A stretch of DNA of 64,000 bases. Source: Mobula hypostoma (lineage: Eukaryota). Positions 1 through 64,000 of this stretch are shown piece by piece. The translations under genes and the position numbers were made by a program. The notes beneath the pieces were generated by a model, which worked only from the letters and a program-made list of their open reading frames with translations, was not told where the DNA came from and made no database searches. Numbering within the stretch: position 1 is the stretch's first letter; every line of letters starts with the position of its first letter. The DNA is taken from NCBI RefSeq assembly GCF_963921235.1, contig NC_086097.1:76696001-76760000 (forward strand), read 5' to 3'.

Positions 1-272
1 TCCGCAGGTCATCCAGCTCCTGCTCCAGTTCCCTAACGCGTTTTGTTAGGAGCTGCAGCTGGATGCACTTCTTGCAGGTGTCATTGTCAGGGACACCGGA
101 GGGCTCCCTGACTTCCCACATCCTGCAAGAGGAGCATTCCAACATCCTGCCTGGCATCCTCTCTACTCTAAACTATCTGAACAAAAAAAAAGCTTACCGG
201 AACCTACCCTGGCCTCTGCCTGTTCTCACCGAAGCCTGTTGAGCCAAAGCCGTCCCACTCTGACTCAGTCCA
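1..272 (-). mobile_element. CR1 LINE 5' end / ORF1 start fragment
   Basis: Minus strand reads ELEQELDDLR; homologous to the CR1 ORF1 start at about 15810-15900. Confidence 0.75.
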
Positions 273-403
273 CAAATTAACAAATAATAAGGTGCTTTTA
301 CATCACAAGTTAAAATGTAAGGAGTATAATGCTACTGGTACTTCTTCGGTGATGAGACCTGGGTTGTGCCAGGGTGTTCAGTAGTCCTACAGTCTCGGGG
401 AAC
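273..403 (-). mobile_element. Rex1/Babar-like LINE 3' fragment
   Basis: Similar to the copy at 15300-15440. Confidence 0.55.
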
Positions 404-1333
404 AATGCAAGGCAAGACAGGCAAGTTTATTTGTATAGCACTCTTCAAACACAAGGCAGTTCAAAGTGCTTTACATAGAACACGATAAAAATGAAACTTC
501 AAATTTCAGACAATTTAAAGAGAGTAATATCACACATAAAAATAAAGAAATAAAAGTTACAATGAAGGAGATCCTAATTAAAGACAGTGAAAAGAGAAGT
601 TTTAAGTGTCGATTTAAAAGAGCTTAAAGCTGGGGCAGACTTCAGATCCTCTAGAAGGTTATTCCAGATACATGGAGCATAGTAACTAAAAGCTGCTTCA
701 CCATGTTTAGTTTTGACCCTGGGGACGCTAAGCAGACCCACCCCAGATGACCTGAGAGCTCAGGAAGGTTCCTAATGCAGCAAGAGATCGGAGATGTATT
801 TTGGCCCTAGACCATTCAGTGCTTTATAAACCAGTAGTAATACTTTAAAGTCAACCCTCTGATGGACAGGAAGCCAGTGTAGTGATCTGAGACTGGGGTG
901 ATGTGTTCTACTTTCTTGGTCTTATTGTGGACTCTAACAGCAGTGTTCTGAATGAGCTGCAGTTGTCTAAGGGATTTTTTTACAGAGACCTATGAAAACG
1001 CCATTACAGTAGTCAAGTCTATTAAAAATAAATGTATGGACAAGTTTTTCTAGACCTTGCTGAGACATAAGCCCTTTAACTCCCACTATATTTTTAAGAT
1101 GGTTGTAGGCTGACTTTGTAATTGTTTTAATGTGGTAGTTGAAATTTAAGTTGGAGTCCAAGGTTTCTGGCTTGGTTTGTGGTCAGTAACAACTGGGATT
1201 CTAAGTGAGAACTGACTTTTAATCATTTTTTTTAACACCAAAAACAATTATTTCAGTTTCTCTTTGCTTAACTGGAAGAAATGTTGGCTCATCCATCAGT
1301 GATTTGTTCAGTACAGATTTTTAGTGATTGTAA

Positions 1334-3116
1334 AGTTAAAAGCTTATGTCAAAAAGCCAAAGAAAAATGGTTAAACCAGGAATGTGAGTAAGTAGAAAAA
1401 ATCCCTATTACTGATCCAAAAAGGTTACATCAACAAATCAAGAATATCACTGGTAAAAAAAGCTCCTCTGTTCTTCAGGTGGATGTTTGAAAGCAAAGGA
1501 CGGTACCATTATCATGGAAAAAGATGAGATTATGAACAGATAAACTGTGTATATTCAGGAATTGTTTGAAGACGATCGAGGTGAAAAACCAGAAATTAAG
1601 AACATTGAAGGTCCAAGTATTTTAAAATCTGAAGTTCGTAATGCAATGAAAAAAATGAAAAAGGAAAGGCAGCAGGTCCTGATGAATTAGTAATAGAACA
1701 AATTATTGCCCTTGAAGATTATGGAATTGAAAAACTTACTGATTTAATTAATGATATTTATGAGACTGGAATAATACCAGAAGAGATGAAAAAATCAGTA
1801 TTTATCACTCTTCCTAAGAAACTGGAGCAATAGAATATGAACTACATAGGACCATAAGTTTAATGAGTCATTTCACCAAGATGCTTCTAAGAATTTTGAT
1901 GACAAGAGCTAAAAGTAAGGTACAAGCTGAAATAGGTAAGGAACAATGTGGTTTTGTGAAAGACAAAGGTACAAAAAACACAATATTGATGTTAAGGATA
2001 CTACCAGAACGAGCTATTCAAGTGCAAAAAGATTTGTTTGTTTTATCGACTACACAAAAGCATTTGATAAAGTGAAGCACAATAAGTTATTTGAAATATT
2101 ACAGGAAACTCTAGATCTAGATTTGAAAGACCTCCACCTAATCAGAAATCTGTACTGGAAACAAACTGCTGCTGTAAGAATAGATGGAGAAGTGAGTCAG
2201 TTTATGAAAATCAAGAGTAGTGTTGGACAAGGGTATGTTTTCTCTCCTGATTTGTTTAATGTGTACAGTGGAACAATATTACAAAAAATAAGAGACATCT
2301 TGGGAATCAAAGTTGGGGGTGAAAACATCAAAAATTTCAGATATGCCGATGACACTATTAATTGCAAGTACGGAGGAAGAACTACAAAACTTAATTGATA
2401 TAGTTGTTAAAGAAAGTGCAGAAATGGGTCTAGCTATTAGTTGCAAAAAGACAATGTATGGTGATATCCAAAAAGAAGGAGAATCCTATCTGAATAAACG
2501 GGGGAAGACATATAACAAGTACAGAAATTTTGCTACTTAGGAAGCTGGGTAACATCTGATGGCAGGTGCAACTTGGACATCAAAAGAAGAATAGGGATGG
2601 CAAAAGACACCCTTATGAGAATGAAGAGTATACTGACCAATACTAAACTAGACACGACAACCCGCGTCAGAGTACTGAAATGTTACATTTATCCAGTTAT
2701 GTTATATGGATCAGAATATTGGACAATATCTAGTAATATGAGGAAACCAATTGAAGCAGCAGAGATGTGGTTTTTGAGGAGGATGCAAAGAATATCATGG
2801 ATGAAATTAATATCTAACGAGGATGTCATGAACAGAGCAAGCACAAAAAGAGAAATAATATATGAGATCATGAAAAGGCAATGTAACTTCATTGGACGTG
2901 ATTAGGAAAGGAGGAGTTAGAATGCACGGTAATTATGGGAAAAGCTGAAGGGAAGAAAGCAAGAGGAAGACAAAGACAAATGATGATGGAGACAGCAGCC
3001 AGAGAACTGGAAACGAATACCAATGAGTTGATCCACTTGACCCGAAACAGGAGTGTGTGGGCCATGGCAGTCAAGGCTCAAATTGGGCATGGCACCTGAT
3101 GATGATGATGATGATG
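1334..3116 (+). mobile_element. RTE-clade LINE, 5'-truncated and frameshifted, nested in the L2
   Basis: CFIDYTKAFDKV, RYADDT, MLYGSEYWT, EAAEMWFLRRM; (TGA)n tail at 3097-3116. Confidence 0.9.
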
Positions 3117-4374
3117 GCAACACAGTCACTTGAGGACACTGTTATATAAATCTGAGTGGTATCTGCATAACTAAGATAAGAAATTTTGTTGCATACCATG
3201 ATTTGAGCTAGAGGGAGCACGTAGGTTAAACAAGAAGAGGCCCTTAGCATATCATTTTTGTTTGATCAGATATGTAGCTACAAATTGATACAGAATAGTT
3301 CCTACCCTGTAAATAAAATTTAAACCACTTTAGAACAGTACTGGAAAATCCCTCCCAGTTTTCCAGTCTGTCCATTAATGTGCCATGACCTACTGTGTCA
3401 AAAGCAGCACTAAGATCCAGTAAAACCAAAACTGAAATGTTATCCTCATCATCATCATGGGTTAAGCAGATACCATTTAAAGCCTTGACCAGAAGAGTCT
3501 CAGTGTTATGGTGTTGTCGAAATCTAGACTGGAAACGGTCCAGACAGTTGCTTAGTACCAAAAAGCTACTGAGTTGCAGATAAACAACATTTTCAATGGT
3601 TTTTCTTAAACATGGTAAGTTTGATATAGGCCTGTAGTCTTTAATTACTGAGGCATCCTGGTTGTTCCTTTTTAAAAGAGGCTGAATAACTGCTGTTTTC
3701 AGGGCTTTTGGGAAGCAGGGCGTTTGAGCACTAGTGAATAAAGACATAGATATTCATTATGGATTTTCATCCATCTTTCAGGACAGAAGTGTTAACTATT
3801 TGCAGAATGTCTGGCGCCATGCAGCTAAAAACATTTTTATACAAGGTTGTAGGTAAAATGTCAAGGGAACAGGAGGAGGATTTCAGGAGTAGTACAATTT
3901 CTTGTAGAGTTTTATAGTCAATGGGTTTTGAATTGTGTCACCTTAACTAAATTAGTTCTAAGTTAATGAAAGGATGACTGGCCTCTGCCTGATGCAGAGA
4001 CAATAACAGTATGTCTAATCTTCTGAATTTTGACAGTAAAAAAGAATGCGAGGTCATTACATGATTTTATAGACAGAAATTTAGGTTCTCCTGATAAAGG
4101 AGAATGCGTGAGCCTCTCAGCTGTAGCAAATAAAGCACGCACGCTATTGCTGCTTTTGTTTATAATATCAGAGAAGAAGGACTGTCTTGCATGTCTCAAC
4201 TCTAAATTATAGATGCGAAGAGTTTTTCTTTATACAAGTTTGTAAATGTTGCGATGGAGCTGGAGTTTTGTTTTCCGCCACCTGTGTTCAGCTTCTTGGC
4301 ACTGTCTCTTTTGGAGTTTAACCAGCAAGGTGTTTCTCCATGGTGCATTTTTTCTTTCCAGAAACTATTTTTAT

Positions 4375-4920
4375 TGTACCTCTCGCTTCGGCTAGCGACT
4401 TAATATAGGGGGTGATAGTCCCTGGTCTGGCCAAACTTAAGAAATCTCGTTTGGGTGGATGCTGCACGGTGTCCCCTGTTACAAATCAGTACCCCGAAAT
4501 AACAAACAGTACACAATATGCGATTAGACGATTAAGCTTTATAATTCTTACTTTGAATTATAGTTTTCAGTTATGGTTAGTAAAGAAATAAAAAAAAGAA
4601 AAAAAGGGCCCAATCTTATTAAACAGTCTGTTGCGCAATGTCGGAGCTCACTGATAAGCCGATCGTCCACCATCGACTTCCTCCAATCGTCGTTGCCCTT
4701 CAGACCCTCGCTTCGAGTCCACCCTGTCTGGCGGTCTACCAACTCTCTCCATTCGTGTCTTCTCTCCTCATCTCTCCCCGGCAAAAATGTGAAAGCCTTT
4801 CTTCCAGACTCACAGGAAAGAACAGCAGCATTCCAAACCCCATTATCTCTAGTCATAACTCAAACATTGCTGCTACAGAGAAACCATTACATTATCAGTG
4901 AAACCTTACAGCATGTTACA
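4375..4920. mobile_element. Solo LTR (Gypsy-like)
   Basis: TGTA...TACA termini; near-TSD ttat/ttac; L2 sequence resumes on both sides. Confidence 0.7.
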
Positions 4921-5231
4921 TTACTTTTGTGGGGGTGATTGTATCAGTGACATCTGTAACTTTAGAGCTGAGATCGTGTGCAAAGTTATTGACAGAGGCC
5001 GGAGAGATGGTAGGCATGAACAATACCTTCATGTTTTCCGTGATATACCGTTTTGTTATTGGCTCTGTTTGAGCACTAGTGAATAAAGACATGGATATTC
5101 ACTATGGATTTTCATCCATCTTTCAGGTAGTGGGTGTCAGACTCCTTCCAACCTTTGGCTGAATTATTTTTCCTAAAATGCCTTTTAATTCTCCTAAAAA
5201 TTACCTTAAATATACAGTATGCTGTTAGTTA

Positions 5232-5360
5232 TAGAACATAGAATAGTACAGCACTGTACAGGCCCTTTGGCCCACAATGTTGTGCCGACCCTCAAACCCT
5301 GCCTCCCATATAAGCCCCCACCTTAGATTCCTCCATATACTTGTCTAGTAGTCTCTTAAA
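5232..5360 (-). mobile_element. CR1 3' tail fragment
   Basis: atagaacatagaatagtacagcac tail, same type as at 25612 and 58134. Confidence 0.75.
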
Positions 5361-6380
5361 GAATAATATGTTGGACCCGGAGGCTGGTGGTTATTCTCCG
5401 TAACTTCCGCCACCTCCAACGGGATCCCACCACTAAGCACATCTTTCCCTCCCCCCCTCTCTCTGCATTCCGCAGGGATCGCTGCCTACGCGACTCCCTT
5501 GTCCATTCGTCCGCTCTATCCCCTCTGGTCTCCCTCCTGGCACTTATCCTTGTAAGCGGAACAAGTGCTACACATGCCCATACACTTCCTCCCTTACCAC
5601 CATTCAGGGCCCCAGACAGTCCTTCCAGGTGAGGCGACACTTCGCCTGTGAGTCGGCTGGGGTGATATACTGCTTCTGGTGCTCCTGATGTGGCCTTCTA
5701 TATATTGGCGAGACCCGACGCAGACTGGACACCTACGCTCTGTCCGCCAGAGAAAGCAGGATCTTCCAGTGGCCACACATTTTAATTCCACATCCTATTC
5801 CCATTCTGATATGTCTATCCACGGCCTCCTCTACTGTAAAGATGAAGCCACACTCAGGTTGGAGGAACAACACCTTATATTCCGTCTGGGTAGCCTCCAA
5901 CCTGATGGCATGAACATTGTCTTTTCAAACTTCCGCTAATGCCCCACCTCCCCCTCATACCCCATCTGTTACTTATTCATATACACACATTCTTTCTCTC
6001 TCTCTCTCTCTCTCCTTTTTCTCCCTCTGTCCCTCTGACTATACCCTTTGCCCATCCTCTGGGTTTTTCCCCCCTCCCCCTTGTCTTTCTCCCTGGGCCT
6101 CCTGTCCCATGATCCTCTCATATCCCTTTGCCAATCACCTGTCCAGCTCTCGGCTCCATCCCTCCCCCTCCTGTCTTCTCCTATCATTTTGGATCTTCCC
6201 CTCCCCCTCCCACTTTCAAATCCCTTACTAGCTCTTCCTTCAGTTAGTCCTGACGAAGGGTCTTGGCCTGAAACGTCGACTGCACCTCTTCCTAGAGATG
6301 CTACCCGGCCTGCTGCGTTCACCAGCAACTTTGATGTGTGTTGCTTGAATTTCTAGCATCTGCAGAATTCCTCTTGTTTG
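5361..6380 (+). mobile_element. Penelope-like element, 3' part (GIY-YIG endonuclease, pyrimidine-rich 3' region, hammerhead), with a 30-nt 5' inversion
   Basis: VIYC..CGLLYIGET, LPVATHFNS, RLEEQHLIFRLGSLQPDGMNI. Confidence 0.9.
6246..6281 (+). ncRNA. Minimal type I hammerhead ribozyme motif in the Penelope tail
   Basis: agtc-CTGACGA-agggtcttggcct-GAAA-cGTC-gact: conserved core boxes, stems I and II, palindromic ACGT. Confidence 0.75.
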
Positions 6381-9066
6381 ATTCCAGTCTAATTCGGTTA
6401 GGCAGGTCAATGCTTGTGTTGCTGGGCATGCTCACGTGAAGTCTGTTTATTCCCATTCTTAGATGCTGCCTGACTTGCTGAGTTCCTCCAATATTTAGAG
6501 TGTGTTGTTCAAGATTTCCAGCATCTGTAGAATCTATTGTGTTTTTGAAGAGCCTTACTCCTTTTTGCTCTTACATTATTTAATTGATAACTGATTAACA
6601 TAATATGTATTGCCCAGGTGCAGCTTGAAGCTGATAAGTCCTGGTCAGCCTGAGTCCTCAGTACACACTAAATTGTTTCATCCAATATTACAGCCCGTTT
6701 TTGTGTTGCTGTGAGTCCACTGCACAGTTTGAGTGGAATACAAGATATATTTAAGTTGGCAGCCTTCTTCAGAGAGCAAGATAGAGTAACAGGCACAGAA
6801 AATGAGCACATCATACACGTGCACAAAGGTACACTTCTTTAGCAAGTGTGCCGTGTGGTCGGCAACCTTCTAAACAGCCATGCAGTCTCGTCGTGGATTC
6901 TTTGTGTAGACCAAGTTGTGTAAATGTGGTTAAAATTCTGTGATAGTACCTTGAATTAGAATGAGAAATGAGGAAATCACATAAAATGTCTTGGTGGGTG
7001 AAAGGGTGAATAAAATGACCTGAGTAGTCCTGGTGGAACTGCACTGATCAATGACTCAAACTGAAGTCAGCCTTGGAGTTTGATCATGATTTATGAAATG
7101 TGGCTGCCCAGGGGAGCCAAACTGATCAGTTTGTCACATCACTGGACCATTCAAGCTGGGCTGCAACAATGGCAGACTTGCTGATAATCCACAGTATTAC
7201 TTTATGATTTTGATGAGCTTTGTAGGCCAGGGACTCGGAAGACAAAGGGAAAATTAATTATTAAAGTTACTTTAATTTAGTTTAATTCCTCCAATATTTG
7301 TTTTTGTTTTTAATAGATTTTTTTCAATGTTTACATTCGTTTTTTAAATATTCATTTTAATTTTAATAGTTTTCAAATGTGCCCATGTCGGAGCCATTTC
7401 AGCAATGAAAATAACTTGCGTGATTTCAGGGCAGGTGAAGTTCTACTCCAACCTGCCATATCCCCCAAACATTTTCCAGAGGGAAGTCCTCTAGCCCATG
7501 CCAGCAATGGTAAACTCACCATCTGGACCATACCACAAGCATCACAGAAGTTCGCCACAATGGCCTAGGTAAGTCTGGGCATGCGAAGATCACGGCCAGA
7601 TGTTCCATGAAACGAGCCTGCTCTTGCATGGTTCACCCATTGATATTTCTGGCCTAGTAGTGCTTAGTTTAATTTAAACCATGGAATGTGTGAAAAAAAC
7701 ATTTCATCAATATAAAAATAAATAGAAAAGCTAACCATGTTAAATAATATTCTGCACCAAATTTATATTTGCTTTCAGAATACTAGAATTATTTTAGAAA
7801 TGGTATATAAGTTAATTTGAAAGAGTATACATACAGTGTGTTTTACATTACAGGTAAGATTTTAATTTCAGAAACTGAAGGGTCATCGCAGTGTATGAAA
7901 AGCTGCATTAACCATTCTAATGTTTTATGACCACAACACGCTGGCAGAGCAGTTACATAATATGTGGTTTTGTTACTAGTATCAGACCTCATGAAGTATT
8001 ACTGTATATAAAGATTCAGTAACGACTGCAGTTATTGAATGTTAACATTTGTCTACGTATTTATTCAAAGGAAGGGAAAATTTAAGTACAAAGTGGAAGA
8101 TTTCCCGTGTCTCGATGAATAATCCCATACGTTGCATTACTAATAACATCTTTATATTTGATAATTCCACTTCCTTAATGGTCAGCTAGTTCATCTTCAT
8201 ATTAACTTTCTTATGTACTGTCTGGTTCCTGACCAAACATACGCAATTGTACTTATCTGCAGTTACCTAATTGTGGTGGAGTTTTAAGAGTTCACTTGAA
8301 ATTTAAATACAATTCAATGGAAAAGAATCTTTTAGGAAAATATGTTCTTCCTATATGGAAGACAGTTGAAGGTACAGTAATAATGATCTTAACTTGCAAG
8401 TTTACTTCCTGGTCAGAACTGATCTCAGTCAGAATATTAATTTTGTATTATTTGGAGGAAATCAGGGATATAAACCACTGCTGGGAGTGCATTTATATTT
8501 GTATTCAGGGTGGAGTTTGGCTGGGGTGTTCTCGTGTCTCTTTTATCTTTGTTAATCACTAAAGATCAACCCGGAACCCAGAGAAAGTGGGATAGAGAGA
8601 AAATTCAAGAAATTGCCATTTGGCCTTTAATTCTTTGTCAGAAGTATAAAATCCCCCATGGCACTCATCATTTGTGTTATATGTAAGGAGCCAGCATTCT
8701 CCTACTACAGTTTAGAGCAGTGGCATCACGAAGTGGCCAATTTGAACAGCATGAATAATCGAACAACACAGAAGCTGATCAAACGCCAATGTCCCAGAAA
8801 GGTGTATTAGCTTTTGCATAGTTCCATGGATTTTTACAAGTTGTACCATATTACCTATCCTGTTGTTACAAATTCAAGCACATGGTTGAGTAACTTGGCA
8901 ACGGACTTGATACCAGATAAACAAAACAGACAAAAGTAAAAGATGGATCTTAATTCTTCACGTCATCTCTTTTCTTTTACTATCTAGTTTTGTCATTGTG
9001 CAATTCAAAGTACAGATGTCCATTACTGTGATGACTAACATGTTTTTTTTTGTTCTTTATTTGCAG

Positions 9067-9174
9067 TATGTTCCTCCAGACCTTTCCATCTGTGTTTTTG
9101 TGCTGGAGCAGTCATTGTCTGTCAGAGCCTTGCAGGAGATGTTAACCAGTACAAGTGAAATGAGCAATGAAGGG
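9067..9174 (+). CDS. RYR3: RYR3 exon 3 equivalent: [36 protein letters not shown]
   Basis: ttgcag| ... |gtaact; 108 nt; phase 0-0. Confidence 0.96.
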
Positions 9175-9859
9175 GTAACTATCAAACATTTAAGTATTTG
9201 ATTTTTCCACTCCATTATGCTCTAGAGTGAATGCTATTTCCAGGCCATAGGATTTTTCTTTGTTTAAAGTATTTACACTAGTCTGCTCATCATTGCTGTT
9301 TAGAAAATACCTATTTACAGACTCGTATCAAGTTGATTTGAATAGAATTGGCACCACAAATCAACATCCAAATTGTACACTGTTGCAAAGACTATTACCC
9401 TAAAGCATGGTGGAACAAAGAATGTACTGTGTGTTAAAATTTATATACTGATTAGATCACACTGGAGTATATCAGTCAGGCCTCCTCGTTACAAAGCCAA
9501 TGTGTGGGCACTAGAGAAAGAATATTCTTAAATATATATTGAGTACAGCACCAAAATTGAGAAAGTAGAGCTATTGGAGAAGTCTGAGTAGGCTGGGAGG
9601 TTTATCTCATTGCAAACAAAAGGATTGGTCTGATAGAGATCTTCATAATGATTCATGGGTTTGACAGAGTAGAATGCAAAGTGGCTTGGATTTTGCAGAT
9701 ATTGCATCAACAAAAAAAAGTGGTGCCTTCATTACACTGTAAAATGAACATCAACCAGGATTTCCACATAGAATAGGTTAACGCGAAATCCAGATATTGT
9801 GATCAGTGATTCAACATTTGCAGTCAGGGTGTAGGGCTCCTTAATCTTCTCTTAACAGG

Positions 9860-10096
9860 TGATGCACTATCAATTACTCCAAAAGACTGGAAGTAGAGTA
9901 AATACTGAAAGGCTTTAATTAGCAGTAAATGGTCCATGTCCCTGCTGAGTATCTGCCCCGGACTGAGGGAGGAGCAGTGGCACAATCGCCTTTATTCAGG
10001 GTTCTGTGGGAGGAGCCACAGGAGCAGTCAGCAGAGGGTCGTGTCCAGACAGGTAACCCAGTTACAACATTTATATATATATATGGTTTACCACCA
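9860..10096 (-). mobile_element. Short solo LTR
   Basis: TG...CA ends flanked by a cagg TSD; ATTAAA on the minus strand. Confidence 0.7.
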
Positions 10097-10554
10097 CAGG
10101 CTCATGGAGAATCAAATTTTGCTTTGTTTTGTGCAGTCTAGTCGATTTGAAGGAAATTTATAAGAAATCTTCAGAAGTATTCCATATCAAACTTACTGGC
10201 CCTAGAGAGAAATATATATGCGTAGATTTTATTTCCCTTCGATAAATTATTTCAAAACATAATTGATTTTAAATTTAAAATAAATGATTTATGGTATTTC
10301 AGCTTTTTCCTAAACTACTTCTGTAGCTATGATGGCTCATTTGTTATATTACTCAAAGTCTTAAAGTCTTATCAGTGGATATGAAGACATTACCATAACT
10401 GCTGGAGGAGGTGTTGATTCTGTTAAATAATTAGAAAATAAAAACATCAATTACATCGACTAACCTGCCAGATATCCATAATTGAAAACAAAAAGTAACC
10501 AAAATACTCAGCAGGTCCGCTTGAGTGTCTGGAGAGAGGGACAGGCTTGATGTA

Positions 10555-10650
10555 AATGCCCATCTGGTTCACTAATTTCTTCGAGGCAAGCAAATCTGTC
10601 GTCCTTATACTGCCTGTCCTATGTGGTTGACTTGTGACGGCCCCTTCCAA
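10555..10650 (+). mobile_element. SacSINE1/Deu-SINE-like fragment
   Basis: catctggttcactaat...aaatctgtcgtcctta resembles the recalled SacSINE1 3' part. Confidence 0.45.
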
Positions 10651-11660
10651 CACAAAAGTGGCAGTCAGCCAGCTCTAGGATTATTGAGAAAGGATCATTA
10701 GAATGAACAAGCTGGCCCTGCTAATTGTGTACTTAACTTGTCAGTGATGAAAAAGAGATTCTTATCTGTAATGAGAGTTCTGTAAAATGTTTGAAACCTC
10801 ATCAAAGAAACTCTTGGTTTCTAGTTCATGAGAATTCCTTCATGGGATTGTTCACTCAGTTAGCTTACCGACACCAAAGCATCAGAGATCCCTCCTTAAA
10901 GGGACATTGATAAAGGAGAAGTCCTCATCATGCAGAATGATAGATTTTTATTGACAGTTTTCTTGAGGGTCATGTTCATGGTTCACCCTGAATGTAAAAT
11001 TAGTCCTAAGATGCTTTCATGTGTAAATGAAGTCAAAAGAACACATCATCACTATTAGATGCTGCATAATAAATCTAAATGATATGTTCCGTATTGAAGG
11101 AGTGGTGAGGATTTGGGACTTACTACCATGTGAGTTAGTTAAGGTGCACACCCATGGAGGCATTTAAGGGGAACCCAGATGACTGAAGGCATAAAGAAAT
11201 GAAATATCATCTTTGTTGGGTTGAAATAAGGTCAGAAAAACCTTGTGCAAATCCTGGACCAGCAAATTCTATTTAAATTGGCTTCTTTGGTGTAGGTTCT
11301 CATTGTTTCAGAATCAAGAAGATTCAGTACATGTTCCCACCTGCAATGTTCTCTTTATTTAAAATAAAATCATCTCAGATCTTTTCTTTAATGGTGCATA
11401 ATACTCCAGTTTCAGATTTTAAGTTCCACTCTATTTTTTGAGGTGCTTAAAACTCTCCTTACTCAGAATGGTACAGACTAATGTCGTGCTAAGATATATC
11501 ATGTTATTTGAAAATCACTTATTTTGTTGAATTCATTATTAATAATAAATCATTGATATTATTTTGGCAAGTGTGTTGTCAAGTTCATGCATTTTCTTTG
11601 CTGAATTTTGCATATTTGTGTGACTTTGCAAATTAATTTAACTGTTGGATTTATTTGCAG

Positions 11661-11681
11661 CTCTTAAAATCTATTCCCCGT
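11661..11681 (+). CDS. Candidate 21-nt micro-exon LLKSIPR
   Basis: ttatttgcag|CTCTTAAAATCTATTCCCCGT|gtatgt; frame-preserving, no stop; no homology recognised. Confidence 0.3.
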
Positions 11682-12073
11682 GTATGTTGATAGCTGGATT
11701 ATTTGGTGTACTGTTCTCATCAGGAATGTACAGCTAACTGAAGAAGGTGATTCAGCCCACTACACAGCAGATGTTTTATGTCAATTTTTGTTTTCTGCAG
11801 CTGCAGTAAACTCCAATTGGTTCCTTCTGGGAAGAAAATTGGCAAAGTCCAAACTTTCCGGCCTAAACCAGACCCTGCAGTGTGGTGTTCTCTGAACAGC
11901 CTTCTTTGTTCAAATGTAATTAGGATGGGCAATCAGTTTGGCAACGTCCATATCCCATGAACAATAAATAAAAGAGTTTTCCAACGTGCAAAGTCAAAGG
12001 ATTTATCTGGATAAGATAGAGAAATGTACTTGTAATTTATTCTCTCTTTGCTGTTTCTTTTTTAACATGCTAG

Positions 12074-12094
12074 CCAATTGATTTCACCAAATGG
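12074..12094 (+). CDS. RYR3: 21-nt micro-exon PIDFTKW, homologous to RYR2 exon 4 (QVDVEKW)
   Basis: Pyrimidine tract, then aacatgctag|CCAATTGATTTCACCAAATGG|gtatgt; same length, phase and D..KW pattern as RYR2 exon 4. Confidence 0.82.
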
Positions 12095-12453
12095 GTATGT
12101 TTATTTCATTGGTTTTTCACCCTTCTTCTTACAAGCATGCAGTCAAAGTGTTGAACTCTAAACTTGCTTTCATAGGGCAAATTCCTTAAATTTGTTGTGT
12201 AATTGTATAATTATTTTTTAAAATTTACTCCTTTTAGTGATGGGATGAAAAGCAGTTTATTCAACTGTTTTCACTTCAACTGAAAGGGAAATGCGATTTT
12301 TGTTTATTATTTTGTATCTCTTTATTGATTAATTTGTTCTTAGGGAAAATATTCAATCATAAATTAGTGATCAGGTATGGTGAATTTTGCAACAATATCT
12401 GGTAATGCCTAAAGTGAGATGGCAGCAGTATCCAAACTTTAGCTGAACTGCCT

Positions 12454-12935
12454 TTCAAAGTTCAAAATTTATTATCAAAGTAAATATATATTACCATATT
12501 CTACACTGAGATTTGTCTTCCTGCAGGCATTCATAGGAAAAAAGAAATACCATAGATTTTACAAAAAAAACTTTGCTGACAAAGTTTTTTTCTATTATAG
12601 GAAACATTTATTCAGTGACATGGGTAGGTAGTTTCTTTTCTCATCTTGCTTTGCTTATTGATGAATCAGATTCAGATTTAATATCATTGGCATATGTCAT
12701 GAATTTTGTTCCTTTATGGCAGGAGTACAATATAATAAATATAGAGAAAAAAAACTGAGTTAGATTAATTAAGTATATATATGTATATCAAAATAACAGA
12801 AATAAAAATAAAAGTAGTGAGGTAGAGTTCATGGGTTCATGTTCATTTAGAAATCAGATGGCAGAGGGGAAGAATCTGTTCCTGAACCACTGAGTGTGTG
12901 CTTTCAGACTTCTGTACCTCCTTCCTGATGGTTTT
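12454..12935 (-). mobile_element. Two Rex1/Babar-like 3' end fragments
   Basis: ttcaaagttcaaa and aatcagattcaga tails, similar to the plus-strand Rex tails at about 20270 and 36950. Confidence 0.6.
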
Positions 12936-14649
12936 ATGATGCAATATTGTGGTGCTTCCTGACTGACAAACATAAGATTTAAGGACTCTGATGTAATAAG
13001 TAAACAGATTCATCCTATGAAAACTTATCAAAGTCAACCTTTGTTTCTAGTCTATGAGAACTCTTTCAGCTGATAAAATCATCATAAATATTTGCTGATT
13101 ACATATACCGTGGTTGAAGAAATCATGGAACCAGATAGAGGTGGACATGGCCCAGCTCTCACATTCCGGAAACCCACAATCATACTGAGAGATTGTGAAT
13201 GTGCAGATCCATACCCATTGCTATTGCTGTTGATTGAATTGGATTGGACCACAAGTCTGGACATAGAAACTGTCTTCATGCTTACAAATTGCCTGATAAC
13301 AGTTTGAAAGCTCATGCCATCAAAGGACTTTTCCATAGCTTCCGAATCTCTCCGATAATCAGTCACTTCAGAGCTAAAAATTGTTTACAAAATTCAAAAA
13401 CATTCTAAATTTACTTCAAATCACATTCATCTTAAAGTAACTGAACCATTAATATTAAAAGTAAAAATTTGGAAAATTTCATCGAAGATCTATTTGAATG
13501 AATAGGGGCAGCTGTGGCTAGTATAAAGCATGTTAGGCCAAATGCAAAGTATATTCAGCCCCTCAACTCCATAGATTATAGAACTGCTGCTGAATATGAT
13601 GCCAAGTGCAGCAGTGAAGCAAAAGATTGAATCTGTTGCCAGGTGATGTTTCCACCTTTACATTCTTCTGCTCTGCTATCTATCCAAAGGCATAATTCAA
13701 TGTTGTGAATAGGATTATGGAAATCGGTTGGATTTTTTTTGAGTGGTTAATCACAATTTTATGTCTATGAAGATGTAATATTAGCAGGAGATGAAAGGGT
13801 CCCCATTTTTCCCAGGGTTGGATTCTTCAGTAGTCTGATTCTCAGACTTCACCTTAACGCTAAGCTGTTTGCTGCCTTGAGCTTAATGAAGGTAAAGGGG
13901 AGGTGACCTTCACTGCCAAGTAGAAGGAAACTGACCATTTTGAAGAGGGCTATTTGCTGCAATGCCATTTAGGAGGCAGAGCAGTGGGTGGGCACACATC
14001 TTGCATTAAAACACCCAAACTAAACCAGCCTGTAACAGTTTCATGAGATGATGAGGTTAAAAAAAAACAGACATGGGAATTTTGTGAGATAATCCGGACT
14101 GACAATATTTTTACCCTGTAGCATTTGCAAACATTTTTTATGTGAAAAACCCCATTAAATGATTTTACTCAATTGATGCTGAATCTGCAGGTAATTGTGT
14201 CTTGACTATCAAAGGGAGAATATTTCCTGTGTTGCCTTGGATGATGGCCAAAAAGACATTAAATTAATAATACAATTTTACTCATCAGCAATTTAATTTG
14301 CTGACAATGACATGAAATTTTTTGAATATATTTTTATTTAAAGTGTTAATTGGAAAGTGCAAGCTCACAGAATATTTTTTAAATTTGATTTTTAAATATA
14401 GAAATGAACAGTTAAAATGAAATAAACTCAAAGGGTTCACAAAGTACTGAGGTTGTTGATTTATTTTCTTGAGAAATCTTAGTAAGCACATACTTAATAA
14501 CATGCTTTACTTGTATTAGCTCAAAGAGAATAATCCTTCTCTTTTGAATCAGAAATATTAGTAGCTACTAAATGTGCCTCTTTAAAATTGAAGGCAAACC
14601 TTTACATCACCTTGACTAGTCCCATCCCCATCCTGAACTTGAACAAAAG

Positions 14650-15200
14650 AAATATAAGAAAATTAAAATAAAAAATCTGGAACTCTGAAATGAAAGGAAG
14701 TGCTATAAATGCTCAGTTAGACAGTGTCTGTGGAAAGAGAAACAGGGTTAACATTTCAAGTTGGAAATCCTTTGTTTAGACTTGAAGAGTGAGTAAACAA
14801 GTTTTACGTTGCAGCCAAGTTGGAGGAGGGGTGATTCAGACCAAGTAGTGTTTAGCTGTAGATGTAATCATGTGGTTAGTAGATTATGTGAAGGACAATT
14901 CATTGAGTGCAAAGGATGGTGACTTGGAAAGTGAGAGCAAAGAGAACTCTACTACTGCTGTGTTCTGCAGAAGAGGGAGTGAGAGCAGAGAAGTAGGACA
15001 CAGATCATTAGAAAAGACATGTCAGGAGATATCAATCAAGAGACTCCACCAAAATCTTAACACTGCAGCAAGCCATGCCTCACCTGTCAGAGATAAACCC
15101 TTTGTTCCATGCAGCCTAATTCCAACCTCTCTGCAATATAAAGCTAATTATTATCCCCTTCCCAGAAAGTCTGCCTCACCCCAAGAACAGGCTCAAGTTG
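14650..15200 (-). mobile_element. Old degenerate Penelope-like fragment
   Basis: aatgctcag...tctgtggaaagagaaacag..ttaacatttc tail motif. Confidence 0.4.
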
Positions 15201-15204
15201 TCAT

Positions 15205-15490
15205 TTAACCATATACTGCCAAAGGAAACAATGTTCCTCCAGACCAAGGTGCACAACACAGTGCATGCAACTCGCATACACAACACATAAAGTAAAATTA
15301 CCATGAATAAATTAACAAATAAAAAGGTGCATTTATGACTCAAGTTAAAAAGTAAACATATGACACTACTGATGCTTCATATGTGATGAGACCTGGGTGG
15401 TGGAATCGAATTCAGTGATCTTATAGCCTGGGGGAAGCTGTTTTCCCATCTTAACAGTTCTTGTCTTAATGCTATGGTACCAGCTGCCAC
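15205..15490 (-). mobile_element. Rex1/Babar-like 3' fragment
   Basis: Minus strand reads NSFPQAIRSLN. Confidence 0.6.
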
Positions 15491-15539
15491 ATGTGTGCCA
15501 CAGCTCCTGAGGTGATGCTGGATTGTGTAGCAAGAGAGA

Positions 15540-18500
15540 GAGTTCAAAAGTAGCGAGCGGAGGCAGTCAGGACATTCTGTGTGCCTCGGTTCCCAAGGAG
15601 ACATTGGATTGTGCATAATTAGGAACTTGGCAAGGGCCAATAAAAAGTAGTTTAAGTGGAGCAACCAATGCAGAAGTGGACATTGTCAGAGTGGAGAACT
15701 CTGGCTTTGGCTCATAGAGGCTTCAGTGAGGAGAGACAAAGACTGTAGGTAGATTTTTTACTGTTTAATTTTTATTTCTATCTTTCTTATTTCAAGTTAG
15801 AACACTGGAGATGCCAGGCAGGATAATGGAATTCTCCTCTTGCAGGATGTGGGAAGGCAGGGAGATCCCTAGTGTTCCTGATGACGACACCTGCAAGATG
15901 TGGTTGGGCAGAAAGAACTACAGTCTGCAGATCAGTGGATTCGAATGAAATAAGGACAGTGGAAGCAGGCAGGCTAATTGTCTTGGTAGTTACCATGTGT
16001 TTGAAGGAAATGGAGGTGGCCATTTTGAGAGGCTGTCCTTGCAGACCCCCATTTTGTGTACTCTGAACTGATTCTTGCTCTGGGACACTCTATTCAGAAC
16101 AATTAAATGTGGGCACAAGGAGTTTCTGTTGTTGACTTGTTAAGCCTGAGAGAATTCTCAGATAAGCTGTGTATTGTGTAGAATGGCAGATTTGCAGAAG
16201 TAATCTTGTTAGATTTAGGGTCTGGGAGAACCATAAATTACCAGTAGCCAATAACACTGCAAGGTACAGCTATACAGCTTTGGATACTGTTGGGGGGAGG
16301 ATCAAGCAGAAAAAAAAACACAGCAGTCAAGTCTCTGGAATTGAGCCTGATTCTGTGGCTCAGAAGGGAAGGGGTAAGAAGAGGAGTGCAGTAGTGATAG
16401 GGGATTCCGTAGTTAGCAGAGCAGACAGGAGATTCTGTGGACATGAAAGACACACTCAGATGGTATGTTGCCTCCCAATTGCCAGGATCAAGGATGTCTT
16501 GGATCAGGTCCACCATGTTCTAAAAGGGAAGAGTGAGCAGCTGTAAGTCATGGTACCTATTGGTACCGATGATATAGATAGGAAAAGGGAAGAGGTCATA
16601 AGAGAAAATATAGGGGGTTCGGTAGAAAGCTGAAAAGCAGGACCTCCAGGGAAGTAATTTCTGCATTGTTGCCTCTGCCGCGTGCCAGTGAGAGTAAGAA
16701 TTGGATGATTTTGCAGCTGAATGCATGTCTGAATAATTGATGTAGGGGCCAAGGTTTATGAGTTCTGTAACATTCTGTAACTTCTGGGGAAAGAGGTGAC
16801 ATAGGATTGGAAGATGTAGAATCCTTAAAGAACTGCAAAAGTAAAAAGATCATGATGGGAGTTATATGCAGGCCTCTGAACAGTAGCCAGCATGTGGGGT
16901 ACAAATTACAGCAGGGCATAAAAAAGGATTGTAAAAAGGTTAATGTTACGAAAGTCTTAGGAGTTTTCAATATGTAGGTAGGTTGGAAAAATCAGGTTGT
17001 TGCTGGATCCTAAGGGATGGAATTTATAGAATGCCTACAAGATGACTTTTTAGAGCAGTTTGTGGTTGAGCCCACTAGGGGAAAGGCAATTCTAGGATTA
17101 GGTGTTGTGTAATGAACCAGATTTGATTAGGAAGCTTCAGGTAAAGGAACCATTAGTAGACAGTGATCATAATATGATAGAATTCACCCTGCAGTTTGAG
17201 AGGGAGAAGCTAAAGTCAGCTATGTCAGTATTGCAGTAGAGTAAAGGGAATTGCAGATGCATGAGAGAAGAACTGGCCAAAGTTGATTGGAAGGGGACAC
17301 TATCAGGAATGACAGCAGAACAGTATTGGCTGGAGTTTCTTGGAGCATTTTCAGAAGGTGCAGGATCCCAAAGAAGAAGTATTCTAAAGGGAGGATGAGG
17401 TAACCATGGCTGACAAGGGAAGTCAAAGATTGCATAAAAGGAAAAGAAAGAGCCTGTAATATAACAAAAATAAATGGGAAGTTAGATGATTGGGCAGCTT
17501 TTAAAAACAAACAGAAGACAACTAAAAAATCTATAAGGAGAGAAAAGATGAAATGTGAAGGTAAGCTAGCCAATAATATAAAAGAGGATTCCATTTTTTT
17601 TCAGATTTATAAAGAGTAAAAGAGGAGAGGGTGGTTATTGGACTGCTGGAAAATGACGCTGGAGGAGGGGTAGTAATGGAGGACAAAGAAATAGCAGATG
17701 AACTTAAGTTTTTATGTTAGTCTTCACTCTGGAAGACACTAGCAGTAGTATGCCCGAAATTTGAGCATGTCAGGCAGCAGAAATGAATGCAGTTGCCATT
17801 ACTGAGGAGAAGGTGCTTGGGAAGCTGAAAGGTCTGAAGGTGGATAAGTAATCTGGACCAAATGAATTACACCCCAGGGCTTTGAAAGAGGTAGCTGAAG
17901 AGATGTGAGGGCATTAGTAATGAAGTAATTAGTAATCTTTTTAGAATCACTAGATTCCGAATGGTTCCAAAGGACTGGAAAATTACAAGTGTCACTCCAC
18001 TCTTTAAAAAGGGAGGGAGGCTGAAGAAAGGAAATTAAAGACTAGTTAGCTTGGCTTCAATGGTTGGGAAGATATGGAGTCCATCATTAAGGATGAGGTT
18101 TTGGGGTTCTTAGAGGCGCATGATAAAGTAGGCCAATGTCAGTATGGTTTTCTTCAAAGGAAATCTTACCTGATAAATATCTTAGAATTCTTTGAGGAAA
18201 TAACAAACAATATAGACAAAGAAGAGTCAGTGGATGTTGTTTGCTTGGATTTTCAGAAAACCTTTGACAAGTTGTTGCACATAGGACTGCTTAATAAGAT
18301 AAGAGACCATGGTATCACAGGAAAGATATAGCATGGATAGAAGTTGCAGTTGCTTTACCAGCAGGAGAGAAAGAGGGAAATAAAGAGATCCTTTTCTGGT
18401 TGGCTGCCAGTGACTAGCTGTGTTCCACAGGGATCTGTGTTGGGACTGTTACTTCTCATGTTATATGTTAATGATTTGGATGGTAAAATTGATGGATTTG

Positions 18501-19386
18501 GGGCCAGTTTGCAGAGAATATGATGACAGATGGAGGAACCGGTATTGTTGAGGAAGTAGGGATAGTGCAGAAGGACGTAGACAGATTGAGAGAATTGGTA
18601 AGGAAGTAGCAGATAGAATACAGTGTTGGGAAGTGTATGGTCATGCACTTTGGTAGAAGGAACAAAGGTGTAGACTATTTTCTAAATGGGGAGAACATTC
18701 AAAAATCATAGGTGGAAAGTGACTTGGGAGTCCTTGTTCAGGATTCCCTAAAGGTTAATTTGCAGGTTGAGTGGTGACAGAGAAGGCAAATGCAATGTTA
18801 GCATTGCATGTCTCAGAGGACTAGAAAGTAAAATCACGGATGTAATGCTGAGACTTTATAAGGCATTGGTCAGACCACACTTGGAGTATTGTGAGCAGTT
18901 GTGGGCCCCTTATCTAAGAAAGGTGCTGGCATTGAAGAGGGTCCAGAGGAAGTTCACAAGAAAGATTCTGGGAACAAAAGGGTTAATATATGAAGAGTGT
19001 TTGATGGCTGTGGACCTGTACTCATTGGAGTTTAGAAGAATGTGTGGGATCTCATTGAAACCTGTTGAATATTGAAAGGCCTAGACAGAGTGGATGTGGT
19101 GAGGATGCTTCCTACAGTAGATGAGTCTAGGAGCAGAGGGCACAAACTCAGAATAGAGGAACGCCCTTTTAAAACCAATGAGAACTGTATTCAGCCAGAG
19201 GGTGGTAAATCCGTGGAGGCCAAGAAATTTGGTATATTTAAAGCAGAGGTTGATAGGTTCTTGATTATAGGTTATCAGGAGAAGGGGGTTGAGAGGGATT
19301 AACAAATTGGCCATGATAGAATGGCAGAGCCGGCTCAGTGGGCTGAAGGGTTTAATTCTGCACTGACGTGTTATGGTCTTATGGTA
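15540..19386 (+). mobile_element. CR1 LINE, near full length but decayed (ORF1 with GDS/SGNH esterase, partly deleted endonuclease, RT)
   Basis: AVVIGDSVVSRADRRFCG, DVVCLDFQKTFDK, LVRPHLEYCEQLWAP; ttatggtcttatgg tail. Confidence 0.9.
15899..16235. mobile_element. Probable solo LTR interrupting CR1 ORF1
   Basis: TGTGGTT...AACCATA near-inverted ends, internal ATTAAA; no clear TSD. Confidence 0.45.
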
Positions 19387-19389
19387 GGG

Positions 19390-20520
19390 GGTCAAAAAGA
19401 TTGTTCAACGGATGGGAGGGATCTTTGTCAATTCTAAGAACGCTGTATATGCAGCGCTCCTGAACTATCAATAATGGGTGGAAGAGAGACTCTGAAGCAG
19501 TCGTCTCAATCCTTTGTGGGGACTTGCGGTCAGATGCGTTGCAATTCCCGTATCAGAGGACCTGTCCTGGGTCCAACGCATAAGTGCAATTATGAAGAGT
19601 GCACTGCAGGATCTCTACGTCCTTAGGAGTTTGTGGAGATTTGGCTTGACGTCAAAACTTGACAAACTTTTAGAGGTGTGTAATGAAGAGTATATTGATG
19701 GGCTGCATCACAGCGTTGTATGGAAGCACCAATGCCCTTGAATGGAAAATTCTATAAAACGTAACGGATACGGCCCAGTCCATCACGGATAAAGCCCTCC
19801 CGACCATTGAACATGTTTCCATGAAACGCTGTCGCAGGAAAGCAGTATCCATCATCGGGGATTCCCACCACCCAGGACACATTCATTTCTCATTTCTCAA
19901 GAGCCTTAGGACTTGTACCACCAGGTTTAGGAACAGTTATTGCCCCTCAGCCATCAGGCTCTTGAACAAACAGGATAAATTCACTCAACTTGACTTGCCC
20001 ATCGTTGAAATGTTCCCACAACCAATGGACTCATTTTCAAAGACTTTTCATCTCATGTTTTCAATGTTTGTTGCTTATTTATTTATATTATTGTTTCTTC
20101 TTTTTGCATTTGCACAGTTTGCTGTTTTCTGCAATCTGGTTGAAAGCCATTTTGGCAGTCGTTCATTGATTCTGTTATAATTACTTTTCTATAGAAATGT
20201 TGAGTATGCCCACAAAAAAATGAATCTTAGGGTTGTATATGGTGACATATATATACTTTGATAATGAAATTTACTTTATATTTTGATGCAGCCAGTCAGG
20301 ACTTTCTTGATGGTGCTCCTGTAAAAATTGGTTAGAATGATGGTGGGGTGGGGGGACTCCTCACTTGCTTCAAGCTCCTCAGGGAGTGGAGACACTGCTG
20401 TGCTCTCTTGACCAAAGAGGCCATTACGTGCACTTCTAGAAAGCTGGTACTCCTAACTCTCTCCATGGAGGAGCCACTTATGTGCATTGAGTGGTCAGCC
20501 TGCACCTTCCTAAGATACTC
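19390..20520. mobile_element. Nested Rex1/Babar-like fragments (plus-strand 3' copy at about 19545-20280 inside a minus-strand copy)
   Basis: SLRTCTTRFRNSYCPSAIRLLN. Confidence 0.7.
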
Positions 20521-22965
20521 CTAAAGCACCTCCTGAGAATGTCCAGTCTTCACCTAAAACTAACCAACTCGTTCCAGTTTTGTGTGACACTAAGTTTTAA
20601 AAGTGATTTTGCGATCTAATGTGCGTAAGATATAGATTGCATTATCTGTTCCCACTTCCATACTGGATTGTGTAAATGTTTGCAAAAGTACAGAGCAGCC
20701 ACTGGAGAAAATGTTGATTTACTTGTCTTCTGATCTCAGTTTATTTTACATCTAGGAGCTGCTGCAGCTGATTCAAGCCCCTTCTGCTTGCGGGCTGAAA
20801 ATGCATTTCTGCTGATGCAGATATGGTCCTTGGTTCATTTTTGGTTGGTCAGATATGTTTAAAACAATCTATCCATAGCAGTAATTCTGTTCTAGGAACA
20901 AGACACTATCTAATTTGATTTTGGTTAGCGAATACATTTTTGGAAGCTTTTACTGTGGCGTAATGGAATTGATCTTCTAGCCAACTTACTTACTGAGCCT
21001 ACTTATCATTACTTTAATTTAATTGAACCCAGCAGTGTGACTTTAGTAAATGATTTAAGAACTGCTTATCTTCAAGTCCAAAGGAAGTTGGTAAAAAGTT
21101 AATCATAAATTTTATCATGGAAGCCTTTTTGTCTGTTTGTAAGTGAACTAAAAATATTAGTTTTCCAAAATGTTTTTTATTTCATCTTGTTATTACAAAA
21201 TACCTAAATTGTTAATCTTGTTATACTCCATTTTTAAAGATGCACTGTTTCAGATTAAGTGTATCAACTTTGCAATTTCTTACCTTTCTTGGGGATTTTA
21301 AGGTTACATGTCCTCTGTATGAAAATGAAAACTGGAAGTCCTGCTCTTGTGGCTCTACGTACAAGTGGTCACTTCCATCATAATCCACCTTGTATATATT
21401 TATTAAATATTGACAGTCCTGTTAATTTTCACTGGGATTATCCTGAGTTTATGTTTAACTGTGCATTATGGGAATGCAGTTTCTGATGTTGTCATTCATT
21501 GACTGCAAAGACAAATATGTAAATGTTTTATAAATAAGTATTTCTTGTTCACTGGTGGGTACAAATTATATGAAATGCAACCTTCTGCAGTGAGAGTTGC
21601 GGAACGTTAGCGGATTATTTCAAGGCAAACCCTCACAAGTTGCCTCTCTTAAATAGTTGATTTTTAAAATTTAAAGCCATTAATGGTACATAATCTAATG
21701 TGACATTTGCATTTGTCATTGGGACTTGGCAATGTGAATGGCAGTTAAAAATGTGCTTCAATAACTTCCAAGATCTAATGGTTTAGTTGAATTTTAAATG
21801 CGACATGACAAATGACTTTTATTGAGTAATTTCTCTGGAACATCATATACTTCCTTGACATTGTGTGGTATGGTAATTGAACTACAATGAATTCTGATAC
21901 ACTGCCCCTAAATAATAAAGCTTTTCTCAGAAGTTTGTGGACAAAAGCTATAGTTTATGGTTGGATTTTGCAACATTATGTTAGGTATATCGATCTCCTT
22001 TCAAGAAGTCTAAATTCTGAAGAATTTTGTGTTCAAGTCAGGTTATAACCAACCAGTACATCTGCACACCAACCTTTGTCTTTAACAAACACCTTCAATT
22101 ATCATTTTTATATACTGAGTCAACCTAACCAAAATCATAATGCAAAGAGAAAACCTGTCTAATTACAGTACTTTAGATGCATAACTTTATTTATTTTATT
22201 GTGTGGAATAGTCACCATGAATTTGAAATGATGTGCATGGTAGTGGTAAAATGCTGTTGCAGAAAGTAAAATGTAGAATAAATGCCAACGGGATCCATGC
22301 ATGGGAACATAAACATAAATCATATTGAACCCATCGCCTGGCTTCAGTAGAGCAATTAAGGTGGCACAGCCTTGGAAGCGTGTTAATTCTGCCTACATTC
22401 CTGACCAATACAGTATAGATAACCACATCTAGAAAGACCAGAGGGCTAGAATAAAGACTGTGAATGGTAGAAGTTCATCAGAATGTTAAAGAAGCACATT
22501 ATGGGTCTAAGGCCAGATCTCAAAAAAGATAATTAGATCAAACTATATCATGATACAACAATCATATTTTTTTCCTTTTGATTTCTAGGGAGGGAGTAGT
22601 GCTTACAAGATCTGCTCATAATTTAGAATATCTTGTAGGGTTCTCCATTTTACATTTGCAGATTGATTTAATTTGTAGAGAGTAAGAATTCATTCTTAAA
22701 GAACAATATTGATTTTATTTTATTATTACACTATTACATAATACTATCATGTACTTGGCTTAGTTACAATTTACATCAGAAACAAAAATCACAATTTCTA
22801 CTTACAACATATAAAAAGGACTCTTTTAATTACACAGTTTACACTAATTTTTTTTATACCTGGTACATAATGCCATCGTCGACTGTAGTTCCTTATGGTA
22901 AAAACATTGACCAGCAGGACATAGCTAAAGATTTCTTTGTTTTGTTTTGTTTTTATTGCATTAAG

Positions 22966-23016
22966 GGCTCTATCAAAAGAAGTTCCATCAGTGCCAAGAA
23001 GAAAAAATCTCTGAGG
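22966..23016 (+). CDS. Candidate 51-nt cassette exon GSIKRSSISAKKKKSLR
   Basis: tttctttgttttgttttgtttttattgcattaag| ... CTGAGG|gtaactatc; open in phase 0; lies between the two RYR2-like micro-exons. Confidence 0.5.
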
Positions 23017-24811
23017 GTAACTATCGTTGCTCTGATATTTCTATAAAGAGGAAAAATACAGTTTAGGTTAAGTAGTACCATTAAGTGGTAATGGCTACTA
23101 ACAAAAACCACTAAAATCGTTATTTATCATGTGCATTCAATAATTTTCCAATTGGGAGAAAAATTTGCTGAATTTAACAAAAAGAGCTGCAGGTAGTCAC
23201 TATAGCCGTATCTGACTGAGCTGTGTACGACTCTCAATGAATAAACCAGACTGTTTTGTGCAACAGAGTCTACTAGTGATAAATAGGGGTAAGAAGATTT
23301 TGTTAGTTTACAGCAGCTACCAGATCAAATTAGTGAACAAATATAAATAATAGCTTTTAATATTATTGGATGTTTGTGACTTTATTAACATTCTACATTA
23401 TTTTAACAGTTATCAGTATAGATAATTATTTCACATGGAATGATTAGACTTGTGTCATTCCTTGTCACGTGCTTGGTGCATCTCCAAGTACAAATCCATG
23501 ACAAATTGCTTTCATGTTACTATGTAAGCAAAGACAGCAGACAATTTGAAGATGCCATTTAAAATAAATGACAAGGTACTAAGTTTGGTGATTATGGTTA
23601 GGTAAGCAAGTTGATTTGAAAAATCCTGATTTTTGAATGGACACTTGGATTTTTTACATCTGTCTCAGTAGGAATCTAGCTTGACTTTTTATTCAAAGCT
23701 TAATACATTTGGCCATTATCATGCTAAATTTGTGCCTCGCGTTTGTGTTTGCAAGTGAAAACACCATCTAAAAGATAGTTATACAGTTAACAGTTCATGA
23801 AAAACTACTTTACTAATGTATTGTAGAATATTCACCCATAATTTAAACATTAAAACTTACACATTAGCATTGTTCAGCAAGAAAATTAATGCAAAGTTTG
23901 AACTATATATAAAGCAATTCTTAAAAGTTTGATTTTGATGGCATCCCATTAAAATGATTGTAAATTGAAATAAAAAAGGTTACTTGTACTATTTTCCTAA
24001 ACTGTGGTGTTATTTTTCCAAAATAGATATGGTAAATCGAGAAATTCCCTTTGTCATTCAATTACTCTTGGAATTTTATACTTTGTTCCTATACCTTAAA
24101 AAATCTCGGTTATATTTCACTTTAAAATTGCCTGTATAATCTTATCAGGCTGTATTTAAAATTACCCACCAGTGATGCTGCTATAGTGTCTTAGTTTTTT
24201 GTCATTTAGCTCTTCAACTTGTGATAGAGTAGTCCAATCATTCCAACCACACTTGGTTCCTAAATTTAACTACACAATAATGTAACATAAATATGTTCTG
24301 CTTTTCTAACTTTAAATCAGAGGATAATTTTAATTGCAGAACTATGAAGATTGATTATGGAACAAATGTATAAGGTTTGTTCTTAATAATTCTCAGTAAA
24401 CTATTAGAAGATCAATGTGACACTATTATGTTCCCACTAGGATTTTCTGATGAAATCTCAATTCAATTTACATTTAGATTAAAATTTTGCTTTCAAGGAG
24501 ATGACTATACTTATAAGACAAGGTGTACAAGTTTGACTCACAATATAAAATGATATATTGATATTTAATACAAGTTGGAAGGCAGAATCCAGATTCAAAT
24601 GTACCTATAATAGCTATCTTGGCAATTTTTACACTTAAATAATCCATCTTGTTTTAAAATTACATACACTTCAATATTAAAGTCTCCATGTAATGGGTGA
24701 GCTATTTGAAATGCCTACACATCTTTCACACAGTTGATTTGATGCAGAATGCAAAAACAGGCATAATAATCTTAATCCATGTTATTTGCTTTCATCTTTT
24801 CTGCTTTCCAG

Positions 24812-24826
24812 AGATTTATGATAAAG
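24812..24826 (+). CDS. RYR3: 15-nt micro-exon RFMIK, homologous to RYR2 exon 5 (KFMMK)
   Basis: ttcatcttttctgctttccag|AGATTTATGATAAAG|gtaagt; consensus splice sites, same length and phase as RYR2 exon 5. Confidence 0.88.
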
Positions 24827-25657
24827 GTAAGTTAATTTGCTTTTTCAGCTCATGGTCCATTGAAAAATAATACTAGTTACCTGACTGCTGTGTTAGCACT
24901 TAGTGCAAAATTCCTGTACTTTTGCCAAATGGTACTATCCTGATTGAAACCCATTTATAATGTTAGCAAACATCGGCAGTGATTATTGTTCTTAAAAACA
25001 CAGAAGTTCTAAACCTTCCTCTATCTTTTCAGTAAACATGCTATGCATAACTTGCATAGATATAATCAATTATATAGATTGCAATTGGAAACAAAATAAA
25101 AACATCACTTCAAAACTGCAGTCAATATAGATTAATATTGAGGTAAAACAAATTTATCGTGCAGTACAAAGGACATGTAGACAGAAACCTAAATTTATTA
25201 GGGAGTAAAATGTTAAAAATAAGTGAGAACTAATAGTTCAATTTACTCAAATCTGATGTTGGGCTACAAATGAAAGGGGAACTATCAGGACCAGTGCCAA
25301 TCTTACTCTGATATATCATCCACTTGTTTCTTAGTGCAAACTGTGGATGTTCCCATTTCTCCAATCATAGTGCCTGCTGTACTCAATATTCCACTTCCTT
25401 GAAATGCAGTAACATCCTTATTGATGCATTATACTCATTGATTACATAACATTATACTTCTCATCATTTCATTGAGAATTGGAAAAAGGTGTAATGCCAG
25501 AGAATTCATGGAAATCTAATAATTATTCACCATAATGAAATTAAAACACTCTCAAGGAATTATGGTCAACTAGGTTTTCTAATATAAAGTTAATGAAATC
25601 CCTACTAGCGTCATAGAACTATAGAACAGTACAGCACAGAAACAAGCCCTTTGACCC

Positions 25658-28600
25658 TGCTGGTAAAGAATGGCATCAAATCAGTAGAAAGATGTGGAAG
25701 GCTTAGAAGATGTAGAATCCTTGTGGGTTGAGTTAAGAAACTGCAAGAGTAAAAGGACCCTGATGGAAGTTATTTCCAGGCCTCCCAACAGTAGTTAGAT
25801 GTGGAGAACAGATTACAATGGGAATTAGAAAAGGCATATCTAATGGGCAATGTTACGATAGTTATGGGAGATTTCAACATGCAGGTGAATTGGGGAAAAT
25901 CAGGTTGGCAATGGATTTCAAGAGTGAGATTGTTGAATGTCTTTTGTGACGGCTTTTTGAGAGCGGTTTATTGTGGAGCCAACTAAAGGGATCAGTTATA
26001 CTGGATTGGGTGTTATGAATGAACCAGAGGCGATTAGGGCGCTTAAGGTAAAAGAACCTTTAGGAGGCAGTGATCACGATATGATTGAGTTCAACTTGAA
26101 ATCTGATAGGGAGAAAGTAAAGTCTTAAGTAGCAGTATTTCAGTGGAGTAGAGGAAATTACAGTGGGATGAGAGACGAGTAGGCCTAAGTAAATTGGAAG
26201 GAGATAGGGATGACAAGAGAGCAGCAAAGGCGTGAGTTTCTGGGAACAATGAGAAATGTACAGGATAGATGTATTCCAAAAATTAAGAAATACTCAAATG
26301 GCAAAATAGTACAACCGTGGCTGAGAAGAGAAGTCAAAGCTAATGTATAAGCAAAAGAGAGGGCATACAACAAAACAAAAATTAGTGGAAGGTAGAGGAT
26401 TGGGAAGCTTTTAAAAACCTACAGAGAGCAACTAAAAGAATCATTAGGAGAGAAAAGATGAAATATGAAAGCAAGCTAGCAAACAATATTAACGTGGGTA
26501 GTTAAAGCTTTTTCAAGTATATATAAAAAAAAGAGAAATGAGAATGGATATAGAACCCCTAGAAACTGAGGCTGGAACAATAAATGGGGACAAGGAGATG
26601 GCAGATGAACTAAATGAGTATTTTGCATCGGTCTTCACTGTGGAAGACACCAGCAGTGTACCAGATGTTGAAGGGTGTGAGGGAGAGAAGTGAGTGCAGT
26701 TACTATTACAAGGGAGAAGGTGCTCAAAAAGCTGGAAGACCCAAGGGTACATAAGTCGTCCATCCAGATGAACTGCACCCTAGAGTTCTGAAAGAGGCAG
26801 CAGTAGAGATTGTGGCGGCATTAGTAGCAATCTTTCAAAAATCATTGGACTCTGGCATGGTACCAGGAGACTGGAAAATTGCAAATGTCACTCTACTCTT
26901 TAACAAAGGAGGAAAGCTGCAGAAAGGAAACTATAGACCAATTAGCCTGAACTTAGTGGTTGTGAAGTGGGTAGTGGCTCCATATGTCACTACTACAGGG
27001 CGTGACGACCCTGCCTTACATGAGTCCCGCTCAGCTGGCTCTGGTTGACAGTACCTGGTATGGTCCCCTATCCCAGGGTTGTGGATCCTACTGCCTTGTG
27101 GGTAACTTCAGGAGATGAGAAAGTTAAGGAGTAAACCCTACGCAAATCCAGAGTGGAGCCCCTAAGGTGGTTGGGTGACGTATCACATCACCTCCCGGCA
27201 GCTCCTGCAGCCAAGCTGATGCCAAATATACTGCTTTGCATTCCTTTGGACCACATCTGCAAGGCCGAGAGGGGGATCTTGATGTCTGGGCAGCCCAGGA
27301 TCTCCATATTTATTGCCCAGGTCTGCGCCACGGAACGGGTGCATCATTGTCTACTTAGACGGAGCCATGAAGTGGTTGGGAAAATGTTGGAGTCAACTGC
27401 TAAGGATGAAGTTATGGAGTACTTGGTAACACAGGACAAGCTGGGACAAAATCAGCATGGTTTCCTTAAGGGGAAAATCTTGCTTGACAAATCTGTTGAG
27501 ATTCTTTGAGGATAATGCAAGTAGAATAGATAAAAGGGGATGCAGTGGATGTTGTATATTTGGACTTTCAGAAGGCCTTTGACAGGGTGCCACATGTGGT
27601 GTTGTTTACCGAGTTAAGAGCCCATAGTATGACAGAAAAGTTACTGGCATGGTTAGAGCATTGGCTGCTTGGTAGGAGGCAGTAAGTAGGAATAAAAGGA
27701 TCCTTTTCTGCTTGGCTGCCAATGACCAGTAGTGTTTTGCAAGGGTCAGTGTTGGGCTTACTTTTTATGATAAACTTCAATGATTTAGATGATGGAATAG
27801 ATGTCTTTTGTTGCCAAGTTTGCAGATGATACGAAGATTGATGGAGGGACAGGTCATGTTGAGGAAACAGGTAGGCTGCAGAAGAACTTAGACAGATTAG
27901 GAGAATGGGCAAGAAAGTGGCAAATGAAATACAATGTTGTAAAATGCATGGTCATGCACTTTGGTAATAGATATAAATGTGCAGACTATTTTCTAAATGG
28001 GGAGAAAATCCAAAAGTCGGAGGTGCAAAGGCACTTGGGCGTCCTTGTGCAGAACACCCTAAAGGTTAACTTGCAGGTTCAATCAGTGGTGAAGAAGACA
28101 AATGCAATGTGAGTATTCGTTTCAAGAGGTCTATAATAAGAGAGCAGGGATGTGATGCTGAAGCTTTATAAGGTACTGGTGAGGCCTCGCCTTGAGTATT
28201 GTGAACAGTTTTGGTCCCCTCATCAAGGAAAGATGTGCTGGTATTGGAGAAGATTCAGAGGAAGTTCACAAGGATGATTCTGGGAATTAAAAGGTTATCA
28301 TACAAGGAATGTATGATGGCACTGGGCCTGTTCTTGCTGGAATTTAGAAGGATGGGGGTGATCTCATTGAAACCTTTTGTTGAAGGACAGAATAGATATG
28401 AAAAGGACGTTTCCCATGGTAGGGGAGTCTAGGACAAGGGGGCACAGCCTAAGGATAGAGGGGCATCCATTTAAGACAGATGCAGAGTAATTTATCTAGC
28501 AAGAGGGTGATGAATTTGTGGAATGTGTACTACAGGAAGTTTGATTGGATACGGCATCAAAGATTACGGGGAGAAGGCCAGGGAATGGATCTGACGCGAA

Positions 28601-28684
28601 ATAAGGATCAGCTATGATTGAATGGTGGAGCCGACATGCTGGGGCAAATGACCTAATTCTGCTCCTGTGCCTTATGGTCTTATG
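25658..28684 (+). mobile_element. CR1 LINE ORF2, 5'-truncated, gaccc TSD
   Basis: VMGDFNM, GNYRPISL, KFADDTKI; ttatggtcttatg tail; gaccc at 25653-25657 and 28685-28689. Confidence 0.9.
26967..27370. mobile_element. Unclassified ~400-bp non-autonomous insertion in CR1
   Basis: Duplicated flank agtggttg(t/g)gaa; subterminal inverted tggctcc/ggagcca. Confidence 0.65.
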
Positions 28685-29867
28685 GACCCATCTAGTCCAT
28701 GCCAAACCATTAATTTGCCTAGTCTCATCGATCTGTACCCGGAGCATGGCTTTCCATACCCCTTCCATCTATGTACCAATCCAAATTTATCTTGAAGCCT
28801 GAAATCGAACCCCCCTTCACCACTTATGCTGGCAGCTCCAGACTCTCTGCTCCCTCTGAGTGAAGAAAGTCTCCCTCATATTCCGCTTAAATATTTCACC
28901 CTTCATCCTTAACCCATGACTTCCAATTGTAGTCTCACGCAACCTCAATGGAAAAAGCCTGCTTGCGTTTACCTTATCTATACCCAACATAAATACGTAC
29001 ACCTCTATCAAATCTCCCCTCAATCTTCTGCATCCTAGAGAATAAATCATAACCCATTCGCAATAACTCAGGTCCTCAAGTCTCGGCAACACTCTTATAA
29101 TATTTTTCTGCACTCTTTCAGATTACTTACATCTTTCCTATAGGTAGGTGACCAAAACTGCATACATACCTCAAATTATGCCTCACCAATGTTTTGTACA
29201 CCTTATATTTGTCTGCATTAAATCCTATCTGCCATTTTTCAGCGCATTTTTCCCAGCTGATCCATATCCCACTGCAAGATTTAATAGTCTTCTTCGCTGT
29301 TTACTGCACCCCCAATCTTGGAGTCATTTGCTAACTTGCTGATCCAGTTTGTCACATTAGCAGTCAGATTGTTGATACAGTCAAGAAATAACAATGGTCC
29401 CAGCGCCGATCCCTGTGGCACTCCACTAGACACAGTCCTGCAGTCGAGAGGCGACCATCTACTATCACTCTCTGGCTTCTCCCACGAAGCCAATACCTCA
29501 TCCATTTTACTGCCTCATCTTGAATGTCAAGCGAATAAACCTTCTTGACCAACCTCCCATGTGGGACCTTGTCAAAGGCCTTGCTAAAGTCCATGTAGAC
29601 AACATCCACTGCATTGCCTTCATCAACTTTCCTGGTAACACTCTCAAAAATCTCTATAAGGTTGGTTAGACATGAGCTACCAAGTACAAAGCCATGTTGA
29701 CGATCCCTAATCGGTCTCTTGTCTATCCAAATGCTTATATATCCATTTCAAAGAGTACCTTCCAATAACCTTCCCATTACTGACATCAGGTTCACTGGCC
29801 TCTAATTTCCTGGCTTACCCTTAGAGCATTTCTGAAACAGCGGAACAACATTAGTTAACCTCCAATT

Positions 29868-30865
29868 AAGATGTGGGCTACAAATTACAATGTGAGATGG
29901 AAAATACATGTTGAAAGGCCAATGTTACAATAGTCATGTGAGATTACAATTTGCAGGTAGATTGGGAAAATCAGGTTGGTCCTGGATGCCAAGAGGGGGA
30001 ATTTGTAGAAAGCCCACAAAATGGCTTTTTATGGCAGTTCATGGTGGAGCCCACTAGGGGATCCGCTGTTCTGGATTGGGTGTTGTGCAATGAACTGGAA
30101 TTAACTAGAAGAACTTAAGGGAAAGGCACTCTTAGGGGCCAGTGATCATAATGATGGAATTCAGCCTGCAATTTGAGAGGGAGAAGATAATGTCAGATGT
30201 ATCGGTAATACAGTGGAGTAAAGGGAATTACAGTGGCATAAGAGAGGAGCTGGTGAAAGTTCATTGGAAAGAGACACTAGCAGGGATGATGGCTTGAGTT
30301 TCTGGGAGTAAATCAGAAGGCACAGCATAGAAACATCCCGAAGAAGAGGAAGTATTCTAAAGGCAGGATGATGCAACTGTGGCTGACAAGGGAAGTCAAA
30401 GCCGACATGAAAGCCAAACGGAGGGCATATAATAAAGCAAAAATGAGTGGAAAGTGGGAGGATTGGGAAGCTTTTAAAAACCAACAGAAGGCAACTAAAA
30501 GGCCATAAAGAAGGAAAAGATGAAGTATGAAGGTAAGCTAGCCAATTATATTAAAAAAAGATACTAAAAGTTTCTTAAAGTGGGGGGGGTTGGGTTCAAA
30601 ATTAAGGAGTGTAGATTTAGCATGAGAGGGAAAAGGCTTAAAGAAGATTTGAAGAGCAGCTGTTTTCTTGCAGGGGGAGTGGAATACATGGAATGAGCTG
30701 CAAGAGAAAGTGGCTGAGGCAGATACAATAGTATCATTAAATATGCACTTGGGTAGGTACATGCAGGGGCAGGGTATAGATATGGACCAAATGCAGGAAA
30801 TTGGGACGTTGAGCGGGTACATGGACTTGTTGGGCCATATTCATGCTGTATTGTTCCATGACTAT
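29868..30865 (+). mobile_element. Two CR1 fragments (endonuclease/linker piece and a 3' end piece)
   Basis: Homologous to 16890-17600; WNELQEKVAEADTI 3' motif. Confidence 0.75.
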
Positions 30866-32250
30866 TGCTCTAACAAGGTCAGTACATACAGAGATAGCGG
30901 CAGGTACCACAAAGGATCTTTAGAAAACAGAGAGCAGAGTTAAATAGGATCATGGAAAAATTATAAAGAGAAGGAGGCCATTTGGTTCATTTTGTTAGAT
31001 GAGAAAGAGCTGCTGCTTGGAAGTGAAGGGTGCACGATCAGCAATCTGTTTGCTCCAACCTATTCCCACCTTCCAATACTTGGTTAATCACCTGCTGGCC
31101 ATAGCTCAAACAAATCTAAACATTCGGCAGCTAATTAATTTGTGCCTTTCTAAATTAGGTTTATGTCATTCTCTTAAAATGGATTCAAGTAATTTGCCTA
31201 CAATGGAAGTTATGCCAGTTGGCCTGAAATTGCTTGGTTCATACATTTTTAAGCACTTAGGCTTAACACTTATCTCATCAGTTGAAATTAATTTACTGAA
31301 TGTGCCATAGGAATCCTCTGTGCATTATGCATTTACAATAACTCTAAGTTAAATTGGGTCAATTAATATCTCCTTCTGTTGCTGTCTCAGTGCTTTTGCA
31401 CTTATCAGAAATGTTTATAAATTTGCCCTTCACTCTCCCATGAGGAGAAGGGTAACTTCCATCAATCTACTTGCCTGATTTTTGTTACTTATTTCAATTT
31501 ATGCAGCCCCTCTTTATGATCCTCATGTAATATCGTTCCTTCACACATCACTTACATTTTTGATCAATATTGCTATTAACCTCTCTCTATTTTGATCAGC
31601 TTCTATATTTCATCTAAAAGCAAGGTTACCATAAATCCATCTATCAGTGCCTATCAATATCCTCTAGTCACCTTCCATATTTTCAAATCTAATACTGAAA
31701 CATTAATAAAATCACAGAATACTGCCTTACAATAAATCATGACAGCCTCTAAGTCTGAGAAAACACATTACAAATACTATGCATTGGCAGAGAAATTACT
31801 CTTTTACTTGGTGTATTTGCACAAAAATTAAGTCTGAATTAGAAAAATGGTGTGGTTTTGCTCTATTATGATGAGCTTCCATTTTGGTAACTAGTATTGT
31901 TTTTGTTGGATTGTTAGTTGAAAATTAACAATTTTGAGCATTAATAGTTTGTGATTTTTAACGTTGATTTTTGTCACTGTTGTTTCATTCTACTGCAGTT
32001 CCTGAGGTTTTGTTTTTAACAACTGACTAAATTTGTTGAGTTCCTTTTAACACCATCATTTACAGCAGATTACCCTACTGTTTGCTGCACCTGGAATGGT
32101 TGTTCAAAATGTGAATTTATGACCTGACCTAATGTTTTCATGGAATTCAAAGCAGGTTTTTTTTTTAGCTGAGGTGGCTTACACTTAATGGTTTAAATCT
32201 CTGGCAACGTTAATATTTCTTGAAAAGTAATATTCGCTCATTATTTTTAG

Positions 32251-32325
32251 GCAGCTCAAGGGGGTGGACACCGAACCCTTCTTTATGGTCATGCTATTCT
32301 TCTCCGGCATGCATATAGTGGAATG
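32251..32325 (+). CDS. RYR3: RYR3 exon 4 equivalent: [25 protein letters not shown]
   Basis: tttttag| ... |gtgagt; 75 nt. Confidence 0.97.
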
Positions 32326-34154
32326 GTGAGTATGGCGATTAAATGTCGTAGTTGGGGTTAAGAGGAATAATATTGTTGAATCAGAGCAATGCCTTGCAAG
32401 TTGGAATGGGTATGTGTCACCATCCCTGCAAATGAATTAGAGTCACATTCAAGTTCCTTTTCTGACTAATGAGAAAATAAAAATGAGATATGAGAAATAG
32501 AAGTCCAGATAGCATCTTATCAACTGTGAACTGAGACAGGAAGGGAAGGCGTACCAGAAGTTGGATTAAATTAAACAAGTTCAACGATGTTAAAATTCAG
32601 GACTGAGAATGTGAATCATTGGAGTAAAAGAATACAGCAAAGAAAATGAGACACTTTCCTTTGTGTACTTTGAAATTGCCTATTTCAAAATGGTTCTGAA
32701 ACTTGTTAAAAATACAAGTGCATGTAATATGGAATGATTTAGTATATAAAATCACATATGCAAAATCTGAGCCATTGTGTGAGTTTATATACTGTCATGT
32801 CATATTGCATGCACTTGGTGAAATTACTGTGATGAAACTATCAGTGTTATCTGCCATTATGCTATTACACTATCAGGAATTTCTATCAGTGCTGCTTCAT
32901 AAGGAATACTGTTTTACATACGTCTATACAATATTTTGAAGTAGCTAATACACTTACAGGAACCTTTTATAATTTTCCAATGTTCTCAATTTAAAATATC
33001 CTAAAAATTTCAATTTTGTGGCTGCATTTCACTCAGATAAATATTTTCAAACTACAGAAGATTTCTTAATAAAACTGTTTTAGATTTGTGATATTTCAGC
33101 TTTAAAGTTAATCTTGTCTATGCTGTTATGTTTATTTGAAGTTATATAGACTGTTTTAAAATGTTAAACTCAAAAATGTTTTTTTCCTAGTTTGCTGTCT
33201 GTGGAAAGTGATCAATAAAACCAACTTACTGAGATCACGGAAAGCTCTGAACCTTATCCCTGACAACACCCAAAAGTGTATGTCACATAGGTCATTTATT
33301 TTCTGTGAGGAATTTTCCTCAACATCAGCAATGTAAACTGCCATCCTGTCTCTGGATGAAATACACAACCATTAGATTTACAAAGGCCTTATAAGAATGG
33401 GTAACAAGAAGCATTCAATAGTATCTGGTTTGGTTCCTGTATCCAGGTCTGGAAAACTGCAACATATAACACTGTTTGTGGTATAACTGTCCATTTTCTT
33501 CATCCAATATTGTTTTCTCTATATCTGAAACTGCATCCTCAAGTGTTGGACTTAGCAAACAAGGATGAGTACCTTAATGTTATCCTACATTACTCATGAG
33601 GGAAGTTAGAAAGCATTTTTTTTCATGCAAAGGAAGGTCAAAATCTTCTCCCATGCCTCCCACAAATCTATCACCTTAAAAAGCCAGGTCCATAGAAGGT
33701 TTTAAATCCAGAAGAGAAGTGTTTTCCTGTGTAAGGATATTAAGGAACATGAAAGAAAAGATGGAGTGTAAGTGGGGTTAATTTTTAGAACAACAATATT
33801 CTCATTGAATACAAGGGATTAAATAGTCTGCTCTAATTCTCTCAGCATCTGCAAAGTATCTTGGTAATATTTCAATGCAAAGTATGCTTTCAACTGCATT
33901 ATGTTGACTGGAATGTAAAACGCTTCAGAGTTTGAAAATCATGAAATATCAAAAATAATACAAGCATGAACCATTCCGGTTAGACTTTTCACAAGATTAT
34001 TACTTTATGTTATATTTTAGGAACATAAGTAAATTAAATATTATATTTACAGCATAAAACCATCAGGCTGTGTCAGCCATTTATTCAGTTATTGTTAATG
34101 ATGGCATGAAGGCACATGATTTTTTAAAACTTATTTTAAATTGTTTCTTCATAG

Positions 34155-34233
34155 TATTTGACTTGTTTGACAACAACAAGGTCGTTGACGGACAAATTAG
34201 CTTTTGATGTTGGTCTGCAGGAAGATTCATCTG
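34155..34233 (+). CDS. RYR3: RYR3 exon 5 equivalent: [26 protein letters not shown](G)
   Basis: ttcatag| ... |gtaagg; 79 nt. Confidence 0.97.
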
Positions 34234-34416
34234 GTAAGGGAACATGCTCTTTTATTTTTTCTGACAGTACATTTTTTTCCTTTCTCACTAATCTATGGTG
34301 AGTCATACATACTGAATTTTCACTTGTAATGATTTTGTGCAATGAAAAATTATATAAATTATTTCCTCTGTTACCAATTGCAAAAACAGGTAAGCCCTTT
34401 TTCCATTGCTTGATAA

Positions 34417-34713
<297 letters not shown>

Positions 34714-34750
34714 TAACTGTCCACTTGATTGTAGCTATGTTCTATTGTAG

Positions 34751-34850
34751 CATACTTCCATCTCCAATGGCAACATACAAGTAGACGCTTCCTTCATACA
34801 GACACTGTGGAATGTCCACCCTATATGTTCAAGCAGTGACGTAGTAGAAG
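34751..34850 (+). CDS. RYR3: RYR3 exon 7 equivalent: [33 protein letters not shown](G)
   Basis: attgtag| ... |gtgagt; 100 nt. Confidence 0.96.
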
Positions 34851-35096
34851 GTGAGTCCTTTACCAGTTAGTTTGTAAAGTAAAGATTATGATTATGTTCC
34901 TTAATTTCAGTGTACCGAATTATTTTACATTTATTTTATCTCTCTAAGCTATGTATATTTGCATTCCATATTCTTATTTAAAAATTTATGTTTTATTTTT
35001 GATTTGCTCTAAAGAACCTACTGAGGGCTTAAAATGGCAGCAAATAAAGCACAAGGTAACGTTTGTTAACATGTACTCCATTTTCTTCTCCGTAAG

Positions 35097-35190
35097 GGTT
35101 TCTGAATGGTGGGCATGTGCTACGACTTTTCCACGGCCATGATGAATGTTTGACTGTCCCATCTACAAACCAGAGAGAGGACGAGTATGT
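35097..35190 (+). CDS. RYR3: RYR3 exon 8 equivalent: (G)[30 protein letters not shown](V)
   Basis: ccgtaag| ... |gtaagt; 94 nt. Confidence 0.95.
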
Positions 35191-35834
35191 GTAAGTGTCA
35201 GCACATCCGTTTCAAACACATTTTCAAAATGTTCCCGTTTGCATTCTTGCTGTTCATGTTACTTTGCTACATTTGTATTCATTTTTATTGTAAAACACCT
35301 GAATGAAAAGCAGTATTATGAAGAAAATGTTCATTCATATTGTTATTTTCCTGAGAGGTTAATTCTGAAATGCAATTATGTTAAATTAATTTTAAATATT
35401 TGAATAGAGCATCTGGTTCTAAGTTTTATACATCGAGAATAAACTTGATAAGCCGAGCTGAAGTACAAACATGCATAATGGTCTTCTATGCAGATATCTC
35501 TGTGGTGTCTTGAGCAGATACTGTATAGAAGGCATATAGTGTCGCCAGAAAGGAACAACCCTTTGTGTTCAGGTCCCAAGGCAATTATCAAATATTGCCA
35601 TTTGCTCCAGTTTTCAACTACTACATCTGAAATTTTCAGCCACAGACACTGCAGAGAGTAACATCTTTTCAAACCATTTAAAATAGCTAGTGATCTTCAG
35701 TCCTGGCAGAGTTGGGCCTCCACACCACCCAGTGAGTGCGTGCAGCAGCTGGAAGCTCAGGGAGTGTTTCTGTTGTCTCAGGAAGCAGGGCTGCTTGGTA
35801 AGGCTGCAGGTAAAGCTGAAACGCAGGGTCCTAA

Positions 35835-35930
35835 CAACACACACAAAATGCTGGAGGAACTCAGAGGGCCCACCAGCATTTTGTGTGTGTTGCTTGGATT
35901 TCCAGCATCTGTTGATTTTTCTCTTGTTTG
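35835..35930. repeat. Perfect 20-bp inverted repeat made of Penelope tail ends
   Basis: caacacacacaaaatgctgg (35835-35854) and ccagcattttgtgtgtgttg (35873-35892). Confidence 0.85.
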
Positions 35931-35959
35931 TGATTGGTTACTATACAAGGCCCTAAGGC

Positions 35960-36955
35960 CACTCTTCCATACCATTCTCCTGACTTTTATACAGTGTCTG
36001 GAATATAAAATTGACAACCTCGGAGCAAGACTGCAATACTAGAGGGACATCAGGGACTGTTACGTACTGCACTTTACAGACTATCATTATAGGGGCACCT
36101 CAGGGAGGCATGCTTAGCCAATTGCTCTACTCTCTCCACCTTCATAATTGTATGGTTAGGCACAGCTCAAGCGCCATCTATAAAATTCACCCATGACACC
36201 ACTGTTGTTGGCAAAATCTCAGGTGGTGACGAGGTGATTAGAAGAGCAATATAGATTGGCTGATTGAGCAATGCCTCAACTACAACCTTGCAGTCAGTGT
36301 CAGGAAGACTAAGGGACAGATTGTAGACTTTGGGAAGGGGAAGTTGGGAGGAGAGATTCCAATTCCCACTGATTGTGCAATGATGGAAATGGTGAGCAGC
36401 TTCAAGTTCCTGAGCGTCAATATCTCAGACATCTTTCCTGGACCCAACAGATTGACGTAATCATGAAAAAGGCAGTGGGCAGCTTGACTTAAATGAGAGT
36501 TTGAGGAGATTTGGTATACCTTGCAAATTTCTACTAATGTACGGTGGAAAGCATTCTGACTGGTTGCCCCACTGCCTGGTATGAAATAGGTTTCAGAGGG
36601 CTGTAGAGTCGGCCAGCTCCATCACAGGCCCAACTCTCCCCACCATTGAGGACACCTTCAGGAGGTGGTGCCTCATTAAAGACCCTCACCATCCGGGACA
36701 TTCCCTCTTCTCATTATTCTCATTGAGGAGGGGATACAGGAGCCTGAAAATCCACACTCAACATTTCAGGAACAGCTCCTTTCCTTCCACCATCAGATTT
36801 CTGAACAGTCCATAAACCCAGAAACACAATCTCATTATTCCATTTGCACTATTTATTTATTGTAACTTATAATGATTTTTATGTTTTCCTCTACACTGCT
36901 GCCACAAAACAACAAATTTCACAACATATATAAGTGATAATAAACCTGATTCTAA
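35960..36955 (+). mobile_element. Rex1/Babar-like LINE, internally deleted and decayed
   Basis: GAPQGGMLSQLLYSL; aataaacctgattct tail. Confidence 0.8.
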
Positions 36956-37740
36956 AATTCTGGTCTTGATGTTGCCATACAACAGTATGCAATGCATATC
37001 AGTTCACCGTTTACATAGTTTTTAGTGGCAGATGCATGGAATTATCATTTGTGTGTGACACTTATGCAAATACAGGTTTTAATACACCTGCTTCTGCCTG
37101 CCTTAAAGAGCATCACCTTGAATAGGTCTATGGCTGGTACTGCAAACCCAACTCAGATAGGATCCTTTGAAGTAATTTAATCACACATCCTTTCTGGTTC
37201 TTTCCGTACTTCAGAGAGTGACCCTACCCTTCCTCCAGCTCTTAATTCACACTCAATTTTTGCCTTAATAATACTGTATGCTACATTTAATTTTATGTCA
37301 TTACTATGTTAATAGAACAAGTAAAACAAATGAACTTTCTGTTTTTATTGGCATAAAATATTATAATTTGACAATATTAAGAGTTGTCGTCATTATCAAT
37401 GTTGTTGTATTCATTAGGAGACTGGCACCAATTAGGCTGAACATATGAAGTTATATCTGTATCTGCAAATTTATTTCAATCTTCACAATAATCAATGAAA
37501 TAATAAATTGCAAGCTAACTAGGCACTGCCACACTACAAAATGTTAGCTTTTATTTGGTAGGATTTTTAAGAACAAAAATGTTGTAAACTTGTGTGGAGT
37601 CTGTTGATTTCCTACCCATCTGCAGCAGAATGAGGCTATGATGCAGATTGCTGGTAGCCTTTGTTCAATCAGGAAAGGAGAAATCTTAATAAAAATTGCC
37701 TGATACCTTTGACAAACATTAGTTTGTAATCTGTTTGCAG

Positions 37741-37815
37741 AACAGTTAACTACGAAAGTGGGGAAGCAGGATCCTTTGCCAGATCATTATGGCGTGTAGA
37801 ACCTCTTCGAATCAG
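37741..37815 (+). CDS. RYR3: RYR3 exon 9 equivalent: TVNYESGEAGSFARSLWRVEPLRI(S)
   Basis: tttgcag| ... |gtaaca; 75 nt. Confidence 0.96.
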
Positions 37816-38247
37816 GTAACATTAAGACATTTAAGCTTTAGAGCACAGTAAAAGTTTTAAGGTTTTCTGTCTAACACTGAGATTTGAGGTGTAAATATTC
37901 TTTTCAACTGTTGCTTACGCAAATAGCTCAGAAGTCCTTGCATAGTGTGGTAGAAATTCATTCTGCTCATTGTAGACCAAGCGTTGAGTAAGGAGATTGT
38001 TTTGAGGCCTTGTGATGAAATGAATCAATATATTGAGACCACAGCAAGATCTTCATTAACAGGAATAAAGGACGTACCTTCTTCCTTCTGCTCCTGAGGA
38101 AGGATGAGGTGTAAACATGCAGAAAAAAAATAGTTGGCCATTGGACTGCTCCACCTTTCATTTTCCTGCCTCATCCCTTAAAAATATTCTATTTTGACCT
38201 TGACAATACTTAATGATGCAGATGCCATAGCTCCCTAGGGTAGAGAC

Positions 38248-38498
38248 TGTTGTGTATATTTAATATTTAAATATATTTGAGTAATTTTGTATATATATTT
38301 GTCAATTAAGCATTCTTGTCCATTTAAGTAATTCATTGCGAGTTATATCTATAAATATATGAAACGCATACGTCATCACGCTATACCACGTGGTACATGT
38401 GGATCTCACGTAAACTAAACACAAGGTTCGACTCACATTTTGGACTCCTGTATCTTCCTTTGAATTAGTTTGATATTTCAGAGTTATAAAACATAACA
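38248..38498. mobile_element. Solo LTR with 5-bp TSD, inside a CR1 remnant
   Basis: TGTTG...TAACA flanked by gagac on both sides. Confidence 0.8.
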
Positions 38499-38599
38499 GA
38501 GACCCCTGAGATTCACAACATTTTGAACGAAGAAGTTGCTCTTGATTTCAGCTTCAGGATTCCCTTTGGAAGTCTCAGACTAAGCTGTTCAAATCAAGT

Positions 38600-39695
38600 A
38601 ACCTGACCTTCACAAGAAATCAGGATATGACCTCTTTAAAGTCATCAGGGATGCCAAGACACAATACCAATCCCAAGGAGAGTACCAGATTAGCTCTCAG
38701 TTGTAGCAGGGCTAGCATGGGCTACAAACCAAAAGCAGGTGGCATTGCTGACAACAGCATGTCCCTTCCTGATGAGTTTTCAGCAGAGGGGGTTTAGAAT
38801 ATCACCACCTGTCCTGACAGCTTCCAAAACACCTGAACCCACAGTCACCACTGCGGATATAAAATTAGTCTGTCAAAGCCTGAACCCGCAGAGAGCAGCT
38901 AGTCCGGATGGTATCCTAGCCATATCCTTGGATCCTGTCCAGATCAGTTTGTGGGAATACTTACAGATATTTTAACCTCTCCCTGCTTCAATGTAAGCTT
39001 CCCACCCGCTTCAAGGAGACTATTATCATCCCGGTACCTAAGAAAAACAAGGTAACATGTCTAAATGACTAATGCCTGGTGGCTCTGATATTTCCCATTA
39101 TTAAATGTTTCAAGCATCTGGTCATGGCACGCATTGACTGCAGCCTTTCTGACAACCTTAACCCACTGCGATTCAACTAGCACTGCAACGGATCCACGTC
39201 GGATGCCATCACCCTAGCCCTACACTCATCTCTGGAATATTTAATCAGTAAAGATATCTACTTTAGAATACTTATTGACCACAACTTTGCCTTCAGTACT
39301 AGAGTTCTGAGCAAACGCATCTACAAACTTCTAAGCCTGAAACTCAACAATTCTCTTTGCAACTGGATGTTTGACTTCCTGACCAACAGGCCACGTCCCA
39401 CCAGGCTGTGTAATCAGCCCCCTGCTCTACTCTCTGTACACTCGACACTGCATGGCCAGGTTCTAATCTAACTCCATCCACAATTTTCCAGATACAGTCC
39501 ATTGTAGTGGACTGTATCTCAAGTAATAATGAGTTGAAGTATAGGAAGGAGATGAGGAGCCTAGTAATATAGTGCCATGACAACAACCTTTCCCTTAATA
39601 TCGGCAAATAAAAGAGCTGGTCATTGACATCAGATGGTGGGGGGTGGGGGTAATGGTGGAACGGTGAATGGTACACATCCTGTTTACAGTAATGG
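38600..39695 (+). mobile_element. Rex1/Babar-like RT region, decayed
   Basis: LNPQRAASPDGI; homologous to 51100-51800. Confidence 0.75.
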
Positions 39696-40285
39696 TGTGT
39701 TGCACGGAGCGACTGGGAGCAGACCCAAGGACAGGACACAGACACAGGGGTAGAATTAACAGAGGTGTATTTATTGATAGTTACTAAGAAGGCCAGGGAG
39801 CAAGGATAAAAAGCCAACATGGACATGAACGTTAGATAACAAACGGGTAAAACCTGGACTTGGACTCGGAGCCTTGGGACTTGGACTGGACCGGACTGCA
39901 ACACCGAGCCTAGACTTAGACTTGGACTCGTACGTGGAACCTGGACTATGAGTTGGACTCGGACACGGAATGACAAAGCAACGATAGTCCATTCGAGTAG
40001 CGGCAAACGGCGTGCCTACTCAGCTGGATACGAGATGACGAAATCCGAACCACGACAGTCCATTCGAATCTCGTCTCGGAGAAGCGGCCACTGGCCAGCA
40101 TATCTCAGCTGGCCATGGAAACGGCAGAATTCGTACCTTTGTCTCAGAGTGGCGACAAACGGCCGGCAACTCAGCTGGACACGAAAACAAACGAATCCAC
40201 AAAGCAACCCCGGGCACTGGAGCCGCTTAGAGTTCACAATGAACGGGGATGTGAATCGGGCACAACTGCACTTGCTCAGGTGACA
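39696..40285 (-). mobile_element. LTR-like CpG-rich insert with GGACT-type short repeats
   Basis: TG...TGACA ends; AATAAA on the minus strand near 39770; TSD not evident. Confidence 0.5.
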
Positions 40286-40534
40286 GTCCAGCACCAAGGA
40301 GCTGTAAGCCGGAGGTGTAAGCCATTAAGATCTCCTCCCATTCTTCCAAACTCCAGGGGCATAGATCCAGTCCATTTAATCTTTCCACATATTATAACCT
40401 CATCATAAGAGCAAAGTTCAATGGAAGAAGTAAAGGGGAAAAGGTAAAAATATAGGCATATGAGATTAAGAGTGCCTATTCAGTCCCTGGAGTTTCTCTG
40501 CCACATTGGGACGAGATGATAGCGTATTTATTAT

Positions 40535-40892
40535 AGGGTCATAGAGAGAAACAGCATGGAAACAAACTTTTCAACCCATCAAGTCCACACTAACCGTTAA
40601 CAGCTTATTTACACAAATGCCATATTATTCTTTTTCTCCCTATGTTCTCATAAACTCCCCCAGATTTTATCACTTACCTACATAGGAGGGGTAATTTACA
40701 GTGGCCAATTAACCTCTAAATTAATTAACCTGACACATGTTGCTGGGATGTGCAAAGAAACCAGATTACTCAGAGGAAACCCACATGATCCACAGAGAGA
40801 ATGTGCAAACTCTACACAGACAGCACCGGAAGGCAGGTTTGAATTTGAGTCTCTGGCTTAATGTGGCAACTGTTCTACTAGCTGCACCACTG
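40535..40892 (-). mobile_element. HE1/V-SINE-type tRNA-derived SINE
   Basis: gaggaaacccac...gagaatgtgcaaactctacacagacagcac V-domain-like motif; CR1-like tail. Confidence 0.7.
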
Positions 40893-41408
40893 TATTCAAC
40901 TCCTCCTCTCAGGCTGCATTCCATACCTGTGACATTAAAATTGGAACTAGCACAACACCCATTGTGCTTCAGGCTAAGAACTTCACATTCCCTGACCATT
41001 GTTTTGGGGGAAACATATTTCAGTTATCACTTGACCTTTGTATTCTAAAACTATGCTGTGTTGTTCCCAAATCCTTCACCAGAGAAAACGTATCAAAAAG
41101 ACTGTCTGCAGAACTGAAAACAAACCAAGTTCAGAAAGCTAACTCTCAGAATTTAACATTTTATGCCAGGTATTATTCTAGTAAACTTGCACCATACTCA
41201 AGGCTAAGACATGCACCTCAAGTTAATCATACCAGCTTTCTGCCATTTGACCAAGTAAATTCCTTCATTTTTCCACAGCTTCTGTAACTGTGATAGGGAT
41301 AAAAGGAAATTAATTCTCTCAAGGCACAATATTTCAAAATATTGTTGCTTATTAAAAGTGTGCTGCTATAACTATATTCCTGCCTGCTTTTCTCTTTCCC
41401 TCAATTAG

Positions 41409-41565
41409 TTGGAGTGGCAGTCATATTAAGTGGGGCCAGTCATTTCGCCTACGACACCTTACCACGGGCCTGTATCTGGGCTTAGTTCAAGACCAGGGCC
41501 TGGTGTTACTGGATCCCATTTATTCAGACACCAAAGCAACATCATTCTGTTTTAGATTGTCAAAG
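41409..41565 (+). CDS. RYR3: RYR3 exon 10 equivalent: [52 protein letters not shown]
   Basis: caattag| ... |gtatgt; 157 nt. Confidence 0.96.
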
Positions 41566-42481
41566 GTATGTTGATAGAAAAGACTTTCTGTTACATAGCA
41601 TTGAATATAATCATTGAGAAGTAAAGAAACTGTTACTGGTTTTATTCTCATGGATTTTTCATTATTGTTTCTCATATTAGGTGCCAATTTTATCTCCAGG
41701 CCTTTTTTTTTTGGTGAATGGATGATTGAGATGAGATAGAAATCCACTCTTCATTCCCCAAGTCTAATGCAGGGTATTTTAATTCCTTTTTTAAAATGAA
41801 CCTGCCCTGAAACCTGCAGAAAGTGGCCACTAACCTTACGCAAATCAGGTGGCCTGCAGCAAAGGGCAGGGAGTAGCTTGGATTGGGAAATTTATCCAAA
41901 CTTTTCATTTGGAAGTACGGGGTACAGGACCTCCTCCATTCACTGCCTACCTCAGCTAAGCGGTGAATCTACAGTGGTTCCTGCTCAGGCTACAGTTAGT
42001 TTTGCATTTGAAGCCCTGCAATGTCATTGTGCTTGTTTAGAGTAATGAGAACCAAATGGCCTTTGGGTGAGTAGCTTAGCTTTTCATAAAGATGCTGAAG
42101 TAGAATTCAAGGCAGCATATCGAAATGTTTCTCCGTTATGCATGTCCCCCAACCCATCCAAATTCCATTTTCAGCCAAGTACACGAGGTTACAATATTCC
42201 CATTTTTTTACCATTATCTATGAAAAAGGTCAGGAAGAGTGAAGGTCTGAAGATGCAGCAGACTGACCTTGCTCAAATTTGTAGAGCTATTGTTTTTTCA
42301 GATAAGCAGAAATAATGAAAAGAAGCTTAAAATTAAGCTTTGTGAGGGTAAGTTTAATTGGCACTTAAGCTTAGTGCTTGCATAGTATATTTGTGACATC
42401 TTGGATTTCGTGCCATGCATTAAAAGAATTGCATAAAACAATATTGAATATCTTTCTTTTCATTCTATGTAAATATCAAAG

Positions 42482-42646
42482 GACAAGTTGGATTTGCACC
42501 CAAAGCGAGATATAGAAGGTATGGGAGTCCCAGAAATCAAGTACGGTGATTCAGTTTGTATTATTCAGCATGTAGCCACTGGCCTCTGGTTAACATATCA
42601 TGCTCCAGATGCTAAATCAGCACGTCTGGGACCTCTGAAGCGAAAG
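42482..42646 (+). CDS. RYR3: RYR3 exon 11 equivalent: [55 protein letters not shown]
   Basis: atcaaag| ... |gtgagt; 165 nt. Confidence 0.94.
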
Positions 42647-42869
42647 GTGAGTACACAGCTAGTATGACAGTAGTAATTTATAATGTAGTTCTCGTGTAGT
42701 TCATAAGGAATAGCCTAATACATGATGCATAACTTGTTAAAGCAATAAACATGATTCAAAGATAAATATCCACTCTTTGCTAGTGCTGATGATAGAGATA
42801 AACAATAGTAGTGGTTCCACGTTTTCAGCAAAGCACTCTTCCATTGTTTAAATCTGAATTAGTAATACT

Positions 42870-44230
42870 CCAACTTTCACCCTGCCCTCAAGTTCACCTG
42901 GTCCATTTGAAACACTTCCCTTCCCTTTCTCGATCTCACTGTCTTTATCTCCAGTGTCAGCTTATCCGCCGATGTCTATTATAAATCAACGGACTCTCAC
43001 AGCTACCTGGACTATACCTCATCCCACTCTGCTGCTTGTAAAAACACCATCCCCTTCTCACAATTCCTCCGTCTCTGCCGCATCTGCTCTCAGGATGAGG
43101 CTTTTCATTCTAAACCGAAGGAGATGTCCTCCTTTTTCAAAGAAAGGGGCTTCCCTTCCTCCACCATCAACGCCGCCCTGAATCGTATCTCTTCCATTTC
43201 ATGTACGTCTGCTCTTACCCCATCCTCCCACCTCGCTACCAGGGATAGGGTTCCTCCAGTCCTCACCTACCACCCCACCAGCCTGCAGATCCAGCACATA
43301 ATTCTCTGAAACTTCCACCACCTCCAACTGGATCCCACCACCATACACATCTTTCCCTCCCTTTCTCTTTCTGCTTCCCACAGGGATTGCTCCCTACATG
43401 ACTCCCTTGTTCATTTGTCCTTCCCCACTGATCTCCATCAAGGCAGGTGGAGCAAGTGCTACGCCTGCCCCTACACCTCCTCCCTCACTACCATTCAGGG
43501 CTCCAAACAGTCCTTCAGGTGAGACAGCACTTCACCTGTGAGTCTGTTGGGGTCATATACTGTGGTTGGTGCTCCCGGTGTGGCCTCCTGTATATCGGCG
43601 AGACCCAACGTAGATTAGGAAACCGCTTCGCTGAGCATCTATGCTCCGTCTGCCAGAAGAAGTGGGATCTCCCAGTGGCCACACATTTTAATTCCACTTC
43701 CCATTCCCATTCCGATATGTCCATCCATGGCCTCCTCCACTGTTGTAATAAGGCCACACTTAGGTTGGAGGAACACACCTTGTATTCTGTTTAGGCAGAC
43801 TCCAACCTGATGGCATGAACATCGATCTCTCAGACTAACAGTAATATCTCCCATCCCCCCTCTTCACCACTTCCCATCCCCTTTTCCCTCTCTTATGTTA
43901 TCTCCCTGCCTGCCCATCGCCTCCCTCTGGTGCTCCTCCTGCCCCCCTTTTTTCTTTCTTCCATGGCCTTCTGTCTCTTTCACCAATCAACTTCCTAGCT
44001 CTTTGCTTCATTCCTCCCCCTCCCAGTTTCACCTATCGCCTGGTGGTTCTCTGTCCCTTCCCCCCACCTTTCAAATCTACTGCTCAGCTTTCTTTCTCCG
44101 GTCCTGCCGAGGGGTTTCGGCCCGAAATGTCAACTGTGCTTTTTTCTATAGATGCAGCCTGGCCTGTTAAGTTCTTCCAGCATTTTGTGTGTTGCTCAGA
44201 TTTCCAGCATCTGCAGATTTTCTCTTGTTA
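42870..44230 (+). mobile_element. Penelope-like element (RT C-terminus, GIY-YIG, decayed hammerhead)
   Basis: MSSFFKERGFP, GVIYCGWCSRCGLLYIGETQRRLGNRFAEHL. Confidence 0.9.
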
Positions 44231-44551
44231 GTAATACATTTTTCCACTAAGTGTACAATTCATTCATTGTCATTGGTATCTTCTTGCAAGCTGATTTAAA
44301 AAGAAATAAGTGTGCAGATGATGCTTTCTGACTTGATAGGGAGTTCTCTTTAAAATTATACCAATTATGTGGACCAGAGAAACTCAGGAAAAACACACTC
44401 CCTTTCTTCAGCTTGGCATGGATCTCAGTGCCAGTTGGTCTGTTAATTTCTGAGTTCGTTTCCAGGAATTTGTATTGTATTCATGTTTTCATTTACTCAC
44501 ATGGAAAAATGTTGGCCAAGCTTGTATTCAGAGAAAGTTTCTTGGTTTCAG

Positions 44552-44673
44552 GTAATACTACACCAAGAAGGACATATGGATGATGGTCTAATTTTGCAAC
44601 GTTGTCAAAGTGAAGAGTCACGAGCAGCTCGAATTATCCGAAAAACAACCATCTTATTTAATCAATTTATCAG
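44552..44673 (+). CDS. RYR3: RYR3 exon 12 equivalent: [40 protein letters not shown](R)
   Basis: gtttcag| ... |gtactt; 122 nt. Confidence 0.96.
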
Positions 44674-46419
44674 GTACTTCGGAGATAATATATCTTCTAT
44701 GCTATATTTTCGCTTGCTGAAATAGATTATTTATTACTCTCCACCTTTCAAAATGCTTACATCTCAAAACTGAACTTATATTTCTATCCCTGAGTCATCA
44801 AGTTAGCAAGGTAACTCATATTCAATATCTTCTATTGTTGCCATGGTTTTCACATAACTATAAATGTCTGTGAAAGTGGGTGCCAATCAATGGTTTAAAT
44901 GGACATTAACTACTACTTTTTGTCAACCAAAGCTGATTTTATTCTCCTCTACTTTGACTTGTTATCAGTTAGATACCAGTGCAGTTTGTTTTATTACAAT
45001 TAAAGCAATGCGTCTTCATATGTTGCTCTGTTGGTTAAATATTTATGGTCAGCAGCAAAGGAGTGGTGTTTGTTTTTGTTGTCCCAGAGAAAAATGTTCT
45101 CTACAAACTTCCAGAGGACTATAGAATGGATGTTTCCTTTATTCTACACCAGTTTGATTTTGGTGAGTAACAGGCGGTCTTTGGCATCCAGCAACAGGCA
45201 ATGGATTCTGCAAGGCAAATAGAAAAGCTTTGGATAAGGAAGAAATGTGAATATCACACCAAAAGATCTCAAAACAAAAACAACCAAGTTATGAATGTCC
45301 TTCTGAGGAAATGGAACCTTCATTTTTAAGATTGTTTATTTCAGGATCAGAGAGGTTATTCTGCAGTAATTAAAGTTTGGTATGTGGTTTAATTTCAGTC
45401 ACTCCTGACTGAGCAAGACATAATTTCTTCATTGTTCCTTATCGTGCGAATTTACTTGAAGTTCTTGAAAAATTCATTTTTTGTTTTGATCGTCTGTGCA
45501 AGGAGGGACAGAATATCACCAACAGTAACTTTTTGCGTTTGCACATATAACTTTGCTGTTGCAGACATCAAGATTTCTATATAAAATGCTATCCTTCTTA
45601 GCTGCATGCAGCATCTTTTTGGGATAATTTGCAGAAATATGATCAGTTTCTGTGTATTCGCTGATGTTGACTGGCTCCATCTCTCCGAAGCTTTCCAACA
45701 CCCATTCACTATAGACTTTTGGGCTGACTGATATTCTGCCATAAATTTGTGAAAATTTCCAGTTGATTATTAGGAAGACTAATCACAAACTACATTTGTT
45801 ATTAATCGTTTCCATTTATCTTTTCAAGCTAATGATAAGAACACAATCAACTCATATTAAATCCATTTATTTCTTTTAACCTAACATACTGTAGCTCCAT
45901 TGTCAGGATTAACTGTTCTACTTGCACGACATATTCCACCTCATTAGTATTCCCACCATAATACTGCTAGAATGCTTAGCCCTAATTTTTGCCGTTTCTA
46001 AGTATGTCTTCCATAGTTTTCTCCTGGTCTCTTTTCCCATAAACTTCAATCTGAAATGTGCAATTAAATATTATTTATTTGATTTATTTGTACTTCCTTT
46101 AAGGGTTCATCTTTCTTGTGATCTTTCCCTGTGGCATGTCCCTTTCCACATTTTGCAGTCTCCAACAGCCTTGTAATTTTTGTCAACCCTTCCTCTCTGA
46201 TTCCCCCTCACTTGCTCCTTTCTTCCCCTTTGATGGCACAAATACTTTGCATTCTTTGACTCTCCTTTGATCCTCTGGACAGCCATTAAAGCCTCCATCT
46301 CACTCAAACCCTTCATTGCTCCTCACAACTGTCCATGCTAGCTGGACTTCATTTTTTCACTTTGCAGATGCTTTGTGATGTTTTAAGTTGCTTTGTTGAA
46401 TGAAGTAAGTTATTTACAC

Positions 46420-46590
46420 AAAAGTGAAAATGCTGGATATACTCATCAGGGAGCATCTATGGAAAGAGAATATGATGAAAAGTAATTAACTTGAGACAGT
46501 AATTGACTGTTTCTGTCTTCGTGCACTATCATGTTGAGTATTTCTGGCATTTTTATTTCAGATTTGCAGCAACTGCAGTATCTTGCTTTA
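46420..46590. repeat. Degenerate inverted Penelope-tail remnant
   Basis: aaaatgctggatatactca ... tgagtatttctggcatttt. Confidence 0.5.
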
Positions 46591-46672
46591 GCATTTTATG
46601 TTATTTTATGTCATCCATTGGATGGACTGTGTTTTAAATCACTTAAGAAATGACTCACAGACATTTCTGCAG

Positions 46673-46847
46673 GGGTCTTGATTGTCTTGGAAAAAGTGGA
46701 CCTGTCAAATTACCAATAAAAGAAGTTCAGGAAGCCTTGCAAGACCTTATCATTTACTTCCATCCGCCAGAGGAGGAATTAAAACACGAAGACAAACAGT
46801 ACAAATTACGTTCTCTCAGAAACAGGCAGAACTTATTTAAAGAAGAG
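46673..46847 (+). CDS. RYR3: RYR3 exon 13 equivalent: [58 protein letters not shown]
   Basis: tctgcag| ... |gtaaga; 175 nt; restores phase 0. Confidence 0.94.
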
Positions 46848-47309
46848 GTAAGAAATAGTAACAATGTTGTATTATTCTTCCACATTTTTGGTCTACATTT
46901 GCCATTCCAAATTTTTTTTAAAGTCAAAACATTGGCATCTAAATCTTTGTGCATCAGATATTACATAGTACAAATGTTAGCCAGCTTGGTCTGCCTAACA
47001 GAAGGTTGTTTGAATATGAGCCTGTTACAAACAGTGTTTCATTGGATAATTACAACAAGGTGGAATACTTCTCTATATAGACAGATGTATTTGAATGACA
47101 GTCAAATGATGTAACTGCACTGTATATAGTCAGACCAGTCTTTCATAGAAGCTGGAACTCTCCATTTATAGATAGTGTGAGTGCTTGGCCTTTGTAAGTG
47201 AACTTTTCCATTTTGATATTTGTCACTGAGCCCAAATGTTTTTGTTGCATCACCACAGATTGGTGACTTATTTAAGGTCCAAGGACCTATATGGGGAGCA
47301 AGAAAAATG

Positions 47310-47650
47310 TTTCACACTTTATACGCACGTCAGGAGGCAGGTCTGCATGAATTTCAGAAGAGAGATACCGATTGAGACTTCAGTAGACAGACGGAGGCAG
47401 TAGCCATCACCATATTTGTGAGCCTCTGTGAACAGCCACATGATAATGACAATGGTGTGACCTGTGGAGAGCACACCAGCAGCATTGCAGCAGGTAATCT
47501 TGCAGACATGAGCACAGAGTGAATTCTGACCAAACTCCAAACAAAGGATCTGAATAGAGGCTTCGCCGTTCTCAGAGAAGTAAAGGGCAACTATAATGGA
47601 AGTAATGAGATAAGAAAGCTTCAGACAATGGGAACTCTGCTTCAGACAAA
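47310..47650 (-). mobile_element. Rex1/L2-group endonuclease-region fragment
   Basis: Weak similarity to the endonuclease-like region at 49680-49900. Confidence 0.4.
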
Positions 47651-49020
47651 GGAAACACACAAAATGCTGGAGGAATTCCACAGGTCAGGCAGAATCTATG
47701 GAAATGAATAAACAGTCAACATTTCGGGCTGAGACTGGAAATGAAGGGGGAAGGCACCAGAATAAAAAGGTGGGGTGAGGGGAAGGAGGAGGCTAGAAGG
47801 TGATAGATGAAGCCACGAGGGTAAGAAAAGTAAAGGGTTGGAGAGAAAGGAATCTGATAGAAGAGGAGAATGGACCAATGGAGAAAGGAAGGAGGAGGGG
47901 ACTCAGGGGGAGCTGACAAACAGGTGAGAAGAGTGGGGAAAAGAAGAAAAAGGAAGAGGGGAGGAACTTTTTTTATCACAAGGAGAAATCGATATTCACG
48001 CCAGCAGGTTGGATGCTACCGAAATGGAATATGAGGTGTTGCTCCTCCACCCTGAGGGTGGCCTCATCATGGCACAAGAGGATGCCATGGATTGACATGA
48101 CGAAAATGGGAATGGGAATTAAAATGTTTGGCCACCAGGAAATTCCACTTGTGGTGGATGAAGAAGAGGTGCCTGACAATTTATAACAGGTCTCACCAAC
48201 GTAGAGGAGGCTGTGTTGAGAGCACCAGACATAATAGATGACCCCAGTAAATTTGCAGGTTAAGTGTTGCCTCATCTGGAAGGATTGTTTAGGGCCCTGA
48301 ATGGAGGTGGGGGAGGAGGTGAATGGGCAGGTGTAGCACTTTAGCTGCTTGCAGGGATAAATGCCAGGAGGGAGATTAGTGGGGAGGGACAAAAAGAAAG
48401 ATTAAGAAATGGGAAGGAAGTGTCTTAAATGAATCAGGTGAATTTAAGGACAGGGTGGAAACCGAAGACAAAGTTGATGAAATTGACGAGCTGAGCATGG
48501 GTGTATGGAGCAGCACCAATGCAATTGTCAATATAGTGGAGGAAGAGTTGGGGAGCATTACTAGGATAGGCTTGGAACATGGACTGTTCTTCATACTCAA
48601 CAAAAAGGTTAGCATCGCTGGGGCAGATGCAAGTGGCCATGTCTACCCCTTGAGTCTGGAGAAAGTGGGCAGAGCCAGAGGAATAATTGTTGATCATGAG
48701 GGCCAGTTCTCCCAGATAGAGGAGGGTGGTGGTGGAGGAGAACTGCTTGGTTCTTTTATTTAGAAAGAAGTCGGGGGCGGGGTTTAAGAACTTCTTGATG
48801 GGGGAATGGAAGGGTATAGGGACAGGACATCCATGGAGAAAATGAGGCATTCAGGGTCAGGGATTTGAAACTTAGTGAGGAGATTGAGTCCGTGAGAAGT
48901 GTCATGGATGTAGGTGGAAAGGGACTGAACCAAGGGGGATAGAATGGAGTTGAGGTATGAGGTATGAGTTTAGTGGGCAGTAGCAGGCAGAGAGAATGGG
49001 CCTGAGTTGGAGACTGCAAT
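47650..49020 (-). mobile_element. Penelope-like element, internally deleted
   Basis: QTQGVDMAT, LHYIDNCIG, RVEEQHLIFHFGSIQPAGVNIDFS. Confidence 0.88.
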
Positions 49021-49669
49021 CACTTAACTAAACAGGCACCTAAATGGAGGGCAAATATCTTAAAGGTGACATCATCAGTTTGGTGAGAATGGGATTTGGA
49101 GAAGGTGTCAAATTAGCTACTTCATCTCCTTGCACTGGATTTTCAACAGAGATTTTGTGTCCTAAGCTTCATACATGAAACAAATAGAGAAACTACTTCA
49201 GATCAATAGCATCATAGAAGCAGAAATAAATGAAGACAGCACAGAAAAACTCAAGATTATTCAAGAGAAAAGTGATCTTGTCAGTTGAACTTGACACAAT
49301 ACTATAATCTTGGGAAGTATACTCCATGTCCTTTGTCCTTTATAGAGATGCCAAAGAAAGAAGCACTTTAATCCTCCAATCTTAGAGATAATTAAAAGCT
49401 ACCAACTTGGAATGTGATTTCAAATACTTAATACATCCTTAAGGATGAGATTGTAGCATTCAAGAACTTTAATTTCATTAGAAATCTGGAGGATTTCTTA
49501 ACTGAGCTACTAAAGAAATTTTTGTATGAGGATTAGTTGATTACTCTGTGTGCCAGGGAAAGCCTGCCAAATACTGCCTTCAATGAGATGCCGGTGTTAA
49601 ATACAACTGAGTTACAAATAATTCTATTTGAATGGAAATGGGTGAATTAGAAAAGGAAATCATCATGGT

Positions 49670-52440
49670 GCACAGACATGGCGGTTCCACCTCAGATCTG
49701 CTCCCCCAAGCTGGAACATCTAATAATTGATTGTCTTCTATTTTATCTGCCAAGGAAGATTTCCACCGTCATCATGGTAGTGGTGTATATTCCACCCCTG
49801 GTCAACATGATGCAAGCATTGGAGGAGCTGAGCACTGTGAACAGTAGTCAAAAAACAGTGCCCTCTGATGTCTTCCCTATCACTGTGAGGGATTTCAACC
49901 AGGCCAGATTGAAGAAGTCTCTGAGCAGCTGCCACCAGCATTTCACCCATGGAACCAGAGGAGCCTACACACTTGACCATTGCTGCATCACTATCAAGTA
50001 TGTTTACCATGCCACCCCACACCCAAAGTCTGGCAAGTCTGATCACCTGTCTGTACTCCTCCTCCCAGCATATAGGCGGCGACTGAGGACCTCACCTCAG
50101 ACCAATGGCGAGGACCGCGAAAGCATGGTCAAAGGAGGTGGAGTAGCACTTGCAGGACTGCTTTGAATCAGTACACTGGACACTATTCAGGGACTCATCT
50201 TCGAATCTGAATGAATATGCAACAATTGTCACTGACTTCAAGACCTAGGTATGTGCCTTCGAGAACGCACTGAACATACCCAAGCCAGAAGCCGTGGATG
50301 AACCAGCAGTCTTTGGAGGGCTAGATCCGTGGTATTCATGACCTTTCGAATGACGAAACAATTCTGATTGAAGTTAGAGATGGAATCAGATGCACAACCA
50401 CATCTGTATGAATCCCTGCAGCATCTGGCAACACTGTGATCTGTCTCGGAGGCTGATGTCAAATATCTTTCAAGAGGGTAAGGCATCAAGTTACGATGTT
50501 GTACCTGGTAGGGTACTCAAAAGTTGTGCAAACCAACACATCTTCAAACTCTCACTGTTCTGGCTGGAGCTTAAAATACATTAAAACTTTATGTATCCTG
50601 AAGGAGATTATTGTTGCGAGCTTGCTTAGTCAGATATATATCCTTCGAAATACCAAATGTAAACATTGAGTATGAAAAAAATACAAGGTGTGCATTAAAA
50701 TGTAATATTGCAAAATACAGATATGCAATGAAACCATATACTTATATATTTAAGGAGGAGTTGTAAAGTCTTATAGTCACAGCGCGAAAGTGATGTATCT
50801 TGGTGGAATCAGTCTATTACTTAAGGTGCCCCTCTGTTTGCCCAGTATGTCATGGAGGTGGTGAGAGGGATTGTCCATAATGCTTCGTAGCTTCCGTGGA
50901 ATAGAATGCTAGCCTCCACTGAGTCAAAGAACATCTGCAGCTTAGTACTACAGACGTTGAATGACCTGAGCCTCCTCAGGAAGTACAGTCAGTTTTGTCT
51001 CTTCTTGTACAGAGCCTCTTTATTTTCAGTCCAGTCCAGTCCAGTCCAGGTGATTTCCCAGGTGTTTGTAGTCCTGGACAGCTTCCACATCCATTCCCTT
51101 GATGGTTCCCACTTGCTTCAAAAGGACAACAATCATACAGGTGCCCAAGAAAAGCAGAGTGAGTTTCCTCAAAGACCATCACCCAGCTGCACTCACATCT
51201 GCTGTGCTGAAGTGCTTTGAGAGATTGGTCATAGCTAGAATTAATTCCTGCCTAAGCAAGAACATGAACCCACTACAATTTGCCTATCGGTCTACAGAGG
51301 GTGCTATCTCAATGTCTCTCCACTTGCCCTTAGATCACGGGGTCAATAGTAATACCTATGTCAGGCTGCTGTTTATTGTTCAGTATTCAACACTACCATC
51401 CCTTTACTACTACTCAATAAGCTTCAAAACCTGGGCCTCTGTACCTCCCTTGGCAAATGGATCCTTAACTTCCTCACCAGGACACCACAGTCAGTGCACA
51501 TCAGAAATACGTCTCCTCCTCCTCCTCCTCCTTGCTGACAGTCAACACCAGTTGTGTGCTTAGCTCACTGCTCAACTTTCTCTACAACCACTCCTGTGCA
51601 GCTAGGCACAGCTCAAACAGCATCCATAAATTTGCCGATGGCATAGCTGTTGTTGTCAGGATCTCAAATATTGATGAGGAGGTGTACGGGAGTAAGATAA
51701 ATCAGTTGGTTGAGTGGTATTGCAACAACAACCTTGCACTCAACGTCAATAAGATTGTGAAACACGGGAAGGGGTTGTCAAGGAAACAATCACCAGTCCT
51801 CATTGAGGGATCAGCAGTGAAAAGATTGAGAAGTTTAAGGTCCTGTGTGTCAACATTGCTGAAGACCTATCCTCGGCCCAACATATTGATGCAATTACAA
51901 AGGGAGCGCAATGGTTATATTTCATCATGAGTTTGAGGAGACTTGGTAAGTCGCCAAAGGCTATAAAATTTCTATAGACGTACTGTGAAGAGCATTCCAA
52001 TTGGTTGCATCACTGTCTGGAGTGAAGGCACCACTGCACAGTGTCAGAAAAAGTTGCAAAGCATTGCAGACTCAGCCAACTTCATCATCGATACTATTCT
52101 CCCCAGCATCGAGGACACCTTCAAACAAAAGCAGCTTCCATCATTAAAGGGCTGCCTTCATCCAGGACGTGCTCTCTTCTTATTACTACCATCAGAGAAA
52201 AGCTACTGGAACCTGAAACCACACGTTCAACATTTGAAGAACAGCTCCATCCCATTCTGAACCAAAAATGAACCAGCCCATGAAAGCTACCTCATTACTT
52301 TTGGTCTCTTTTGCATTACTTATTTAATATAATTTTTAAATGTTTTTACTATAATTTATTGTATTGTTATGTGTTGTACTATACTGCCACAAAACAACAA
52401 ATTTCATGACATAGGTCAATGGTATTAACCTGACATACTG
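49670..52440 (+). mobile_element. Rex1/Babar-like LINE (endonuclease and RT, decayed), interrupted at about 50573-51100 by a minus-strand Rex-like 3' fragment
   Basis: FYLPR, VYIPP, DFNQA, TLDHC, GKSDH, KCFERLV, NPLQFAYR, KFADG. Confidence 0.85.
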
Positions 52441-53689
52441 GTTCAGAGAATAGACGTTGTGGTCAAGAGGAATGAAAGGAATTGGACCACAGTGATTACG
52501 ATACCAAAAGGAGATAAAAGAGTAATGATTACAAGATCATAGTAAATTAAGCTGTTCAGTACCAACATTGCAAGATCTAACTGGGACAAATATGTTCACA
52601 CACTTGGAATGTTCTCATATATATGCTCACTCAAAATTAACCAGGATAGTCAAAACTATTAAGGGACTGTATTCTTACATTAAGCTCGTTTATGATCTGT
52701 CATCTCAAAGTTTTCCAAGGCACTATGAATCAAATTTTACTCAGAATAAACCATTGACCTATAATCAGTATGGCATTTTGATGGCTATGCTTACTAAAGA
52801 GGGAAATTGTCAATTTTTACGAGGTGTGCTGGAGTGATCACATCAAAGTTGAAATGAAGCCGAAGTACTTTTGTGTAACATGAAGAGGTATATGTGGGTT
52901 GAAGAGTGCAAGCACATGGTTTTATAGAGAAGTAACAAGACACTATTAAGGCTCCAAGAACTCAGAATGATGCAACATTGCACACATTTTCTAATAAAGG
53001 TGACAAAATAGTGTTACTACCACCTGCTCATTTATTGAAGAAAGACGTGTAGTAGATGTGATATAAAAAGCAACAACATTTCTATTATACATGAAAGACA
53101 CAACTAGATGGTGGAATTCTGCTTGTTCAAAATTGTACTTTTAAGTTGGTCTGTAATGCTTCAGGCTATGACACAGAGGCAGGCAGGCAGGCAAATGTGT
53201 CCTTTGTTGATACAAAGGACACATTTTGCTCTATGTTTCAATATTTTGACGTACACGTGACAGATAAAGCTAATCATTCCATTTTTCTTTCTTTGTACAT
53301 AGGCAAAGAGAGTCTTTTAGTGAGTGCATATAATTACTATGGAAAGGGAAATAACAATATTTCCCCTTATTGTAATCACTTCCAATGTGTAGAGTTTTCA
53401 AGATCAGTTGCACAACATACTTAAACTGCAGAAAATATCTGAAAAGATGCTCCCTCTACAATAGAATTATAATAGTCTTAAATATTGACATTAGTGGTAT
53501 AATTATTCCCCTCTTGAGTGGCAATATGTTATTGATCAACTATTTTGCGGAAAGAATGTAATTATTATGCATAATGTCGTGTGGATTTTACTCAGATATT
53601 AGAAATAGCTTTCACAATGTGAGAAAAATAATCACACATTCACTTCTGTTATTTCTTGGTTGTCTTCTTCCATCTTTCAATTACATCAG

Positions 53690-53825
53690 ACAATGCTGAA
53701 ATTGGTCCTGAATTGCATTGACCGGCTAAACGCGTACCACAGTGCAGCACATTTTTCGGAGCTTGCTGGTGAAGAGGTTGGAGCAGCATGGAAAGATATT
53801 TTGAATTTGCTTTATGAACTACTAG
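53690..53825 (+). CDS. RYR3: RYR3 exon 14 equivalent: [45 protein letters not shown](A)
   Basis: acatcag| ... |gtaaag; 136 nt. Confidence 0.95.
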
Positions 53826-55695
53826 GTAAAGTTTCATGATTGCATGTTTCTGGTATATGAGGCCTGTGGATGAAGGATGAATGGGAGTTGTGAATTTGTT
53901 TCATTAGTCTCAGAAGAAATGAAAACTTGCCTTTAATAGTCTTTCAGGAATGCCAACGGCCCTTAGTGGGGAGATAGGTTCCATTAATTTTGTACACCTT
54001 TTCTCAAAAATACTTAATATAACTGGGATTCAAAATTCATGAACTTAAATCTGCAAAAAAGGACAGTACTGTGCTTTTGAAGACTGGCTTAATCTGGAGT
54101 AGAACCATCTTGACCTATCTCCTTCAGAGTCTGTACCAGTTGGAAAATTCATTTCCTCATTTCTCAAGACAGACTTTCATTGCTGATGTAAAACTTCCCC
54201 CAAGTAGCATCTTGAGTAGTACAACACACAATATTTGTCTGCACTAAGGTTTTCAACCTTATGTTTTTCAATAGTTTTTTAAATATATATTCTCAGAGAA
54301 AAGACAAACTTTGTTTCTTCTGAAACCACTTAAAGTACCAACACTCAAGTTGCATTGCTTGTCTTCACTGAAATCTGTGATCAGCCTCAATCTCAAGTGC
54401 AGTTTGACCGATTTTTCTATACGGCTCAGGTTATGGGAGCTCTCAGCTTCCTGTTCTGAGGATTATTTCAGGCTTCTTCTCCTAAGGTCTGCTCACCTCT
54501 GCATTCAGGAGGTAATGCTAATTCCATACTCTTCAACGTGGGAGAGTTGGTAGCTTACAGTGTGGATTGCCTCTGCTGTAAGCTTTCCGAAGGAGTCAAC
54601 GTTTATGTCCTTGCAACAACATCTTTTGAACCTCTTACTAGACATATGGCTGTAGGGTCTCTGCGACTTAGCAAATAAAGATCTTATTCCCTAAGGGCAG
54701 TGTTCCTTACAGACCTATCCAGATCCTACTGACTCCTTGGGAGGACTCACCATTTTTATCACCCATACCTGCAAATTATTGCAGTGTCTATGCACTCAAT
54801 GGCAAAAAGCCTCTGTGTCTGAAGGAAAGCTGTTGGTATTGGTGTATGCCCCTTTAAGAACTGGCTGCAATAATTGAACCTGCTAAGCCACATGCTGACG
54901 ACTGTAGGAATTTGAACACTTTCTTTTTCTCCCATGGAGTTTAGAATTGGGAACAACTTGGCACCCCAGAATAGCTTACTGAGAGCATTCAGGGTATCTA
55001 AATGCCTGGAAGAGGATGTTGGAAAATCCTTACAAGAGGTTGTACCCAGTGAGGGACTAAACATGTCGGGTCTAACTTTTCTAGAAGTCAAAAGGGCAAA
55101 GACCTGATATGTATGGCCGTAAATATAAACTGGAGAATGGAGATGCAGATATTAAGATATCCGATTGGGGACTTGTGTGAAATGTCTTTATGGAGCAGAC
55201 AAACAAAATTTAGAACTCACTGCTTGAAATGTACTTCAGGTACAGAAGTCTAAATAGAAAAGGGAACATTGAGCAGAAGTTATGCTAGAAGAGGGCTAGA
55301 TGAATTAGAATGAAAGAAAATGGGATGTGATCACCAGAATAAGTCAGGAGCAGCGACCTCTTTTTAAAGGGGGCAATGGTATAGGATGGTCAGTGGCAGT
55401 TGGGAAGCTACCAGCTGCAGGATGTTGCATCAGAACAAAAGGGACTAGTCCTTAGAAGAATATTGCTACTAAATAATTCTCAGTACAGCTATTACAAAAA
55501 TTGTTGAAATGAAAGGTACCCATGCTATTATTTAAAATATAATTATAATACAATCATATTTTGCCTTGCAGTGCATGAAGCAAATGGGTGGAATGAATGT
55601 TTATCTCCTGTATAATTTATTGTTGTTGTTTAAGAGGAAGTTTCTTTTGAGGATTTGAAGCTTTTGGATCCAATTCTTTATCTTCCTCCCTCCAG

Positions 55696-55791
55696 CTGCT
55701 CTCATACGTGGTAACCGAAGTAACTGTGCCATGTTTTCGAAAAACTTAGACTGGTTGATCAGTAAATTAGACAGACTGGAATCTTCATCAG
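55696..55791 (+). CDS. RYR3: RYR3 exon 15 equivalent: ALIRGNRSNCAMFSKNLDWLISKLDRLESSS(G)
   Basis: cctccag| ... |gtaatg; 96 nt. Confidence 0.97.
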
Positions 55792-57793
55792 GTAATGAAG
55801 CTTTCTGTTTGGGTGTAAATTCAAAACCTATTGTATTCTGATAAAATGAATGAAAATGTTGGTAACTCTTTTAAAAAAATAGAAAAAAATTGGAATCTCA
55901 CCAACCTTGTACCTTTATACACAACACCAAAAATATGAATAAATACATTTCATCTTAACCAAGACATACACTCACTTTGGTAGACACGTGCTTAACTTCC
56001 AAACACATTTAAGCTACACCCTGAAACGAGTTTTCATCGCTCATGCTATGTGAACAGAGATTAATACATTCTCATTCACATTCAGTCATGAAACAAAAAA
56101 GAAAGACAAAAATAAACTTTTACAATATATTGCCTTGTAGTTGAATTACTAATAAAAGACTAACCTAGTAGGCTGATAAGGAAATTTGCACATCCACGAC
56201 ATTCCAGAGTTGATCAATTTCAGCCAAGAAAATCTAAAGCATCCATGTGTAAAACATGTCAAATTACTGATACAGTATTCTAGATTTACGAACAAATATA
56301 AATGAATTTACATGGATATTATCAAATATTATTCACCTTTCCTCACCAAACCTGGGAAGGGCACTCGAACGTTGTTTCCGTAGAACATGGCAACTCTTTG
56401 CTCTGTTCTACCCGTGCATAATGACATCACCGGTTTCTCTTAAAGGCACAGGTAGCTATTTTGGCATTACCAGAGCATATACATAAGTGCACTTTAACAA
56501 TAAAAAAAATGATATTCAATGGTCACCTGGTTACATCCAGAACAGTTATTTTAATGATAAATAAACTCTATTATCTTACTCCAGCTTTTTCCGGTAAGGT
56601 TGTGAGAAAAAGAGCCTTAACAGATCTTACTCCATCCCTGCTCCCCCCACCCCACTTCACCAGAGCACGTCGGTGGTTCAGGTATTGGCATTGCACTTTC
56701 ATCCTCTACATCTTTCTCAGTGGAAGTTAGAAGAGGTTGCCAATTATAGTTGAAGGCATTCCCAGAATATTGATCATTTCATGTTCTGACCTTGTGATGC
56801 CTAATCACGTGGCCCCTGATTAGGCTTCCATTCCTTACTTCTTTTCTCCCCCAGTTATTTGCCTTGATAGCCCACAATCCTCATTATCCTTATTCACAAA
56901 GGTTCCAATTTACTTTTCTCCATTTTCTCTTTCCTATTTATGATTTCTGTCACATTCCTGGTAAAGTTCTGATGTGGAAAGTTTTCTTACACTCCCTAAG
57001 AATTCATTCTTTGCACCTAATTATCCCAGAGCTTTCATTCCATAGTCTCCAACTCTCCTCATCATTATTCATCAGTCTCTATCTCCCTTCAGCTTTGCAT
57101 TTCCTCAGTTTACACCCCATTCTGACATTCCTCTGGTTCTCTAATGTTGTGGAAACTTGATCTGTTTGCCTTGAGCTTCATCATCATATGACACTGACAT
57201 GGGAGCATGACAAGTGGGCTACAGGTTTGATTGAGTTGAGATTTGAGTCTTCCCAAGGTAATATGAACTTCTGTGCATCTCTATATCTGCACTGCTGGAT
57301 CTAAACGTTCAAAGTCCCCACTTGGTAAACAGTGTACTCTAAAATGACTAGAGATACTTGTATTCCTAGCCCAATGCATGCCATATAAATGGTGATGAAA
57401 TCATTCAAATACTGTGTGCATAGGATAAACTACTTGGGGTCCTGCAGATATTGTGTGGTTCCTGCAAGTGTAAAACTTGTTTCTCTGCATGTCAGATAGT
57501 CAGTCCTCTGGATCTTCAGGGGATGCAGTTATTTTGGAGATACCATCTGAAGTACAGCATCATCTGAGAAAAACCTGGTCTATTTCAGCTGATGGTTCAG
57601 TTGAATATTTGTAAATACATGAAAAAGCATTACAATTTGTTTGAACTTTTTTCCTCAGATAGCAAATCCCAATGAATAGACATTTAGCACTGTTATTTAA
57701 TAAATAGCTTTCACAATTCAAAAATGGTATTTATTTAATTCAGATATTTGTATCTGATCATCTTGTACATTTTCAACTCAATACTTTGACCAG

Positions 57794-57912
57794 GTATCCT
57801 GGAAGTGCTGCATTGCATCTTGATTGAAAGCCCAGAAGCACTCAATGTAATCAAAGAATGCCACATCAAATCCATCATTTCATTACTGGATAAACATGGA
57901 CGCAACCACAAG
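57794..57912 (+). CDS. RYR3: RYR3 exon 16 equivalent: [39 protein letters not shown]
   Basis: tgaccag| ... |gtgtgt; 119 nt. Confidence 0.97.
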
Positions 57913-58461
57913 GTGTGTACAAATCAGTTCAATTAACAATGGATAAACGCAATTATTTTCTACTAGTTCGAGTTGATTGAAGATTGTGTCACTATTTCAC
58001 TCAGAAACCTATATGGAATCTCAGTAGAAAATGGCAAATTACATTATAAATAATTAATTTAAAAAACTGAAGTAATTTGAAAATTAAATTGAAATGCAAG
58101 AGTCTGTGATGGAGTTGGCTTCATCTGCCAAGGACATAGAGTTATAGAACAATCAGGCACTCAGCCTAATAAATCCATGCTGAGGCATGGTGCACATCCA
58201 TCTAGTCCCAATTTCCTGTGTTCAGCCTCTAATCCTCCAAGCCCAGCCTCTGCAAATACCTGTCCAAGTATTTCTTATATTATACTATTATAATACAACT
58301 TCCCTGGCAGCTTGTTCCATATACCCACCACCTTCTGTGTGAAAAACATACCCCTCAGATCCCTTTTAAATCTTACCCCATCACCCAGTTTTGATTTCCT
58401 CTACCCTGCAGAAAAGACAGCTAATATCTACTTTATCTATGGCCCACATGATTTTATAATC

Positions 58462-59669
58462 TATGAAACTATGAAAATGGACAAGGGAGAGCCAGTGGAT
58501 GTAGTGTACCTGGACTTCCAGAAAGCCTTTGATAAAGTCCCACATAGGAGATTAGTGGGCAAAATTAGGGCACATAGTATTGGGGGCAGAGTACTGACAG
58601 GGATTGAAAATTGGCTGGCTGACAGGAAACAAAGAGTAGGGATTAATGGGTCCTTCTCGGAATGGCAGGCAGTGATTAGTGGGGTACTGCAAAGCTCGGT
58701 GCTGGGACCGCAGCTATTTAATGATTTAGATGAAGGGATTAAAAGTAACATTAGCAAATTTGCAGATGACACAAAGCTGGGTGGCAGTGTGAAATGTGAG
58801 GAGGATGTTATGAGAATGCAGGGTAACTTGGACAGGCTGGGTAAGTGGGCGGATGCATGACAGTTGCAGTTTAATGTGGATAAATGTGAGGTTATCCACT
58901 TTGGTGGTAAGAACAGGAAGGCAGATTATTATCTAAATGGAGTCACGTTAGGAAAAGGGGAAGCTCAACAAGATCAATCACTGAAAGCAAGCATGCAGGT
59001 ACAGCAGGCAGCGAAGAAAGCTAATGGCATGCTGGCATTCATAACAAGGGGAATTGTGTATAAGAGCAAGGAGGTCCTTCTGCAGCTGTACAAGGCCCTG
59101 GTGAGACCACACCTGGAGTATTGTGTGCAGTTTTGGTCTCCAAATTTGAGGAAGGACATTCTTGCTATTGAAGGAGTGCAGCGTAGGTTCACAAGGTTAA
59201 TTCCCGGGATGGCGGGACTGTCATATGTTGAAAGATTGGAATGACTGGGCTTGCATACACTGGAATTTAGAAGGATGAGAGGGGATCTGATTAAAACATA
59301 TAAGATTATTAAGGGATTGGACACAGTGGAGGCAGGAAGCATGTTCCCGCTGATGGGTGAGTCCAGAACCAGAAGCCACAGTTTAAGAATAAGGGGTAGG
59401 CCATTTAGAATGGAGTTGAGGAAAAACTTTTTCATCCAGAGAGTGGTGGATATGTGGAATGCTCTGCCCCAGAAGGCAGTGGAGGCCAAGTCGCTGGATG
59501 TTTAAAAGAAAGAGATGGATAGAGCTCTTAAAGATAGCGGAATCAAAGGTTTTGGGGATAAGGCAGGAACTGGATACTGATTGTGGATGATCAGCCATGA
59601 TCACAGTGAATGGCGGTGCTGGCTCAAAGGGCCAAATGGCCTACTCCTGCACCTATTTTCTATTGTCTA
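58462..59669 (+). mobile_element. Relatively young CR1 3' RT fragment with ttataatc TSD
   Basis: DVVYLDFQKAFDKVPHRRL, KFADDTKLGG, LVRPHLEYCVQFWSP; ctattgtcta tail. Confidence 0.92.
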
Positions 59670-60174
59670 TTATAATCCTCTGTAAAGTCATCTTTTGTTC
59701 TCCTGGTCAACCTCTCCCGGTATCTCGGGCTCCCTAGCCCTGGCAACAACCTCGTTGATCTTTTCTACAATTTCTTTCAATTTAACCATGTCTTTCCTAT
59801 AACAGGATGGCCAAAGTGCCAATAAAACACCAAGTGTGGCCTCACCAATGACTTATGTGATTGCAACATCGTGTTCCAACTACTATACTCAGTGCCCTGT
59901 CTGATGAAGGCCGCATGTTAAATGTCTTTTATACTACCCTGTCTAACCTGTATTGATGCATTCAATGAACTATGTACTTGTACTCTTAAGTCCTTCTGTT
60001 CCATTATACTCCCCAGTGCCCTATCATTCATAGTCTATTCTTCAACGGATTGTCTCTCCAAAATGCATCATCACATACTGATCGTTAATGAAATACATTT
60101 TCCACTCTTTGGCTCACTTCCCAAAAGCATAAGATCTCTCTGTATTCTGTAATAATCTTCTCTGCAATCACAAG

Positions 60175-60448
60175 CTGCTGCCAGGAAATGATACCACAGC
60201 ATTAAAGCCAGGACCAACAGACTCCAGGACAGCTTCTTCCACCAGGCCACCAGACTGATAAATTCACACGGACACAATTGTATTGCTAAGCTATATCGAT
60301 TGTTCTGTTTTATATCTTACTGTACATACTATTTATTACAAATTATTATAATTTGCACATTGCACACTCAAATGGAGATGTAATGTAAAGATTTTTACTC
60401 CTTGTGTATGTGAAGGATGTAAGAAATAAAGTCAATTCAGTTCAATTC
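60175..60448 (+). mobile_element. Rex1/Babar-like 3' fragment
   Basis: RTNRLQDSFFHQATRLIN; aataaa plus caatt-type tail. Confidence 0.7.
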
Positions 60449-61128
60449 AAAAAGACCTGCTAATTTCACACCATCTGAAAATTTTCTGATCAAACCTTGT
60501 GGATTTGCAACCAAATTATTTATACAAATAATGAATAACAAGGGTCCCAACACTGACTCCTGTGGCACTCCACTATTCACTGGCCTTGATTCTATGAAAA
60601 ACCTCCCACCACCACCCTCTATTTCCTGCCTCAGAGCCAATTTAGAATCCACATCACTAGTTCTCCCCAGGTTCCATGAAGCTCAACCACCAGATCAGTC
60701 TACCATGAGGGACCTTCTTGAAGTCCTTCTTGAAGTTATTTAGGAACTTCACTAGTAACTAACAATAATGCAAGTATCTTCTCAAGGGCATCTGCAATTT
60801 CTCCTCCAGCCTCCCATAAAGTCTGAAGATGCATTCGCTCAGGCCCTGAATATTTACCTACCTTAATGTGCTGTACGGTTTCAAATACTTCCTGCCTGGG
60901 AATACGAATGTTCTCCAAAACATTACCGCTTGTTTCCCTTTGAACATCCATGATTTTGCTCTGAGTAAATGTCAAAGAGAACTATTCATTAAAAAGTCCC
61001 AACCACCTCATGCAGCGCAAGACATACTGTAGGTAGCCCTGCTGATCTCCAACGAGACCTGCTCTCTCCCTATCCATCCTTTTATTCTTAACATAAATAC
61101 ACAACTTATCAGTATTTTGCTTAAACTT

Positions 61129-61271
61129 GCCCACCACTATCCTGATGAACGGTCTCACCCCGAAACATTGACTGTTTACTCTTTTCCACAGATGCTGCCC
61201 GGACTGCAGAGTTCCCCTAGCATTTTGTGTGTGTTGCTTGGATTTCCAGCATCTGCAGATCTTCTCATTTC
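61129..61271 (+). mobile_element. Very short Penelope-tail insertion starting just upstream of the hammerhead motif
   Basis: CTGATGA (61142-61148) and GAAA (61162-61165); taaactt TSD. Confidence 0.75.
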
Positions 61272-61889
61272 TAAACTTAATGTATTCTTTCTTCTTTTCC
61301 TCAATATCTCGTGCAAGGTTCACTAAACCTACCAAGTTTACCCTTCACCTAACAGGAACGTGCTGCTCCTGGACACTTGGTATCACATTCTTGAAAGCCT
61401 CCCACCGGCTATTTATTCCTTTCTCTTCAAACAGGCTCATCCAATTGACCACAAATTTAGCCCCATTGCAGTTTAGGACCCTAACCTGTAGACCTGATCT
61501 ATCCTTTTCCATCAATATCTTAAAAATAATGGAATTATGGTCACTAAGGCCAAAGTGCTCCCTAACCGTCACTTCAGTCACCTCATTCTCCAAGAGAAGG
61601 TTCAGTATTACACTGTCCCGACTGGTCCCTATATATATTGACACAGGAAACTTCCCTGAACATAAATTCCACTCCATTTGGGTCATTAATACTCTGGGTG
61701 GCCCAGTTAATATCGGGGAACTTAAAATATTCCAGTAGTACAACTTCATTCTTAAAACTACGAGCAATTTCTCTACACTCCTGCTCTTTAAGTTTCTGCT
61801 ATTTATTAGGGGTATCTGTAATATAGCCCCACTTAGTTCTAGGTCTACCCATATGGCCTTACCCTAAGAATGTCATCTCTAAATACTGC

Positions 61890-62082
61890 TACAGGTCCAC
61901 CTTCACTAATCCAACTACCTGTAATCCGGTTCCTTCGATAATCCGGCACTGATTACGCTTAATGTGATCCTTCTGTGATTCGGCATTTTCACTAATCCGG
62001 CACTCCTCAGGTCCCAGTGGTGCCGGATTAGTGAGGGTCCAGCACCATCGCGGTTTCCAGAGCCAGTCTATACTTTACCTGT
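61890..62082. mobile_element. Tc1/mariner-pogo (Tigger-like) MITE remnant
   Basis: TA-CAGGT start; repeated taatccggcac and inverted gtgccggattagtga. Confidence 0.5.
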
Positions 62083-63168
62083 TAAATCTTGTGCATTGAA
62101 ATAAATGCAGTTTAATCAAGTATTCCTTTCCCTGTCTACACTGTGTTTCTGACTATCTTGGTTTTTAAACTATTCCCCGGATTTGTTTCTGCTCAAAATC
62201 CTCCCTCAGCCCAGCCAGTGTAAACTTTCCCATGTACACTAGCAAATTCCCTGCAAGGATATTGGTCCCTCTCTGGTTCAAGTGCAACCTGTCCCTCTTG
62301 TACAGGTTGCCTCTACCCCAGAAGTGATCACAGTGGTTCCAGAACTTGAATCTCAGCCCGCTACACCAGCTCCTCAGCCACCAATTTTCTGGCCTATCTT
62401 TCTATTTCTGACCCTACTAGCACATGACACTAGGATTAATATGAAGATCATTACCCTTGAGATCCTTCTTACCTAATACCCTATACTCACTCTGTAGAAC
62501 TTGTACCACCAATGTTGTTCACCCCTTGTTATCAGGGAAAGTGAATCTTCCAGGCAGGCAATCGCTTTTCTGTAATTGTATAGAACAATCAACATGTCTG
62601 ACTCTATAGAGATCCTGGGTTTTGATGTGATAGATGTAGCCACAGCTGTGAGTCTGACCTTGAATCCTAGACTGCACTCATAATGCAATCACTTTGAAAC
62701 TACTGCATTTTTACTTGTAGCCTAAATTTTGACTATCCTAGCAAAGCATTGCAGTAGAATGAACAGTGTTTGAGGCAGATTCATTAAAGCAGATGATACA
62801 ACTTGACGAAAATGCTCTGCTAGAACCATTAATTGGAAATATGCATGGCTCAAGGCCTTCTCTGCTTACTAAGGTAATGTAACCCAAATGCATTTCCCTA
62901 ATGAAATGCAAGTCAAGCCCTTGATATTCAGCGCGGTGGAGTGGAGAGAAGTTAGATACAGAGGATGCTGATGCTGGTTGGTGCCTCACGTTACAAGAGA
63001 AACCCAAGGCATATTTGAATCTTAAACCTGAAAACCCACCACCTCACTTCCTGGGGCAAGTTGGAAATTGCTCATCCGGAACAATACGGTGATAGTTATT
63101 TGGAATGTGTAACTCTTCTACGTTCTATTCCATACTATTCAGATCATGTCATGCATTGCTCTGCCTAG

Positions 63169-63302
63169 GTGCTGGACGTGCTGTGCTCTCTTTGTGTGTG
63201 CAATGGTGTTGCTATACGAGCTAATCAGAATCTGATATGTGACAATCTGCTCCCTCATCGTGATTTACTTCTGCAAACTCGCATAGTTAACAGGGTAACA
63301 AG
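63169..63302 (+). CDS. RYR3: RYR3 exon 17 equivalent: [44 protein letters not shown]
   Basis: tgcctag| ... AG|gtaatg; 134 nt. Confidence 0.96.
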
Positions 63303-64000
63303 GTAATGTAGACATTTCTATTTTAAAAAAGGAAATAATGCATATAATTTTGTTTGTACTTTTCCACTTACCAGGAGCATTCAACTTCATAGATGAGTTT
63401 GAATAATAACAGACCTAGAATTTTTCACAATGTTGTTTTCACTCCATGGTGTGTACCAATGCAAAATAGACATTTTATGCATATTCAATCTGTTTGCCTT
63501 ATGGCTTGGATATTTGGCTTTAGTGAGGACTAGTGAATCCTATCATGTTTGTGTCAATTTTTGCAACATCTTTCTGAATCTACCACTGGATTGCTTGTTT
63601 TCAATCTATATTTCTCTGCAGTAAGTGTCATATTTCAGTGATTTGAGCTAAGGAAAAAATGAAGAACCTAAATTTTAAATAAATGAAAAAAAGGTACAGT
63701 ATTTTCCCAGAATTAATTCAGATGACATAACTGAGACAGATATTAACTTAGATCATACTAGTTTTTCTTCTGATTGGAGAATAGTCAGACTGTGAACAGA
63801 TCTCCTTCCTTTCTGCATTAAAAGGGAAGATCAAGGTGAAATTCCAAGGTTGTACCATTTCCAGAACTCTGTGGAGCTCTTAGTTGCTGAGAGGAATATG
63901 TATCCAATCACCAGGCCACCCTATTTCCATTGGACATACTAGGTTAACATTTCCCCATGATAATTCAGAAATAAGTCAGAGATAAACGCTGGCCTTTTTG

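Follow-up and report, generated by a model that had tools for sequence, protein, structure and literature searches.

The window, a 64,000-nt stretch of the Mobula hypostoma genome, holds the N-terminal part of a true cartilaginous-fish RYR3 orthologue, and in the interval between its homologues of RYR2 exons 3 and 6 lie two short segments, m1 (21 nt) and m2 (15 nt), which, judged from their sequence and splice signals, are real and very probably spliced micro-exons. As genuine coding exons, they would correspond by orthology to exons 4 and 5 of RYR2. Direct reading of the sequence confirmed the arrangement described in the first-pass annotation, that is, two AG/GT-bounded, phase-0 segments in the correct order between ...SNEG and AAQGGG (Table 1), and position, length, phase and sequence all agree with the homology to RYR2 exons 4 and 5 that it had proposed. 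Because all four boundaries are in phase 0, any combination of m1 and m2 keeps the reading frame. Taken as a whole, the explanation that we regard as likely combines an RYR3 gene, two genuine micro-exons, their regulation as cassettes, and an origin before the paralogues split.

Table 1. RYR3 features in the window (slashes mark splice boundaries; intron bases in lower case).
Feature	Coordinates	Strand	Description
Exon 3 homologue (RYR2 exon 3)	9067-9174	+	tttgcag/TATGTT...GAAGGG/gtaact; YVPPDL...SNEG; ends in phase 0; residues 58-93 of RyR3 chain 9c1e
m1 3' splice region	12039-12073	+	pyrimidine tract, UGC at -25 and -6, YAG
Micro-exon m1	12074-12094	+	21 nt; catgctag/CCAATTGATTTCACCAAATGG/gtatgt; PIDFTKW; homologue of RYR2 exon 4 (QVDVEKW)
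m2 3' splice region	24777-24811	+	89% pyrimidine tract, UGC at -25 and -10, CAG
Micro-exon m2	24812-24826	+	15 nt; ctttccag/AGATTTATGATAAAG/gtaagt; RFMIK; homologue of RYR2 exon 5 (KFMMK)
Exon 6 homologue (RYR2 exon 6)	32251-32325	+	ttttag/GCAGCT...GGAATG/gtgagt; AAQGGGHRT...SGM; starts in phase 0; residues 94-118 of 9c1e
13 more RYR3 coding exons	34155-63300	+	to about residue 622 of catshark protein P0002; ends are tblastn HSP ends, unrefined

What would the two exons add to the protein? In the RyR3 structure 9c1e, the homologues of exons 3 and 6 map to contiguous residues, and the same flanking exons map to residues 58-89 and 105-128 of the solved RyR2 chain, with a 12-residue gap between them. 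Splicing in m1 and m2 would lengthen a surface loop in N-terminal domain A by as many as 12 residues (PIDFTKW plus RFMIK), at the place where RyR2 has QVDVEKWKFMMK. In RyR2, it is this loop that reportedly rescues the exon 3 deletion. Since every boundary is in phase 0, four isoforms are possible (neither exon, m1, m2, or both). We infer that the two exons are spliced in Mobula, that they are used alternatively, and that they affect the protein in this way.

The assignment of the gene to RYR3 is supported by phylogeny. In a tree built without the insert, on 19 rows with 1059 columns, the gene in the window and the Scyliorhinus torazame (catshark) protein P0002 fell within the RYR3 clade (SH-aLRT 100), and the paralogous genes of contigs C22 and C40 fell within the RYR2 and RYR1 clades, respectively (SH-aLRT 100 each). 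The Mobula hypostoma genome thus holds separate RYR2 (C22) and RYR1 (C40) genes elsewhere. Furthermore, the gene in the window shares the signature PTSEAK/Y[VI]PPDL at the exon 2/3 junction with named RYR3 proteins, its exon 2 ending in ...PTSEAK on contig C1, whereas the same junction reads STSNSK/NV in RYR2 and TSNA[QK]/NV in RYR1. The tree and the signature, in the form PTSEAK/YVPPDL, bear out the earlier view that the gene is of RYR3 type and not RYR2.

We observed a close relative of m1 in the Mobula RYR1 gene, where ag/CCTCTTGATCTGGACAAATGG/gtatgttt, encoding PLDLDKW, lies between the homologues of exons 3 and 6. In a comparison by eye, 15 of its 21 bases and the 8-base donor gtatgttt were identical to those of m1. 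A 15-nt partner was not found in the 29-kb Mobula RYR1 interval, and Mobula RYR2 yielded weak candidates but no clear homologue of exon 4 or exon 5, which weakens a simple picture in which the exons are always conserved.

In all three genes, some database entries from other species carry at least one of the exons. Among the matches listed, 102 RYR3-type proteins of up to 4815 residues were inspected, in searches that favoured insert-free, shorter proteins; neither insert was present in 92 of them, and both together in none (0/102). The 21-nt exon appears as LSDLSEW in six mammalian RYR3 entries (including the mouse cDNA-derived AAI44720.1/B7ZMP2 and entries from bear, squirrel, pig and horse), all of them fragments of 127-143 residues that continue into the intron downstream of exon 6, so that in mammalian RYR3 this exon is known here from fragments alone. 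Intron read-throughs after the 21-nt exon were likewise seen in Xenopus (PSDLSRW, P0076), bat (ISDLSEW, P0020) and Grammomys (LSDLSEW, P0069). A homologue of the 15-nt exon occurs in four teleost RYR3 entries, as RLIRK in Paramormyrops, RLIRR in Sinocyclocheilus, KFIKR in Myxocyprinus and LIKR in Notothenia. VDLDKW is present in three RYR1 entries, from one bird and two teleosts, and the RYR2 entries comprised four with both exons and three with KFMMK only. The term "RYR2-specific", which the first-pass annotation had applied to the two exons, does not survive these 21-nt and 15-nt homologues in RYR3 and RYR1 entries. In metagenomes, searches with degenerate patterns that covered m1 or m2 plus the splice sites returned 0 matches for either exon. 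Contigs of two related organisms span m1 and m2 at 94-97% likeness.

The reads and gene models were also examined around the two exons. When reads of runs X1, X3, X11 and X12 were matched to positions 9000-28999 of the window at 80% likeness, repeat matches (12335-13001, 15003-20338 and 25008-28999) filled the tables; no joint or loose end was listed at 9174, 12074, 12094, 24812 or 24826, and no run was recorded as RNA. Four runs (X1-X4), which are only guessed to be RNA, had shares of 0.21-0.23, about what is expected from exonic words alone by our own arithmetic. A KFIIK segment at 12465-12479, considered as a second m2, was rejected; it has no in-frame AG acceptor and sits in a high-depth repeat. 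The gene model of Scyliorhinus torazame P0002 passes from ...HNEG directly to AQGGG and includes neither micro-exon. Such a skip fits the earlier expectation that gene predictors miss exons this short, but it is no proof of it.

An intron of 23 kb commonly holds short open segments bounded by AG and GT, two of which could happen to resemble RYR2 peptides. The 23,076-nt interval between exons 3 and 6 indeed contains 910 candidates, defined as stop-free AG-(9 to 30 nt, multiples of 3)-G[TC] segments. However, only two of the 910, namely m1 and m2, have strong splice signals by a simple ad hoc filter, used in place of a trained splice-site model (at least 70% upstream pyrimidines, YAG, and a donor with at least 5/6 agreement with GTRAGT), and the donor of m2 is a perfect GTAAGT. 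The peptides were compared by BLOSUM62 scores over 267,202 nt, comprising both strands of the window plus seven paralogue loci. Only m1 and the m1 of the RYR1 paralogue scored at least 22 against QVDVEKW among 644 AG-21nt-GT candidates, and only m2 scored at least 19 against KFMMK among 761 AG-15nt-GT candidates, so that each exon is the top match to its RYR2 counterpart. In pattern, m1 fits xxDxxKW, and m2 fits basic-F/L-hydrophobic-hydrophobic-basic. The order, the phase and the lengths (21 and then 15 nt) are as in RYR2, and the RYR1 paralogue carries a near-identical m1. Together, these observations make a chance likeness extremely improbable. Could m1 and m2 instead be relics, former cassette exons that look intact but have dropped out of RYR3 mRNA? 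The large majority of listed RYR3-type proteins that carry no insert would agree with this, as would the missing joint at the micro-exon borders, though repeat matches filled the read tables and no run was recorded as RNA. On the other hand, unused segments of 15 and 21 nt would not be expected to keep their frames, AG/GT boundaries, pyrimidine tracts and donors for hundreds of millions of years; m1 and m2 alone stand out among the candidates by strong signals, and homologous exons are present in mammalian and teleost RYR3 entries. We consider the relic explanation improbable, if less so than chance.

A further alternative concerns regulation. Both exons might be constitutive, in which case the standard cartilaginous-fish RYR3 would carry a 12-residue loop like that of cardiac RyR2, with no regulated skipping. 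The splice sites of both are strong, above all the pyrimidine tract and donor of m2, and cardiac RyR2 carries both exons. However, homologues elsewhere are included in some cases and skipped in others (in RYR2, KFMMK alone or neither exon; in RYR3 and RYR1, the exon present or absent), and the catshark P0002 model lacks both exons, though they were possibly missed by the model. The sequence upstream also fits regulated micro-exons: two UGC motifs lie in the 35 nt upstream of m1, of m2 and of the RYR1 m1, in each case with one no more than 12 nt away, a pattern found in just 13 of the 238 pyrimidine-rich AG sites of the window. For the TAF1 micro-exon, the SRRM4 element consists of two UGC in the pyrimidine tract, according to a passage of PMC6948980. 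Constitutive use of both exons is, in our view, unlikely. Under the preferred reading of two regulated micro-exons, m1 and m2 would act as independent cassettes, as does exon 4 of mammalian RYR2. Passages of PMC9033130 and PMC12109991 describe this 7-residue exon as a tissue-specific alternative exon, and according to the former it is retained in heart but left out in islets and brain.

When did the cassette arise? The first-pass annotation had dated the insert to before the RYR2/RYR3 split. Our comparison upholds this and extends it to RYR1, given PLDLDKW at the same site in Mobula RYR1 and VDLDKW in bird and teleost RYR1, so that an origin before the paralogue split is supported at the level of sequence likeness. 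The accompanying proposal of a loss in mammalian RYR3 is contradicted for the 21-nt exon by the LSDLSEW entries, fragments though they are. The cassette would have been present before RYR1, RYR2 and RYR3 separated and then unevenly kept, with both exons in bony-vertebrate RYR2, m1 in RYR1 and in annotated tetrapod RYR3, m2 in annotated teleost RYR3, and both in Mobula RYR3, which, from the sequence, seems to keep the full two-exon cassette. A wider reading, which we offer only tentatively, is that Mobula RYR3, as the only RYR3 seen so far with the complete 12-residue cassette, would indicate that the RyR2 loop was already modular and separately spliced in a single pre-duplication vertebrate RyR, with its halves then kept by lineage in the distribution just given; the paired UGC would suggest that in all three channels the domain A surface is under tissue control of the SRRM3/4 type.

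These results correct a common simplification, namely, that the 12-residue insert of domain A belongs to RyR2 alone, and replace it with a testable picture of one two-exon cassette that is kept or dropped across the three vertebrate RyR genes. Shark RYR3 gene models are likely to miss two exons. Furthermore, the findings point to alternative N-terminal isoforms of RYR3 and RYR1, none of which was found discussed in our literature search, and a paper describing the tetrapod RYR3 21-nt exon was likewise not found in it. The outcome is a refinement of gene annotation that fits an old origin of the insert, and it involves no new mechanism or kind of biology.

Among known systems, m1 (21 nt) and m2 (15 nt) resemble the SRRM3/4-dependent micro-exons in length, for which part of a preprint (bioRxiv 10.64898/2026.05.02.722430) gives a range of 3-27 nt, and in their upstream UGC. 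A simple model of neural inclusion, on the other hand, fits poorly with the skipping of RyR2 exon 4 in brain and islets. The 21-nt exon of tetrapod RYR3 belongs to the orthologous gene and shares with m1 its position, its length and the pattern xxDxxxW; unlike Mobula RYR3, the tetrapod entries lack the 15-nt exon. Conversely, the 15-nt exon of teleost RYR3, again in the orthologous gene, has the position of m2 and encodes a basic-hydrophobic-basic pentapeptide, in entries that are gene predictions and lack the 21-nt exon. The 21-nt exon of RYR1 (VDLDKW in the bird and teleosts, PLDLDKW in Mobula) matches m1 in position and length but belongs to a different paralogue. Mammalian RYR2 exons 4 and 5 are also from a different paralogue, and their identity to m1 and m2 is just 3/7 and 3/5 residues, respectively. 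Nevertheless, they occupy the same site, flanked by the ...EG exon on one side and the xAQGGG exon on the other, with the same lengths and in phase 0; m1 shares D, K and W with exon 4, and m2 shares F, M and K with exon 5.

The plus strand of the window, part of contig C1 of the 3.48-Gb genome, carries exons that encode the N-terminal part of a ryanodine receptor, and P0002, the 963-residue RYR3 model of the catshark Scyliorhinus torazame, was matched to it exon by exon over approximately residues 40–622 at 75–100% identity per exon. Between the exons ending in SNEG and starting with AAQGGG, direct reading bore out the two short AG/GT-bounded segments reported in the first-pass annotation, the candidate micro-exons m1 (PIDFTKW, 21 nt) and m2 (RFMIK, 15 nt), in the correct order and with phase 0 at every border of the two segments and their flanking exons. 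The flanking exons correspond to the contiguous residues 58–93 and 94–118 in the RyR3 structure 9c1e; in the RyR2 structure chains, they correspond to residues 58–89 and 105–128, with the known 12 extra residues in between. The intron also holds two blocks of highly repeated DNA, which look like copies of one repeat family, as contig joints link them at a spacing of about 9.3 kb (18662>28058 and 19267>28557); a further bin is likewise very repetitive.

Coordinates of exons, candidate micro-exons and other stretches (window positions unless a contig is named)
Feature	Position	Strand	Borders or remarks
Exon YVPPDL...SNEG	9067-9174	+	tttgcag/TAT...GGG/gtaact
P0001 read-through	9175-9198		
m1	12074-12094	+	catgctag/CCAATTGATTTCACCAAATGG/gtatgt
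m2	24812-24826	+	ctttccag/AGATTTATGATAAAG/gtaagt
Exon AAQGGGHRT...SGM	32251-32325	+	ttttag/GCA...ATG/gtgagt
Repetitive bin	12335-13001		
Repeat block	15003-20338		
Repeat block	25008-28999		
X11 record 12, covered	11893-12482		15 differences
X12 record 17, covered	10096-12531		147 differences
X12 record 22, covered	20489-25640		303 differences
RYR1 micro-exon PLDLDKW, 21 nt (L022)	C40:15614053-15614073		ag/CCTCTTGATCTGGACAAATGG/gtatgttt
RYR2 exon 3 homologue (L010)	C22:23249857		gcaagt directly after exon
RYR2 exon 3-exon 6 interval (L016-L020)	C22:23249857-23293261		43.4 kb
RYR2 weak candidate TRTGQYRW, 24 nt	C22:23290861-23290884		good splice sites
RYR2 weak candidate GRRFLIKP, 24 nt	C22:23292569-23292592		poor splice sites

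Could the resemblance of m1 and m2 to RYR2 exons 4 and 5 have arisen by chance? The interval of 23,076 nt contains 910 stop-free AG-(9 to 30 nt)-G[TC] candidates, and our own simple splice filter (an upstream pyrimidine content of 70% or more, YAG, and a donor agreeing with GTRAGT in at least 5/6 positions) retained two of them, m1 and m2. Peptides were scored over 267,202 nt, comprising both strands of the window and of seven loci from paralogue introns. Against QVDVEKW (RYR2 exon 4), the observed score of 22 was attained by 2/644 AG-21nt-GT candidates, namely m1 and its RYR1 counterpart, and against KFMMK (RYR2 exon 5), the score of 19 was attained by m2 itself and no other of the 761 AG-15nt-GT candidates. 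Order, lengths and phase also agree with those of RYR2 exons 4 and 5. A chance origin can in practice be ruled out.

Three RyR genes are present in this genome and can be told apart by the exon 2/3 junction and the start of exon 6: PTSEAK and AAQGGG on C1, STSNSK and (T)TQGGG on C22, and PTSNAK (followed by NVPPDLAICSF) and SSQGGG on C40. A tree of 19 rows and 1059 columns (IQ-TREE, LG+G4, short search) was built from 16 named proteins and per-gene exon composites on the coordinates of P0002, which is without the insert. It grouped the C1 gene with Scyliorhinus within RYR3 and placed C22 in RYR2 and C40 in RYR1, with an SH-aLRT of 100 for each of the three clades. The window's gene is thus RYR3-type, as first proposed, and the grouping with RYR2 that would have spoken against this was absent.

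The 29-kb exon 3–exon 6 interval of RYR1 on C40 contains a 21-nt micro-exon, the donor of which (gtatgttt) is identical to that of m1; a convincing 15-nt partner was not found in this interval. It was surprising that the corresponding interval of RYR2 on C22 yielded no clear homologue of exon 4 or 5, the two weak candidates there being in the right order. The bases following the RYR2 exon 3 homologue suggest a GC donor for the intron there, and a Chiloscyllium read-through protein, P0116 (...EGAS...), is compatible with them.

We inspected the junction in 352 fetched proteins, tallying the entries that spanned it and bore a paralogue signature. Among 102 RYR3 entries, 92 had neither exon, 6 the 21-nt exon only, 4 the 15-nt exon only and 0 both, the last being no proof of absence among annotated RYR3 because the searches ranked insert-free proteins first and covered proteins of up to 4815 residues. 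The 57 RYR2 entries comprised 51 with neither, 0 with the 21-nt exon only, 3 with the 15-nt exon only and 3 with both (P0052, of signature class 'other', is a further case with both, outside this tally), and the 19 RYR1 entries comprised 16 with neither and 3 with the 21-nt exon only (VDLDKW), with 0 for the 15-nt exon only and 0 for both. The label 'RYR2-specific', which the first-pass annotation had given to both exons, therefore does not hold.

The 21-nt exon reads LSDLSEW in all six RYR3 entries (mouse, two bears, squirrel, pig and horse), which are fragments of 127–143 residues running into the intron past exon 6; the mouse entry, AAI44720.1/B7ZMP2, has an accession of the type given to sequenced cDNA clones. 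Three more RYR3 entries end in the intron directly past the 21-nt exon (Grammomys LSDLSEW, bat ISDLSEW and Xenopus PSDLSRW). The 15-nt exon occurs in Paramormyrops (RLIRK), Sinocyclocheilus (RLIRR), Notothenia (LIKR) and Myxocyprinus (KFIKR, outside the search pattern and counted by eye). P0001, a Logan contig of a close relative, has exons 1-2-3 spliced and then continues past the exon 3 donor into the intron, up to a stop (NNEGVTIKIKH); the short mammalian entries also run into an intron, past exon 6. Short transcripts of the RYR3 N-terminal part may be common. In many bird RYR2 entries (P0129, P0150 and about 45 others), EEKAEG is joined straight to SAQGGG, both micro-exons being skipped, and some salmonid and mammal-like RYR2 entries retain KFMMK alone.

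Contigs from two other, related organisms (sets X11 and X12, aligned to window 9000-28999 at a threshold of 80% likeness, at which repeat matches predominated) cover both sites, so that the surroundings of m1 and m2 are alignable at about 94–97% likeness. The metagenome scans gave no match to the m1 and m2 patterns, and none of the excerpts returned by a full-text literature search concerned micro-exons in the N-terminal part of RYR3. Taken singly, each exon can already be found in RYR3 database entries from other vertebrates; both together in one RYR3 gene may be new, as may the picture of an unevenly retained ancestral cassette. The result is a useful annotation point and no surprise for the field.

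In RyR2, the 12-residue segment lies within N-terminal domain A and, in a 2011 study of the exon 3 deletion, reportedly supplied the rescuing strand. That study is noted in a summary line in PMC8560800, and a portion of PMC10311407 places the deletion at Asn57–Gly91, just N-terminal of the segment. The seven-residue exon 4 of RyR2 is alternative, being present in heart and missing from islets, cerebrum, cerebellum, pituitary and adrenal (excerpts of PMC9033130 and PMC12109991). By analogy, m1 and m2 would be cassette exons that lengthen the domain A loop by 7, 5 or 12 residues, which might tune the domain A surface.

A speculative hint of SRRM4-type regulation, which sits uneasily with the skipping of RyR2 exon 4 in brain, comes from the 35 nt upstream of m1, m2 and the RYR1 21-nt micro-exon, which in each case contain two UGC motifs, the nearer no more than 12 nt from the exon. 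Of the 238 pyrimidine-rich AG sites in the window, 13 share this arrangement, as does 1 of the 10 ordinary exons of the window's gene that were checked. The TAF1 micro-exon likewise has a double UGC, which lies within its pyrimidine tract and constitutes its SRRM4 element, according to an excerpt of PMC6948980.

Follow-up and report, generated by a model that had tools for sequence, protein, structure and literature searches.

This locus raises the question of whether a 51-nt in-frame piece, lodged between two micro-exons of a ryanodine receptor (RyR) gene, is a genuine exon and, if so, what the basic peptide that it encodes could do. The window, by which we mean the whole 64,000-nt stretch of Mobula hypostoma DNA analysed here, had been the subject of a sequence-only reading that singled the piece out. 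Its description of the letters is borne out: 22966..23016 on the + strand comprises 51 nt and 17 open codons in phase 0/0, is bordered by an AG (22964-22965) and a GT, and translates to the peptide given there. That peptide carries a net charge of +7, with five lysines, two arginines, five serines and no acidic residue. The mention of a long U-rich tract and a TGC just 5' of the AG was likewise correct, the T fraction between -40 and -10 being 0.68, the top value among the 18 acceptors in the window, and the TGC lying at -9.

Judged by its sequence, and for the animal group by its best named match, the host gene is the RyR3 of a cartilaginous fish. Summed over exons, identities (which are not a tree) are 72-77% to five RyR3 proteins, against 67-69% to four RyR1 and 68-71% to four RyR2 proteins, and exon 2 has an RyR3-type end. 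The genome holds two further RyR loci, whose exons 3 and 6 read like RyR2 (contig C22) and RyR1 (contig C40). A tblastn search with the catshark protein P0002 placed host exons from 9067 to 63300, with exons 1 and 2 upstream of the window. The introns are crowded with broken reverse-transcriptase-like frames, which we take to be of LINE type (58294-59502, 16400-20700 and others), and repeat depth in the sequencing runs is high; tandem repeats were absent from 8500-35000. The features relevant to the cassette are collected in Table 1. All joints from exon 3 to exon 6 are in phase 0.

Table 1. Exons and signals around the cassette in the window; X2 is a sequencing run from a second organism, B
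Feature	Position	Strand	Evidence
RyR3 exon 3, 108 nt, phase 0/0, upstream anchor	9067..9174	+	tblastn; X2 record 9 covers 9065-9170
21-nt micro-exon, counterpart of RyR2 exon 4, TGC at -6	12074..12094	+	top-ranked among 1196 AG..GT candidates when compared with RyR2 residues 92-98
Branch-point-like YTRAY at -59 (predicted)	22907..22911	+	motif scan
U-rich tract of cassette acceptor; AG-free zone 33 nt	22928..22956	+	sequence, motif scan
TGC at -9 from cassette start	22957..22959	+	sequence
51-nt phase 0/0 cassette exon	22966..23016	+	frame, splice borders, transcript contig match 22965-23016 with 1 mismatch, single copy
GT donor, nine bases identical to exon-3 donor	23017..23025	+	sequence; run X2 contig match ends at 23016
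QKI-type ACTAAY motif, 81 nt 3' of cassette donor (weak, predicted)	23097..23102	+	motif scan
15-nt micro-exon, counterpart of RyR2 exon 5, TGC at -10	24812..24826	+	best of 1196 candidates against RyR2 residues 99-103; no match from X2
RyR3 exon 6, downstream anchor	32251..32325	+	tblastn

Parts of this cluster are visible elsewhere. The RefSeq RyR3 model of a blenny, a teleost (P0203), has a five-residue segment like that of the 15-nt exon, so the cluster is partly common to bony fish. The RyR1 gene of the present genome contains a 21-nt phase-0 exon (L014:1554-1574, C40:15614053) that matches both the 21-nt exon of the window and RyR2 exon 4; it too has a TGC at -6, its donor is similar, and at +92 stands a motif of the RBFOX type. 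Solved chains of mammalian RyR1 lack the corresponding segment. Between exons 3 and 6 of the genome's RyR2, no exon 4 or 5 is recognisable in the span scanned (C22:23249600-23294500), and a GC donor seems to close its exon 3. This is the reverse of the mammalian pattern.

How much the splice signals are worth was assessed with a fixed filter combining pyrimidine share, absence of a nearby AG, donor score and an open phase-0 frame. Three pieces pass in the 23,076-nt span from exon 3 to exon 6, and they are exactly the two micro-exons and the cassette. In 375,202 nt of control sequence 34 candidates pass, equivalent to 2.1 per 23 kb; when a TGC is also required five remain (0.31 per 23 kb), and the chance of one such pass in the 12.7-kb intron between the micro-exons is about 16%. 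By themselves, the splice signals of the cassette are not beyond chance: they make it a fair candidate and are not proof. What raises it above chance is the spliced transcript contig described below. In a later intron, a 63-nt piece with a TGC (37109-37171) also passes the filter, at chance level.

The sequence-only reading had also drawn attention to the donor, whose nine intronic bases are those of the exon-3 donor. This is true of the letters, the nonamer having just two + strand occurrences, at 9175 and 23017, and carries little weight. Among the window's 18 donors 0.05 such pairs are expected (a rough estimate, about 1 in 20, with one donor set one base off), and a second donor pair in the window has 8 nt in common; the coincidence is therefore not a sign of duplication. 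The common stretch amounts to 11 nt including two exonic G, where the similarity ends, and derivation of the cassette by duplication of the end of exon 3 was rejected on that account. An exonised repeat was ruled out too, since a DNA search of the 3.48-Gb genome matched the stretch at one place, and a protein search gave itself plus one match at E 2.3.

Evidence for splicing was sought in 14 sequencing runs, none of them recorded as RNA; the RNA label we use for run X2 is a guess. Nine runs, from eight organisms and eight studies, contain two or three of just three sampled words. Four (X1-X4) were aligned to 8900-25000 at 80% likeness, pieces shorter than 31 letters not being placed. Record 9 of run X2, from organism B, is a 250-nt contig of depth 3.14 in which letters 103-208 match 9065-9170 with 11 mismatches in 106, and letters 27-78 match 22965-23016 with a single mismatch in 52. 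The two pieces lie on one strand and in gene order, with more than 31 letters on each side of the skipped 13.8 kb. Between them are 24 letters, and 24 is also the predicted number: 4 nt left over from exon 3, then the 21-nt exon, minus a shared G. Bin depths also agree, with predicted and seen values of 3.181 and 3.18 for exon 3, 0.123 and 0.12 for the 21-nt exon, and 0.304 and 0.30 for the cassette. The start of the exon 3 piece at 9065 fits an exon 2 ending in AAG, and that of the cassette piece at 22965 a 21-nt exon ending in TGG. The stop at 23016 fits a following exon without an initial G, as is the case for the 15-nt exon, exon 6 starting with G. The junction is placed by coordinates in one contig of depth about 3, and the 26 letters 3' of the cassette, being fewer than 31, are unplaced.

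Because this contig joins exon 3 and the cassette with the exact spacer, the cassette is spliced, downstream of exon 3 and the 21-nt micro-exon, and has been conserved in a second organism. The suggested join of 12094 to 22966 thus fits one X2 contig by coordinates, and the proposal of an undescribed splice module stands as far as a real in-frame exon behind the 21-nt micro-exon, with its 24-letter spacer, is concerned. We are highly confident that the 51 nt are a real exon. It is very likely that the cassette donor is used and joined to the 15-nt exon, and equally so that inclusion of the cassette is optional.

Other records are less direct. Only 121 records of X2 aligned, whereas X1, X3 and X4 gave over 3000 apiece, so organism B is probably a more distant species. 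X2 record 10, with 14 differences in 76, is at the level of paralogues (15-17 in 74 for the RyR1 and RyR2 of this genome). In X3, record 23 (22978-23376) runs unspliced across the cassette donor and is pre-mRNA, DNA or retention. The cassette bin has some 926 letter-depth units beyond record 23 in X3 and about 47-50 letters at depth 2 in X4, from records that are unlisted and were left uncounted. Both these runs cover exon 3 and have no cover in the bin of the 21-nt exon, which was not counted as skipping. X1 shows no cover at either the cassette or exon 3 although all three sampled words are present in it; a record filter applied to the alignments omits some records. No skipping junction was seen directly in the four aligned runs. 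The catshark protein model P0002, a prediction, is without all three micro-exons.

The conservation sought by the earlier reading is apparent in organism B, where the cassette is alike in 51 of 52 letters and exon 3 in 95 of 106. The lower mismatch rate of the cassette points to constraint, with p 0.024 in a binomial test and, not significantly, 0.11 in Fisher's test. Searching with the peptide gave no accepted match in the protein sets and metagenome contigs covered. The cassette is absent from all 175 RyR proteins that hold both exon 3 and exon 6 (of 263 retrieved), a sample biased to insert-free forms by a query lacking the insert, with 120 of that query's 533 matches covered and with proteins of up to 4815 aa, and one without a full-length shark or ray RefSeq RyR3. 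The cassette may already be present in automated shark or ray gene models. Among proteins of 31-100 aa, a 57-aa query of cassette and intronic frame found no candidate. The sole match in 1.84 billion representative proteins, a tandem-repeat protein without an aligned stretch, was rejected. Metagenome contigs gave 596 pattern matches, of which none was confirmed, and no exact match. Nor do the exon 3-6 spans of the genome's own RyR1 and RyR2 contain a look-alike, their best ungapped scores being 25 and 23, without an AG, against 77 for the cassette itself. In one hagfish gene model (P0072), exon 3 is directly followed by a basic segment that loosely resembles the second half of the cassette; 189 of 5000 shuffles score as well, uncorrected, and the model looks faulty at this very stretch, which is a lead only.

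The cassette falls, as the earlier reading had it, in the N-terminal domain A (NTD-A), and its position there can be given more closely. Over residues 1-156, RyR2 is 12 residues longer than RyR1, and these 12 correspond to the two flanking micro-exons; the cassette would enter between the counterparts of RyR2 residues 98 and 99, giving a 29-residue insert. We presume the 12-residue insert to be the mobile helix described for RyR2 in the literature. The cassette would split this segment, which likely makes up the mobile N-terminal helix of RyR2. An AlphaFold model of mouse RyR2 domain A was unusable for placing the helix (mean pLDDT 39.5). According to the available text of PMC9168041, RyR2 NTD-A has an extra mobile helix through which the N-terminal domain might be coupled to the pore, and that of PMC3691467 has a flexible loop of RyR2 domain A refolding on exon-3 deletion. 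In the accessible part of PMC11452665, the RyR3 N-terminal domains make up a ring that becomes wider when the channel opens, changes at NTD interfaces affect gating, and NTD-A sits close to the fourfold axis.

In which tissue the cassette would be included can be approached through its signals. A TGC between -20 and -6 is found in all three micro-exons, where it lies at -6 to -10, and in one of the 15 other exons (p 0.005, with the interval chosen post hoc). This suggests neurons and regulation of the SRRM3/4 type, at least from the motif. Micro-exons usually measure 3-27 nt; the 51 nt of the cassette exceed this range, and it is not classed as an SRRM3/4 micro-exon. The AG-exclusion zone of 33 nt is surpassed in nine of the 17 other acceptors. 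ACTAAY, which in the downstream intron is the motif of QKI-activated muscle exons, is seen near the cassette at +81 and -123; a downstream copy accompanies three of 18 exons, and the background is 0.09 per 244 nt. From the parts of the sources available, UGC between branch point and AG is found in 74-79% of SRRM3/4-dependent micro-exons without being strictly needed (PMC8797185), fly RyR has an eMIC-dependent exon (bioRxiv 10.1101/2024.09.17.613571), QKI motifs follow a positional rule (PMC10202634), and in mammals the heart keeps RyR2 exon 4, whereas brain and islets skip it (PMC9033130). The neural leaning is weakened by the behaviour of RyR2 exon 4, included in heart and skipped in brain, by the 51-nt length and by the QKI-type motif downstream. 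We tentatively favour a neural, SRRM3/4-type pattern, at not quite an even chance, over muscle or heart, which we regard as possible at somewhat lower odds.

Taken together, our reading, held at even strength, is of a conserved in-frame exon, likely an optional and tissue-regulated cassette, whose peptide would split the short helix and likely serves as a phosphorylation-tuned, electrostatic modifier of gating. Inclusion would insert a strongly positive, Ser-rich peptide in a loop of NTD-A. Being basic, flexible and disordered, the loop would contact an acidic surface, and phosphorylation of the PKA or PKC type would weaken that contact, a mechanism that is conceivable and that we would put at rather less than even. 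The basophilic kinase-like site that had been claimed is present as a motif, the peptide containing two PKA-like and three PKC-like matches and none of the CaMKII-like or AKT-like kind. Short basic motifs of this sort are expected in any Lys/Ser-rich peptide. The role in tuning gating by phosphorylation is one that we infer.

Other explanations have to be weighed against this. The insertion might act as a steric off-switch, its 17 residues breaking the helix of the 21-nt and 15-nt exons while charge and serines matter little. Entry at the middle of the 12-residue insert speaks for such an effect, as does the description of the segment as mobile and able to change fold (available parts of PMC9168041 and PMC3691467). 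A mere spacer, however, need not keep 51 of 52 letters when the organism is 10% diverged at exon 3, and the composition, +7 with acidic residues wholly absent, is extreme for one; we think this explanation unlikely. Somewhat less probable again is a docking motif for an acidic partner, such as a protein of the calmodulin or S100 class, a scaffold, or the anionic lipids of an opposing membrane, which would provide cell-type-specific localisation or calcium feedback in place of direct gating. The peptide is indeed polybasic and has hydrophobic residues in and around it, the 21-nt exon contributing Trp, the cassette two Ile and a Leu, and the 15-nt exon Phe and Met; the Trp and Leu are 17 residues apart, a spacing that is presumably like that of the RyR calmodulin site. 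Against docking, the central Ser-Ser-Ile-Ser-Ala and the Gly would be unfavourable to a clean amphipathic helix, and NTD-A, close to the fourfold axis, is not obviously membrane-facing in the available part of PMC11452665.

Two further explanations dispense with a function for the peptide. Conservation of the stretch could reflect a role at the RNA level, as an intronic element that is occasionally included, with the peptide incidental. Near-identity, at one mismatch in 52, exceeds what protein constraint alone needs, and the spliced contig is single and of low depth, with an unspliced X3 contig running across the donor. The X2 match nevertheless ends at the exon borders, the frame is kept, record 9 is unbroken from exon 2 to the cassette, and alternative exons under regulation typically show strong conservation of their nucleotides, all of which makes the RNA-level explanation improbable. 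Finally, there might be no exon, only an AG..GT frame that arose by chance, in which case the X2 contig would be an artefact of assembly or alignment. The filter does pass about two chance candidates per 23 kb, and two joints at a repeat adjoining the acceptor had to be dropped as mostly false. Set against that are a single record that bridges 13.8 kb with order, strand, spacer length and bin depths all as expected, and a stretch that is single-copy; we consider an artefact very improbable. We retain the phosphorylation-tuned cassette as the preferred reading.

As regards novelty, RyR2 exon 4 is already a known case of alternative splicing at this position, and a third, basic exon in RyR3 is new among the literature searched. 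No description of one was found there, and bioRxiv supplements and subscription papers may list it. The 12 supplements of a zebrafish micro-exon paper (PMC12626424) contain no ryr term, a mouse exon table has a single Ryr3 row, of 87 nt, with the cassette absent, and the available portions of PMC9741552, PMC3990712 and PMC12424749 hold nothing on the cassette exon. None of the RyR2 forms retrieved has the cassette.

The significance of the exon lies in its position. A natural splice switch is known at this site, RyR2 exon 4, which differs between heart and brain or islets. The presence of the cassette in RyR3 suggests that the loop is no RyR2 invention, and a highly charged third exon in the RyR3 loop, kept across cartilaginous fishes, would be a natural insertion variant for probing the role of the loop. 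This concerns one exon in one fish lineage so far, and a function that we infer. Bolder, and in our view a long shot, is the idea that the supposedly RyR2-specific helix is the remnant of a micro-exon switchboard predating the split of RyR1, RyR2 and RyR3. It derives from the occurrence of the 21-nt exon in both the RyR3 and the RyR1 of this genome. To this switchboard the cassette would add a third element, a phospho-switch that splicing installs in the N-terminal gating ring, absent from all gene models and possibly persisting, unannotated, in bony-vertebrate RyR3.

Among known systems, the SRRM3/4-dependent neural micro-exons usually measure 3-27 nt, a size which the cassette, at 51 nt, exceeds. 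It is like them in its UGC close to the AG, its U-rich tract and its kept frame (available parts of bioRxiv 10.1101/2024.09.17.613571 and PMC8797185). A likely working likeness is the phosphorylation loop of RyR Repeat3-4, also flexible, basic and Ser-rich, with PKA and CaMKII sites, as given in the available text of PMC7570887; by comparison, the cassette lies in another domain, is likely alternative where that loop is constitutive, and has no CaMKII-like motif. Closer to hand, Amador in 2013 reportedly described the extra mobile helix of RyR2 NTD-A, and Lobo in 2011 is said to have described a loop rescuing exon-3 deletion. The cassette falls in the 12-residue insert separating RyR2 from RyR1, to which this helix probably corresponds; in the part of PMC9168041 available the helix is called unique to RyR2, whereas here its coding exons are present in RyR3, the 21-nt one also in RyR1, and can be split by a basic peptide. 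The nearest parallel is provided by mammalian RyR2 exons 4 (7 aa) and 5 (5 aa), residues 92-103, a known splice switch at the same protein site and in the same phase-0 cluster between exons 3 and 6 (PMC9033130, available text). The flanking micro-exons match these segments, with which the cassette has no homology; and, in distinction to the mammalian arrangement, it is RyR3 that hosts the cluster here, with an additional 51-nt exon set between the pair.
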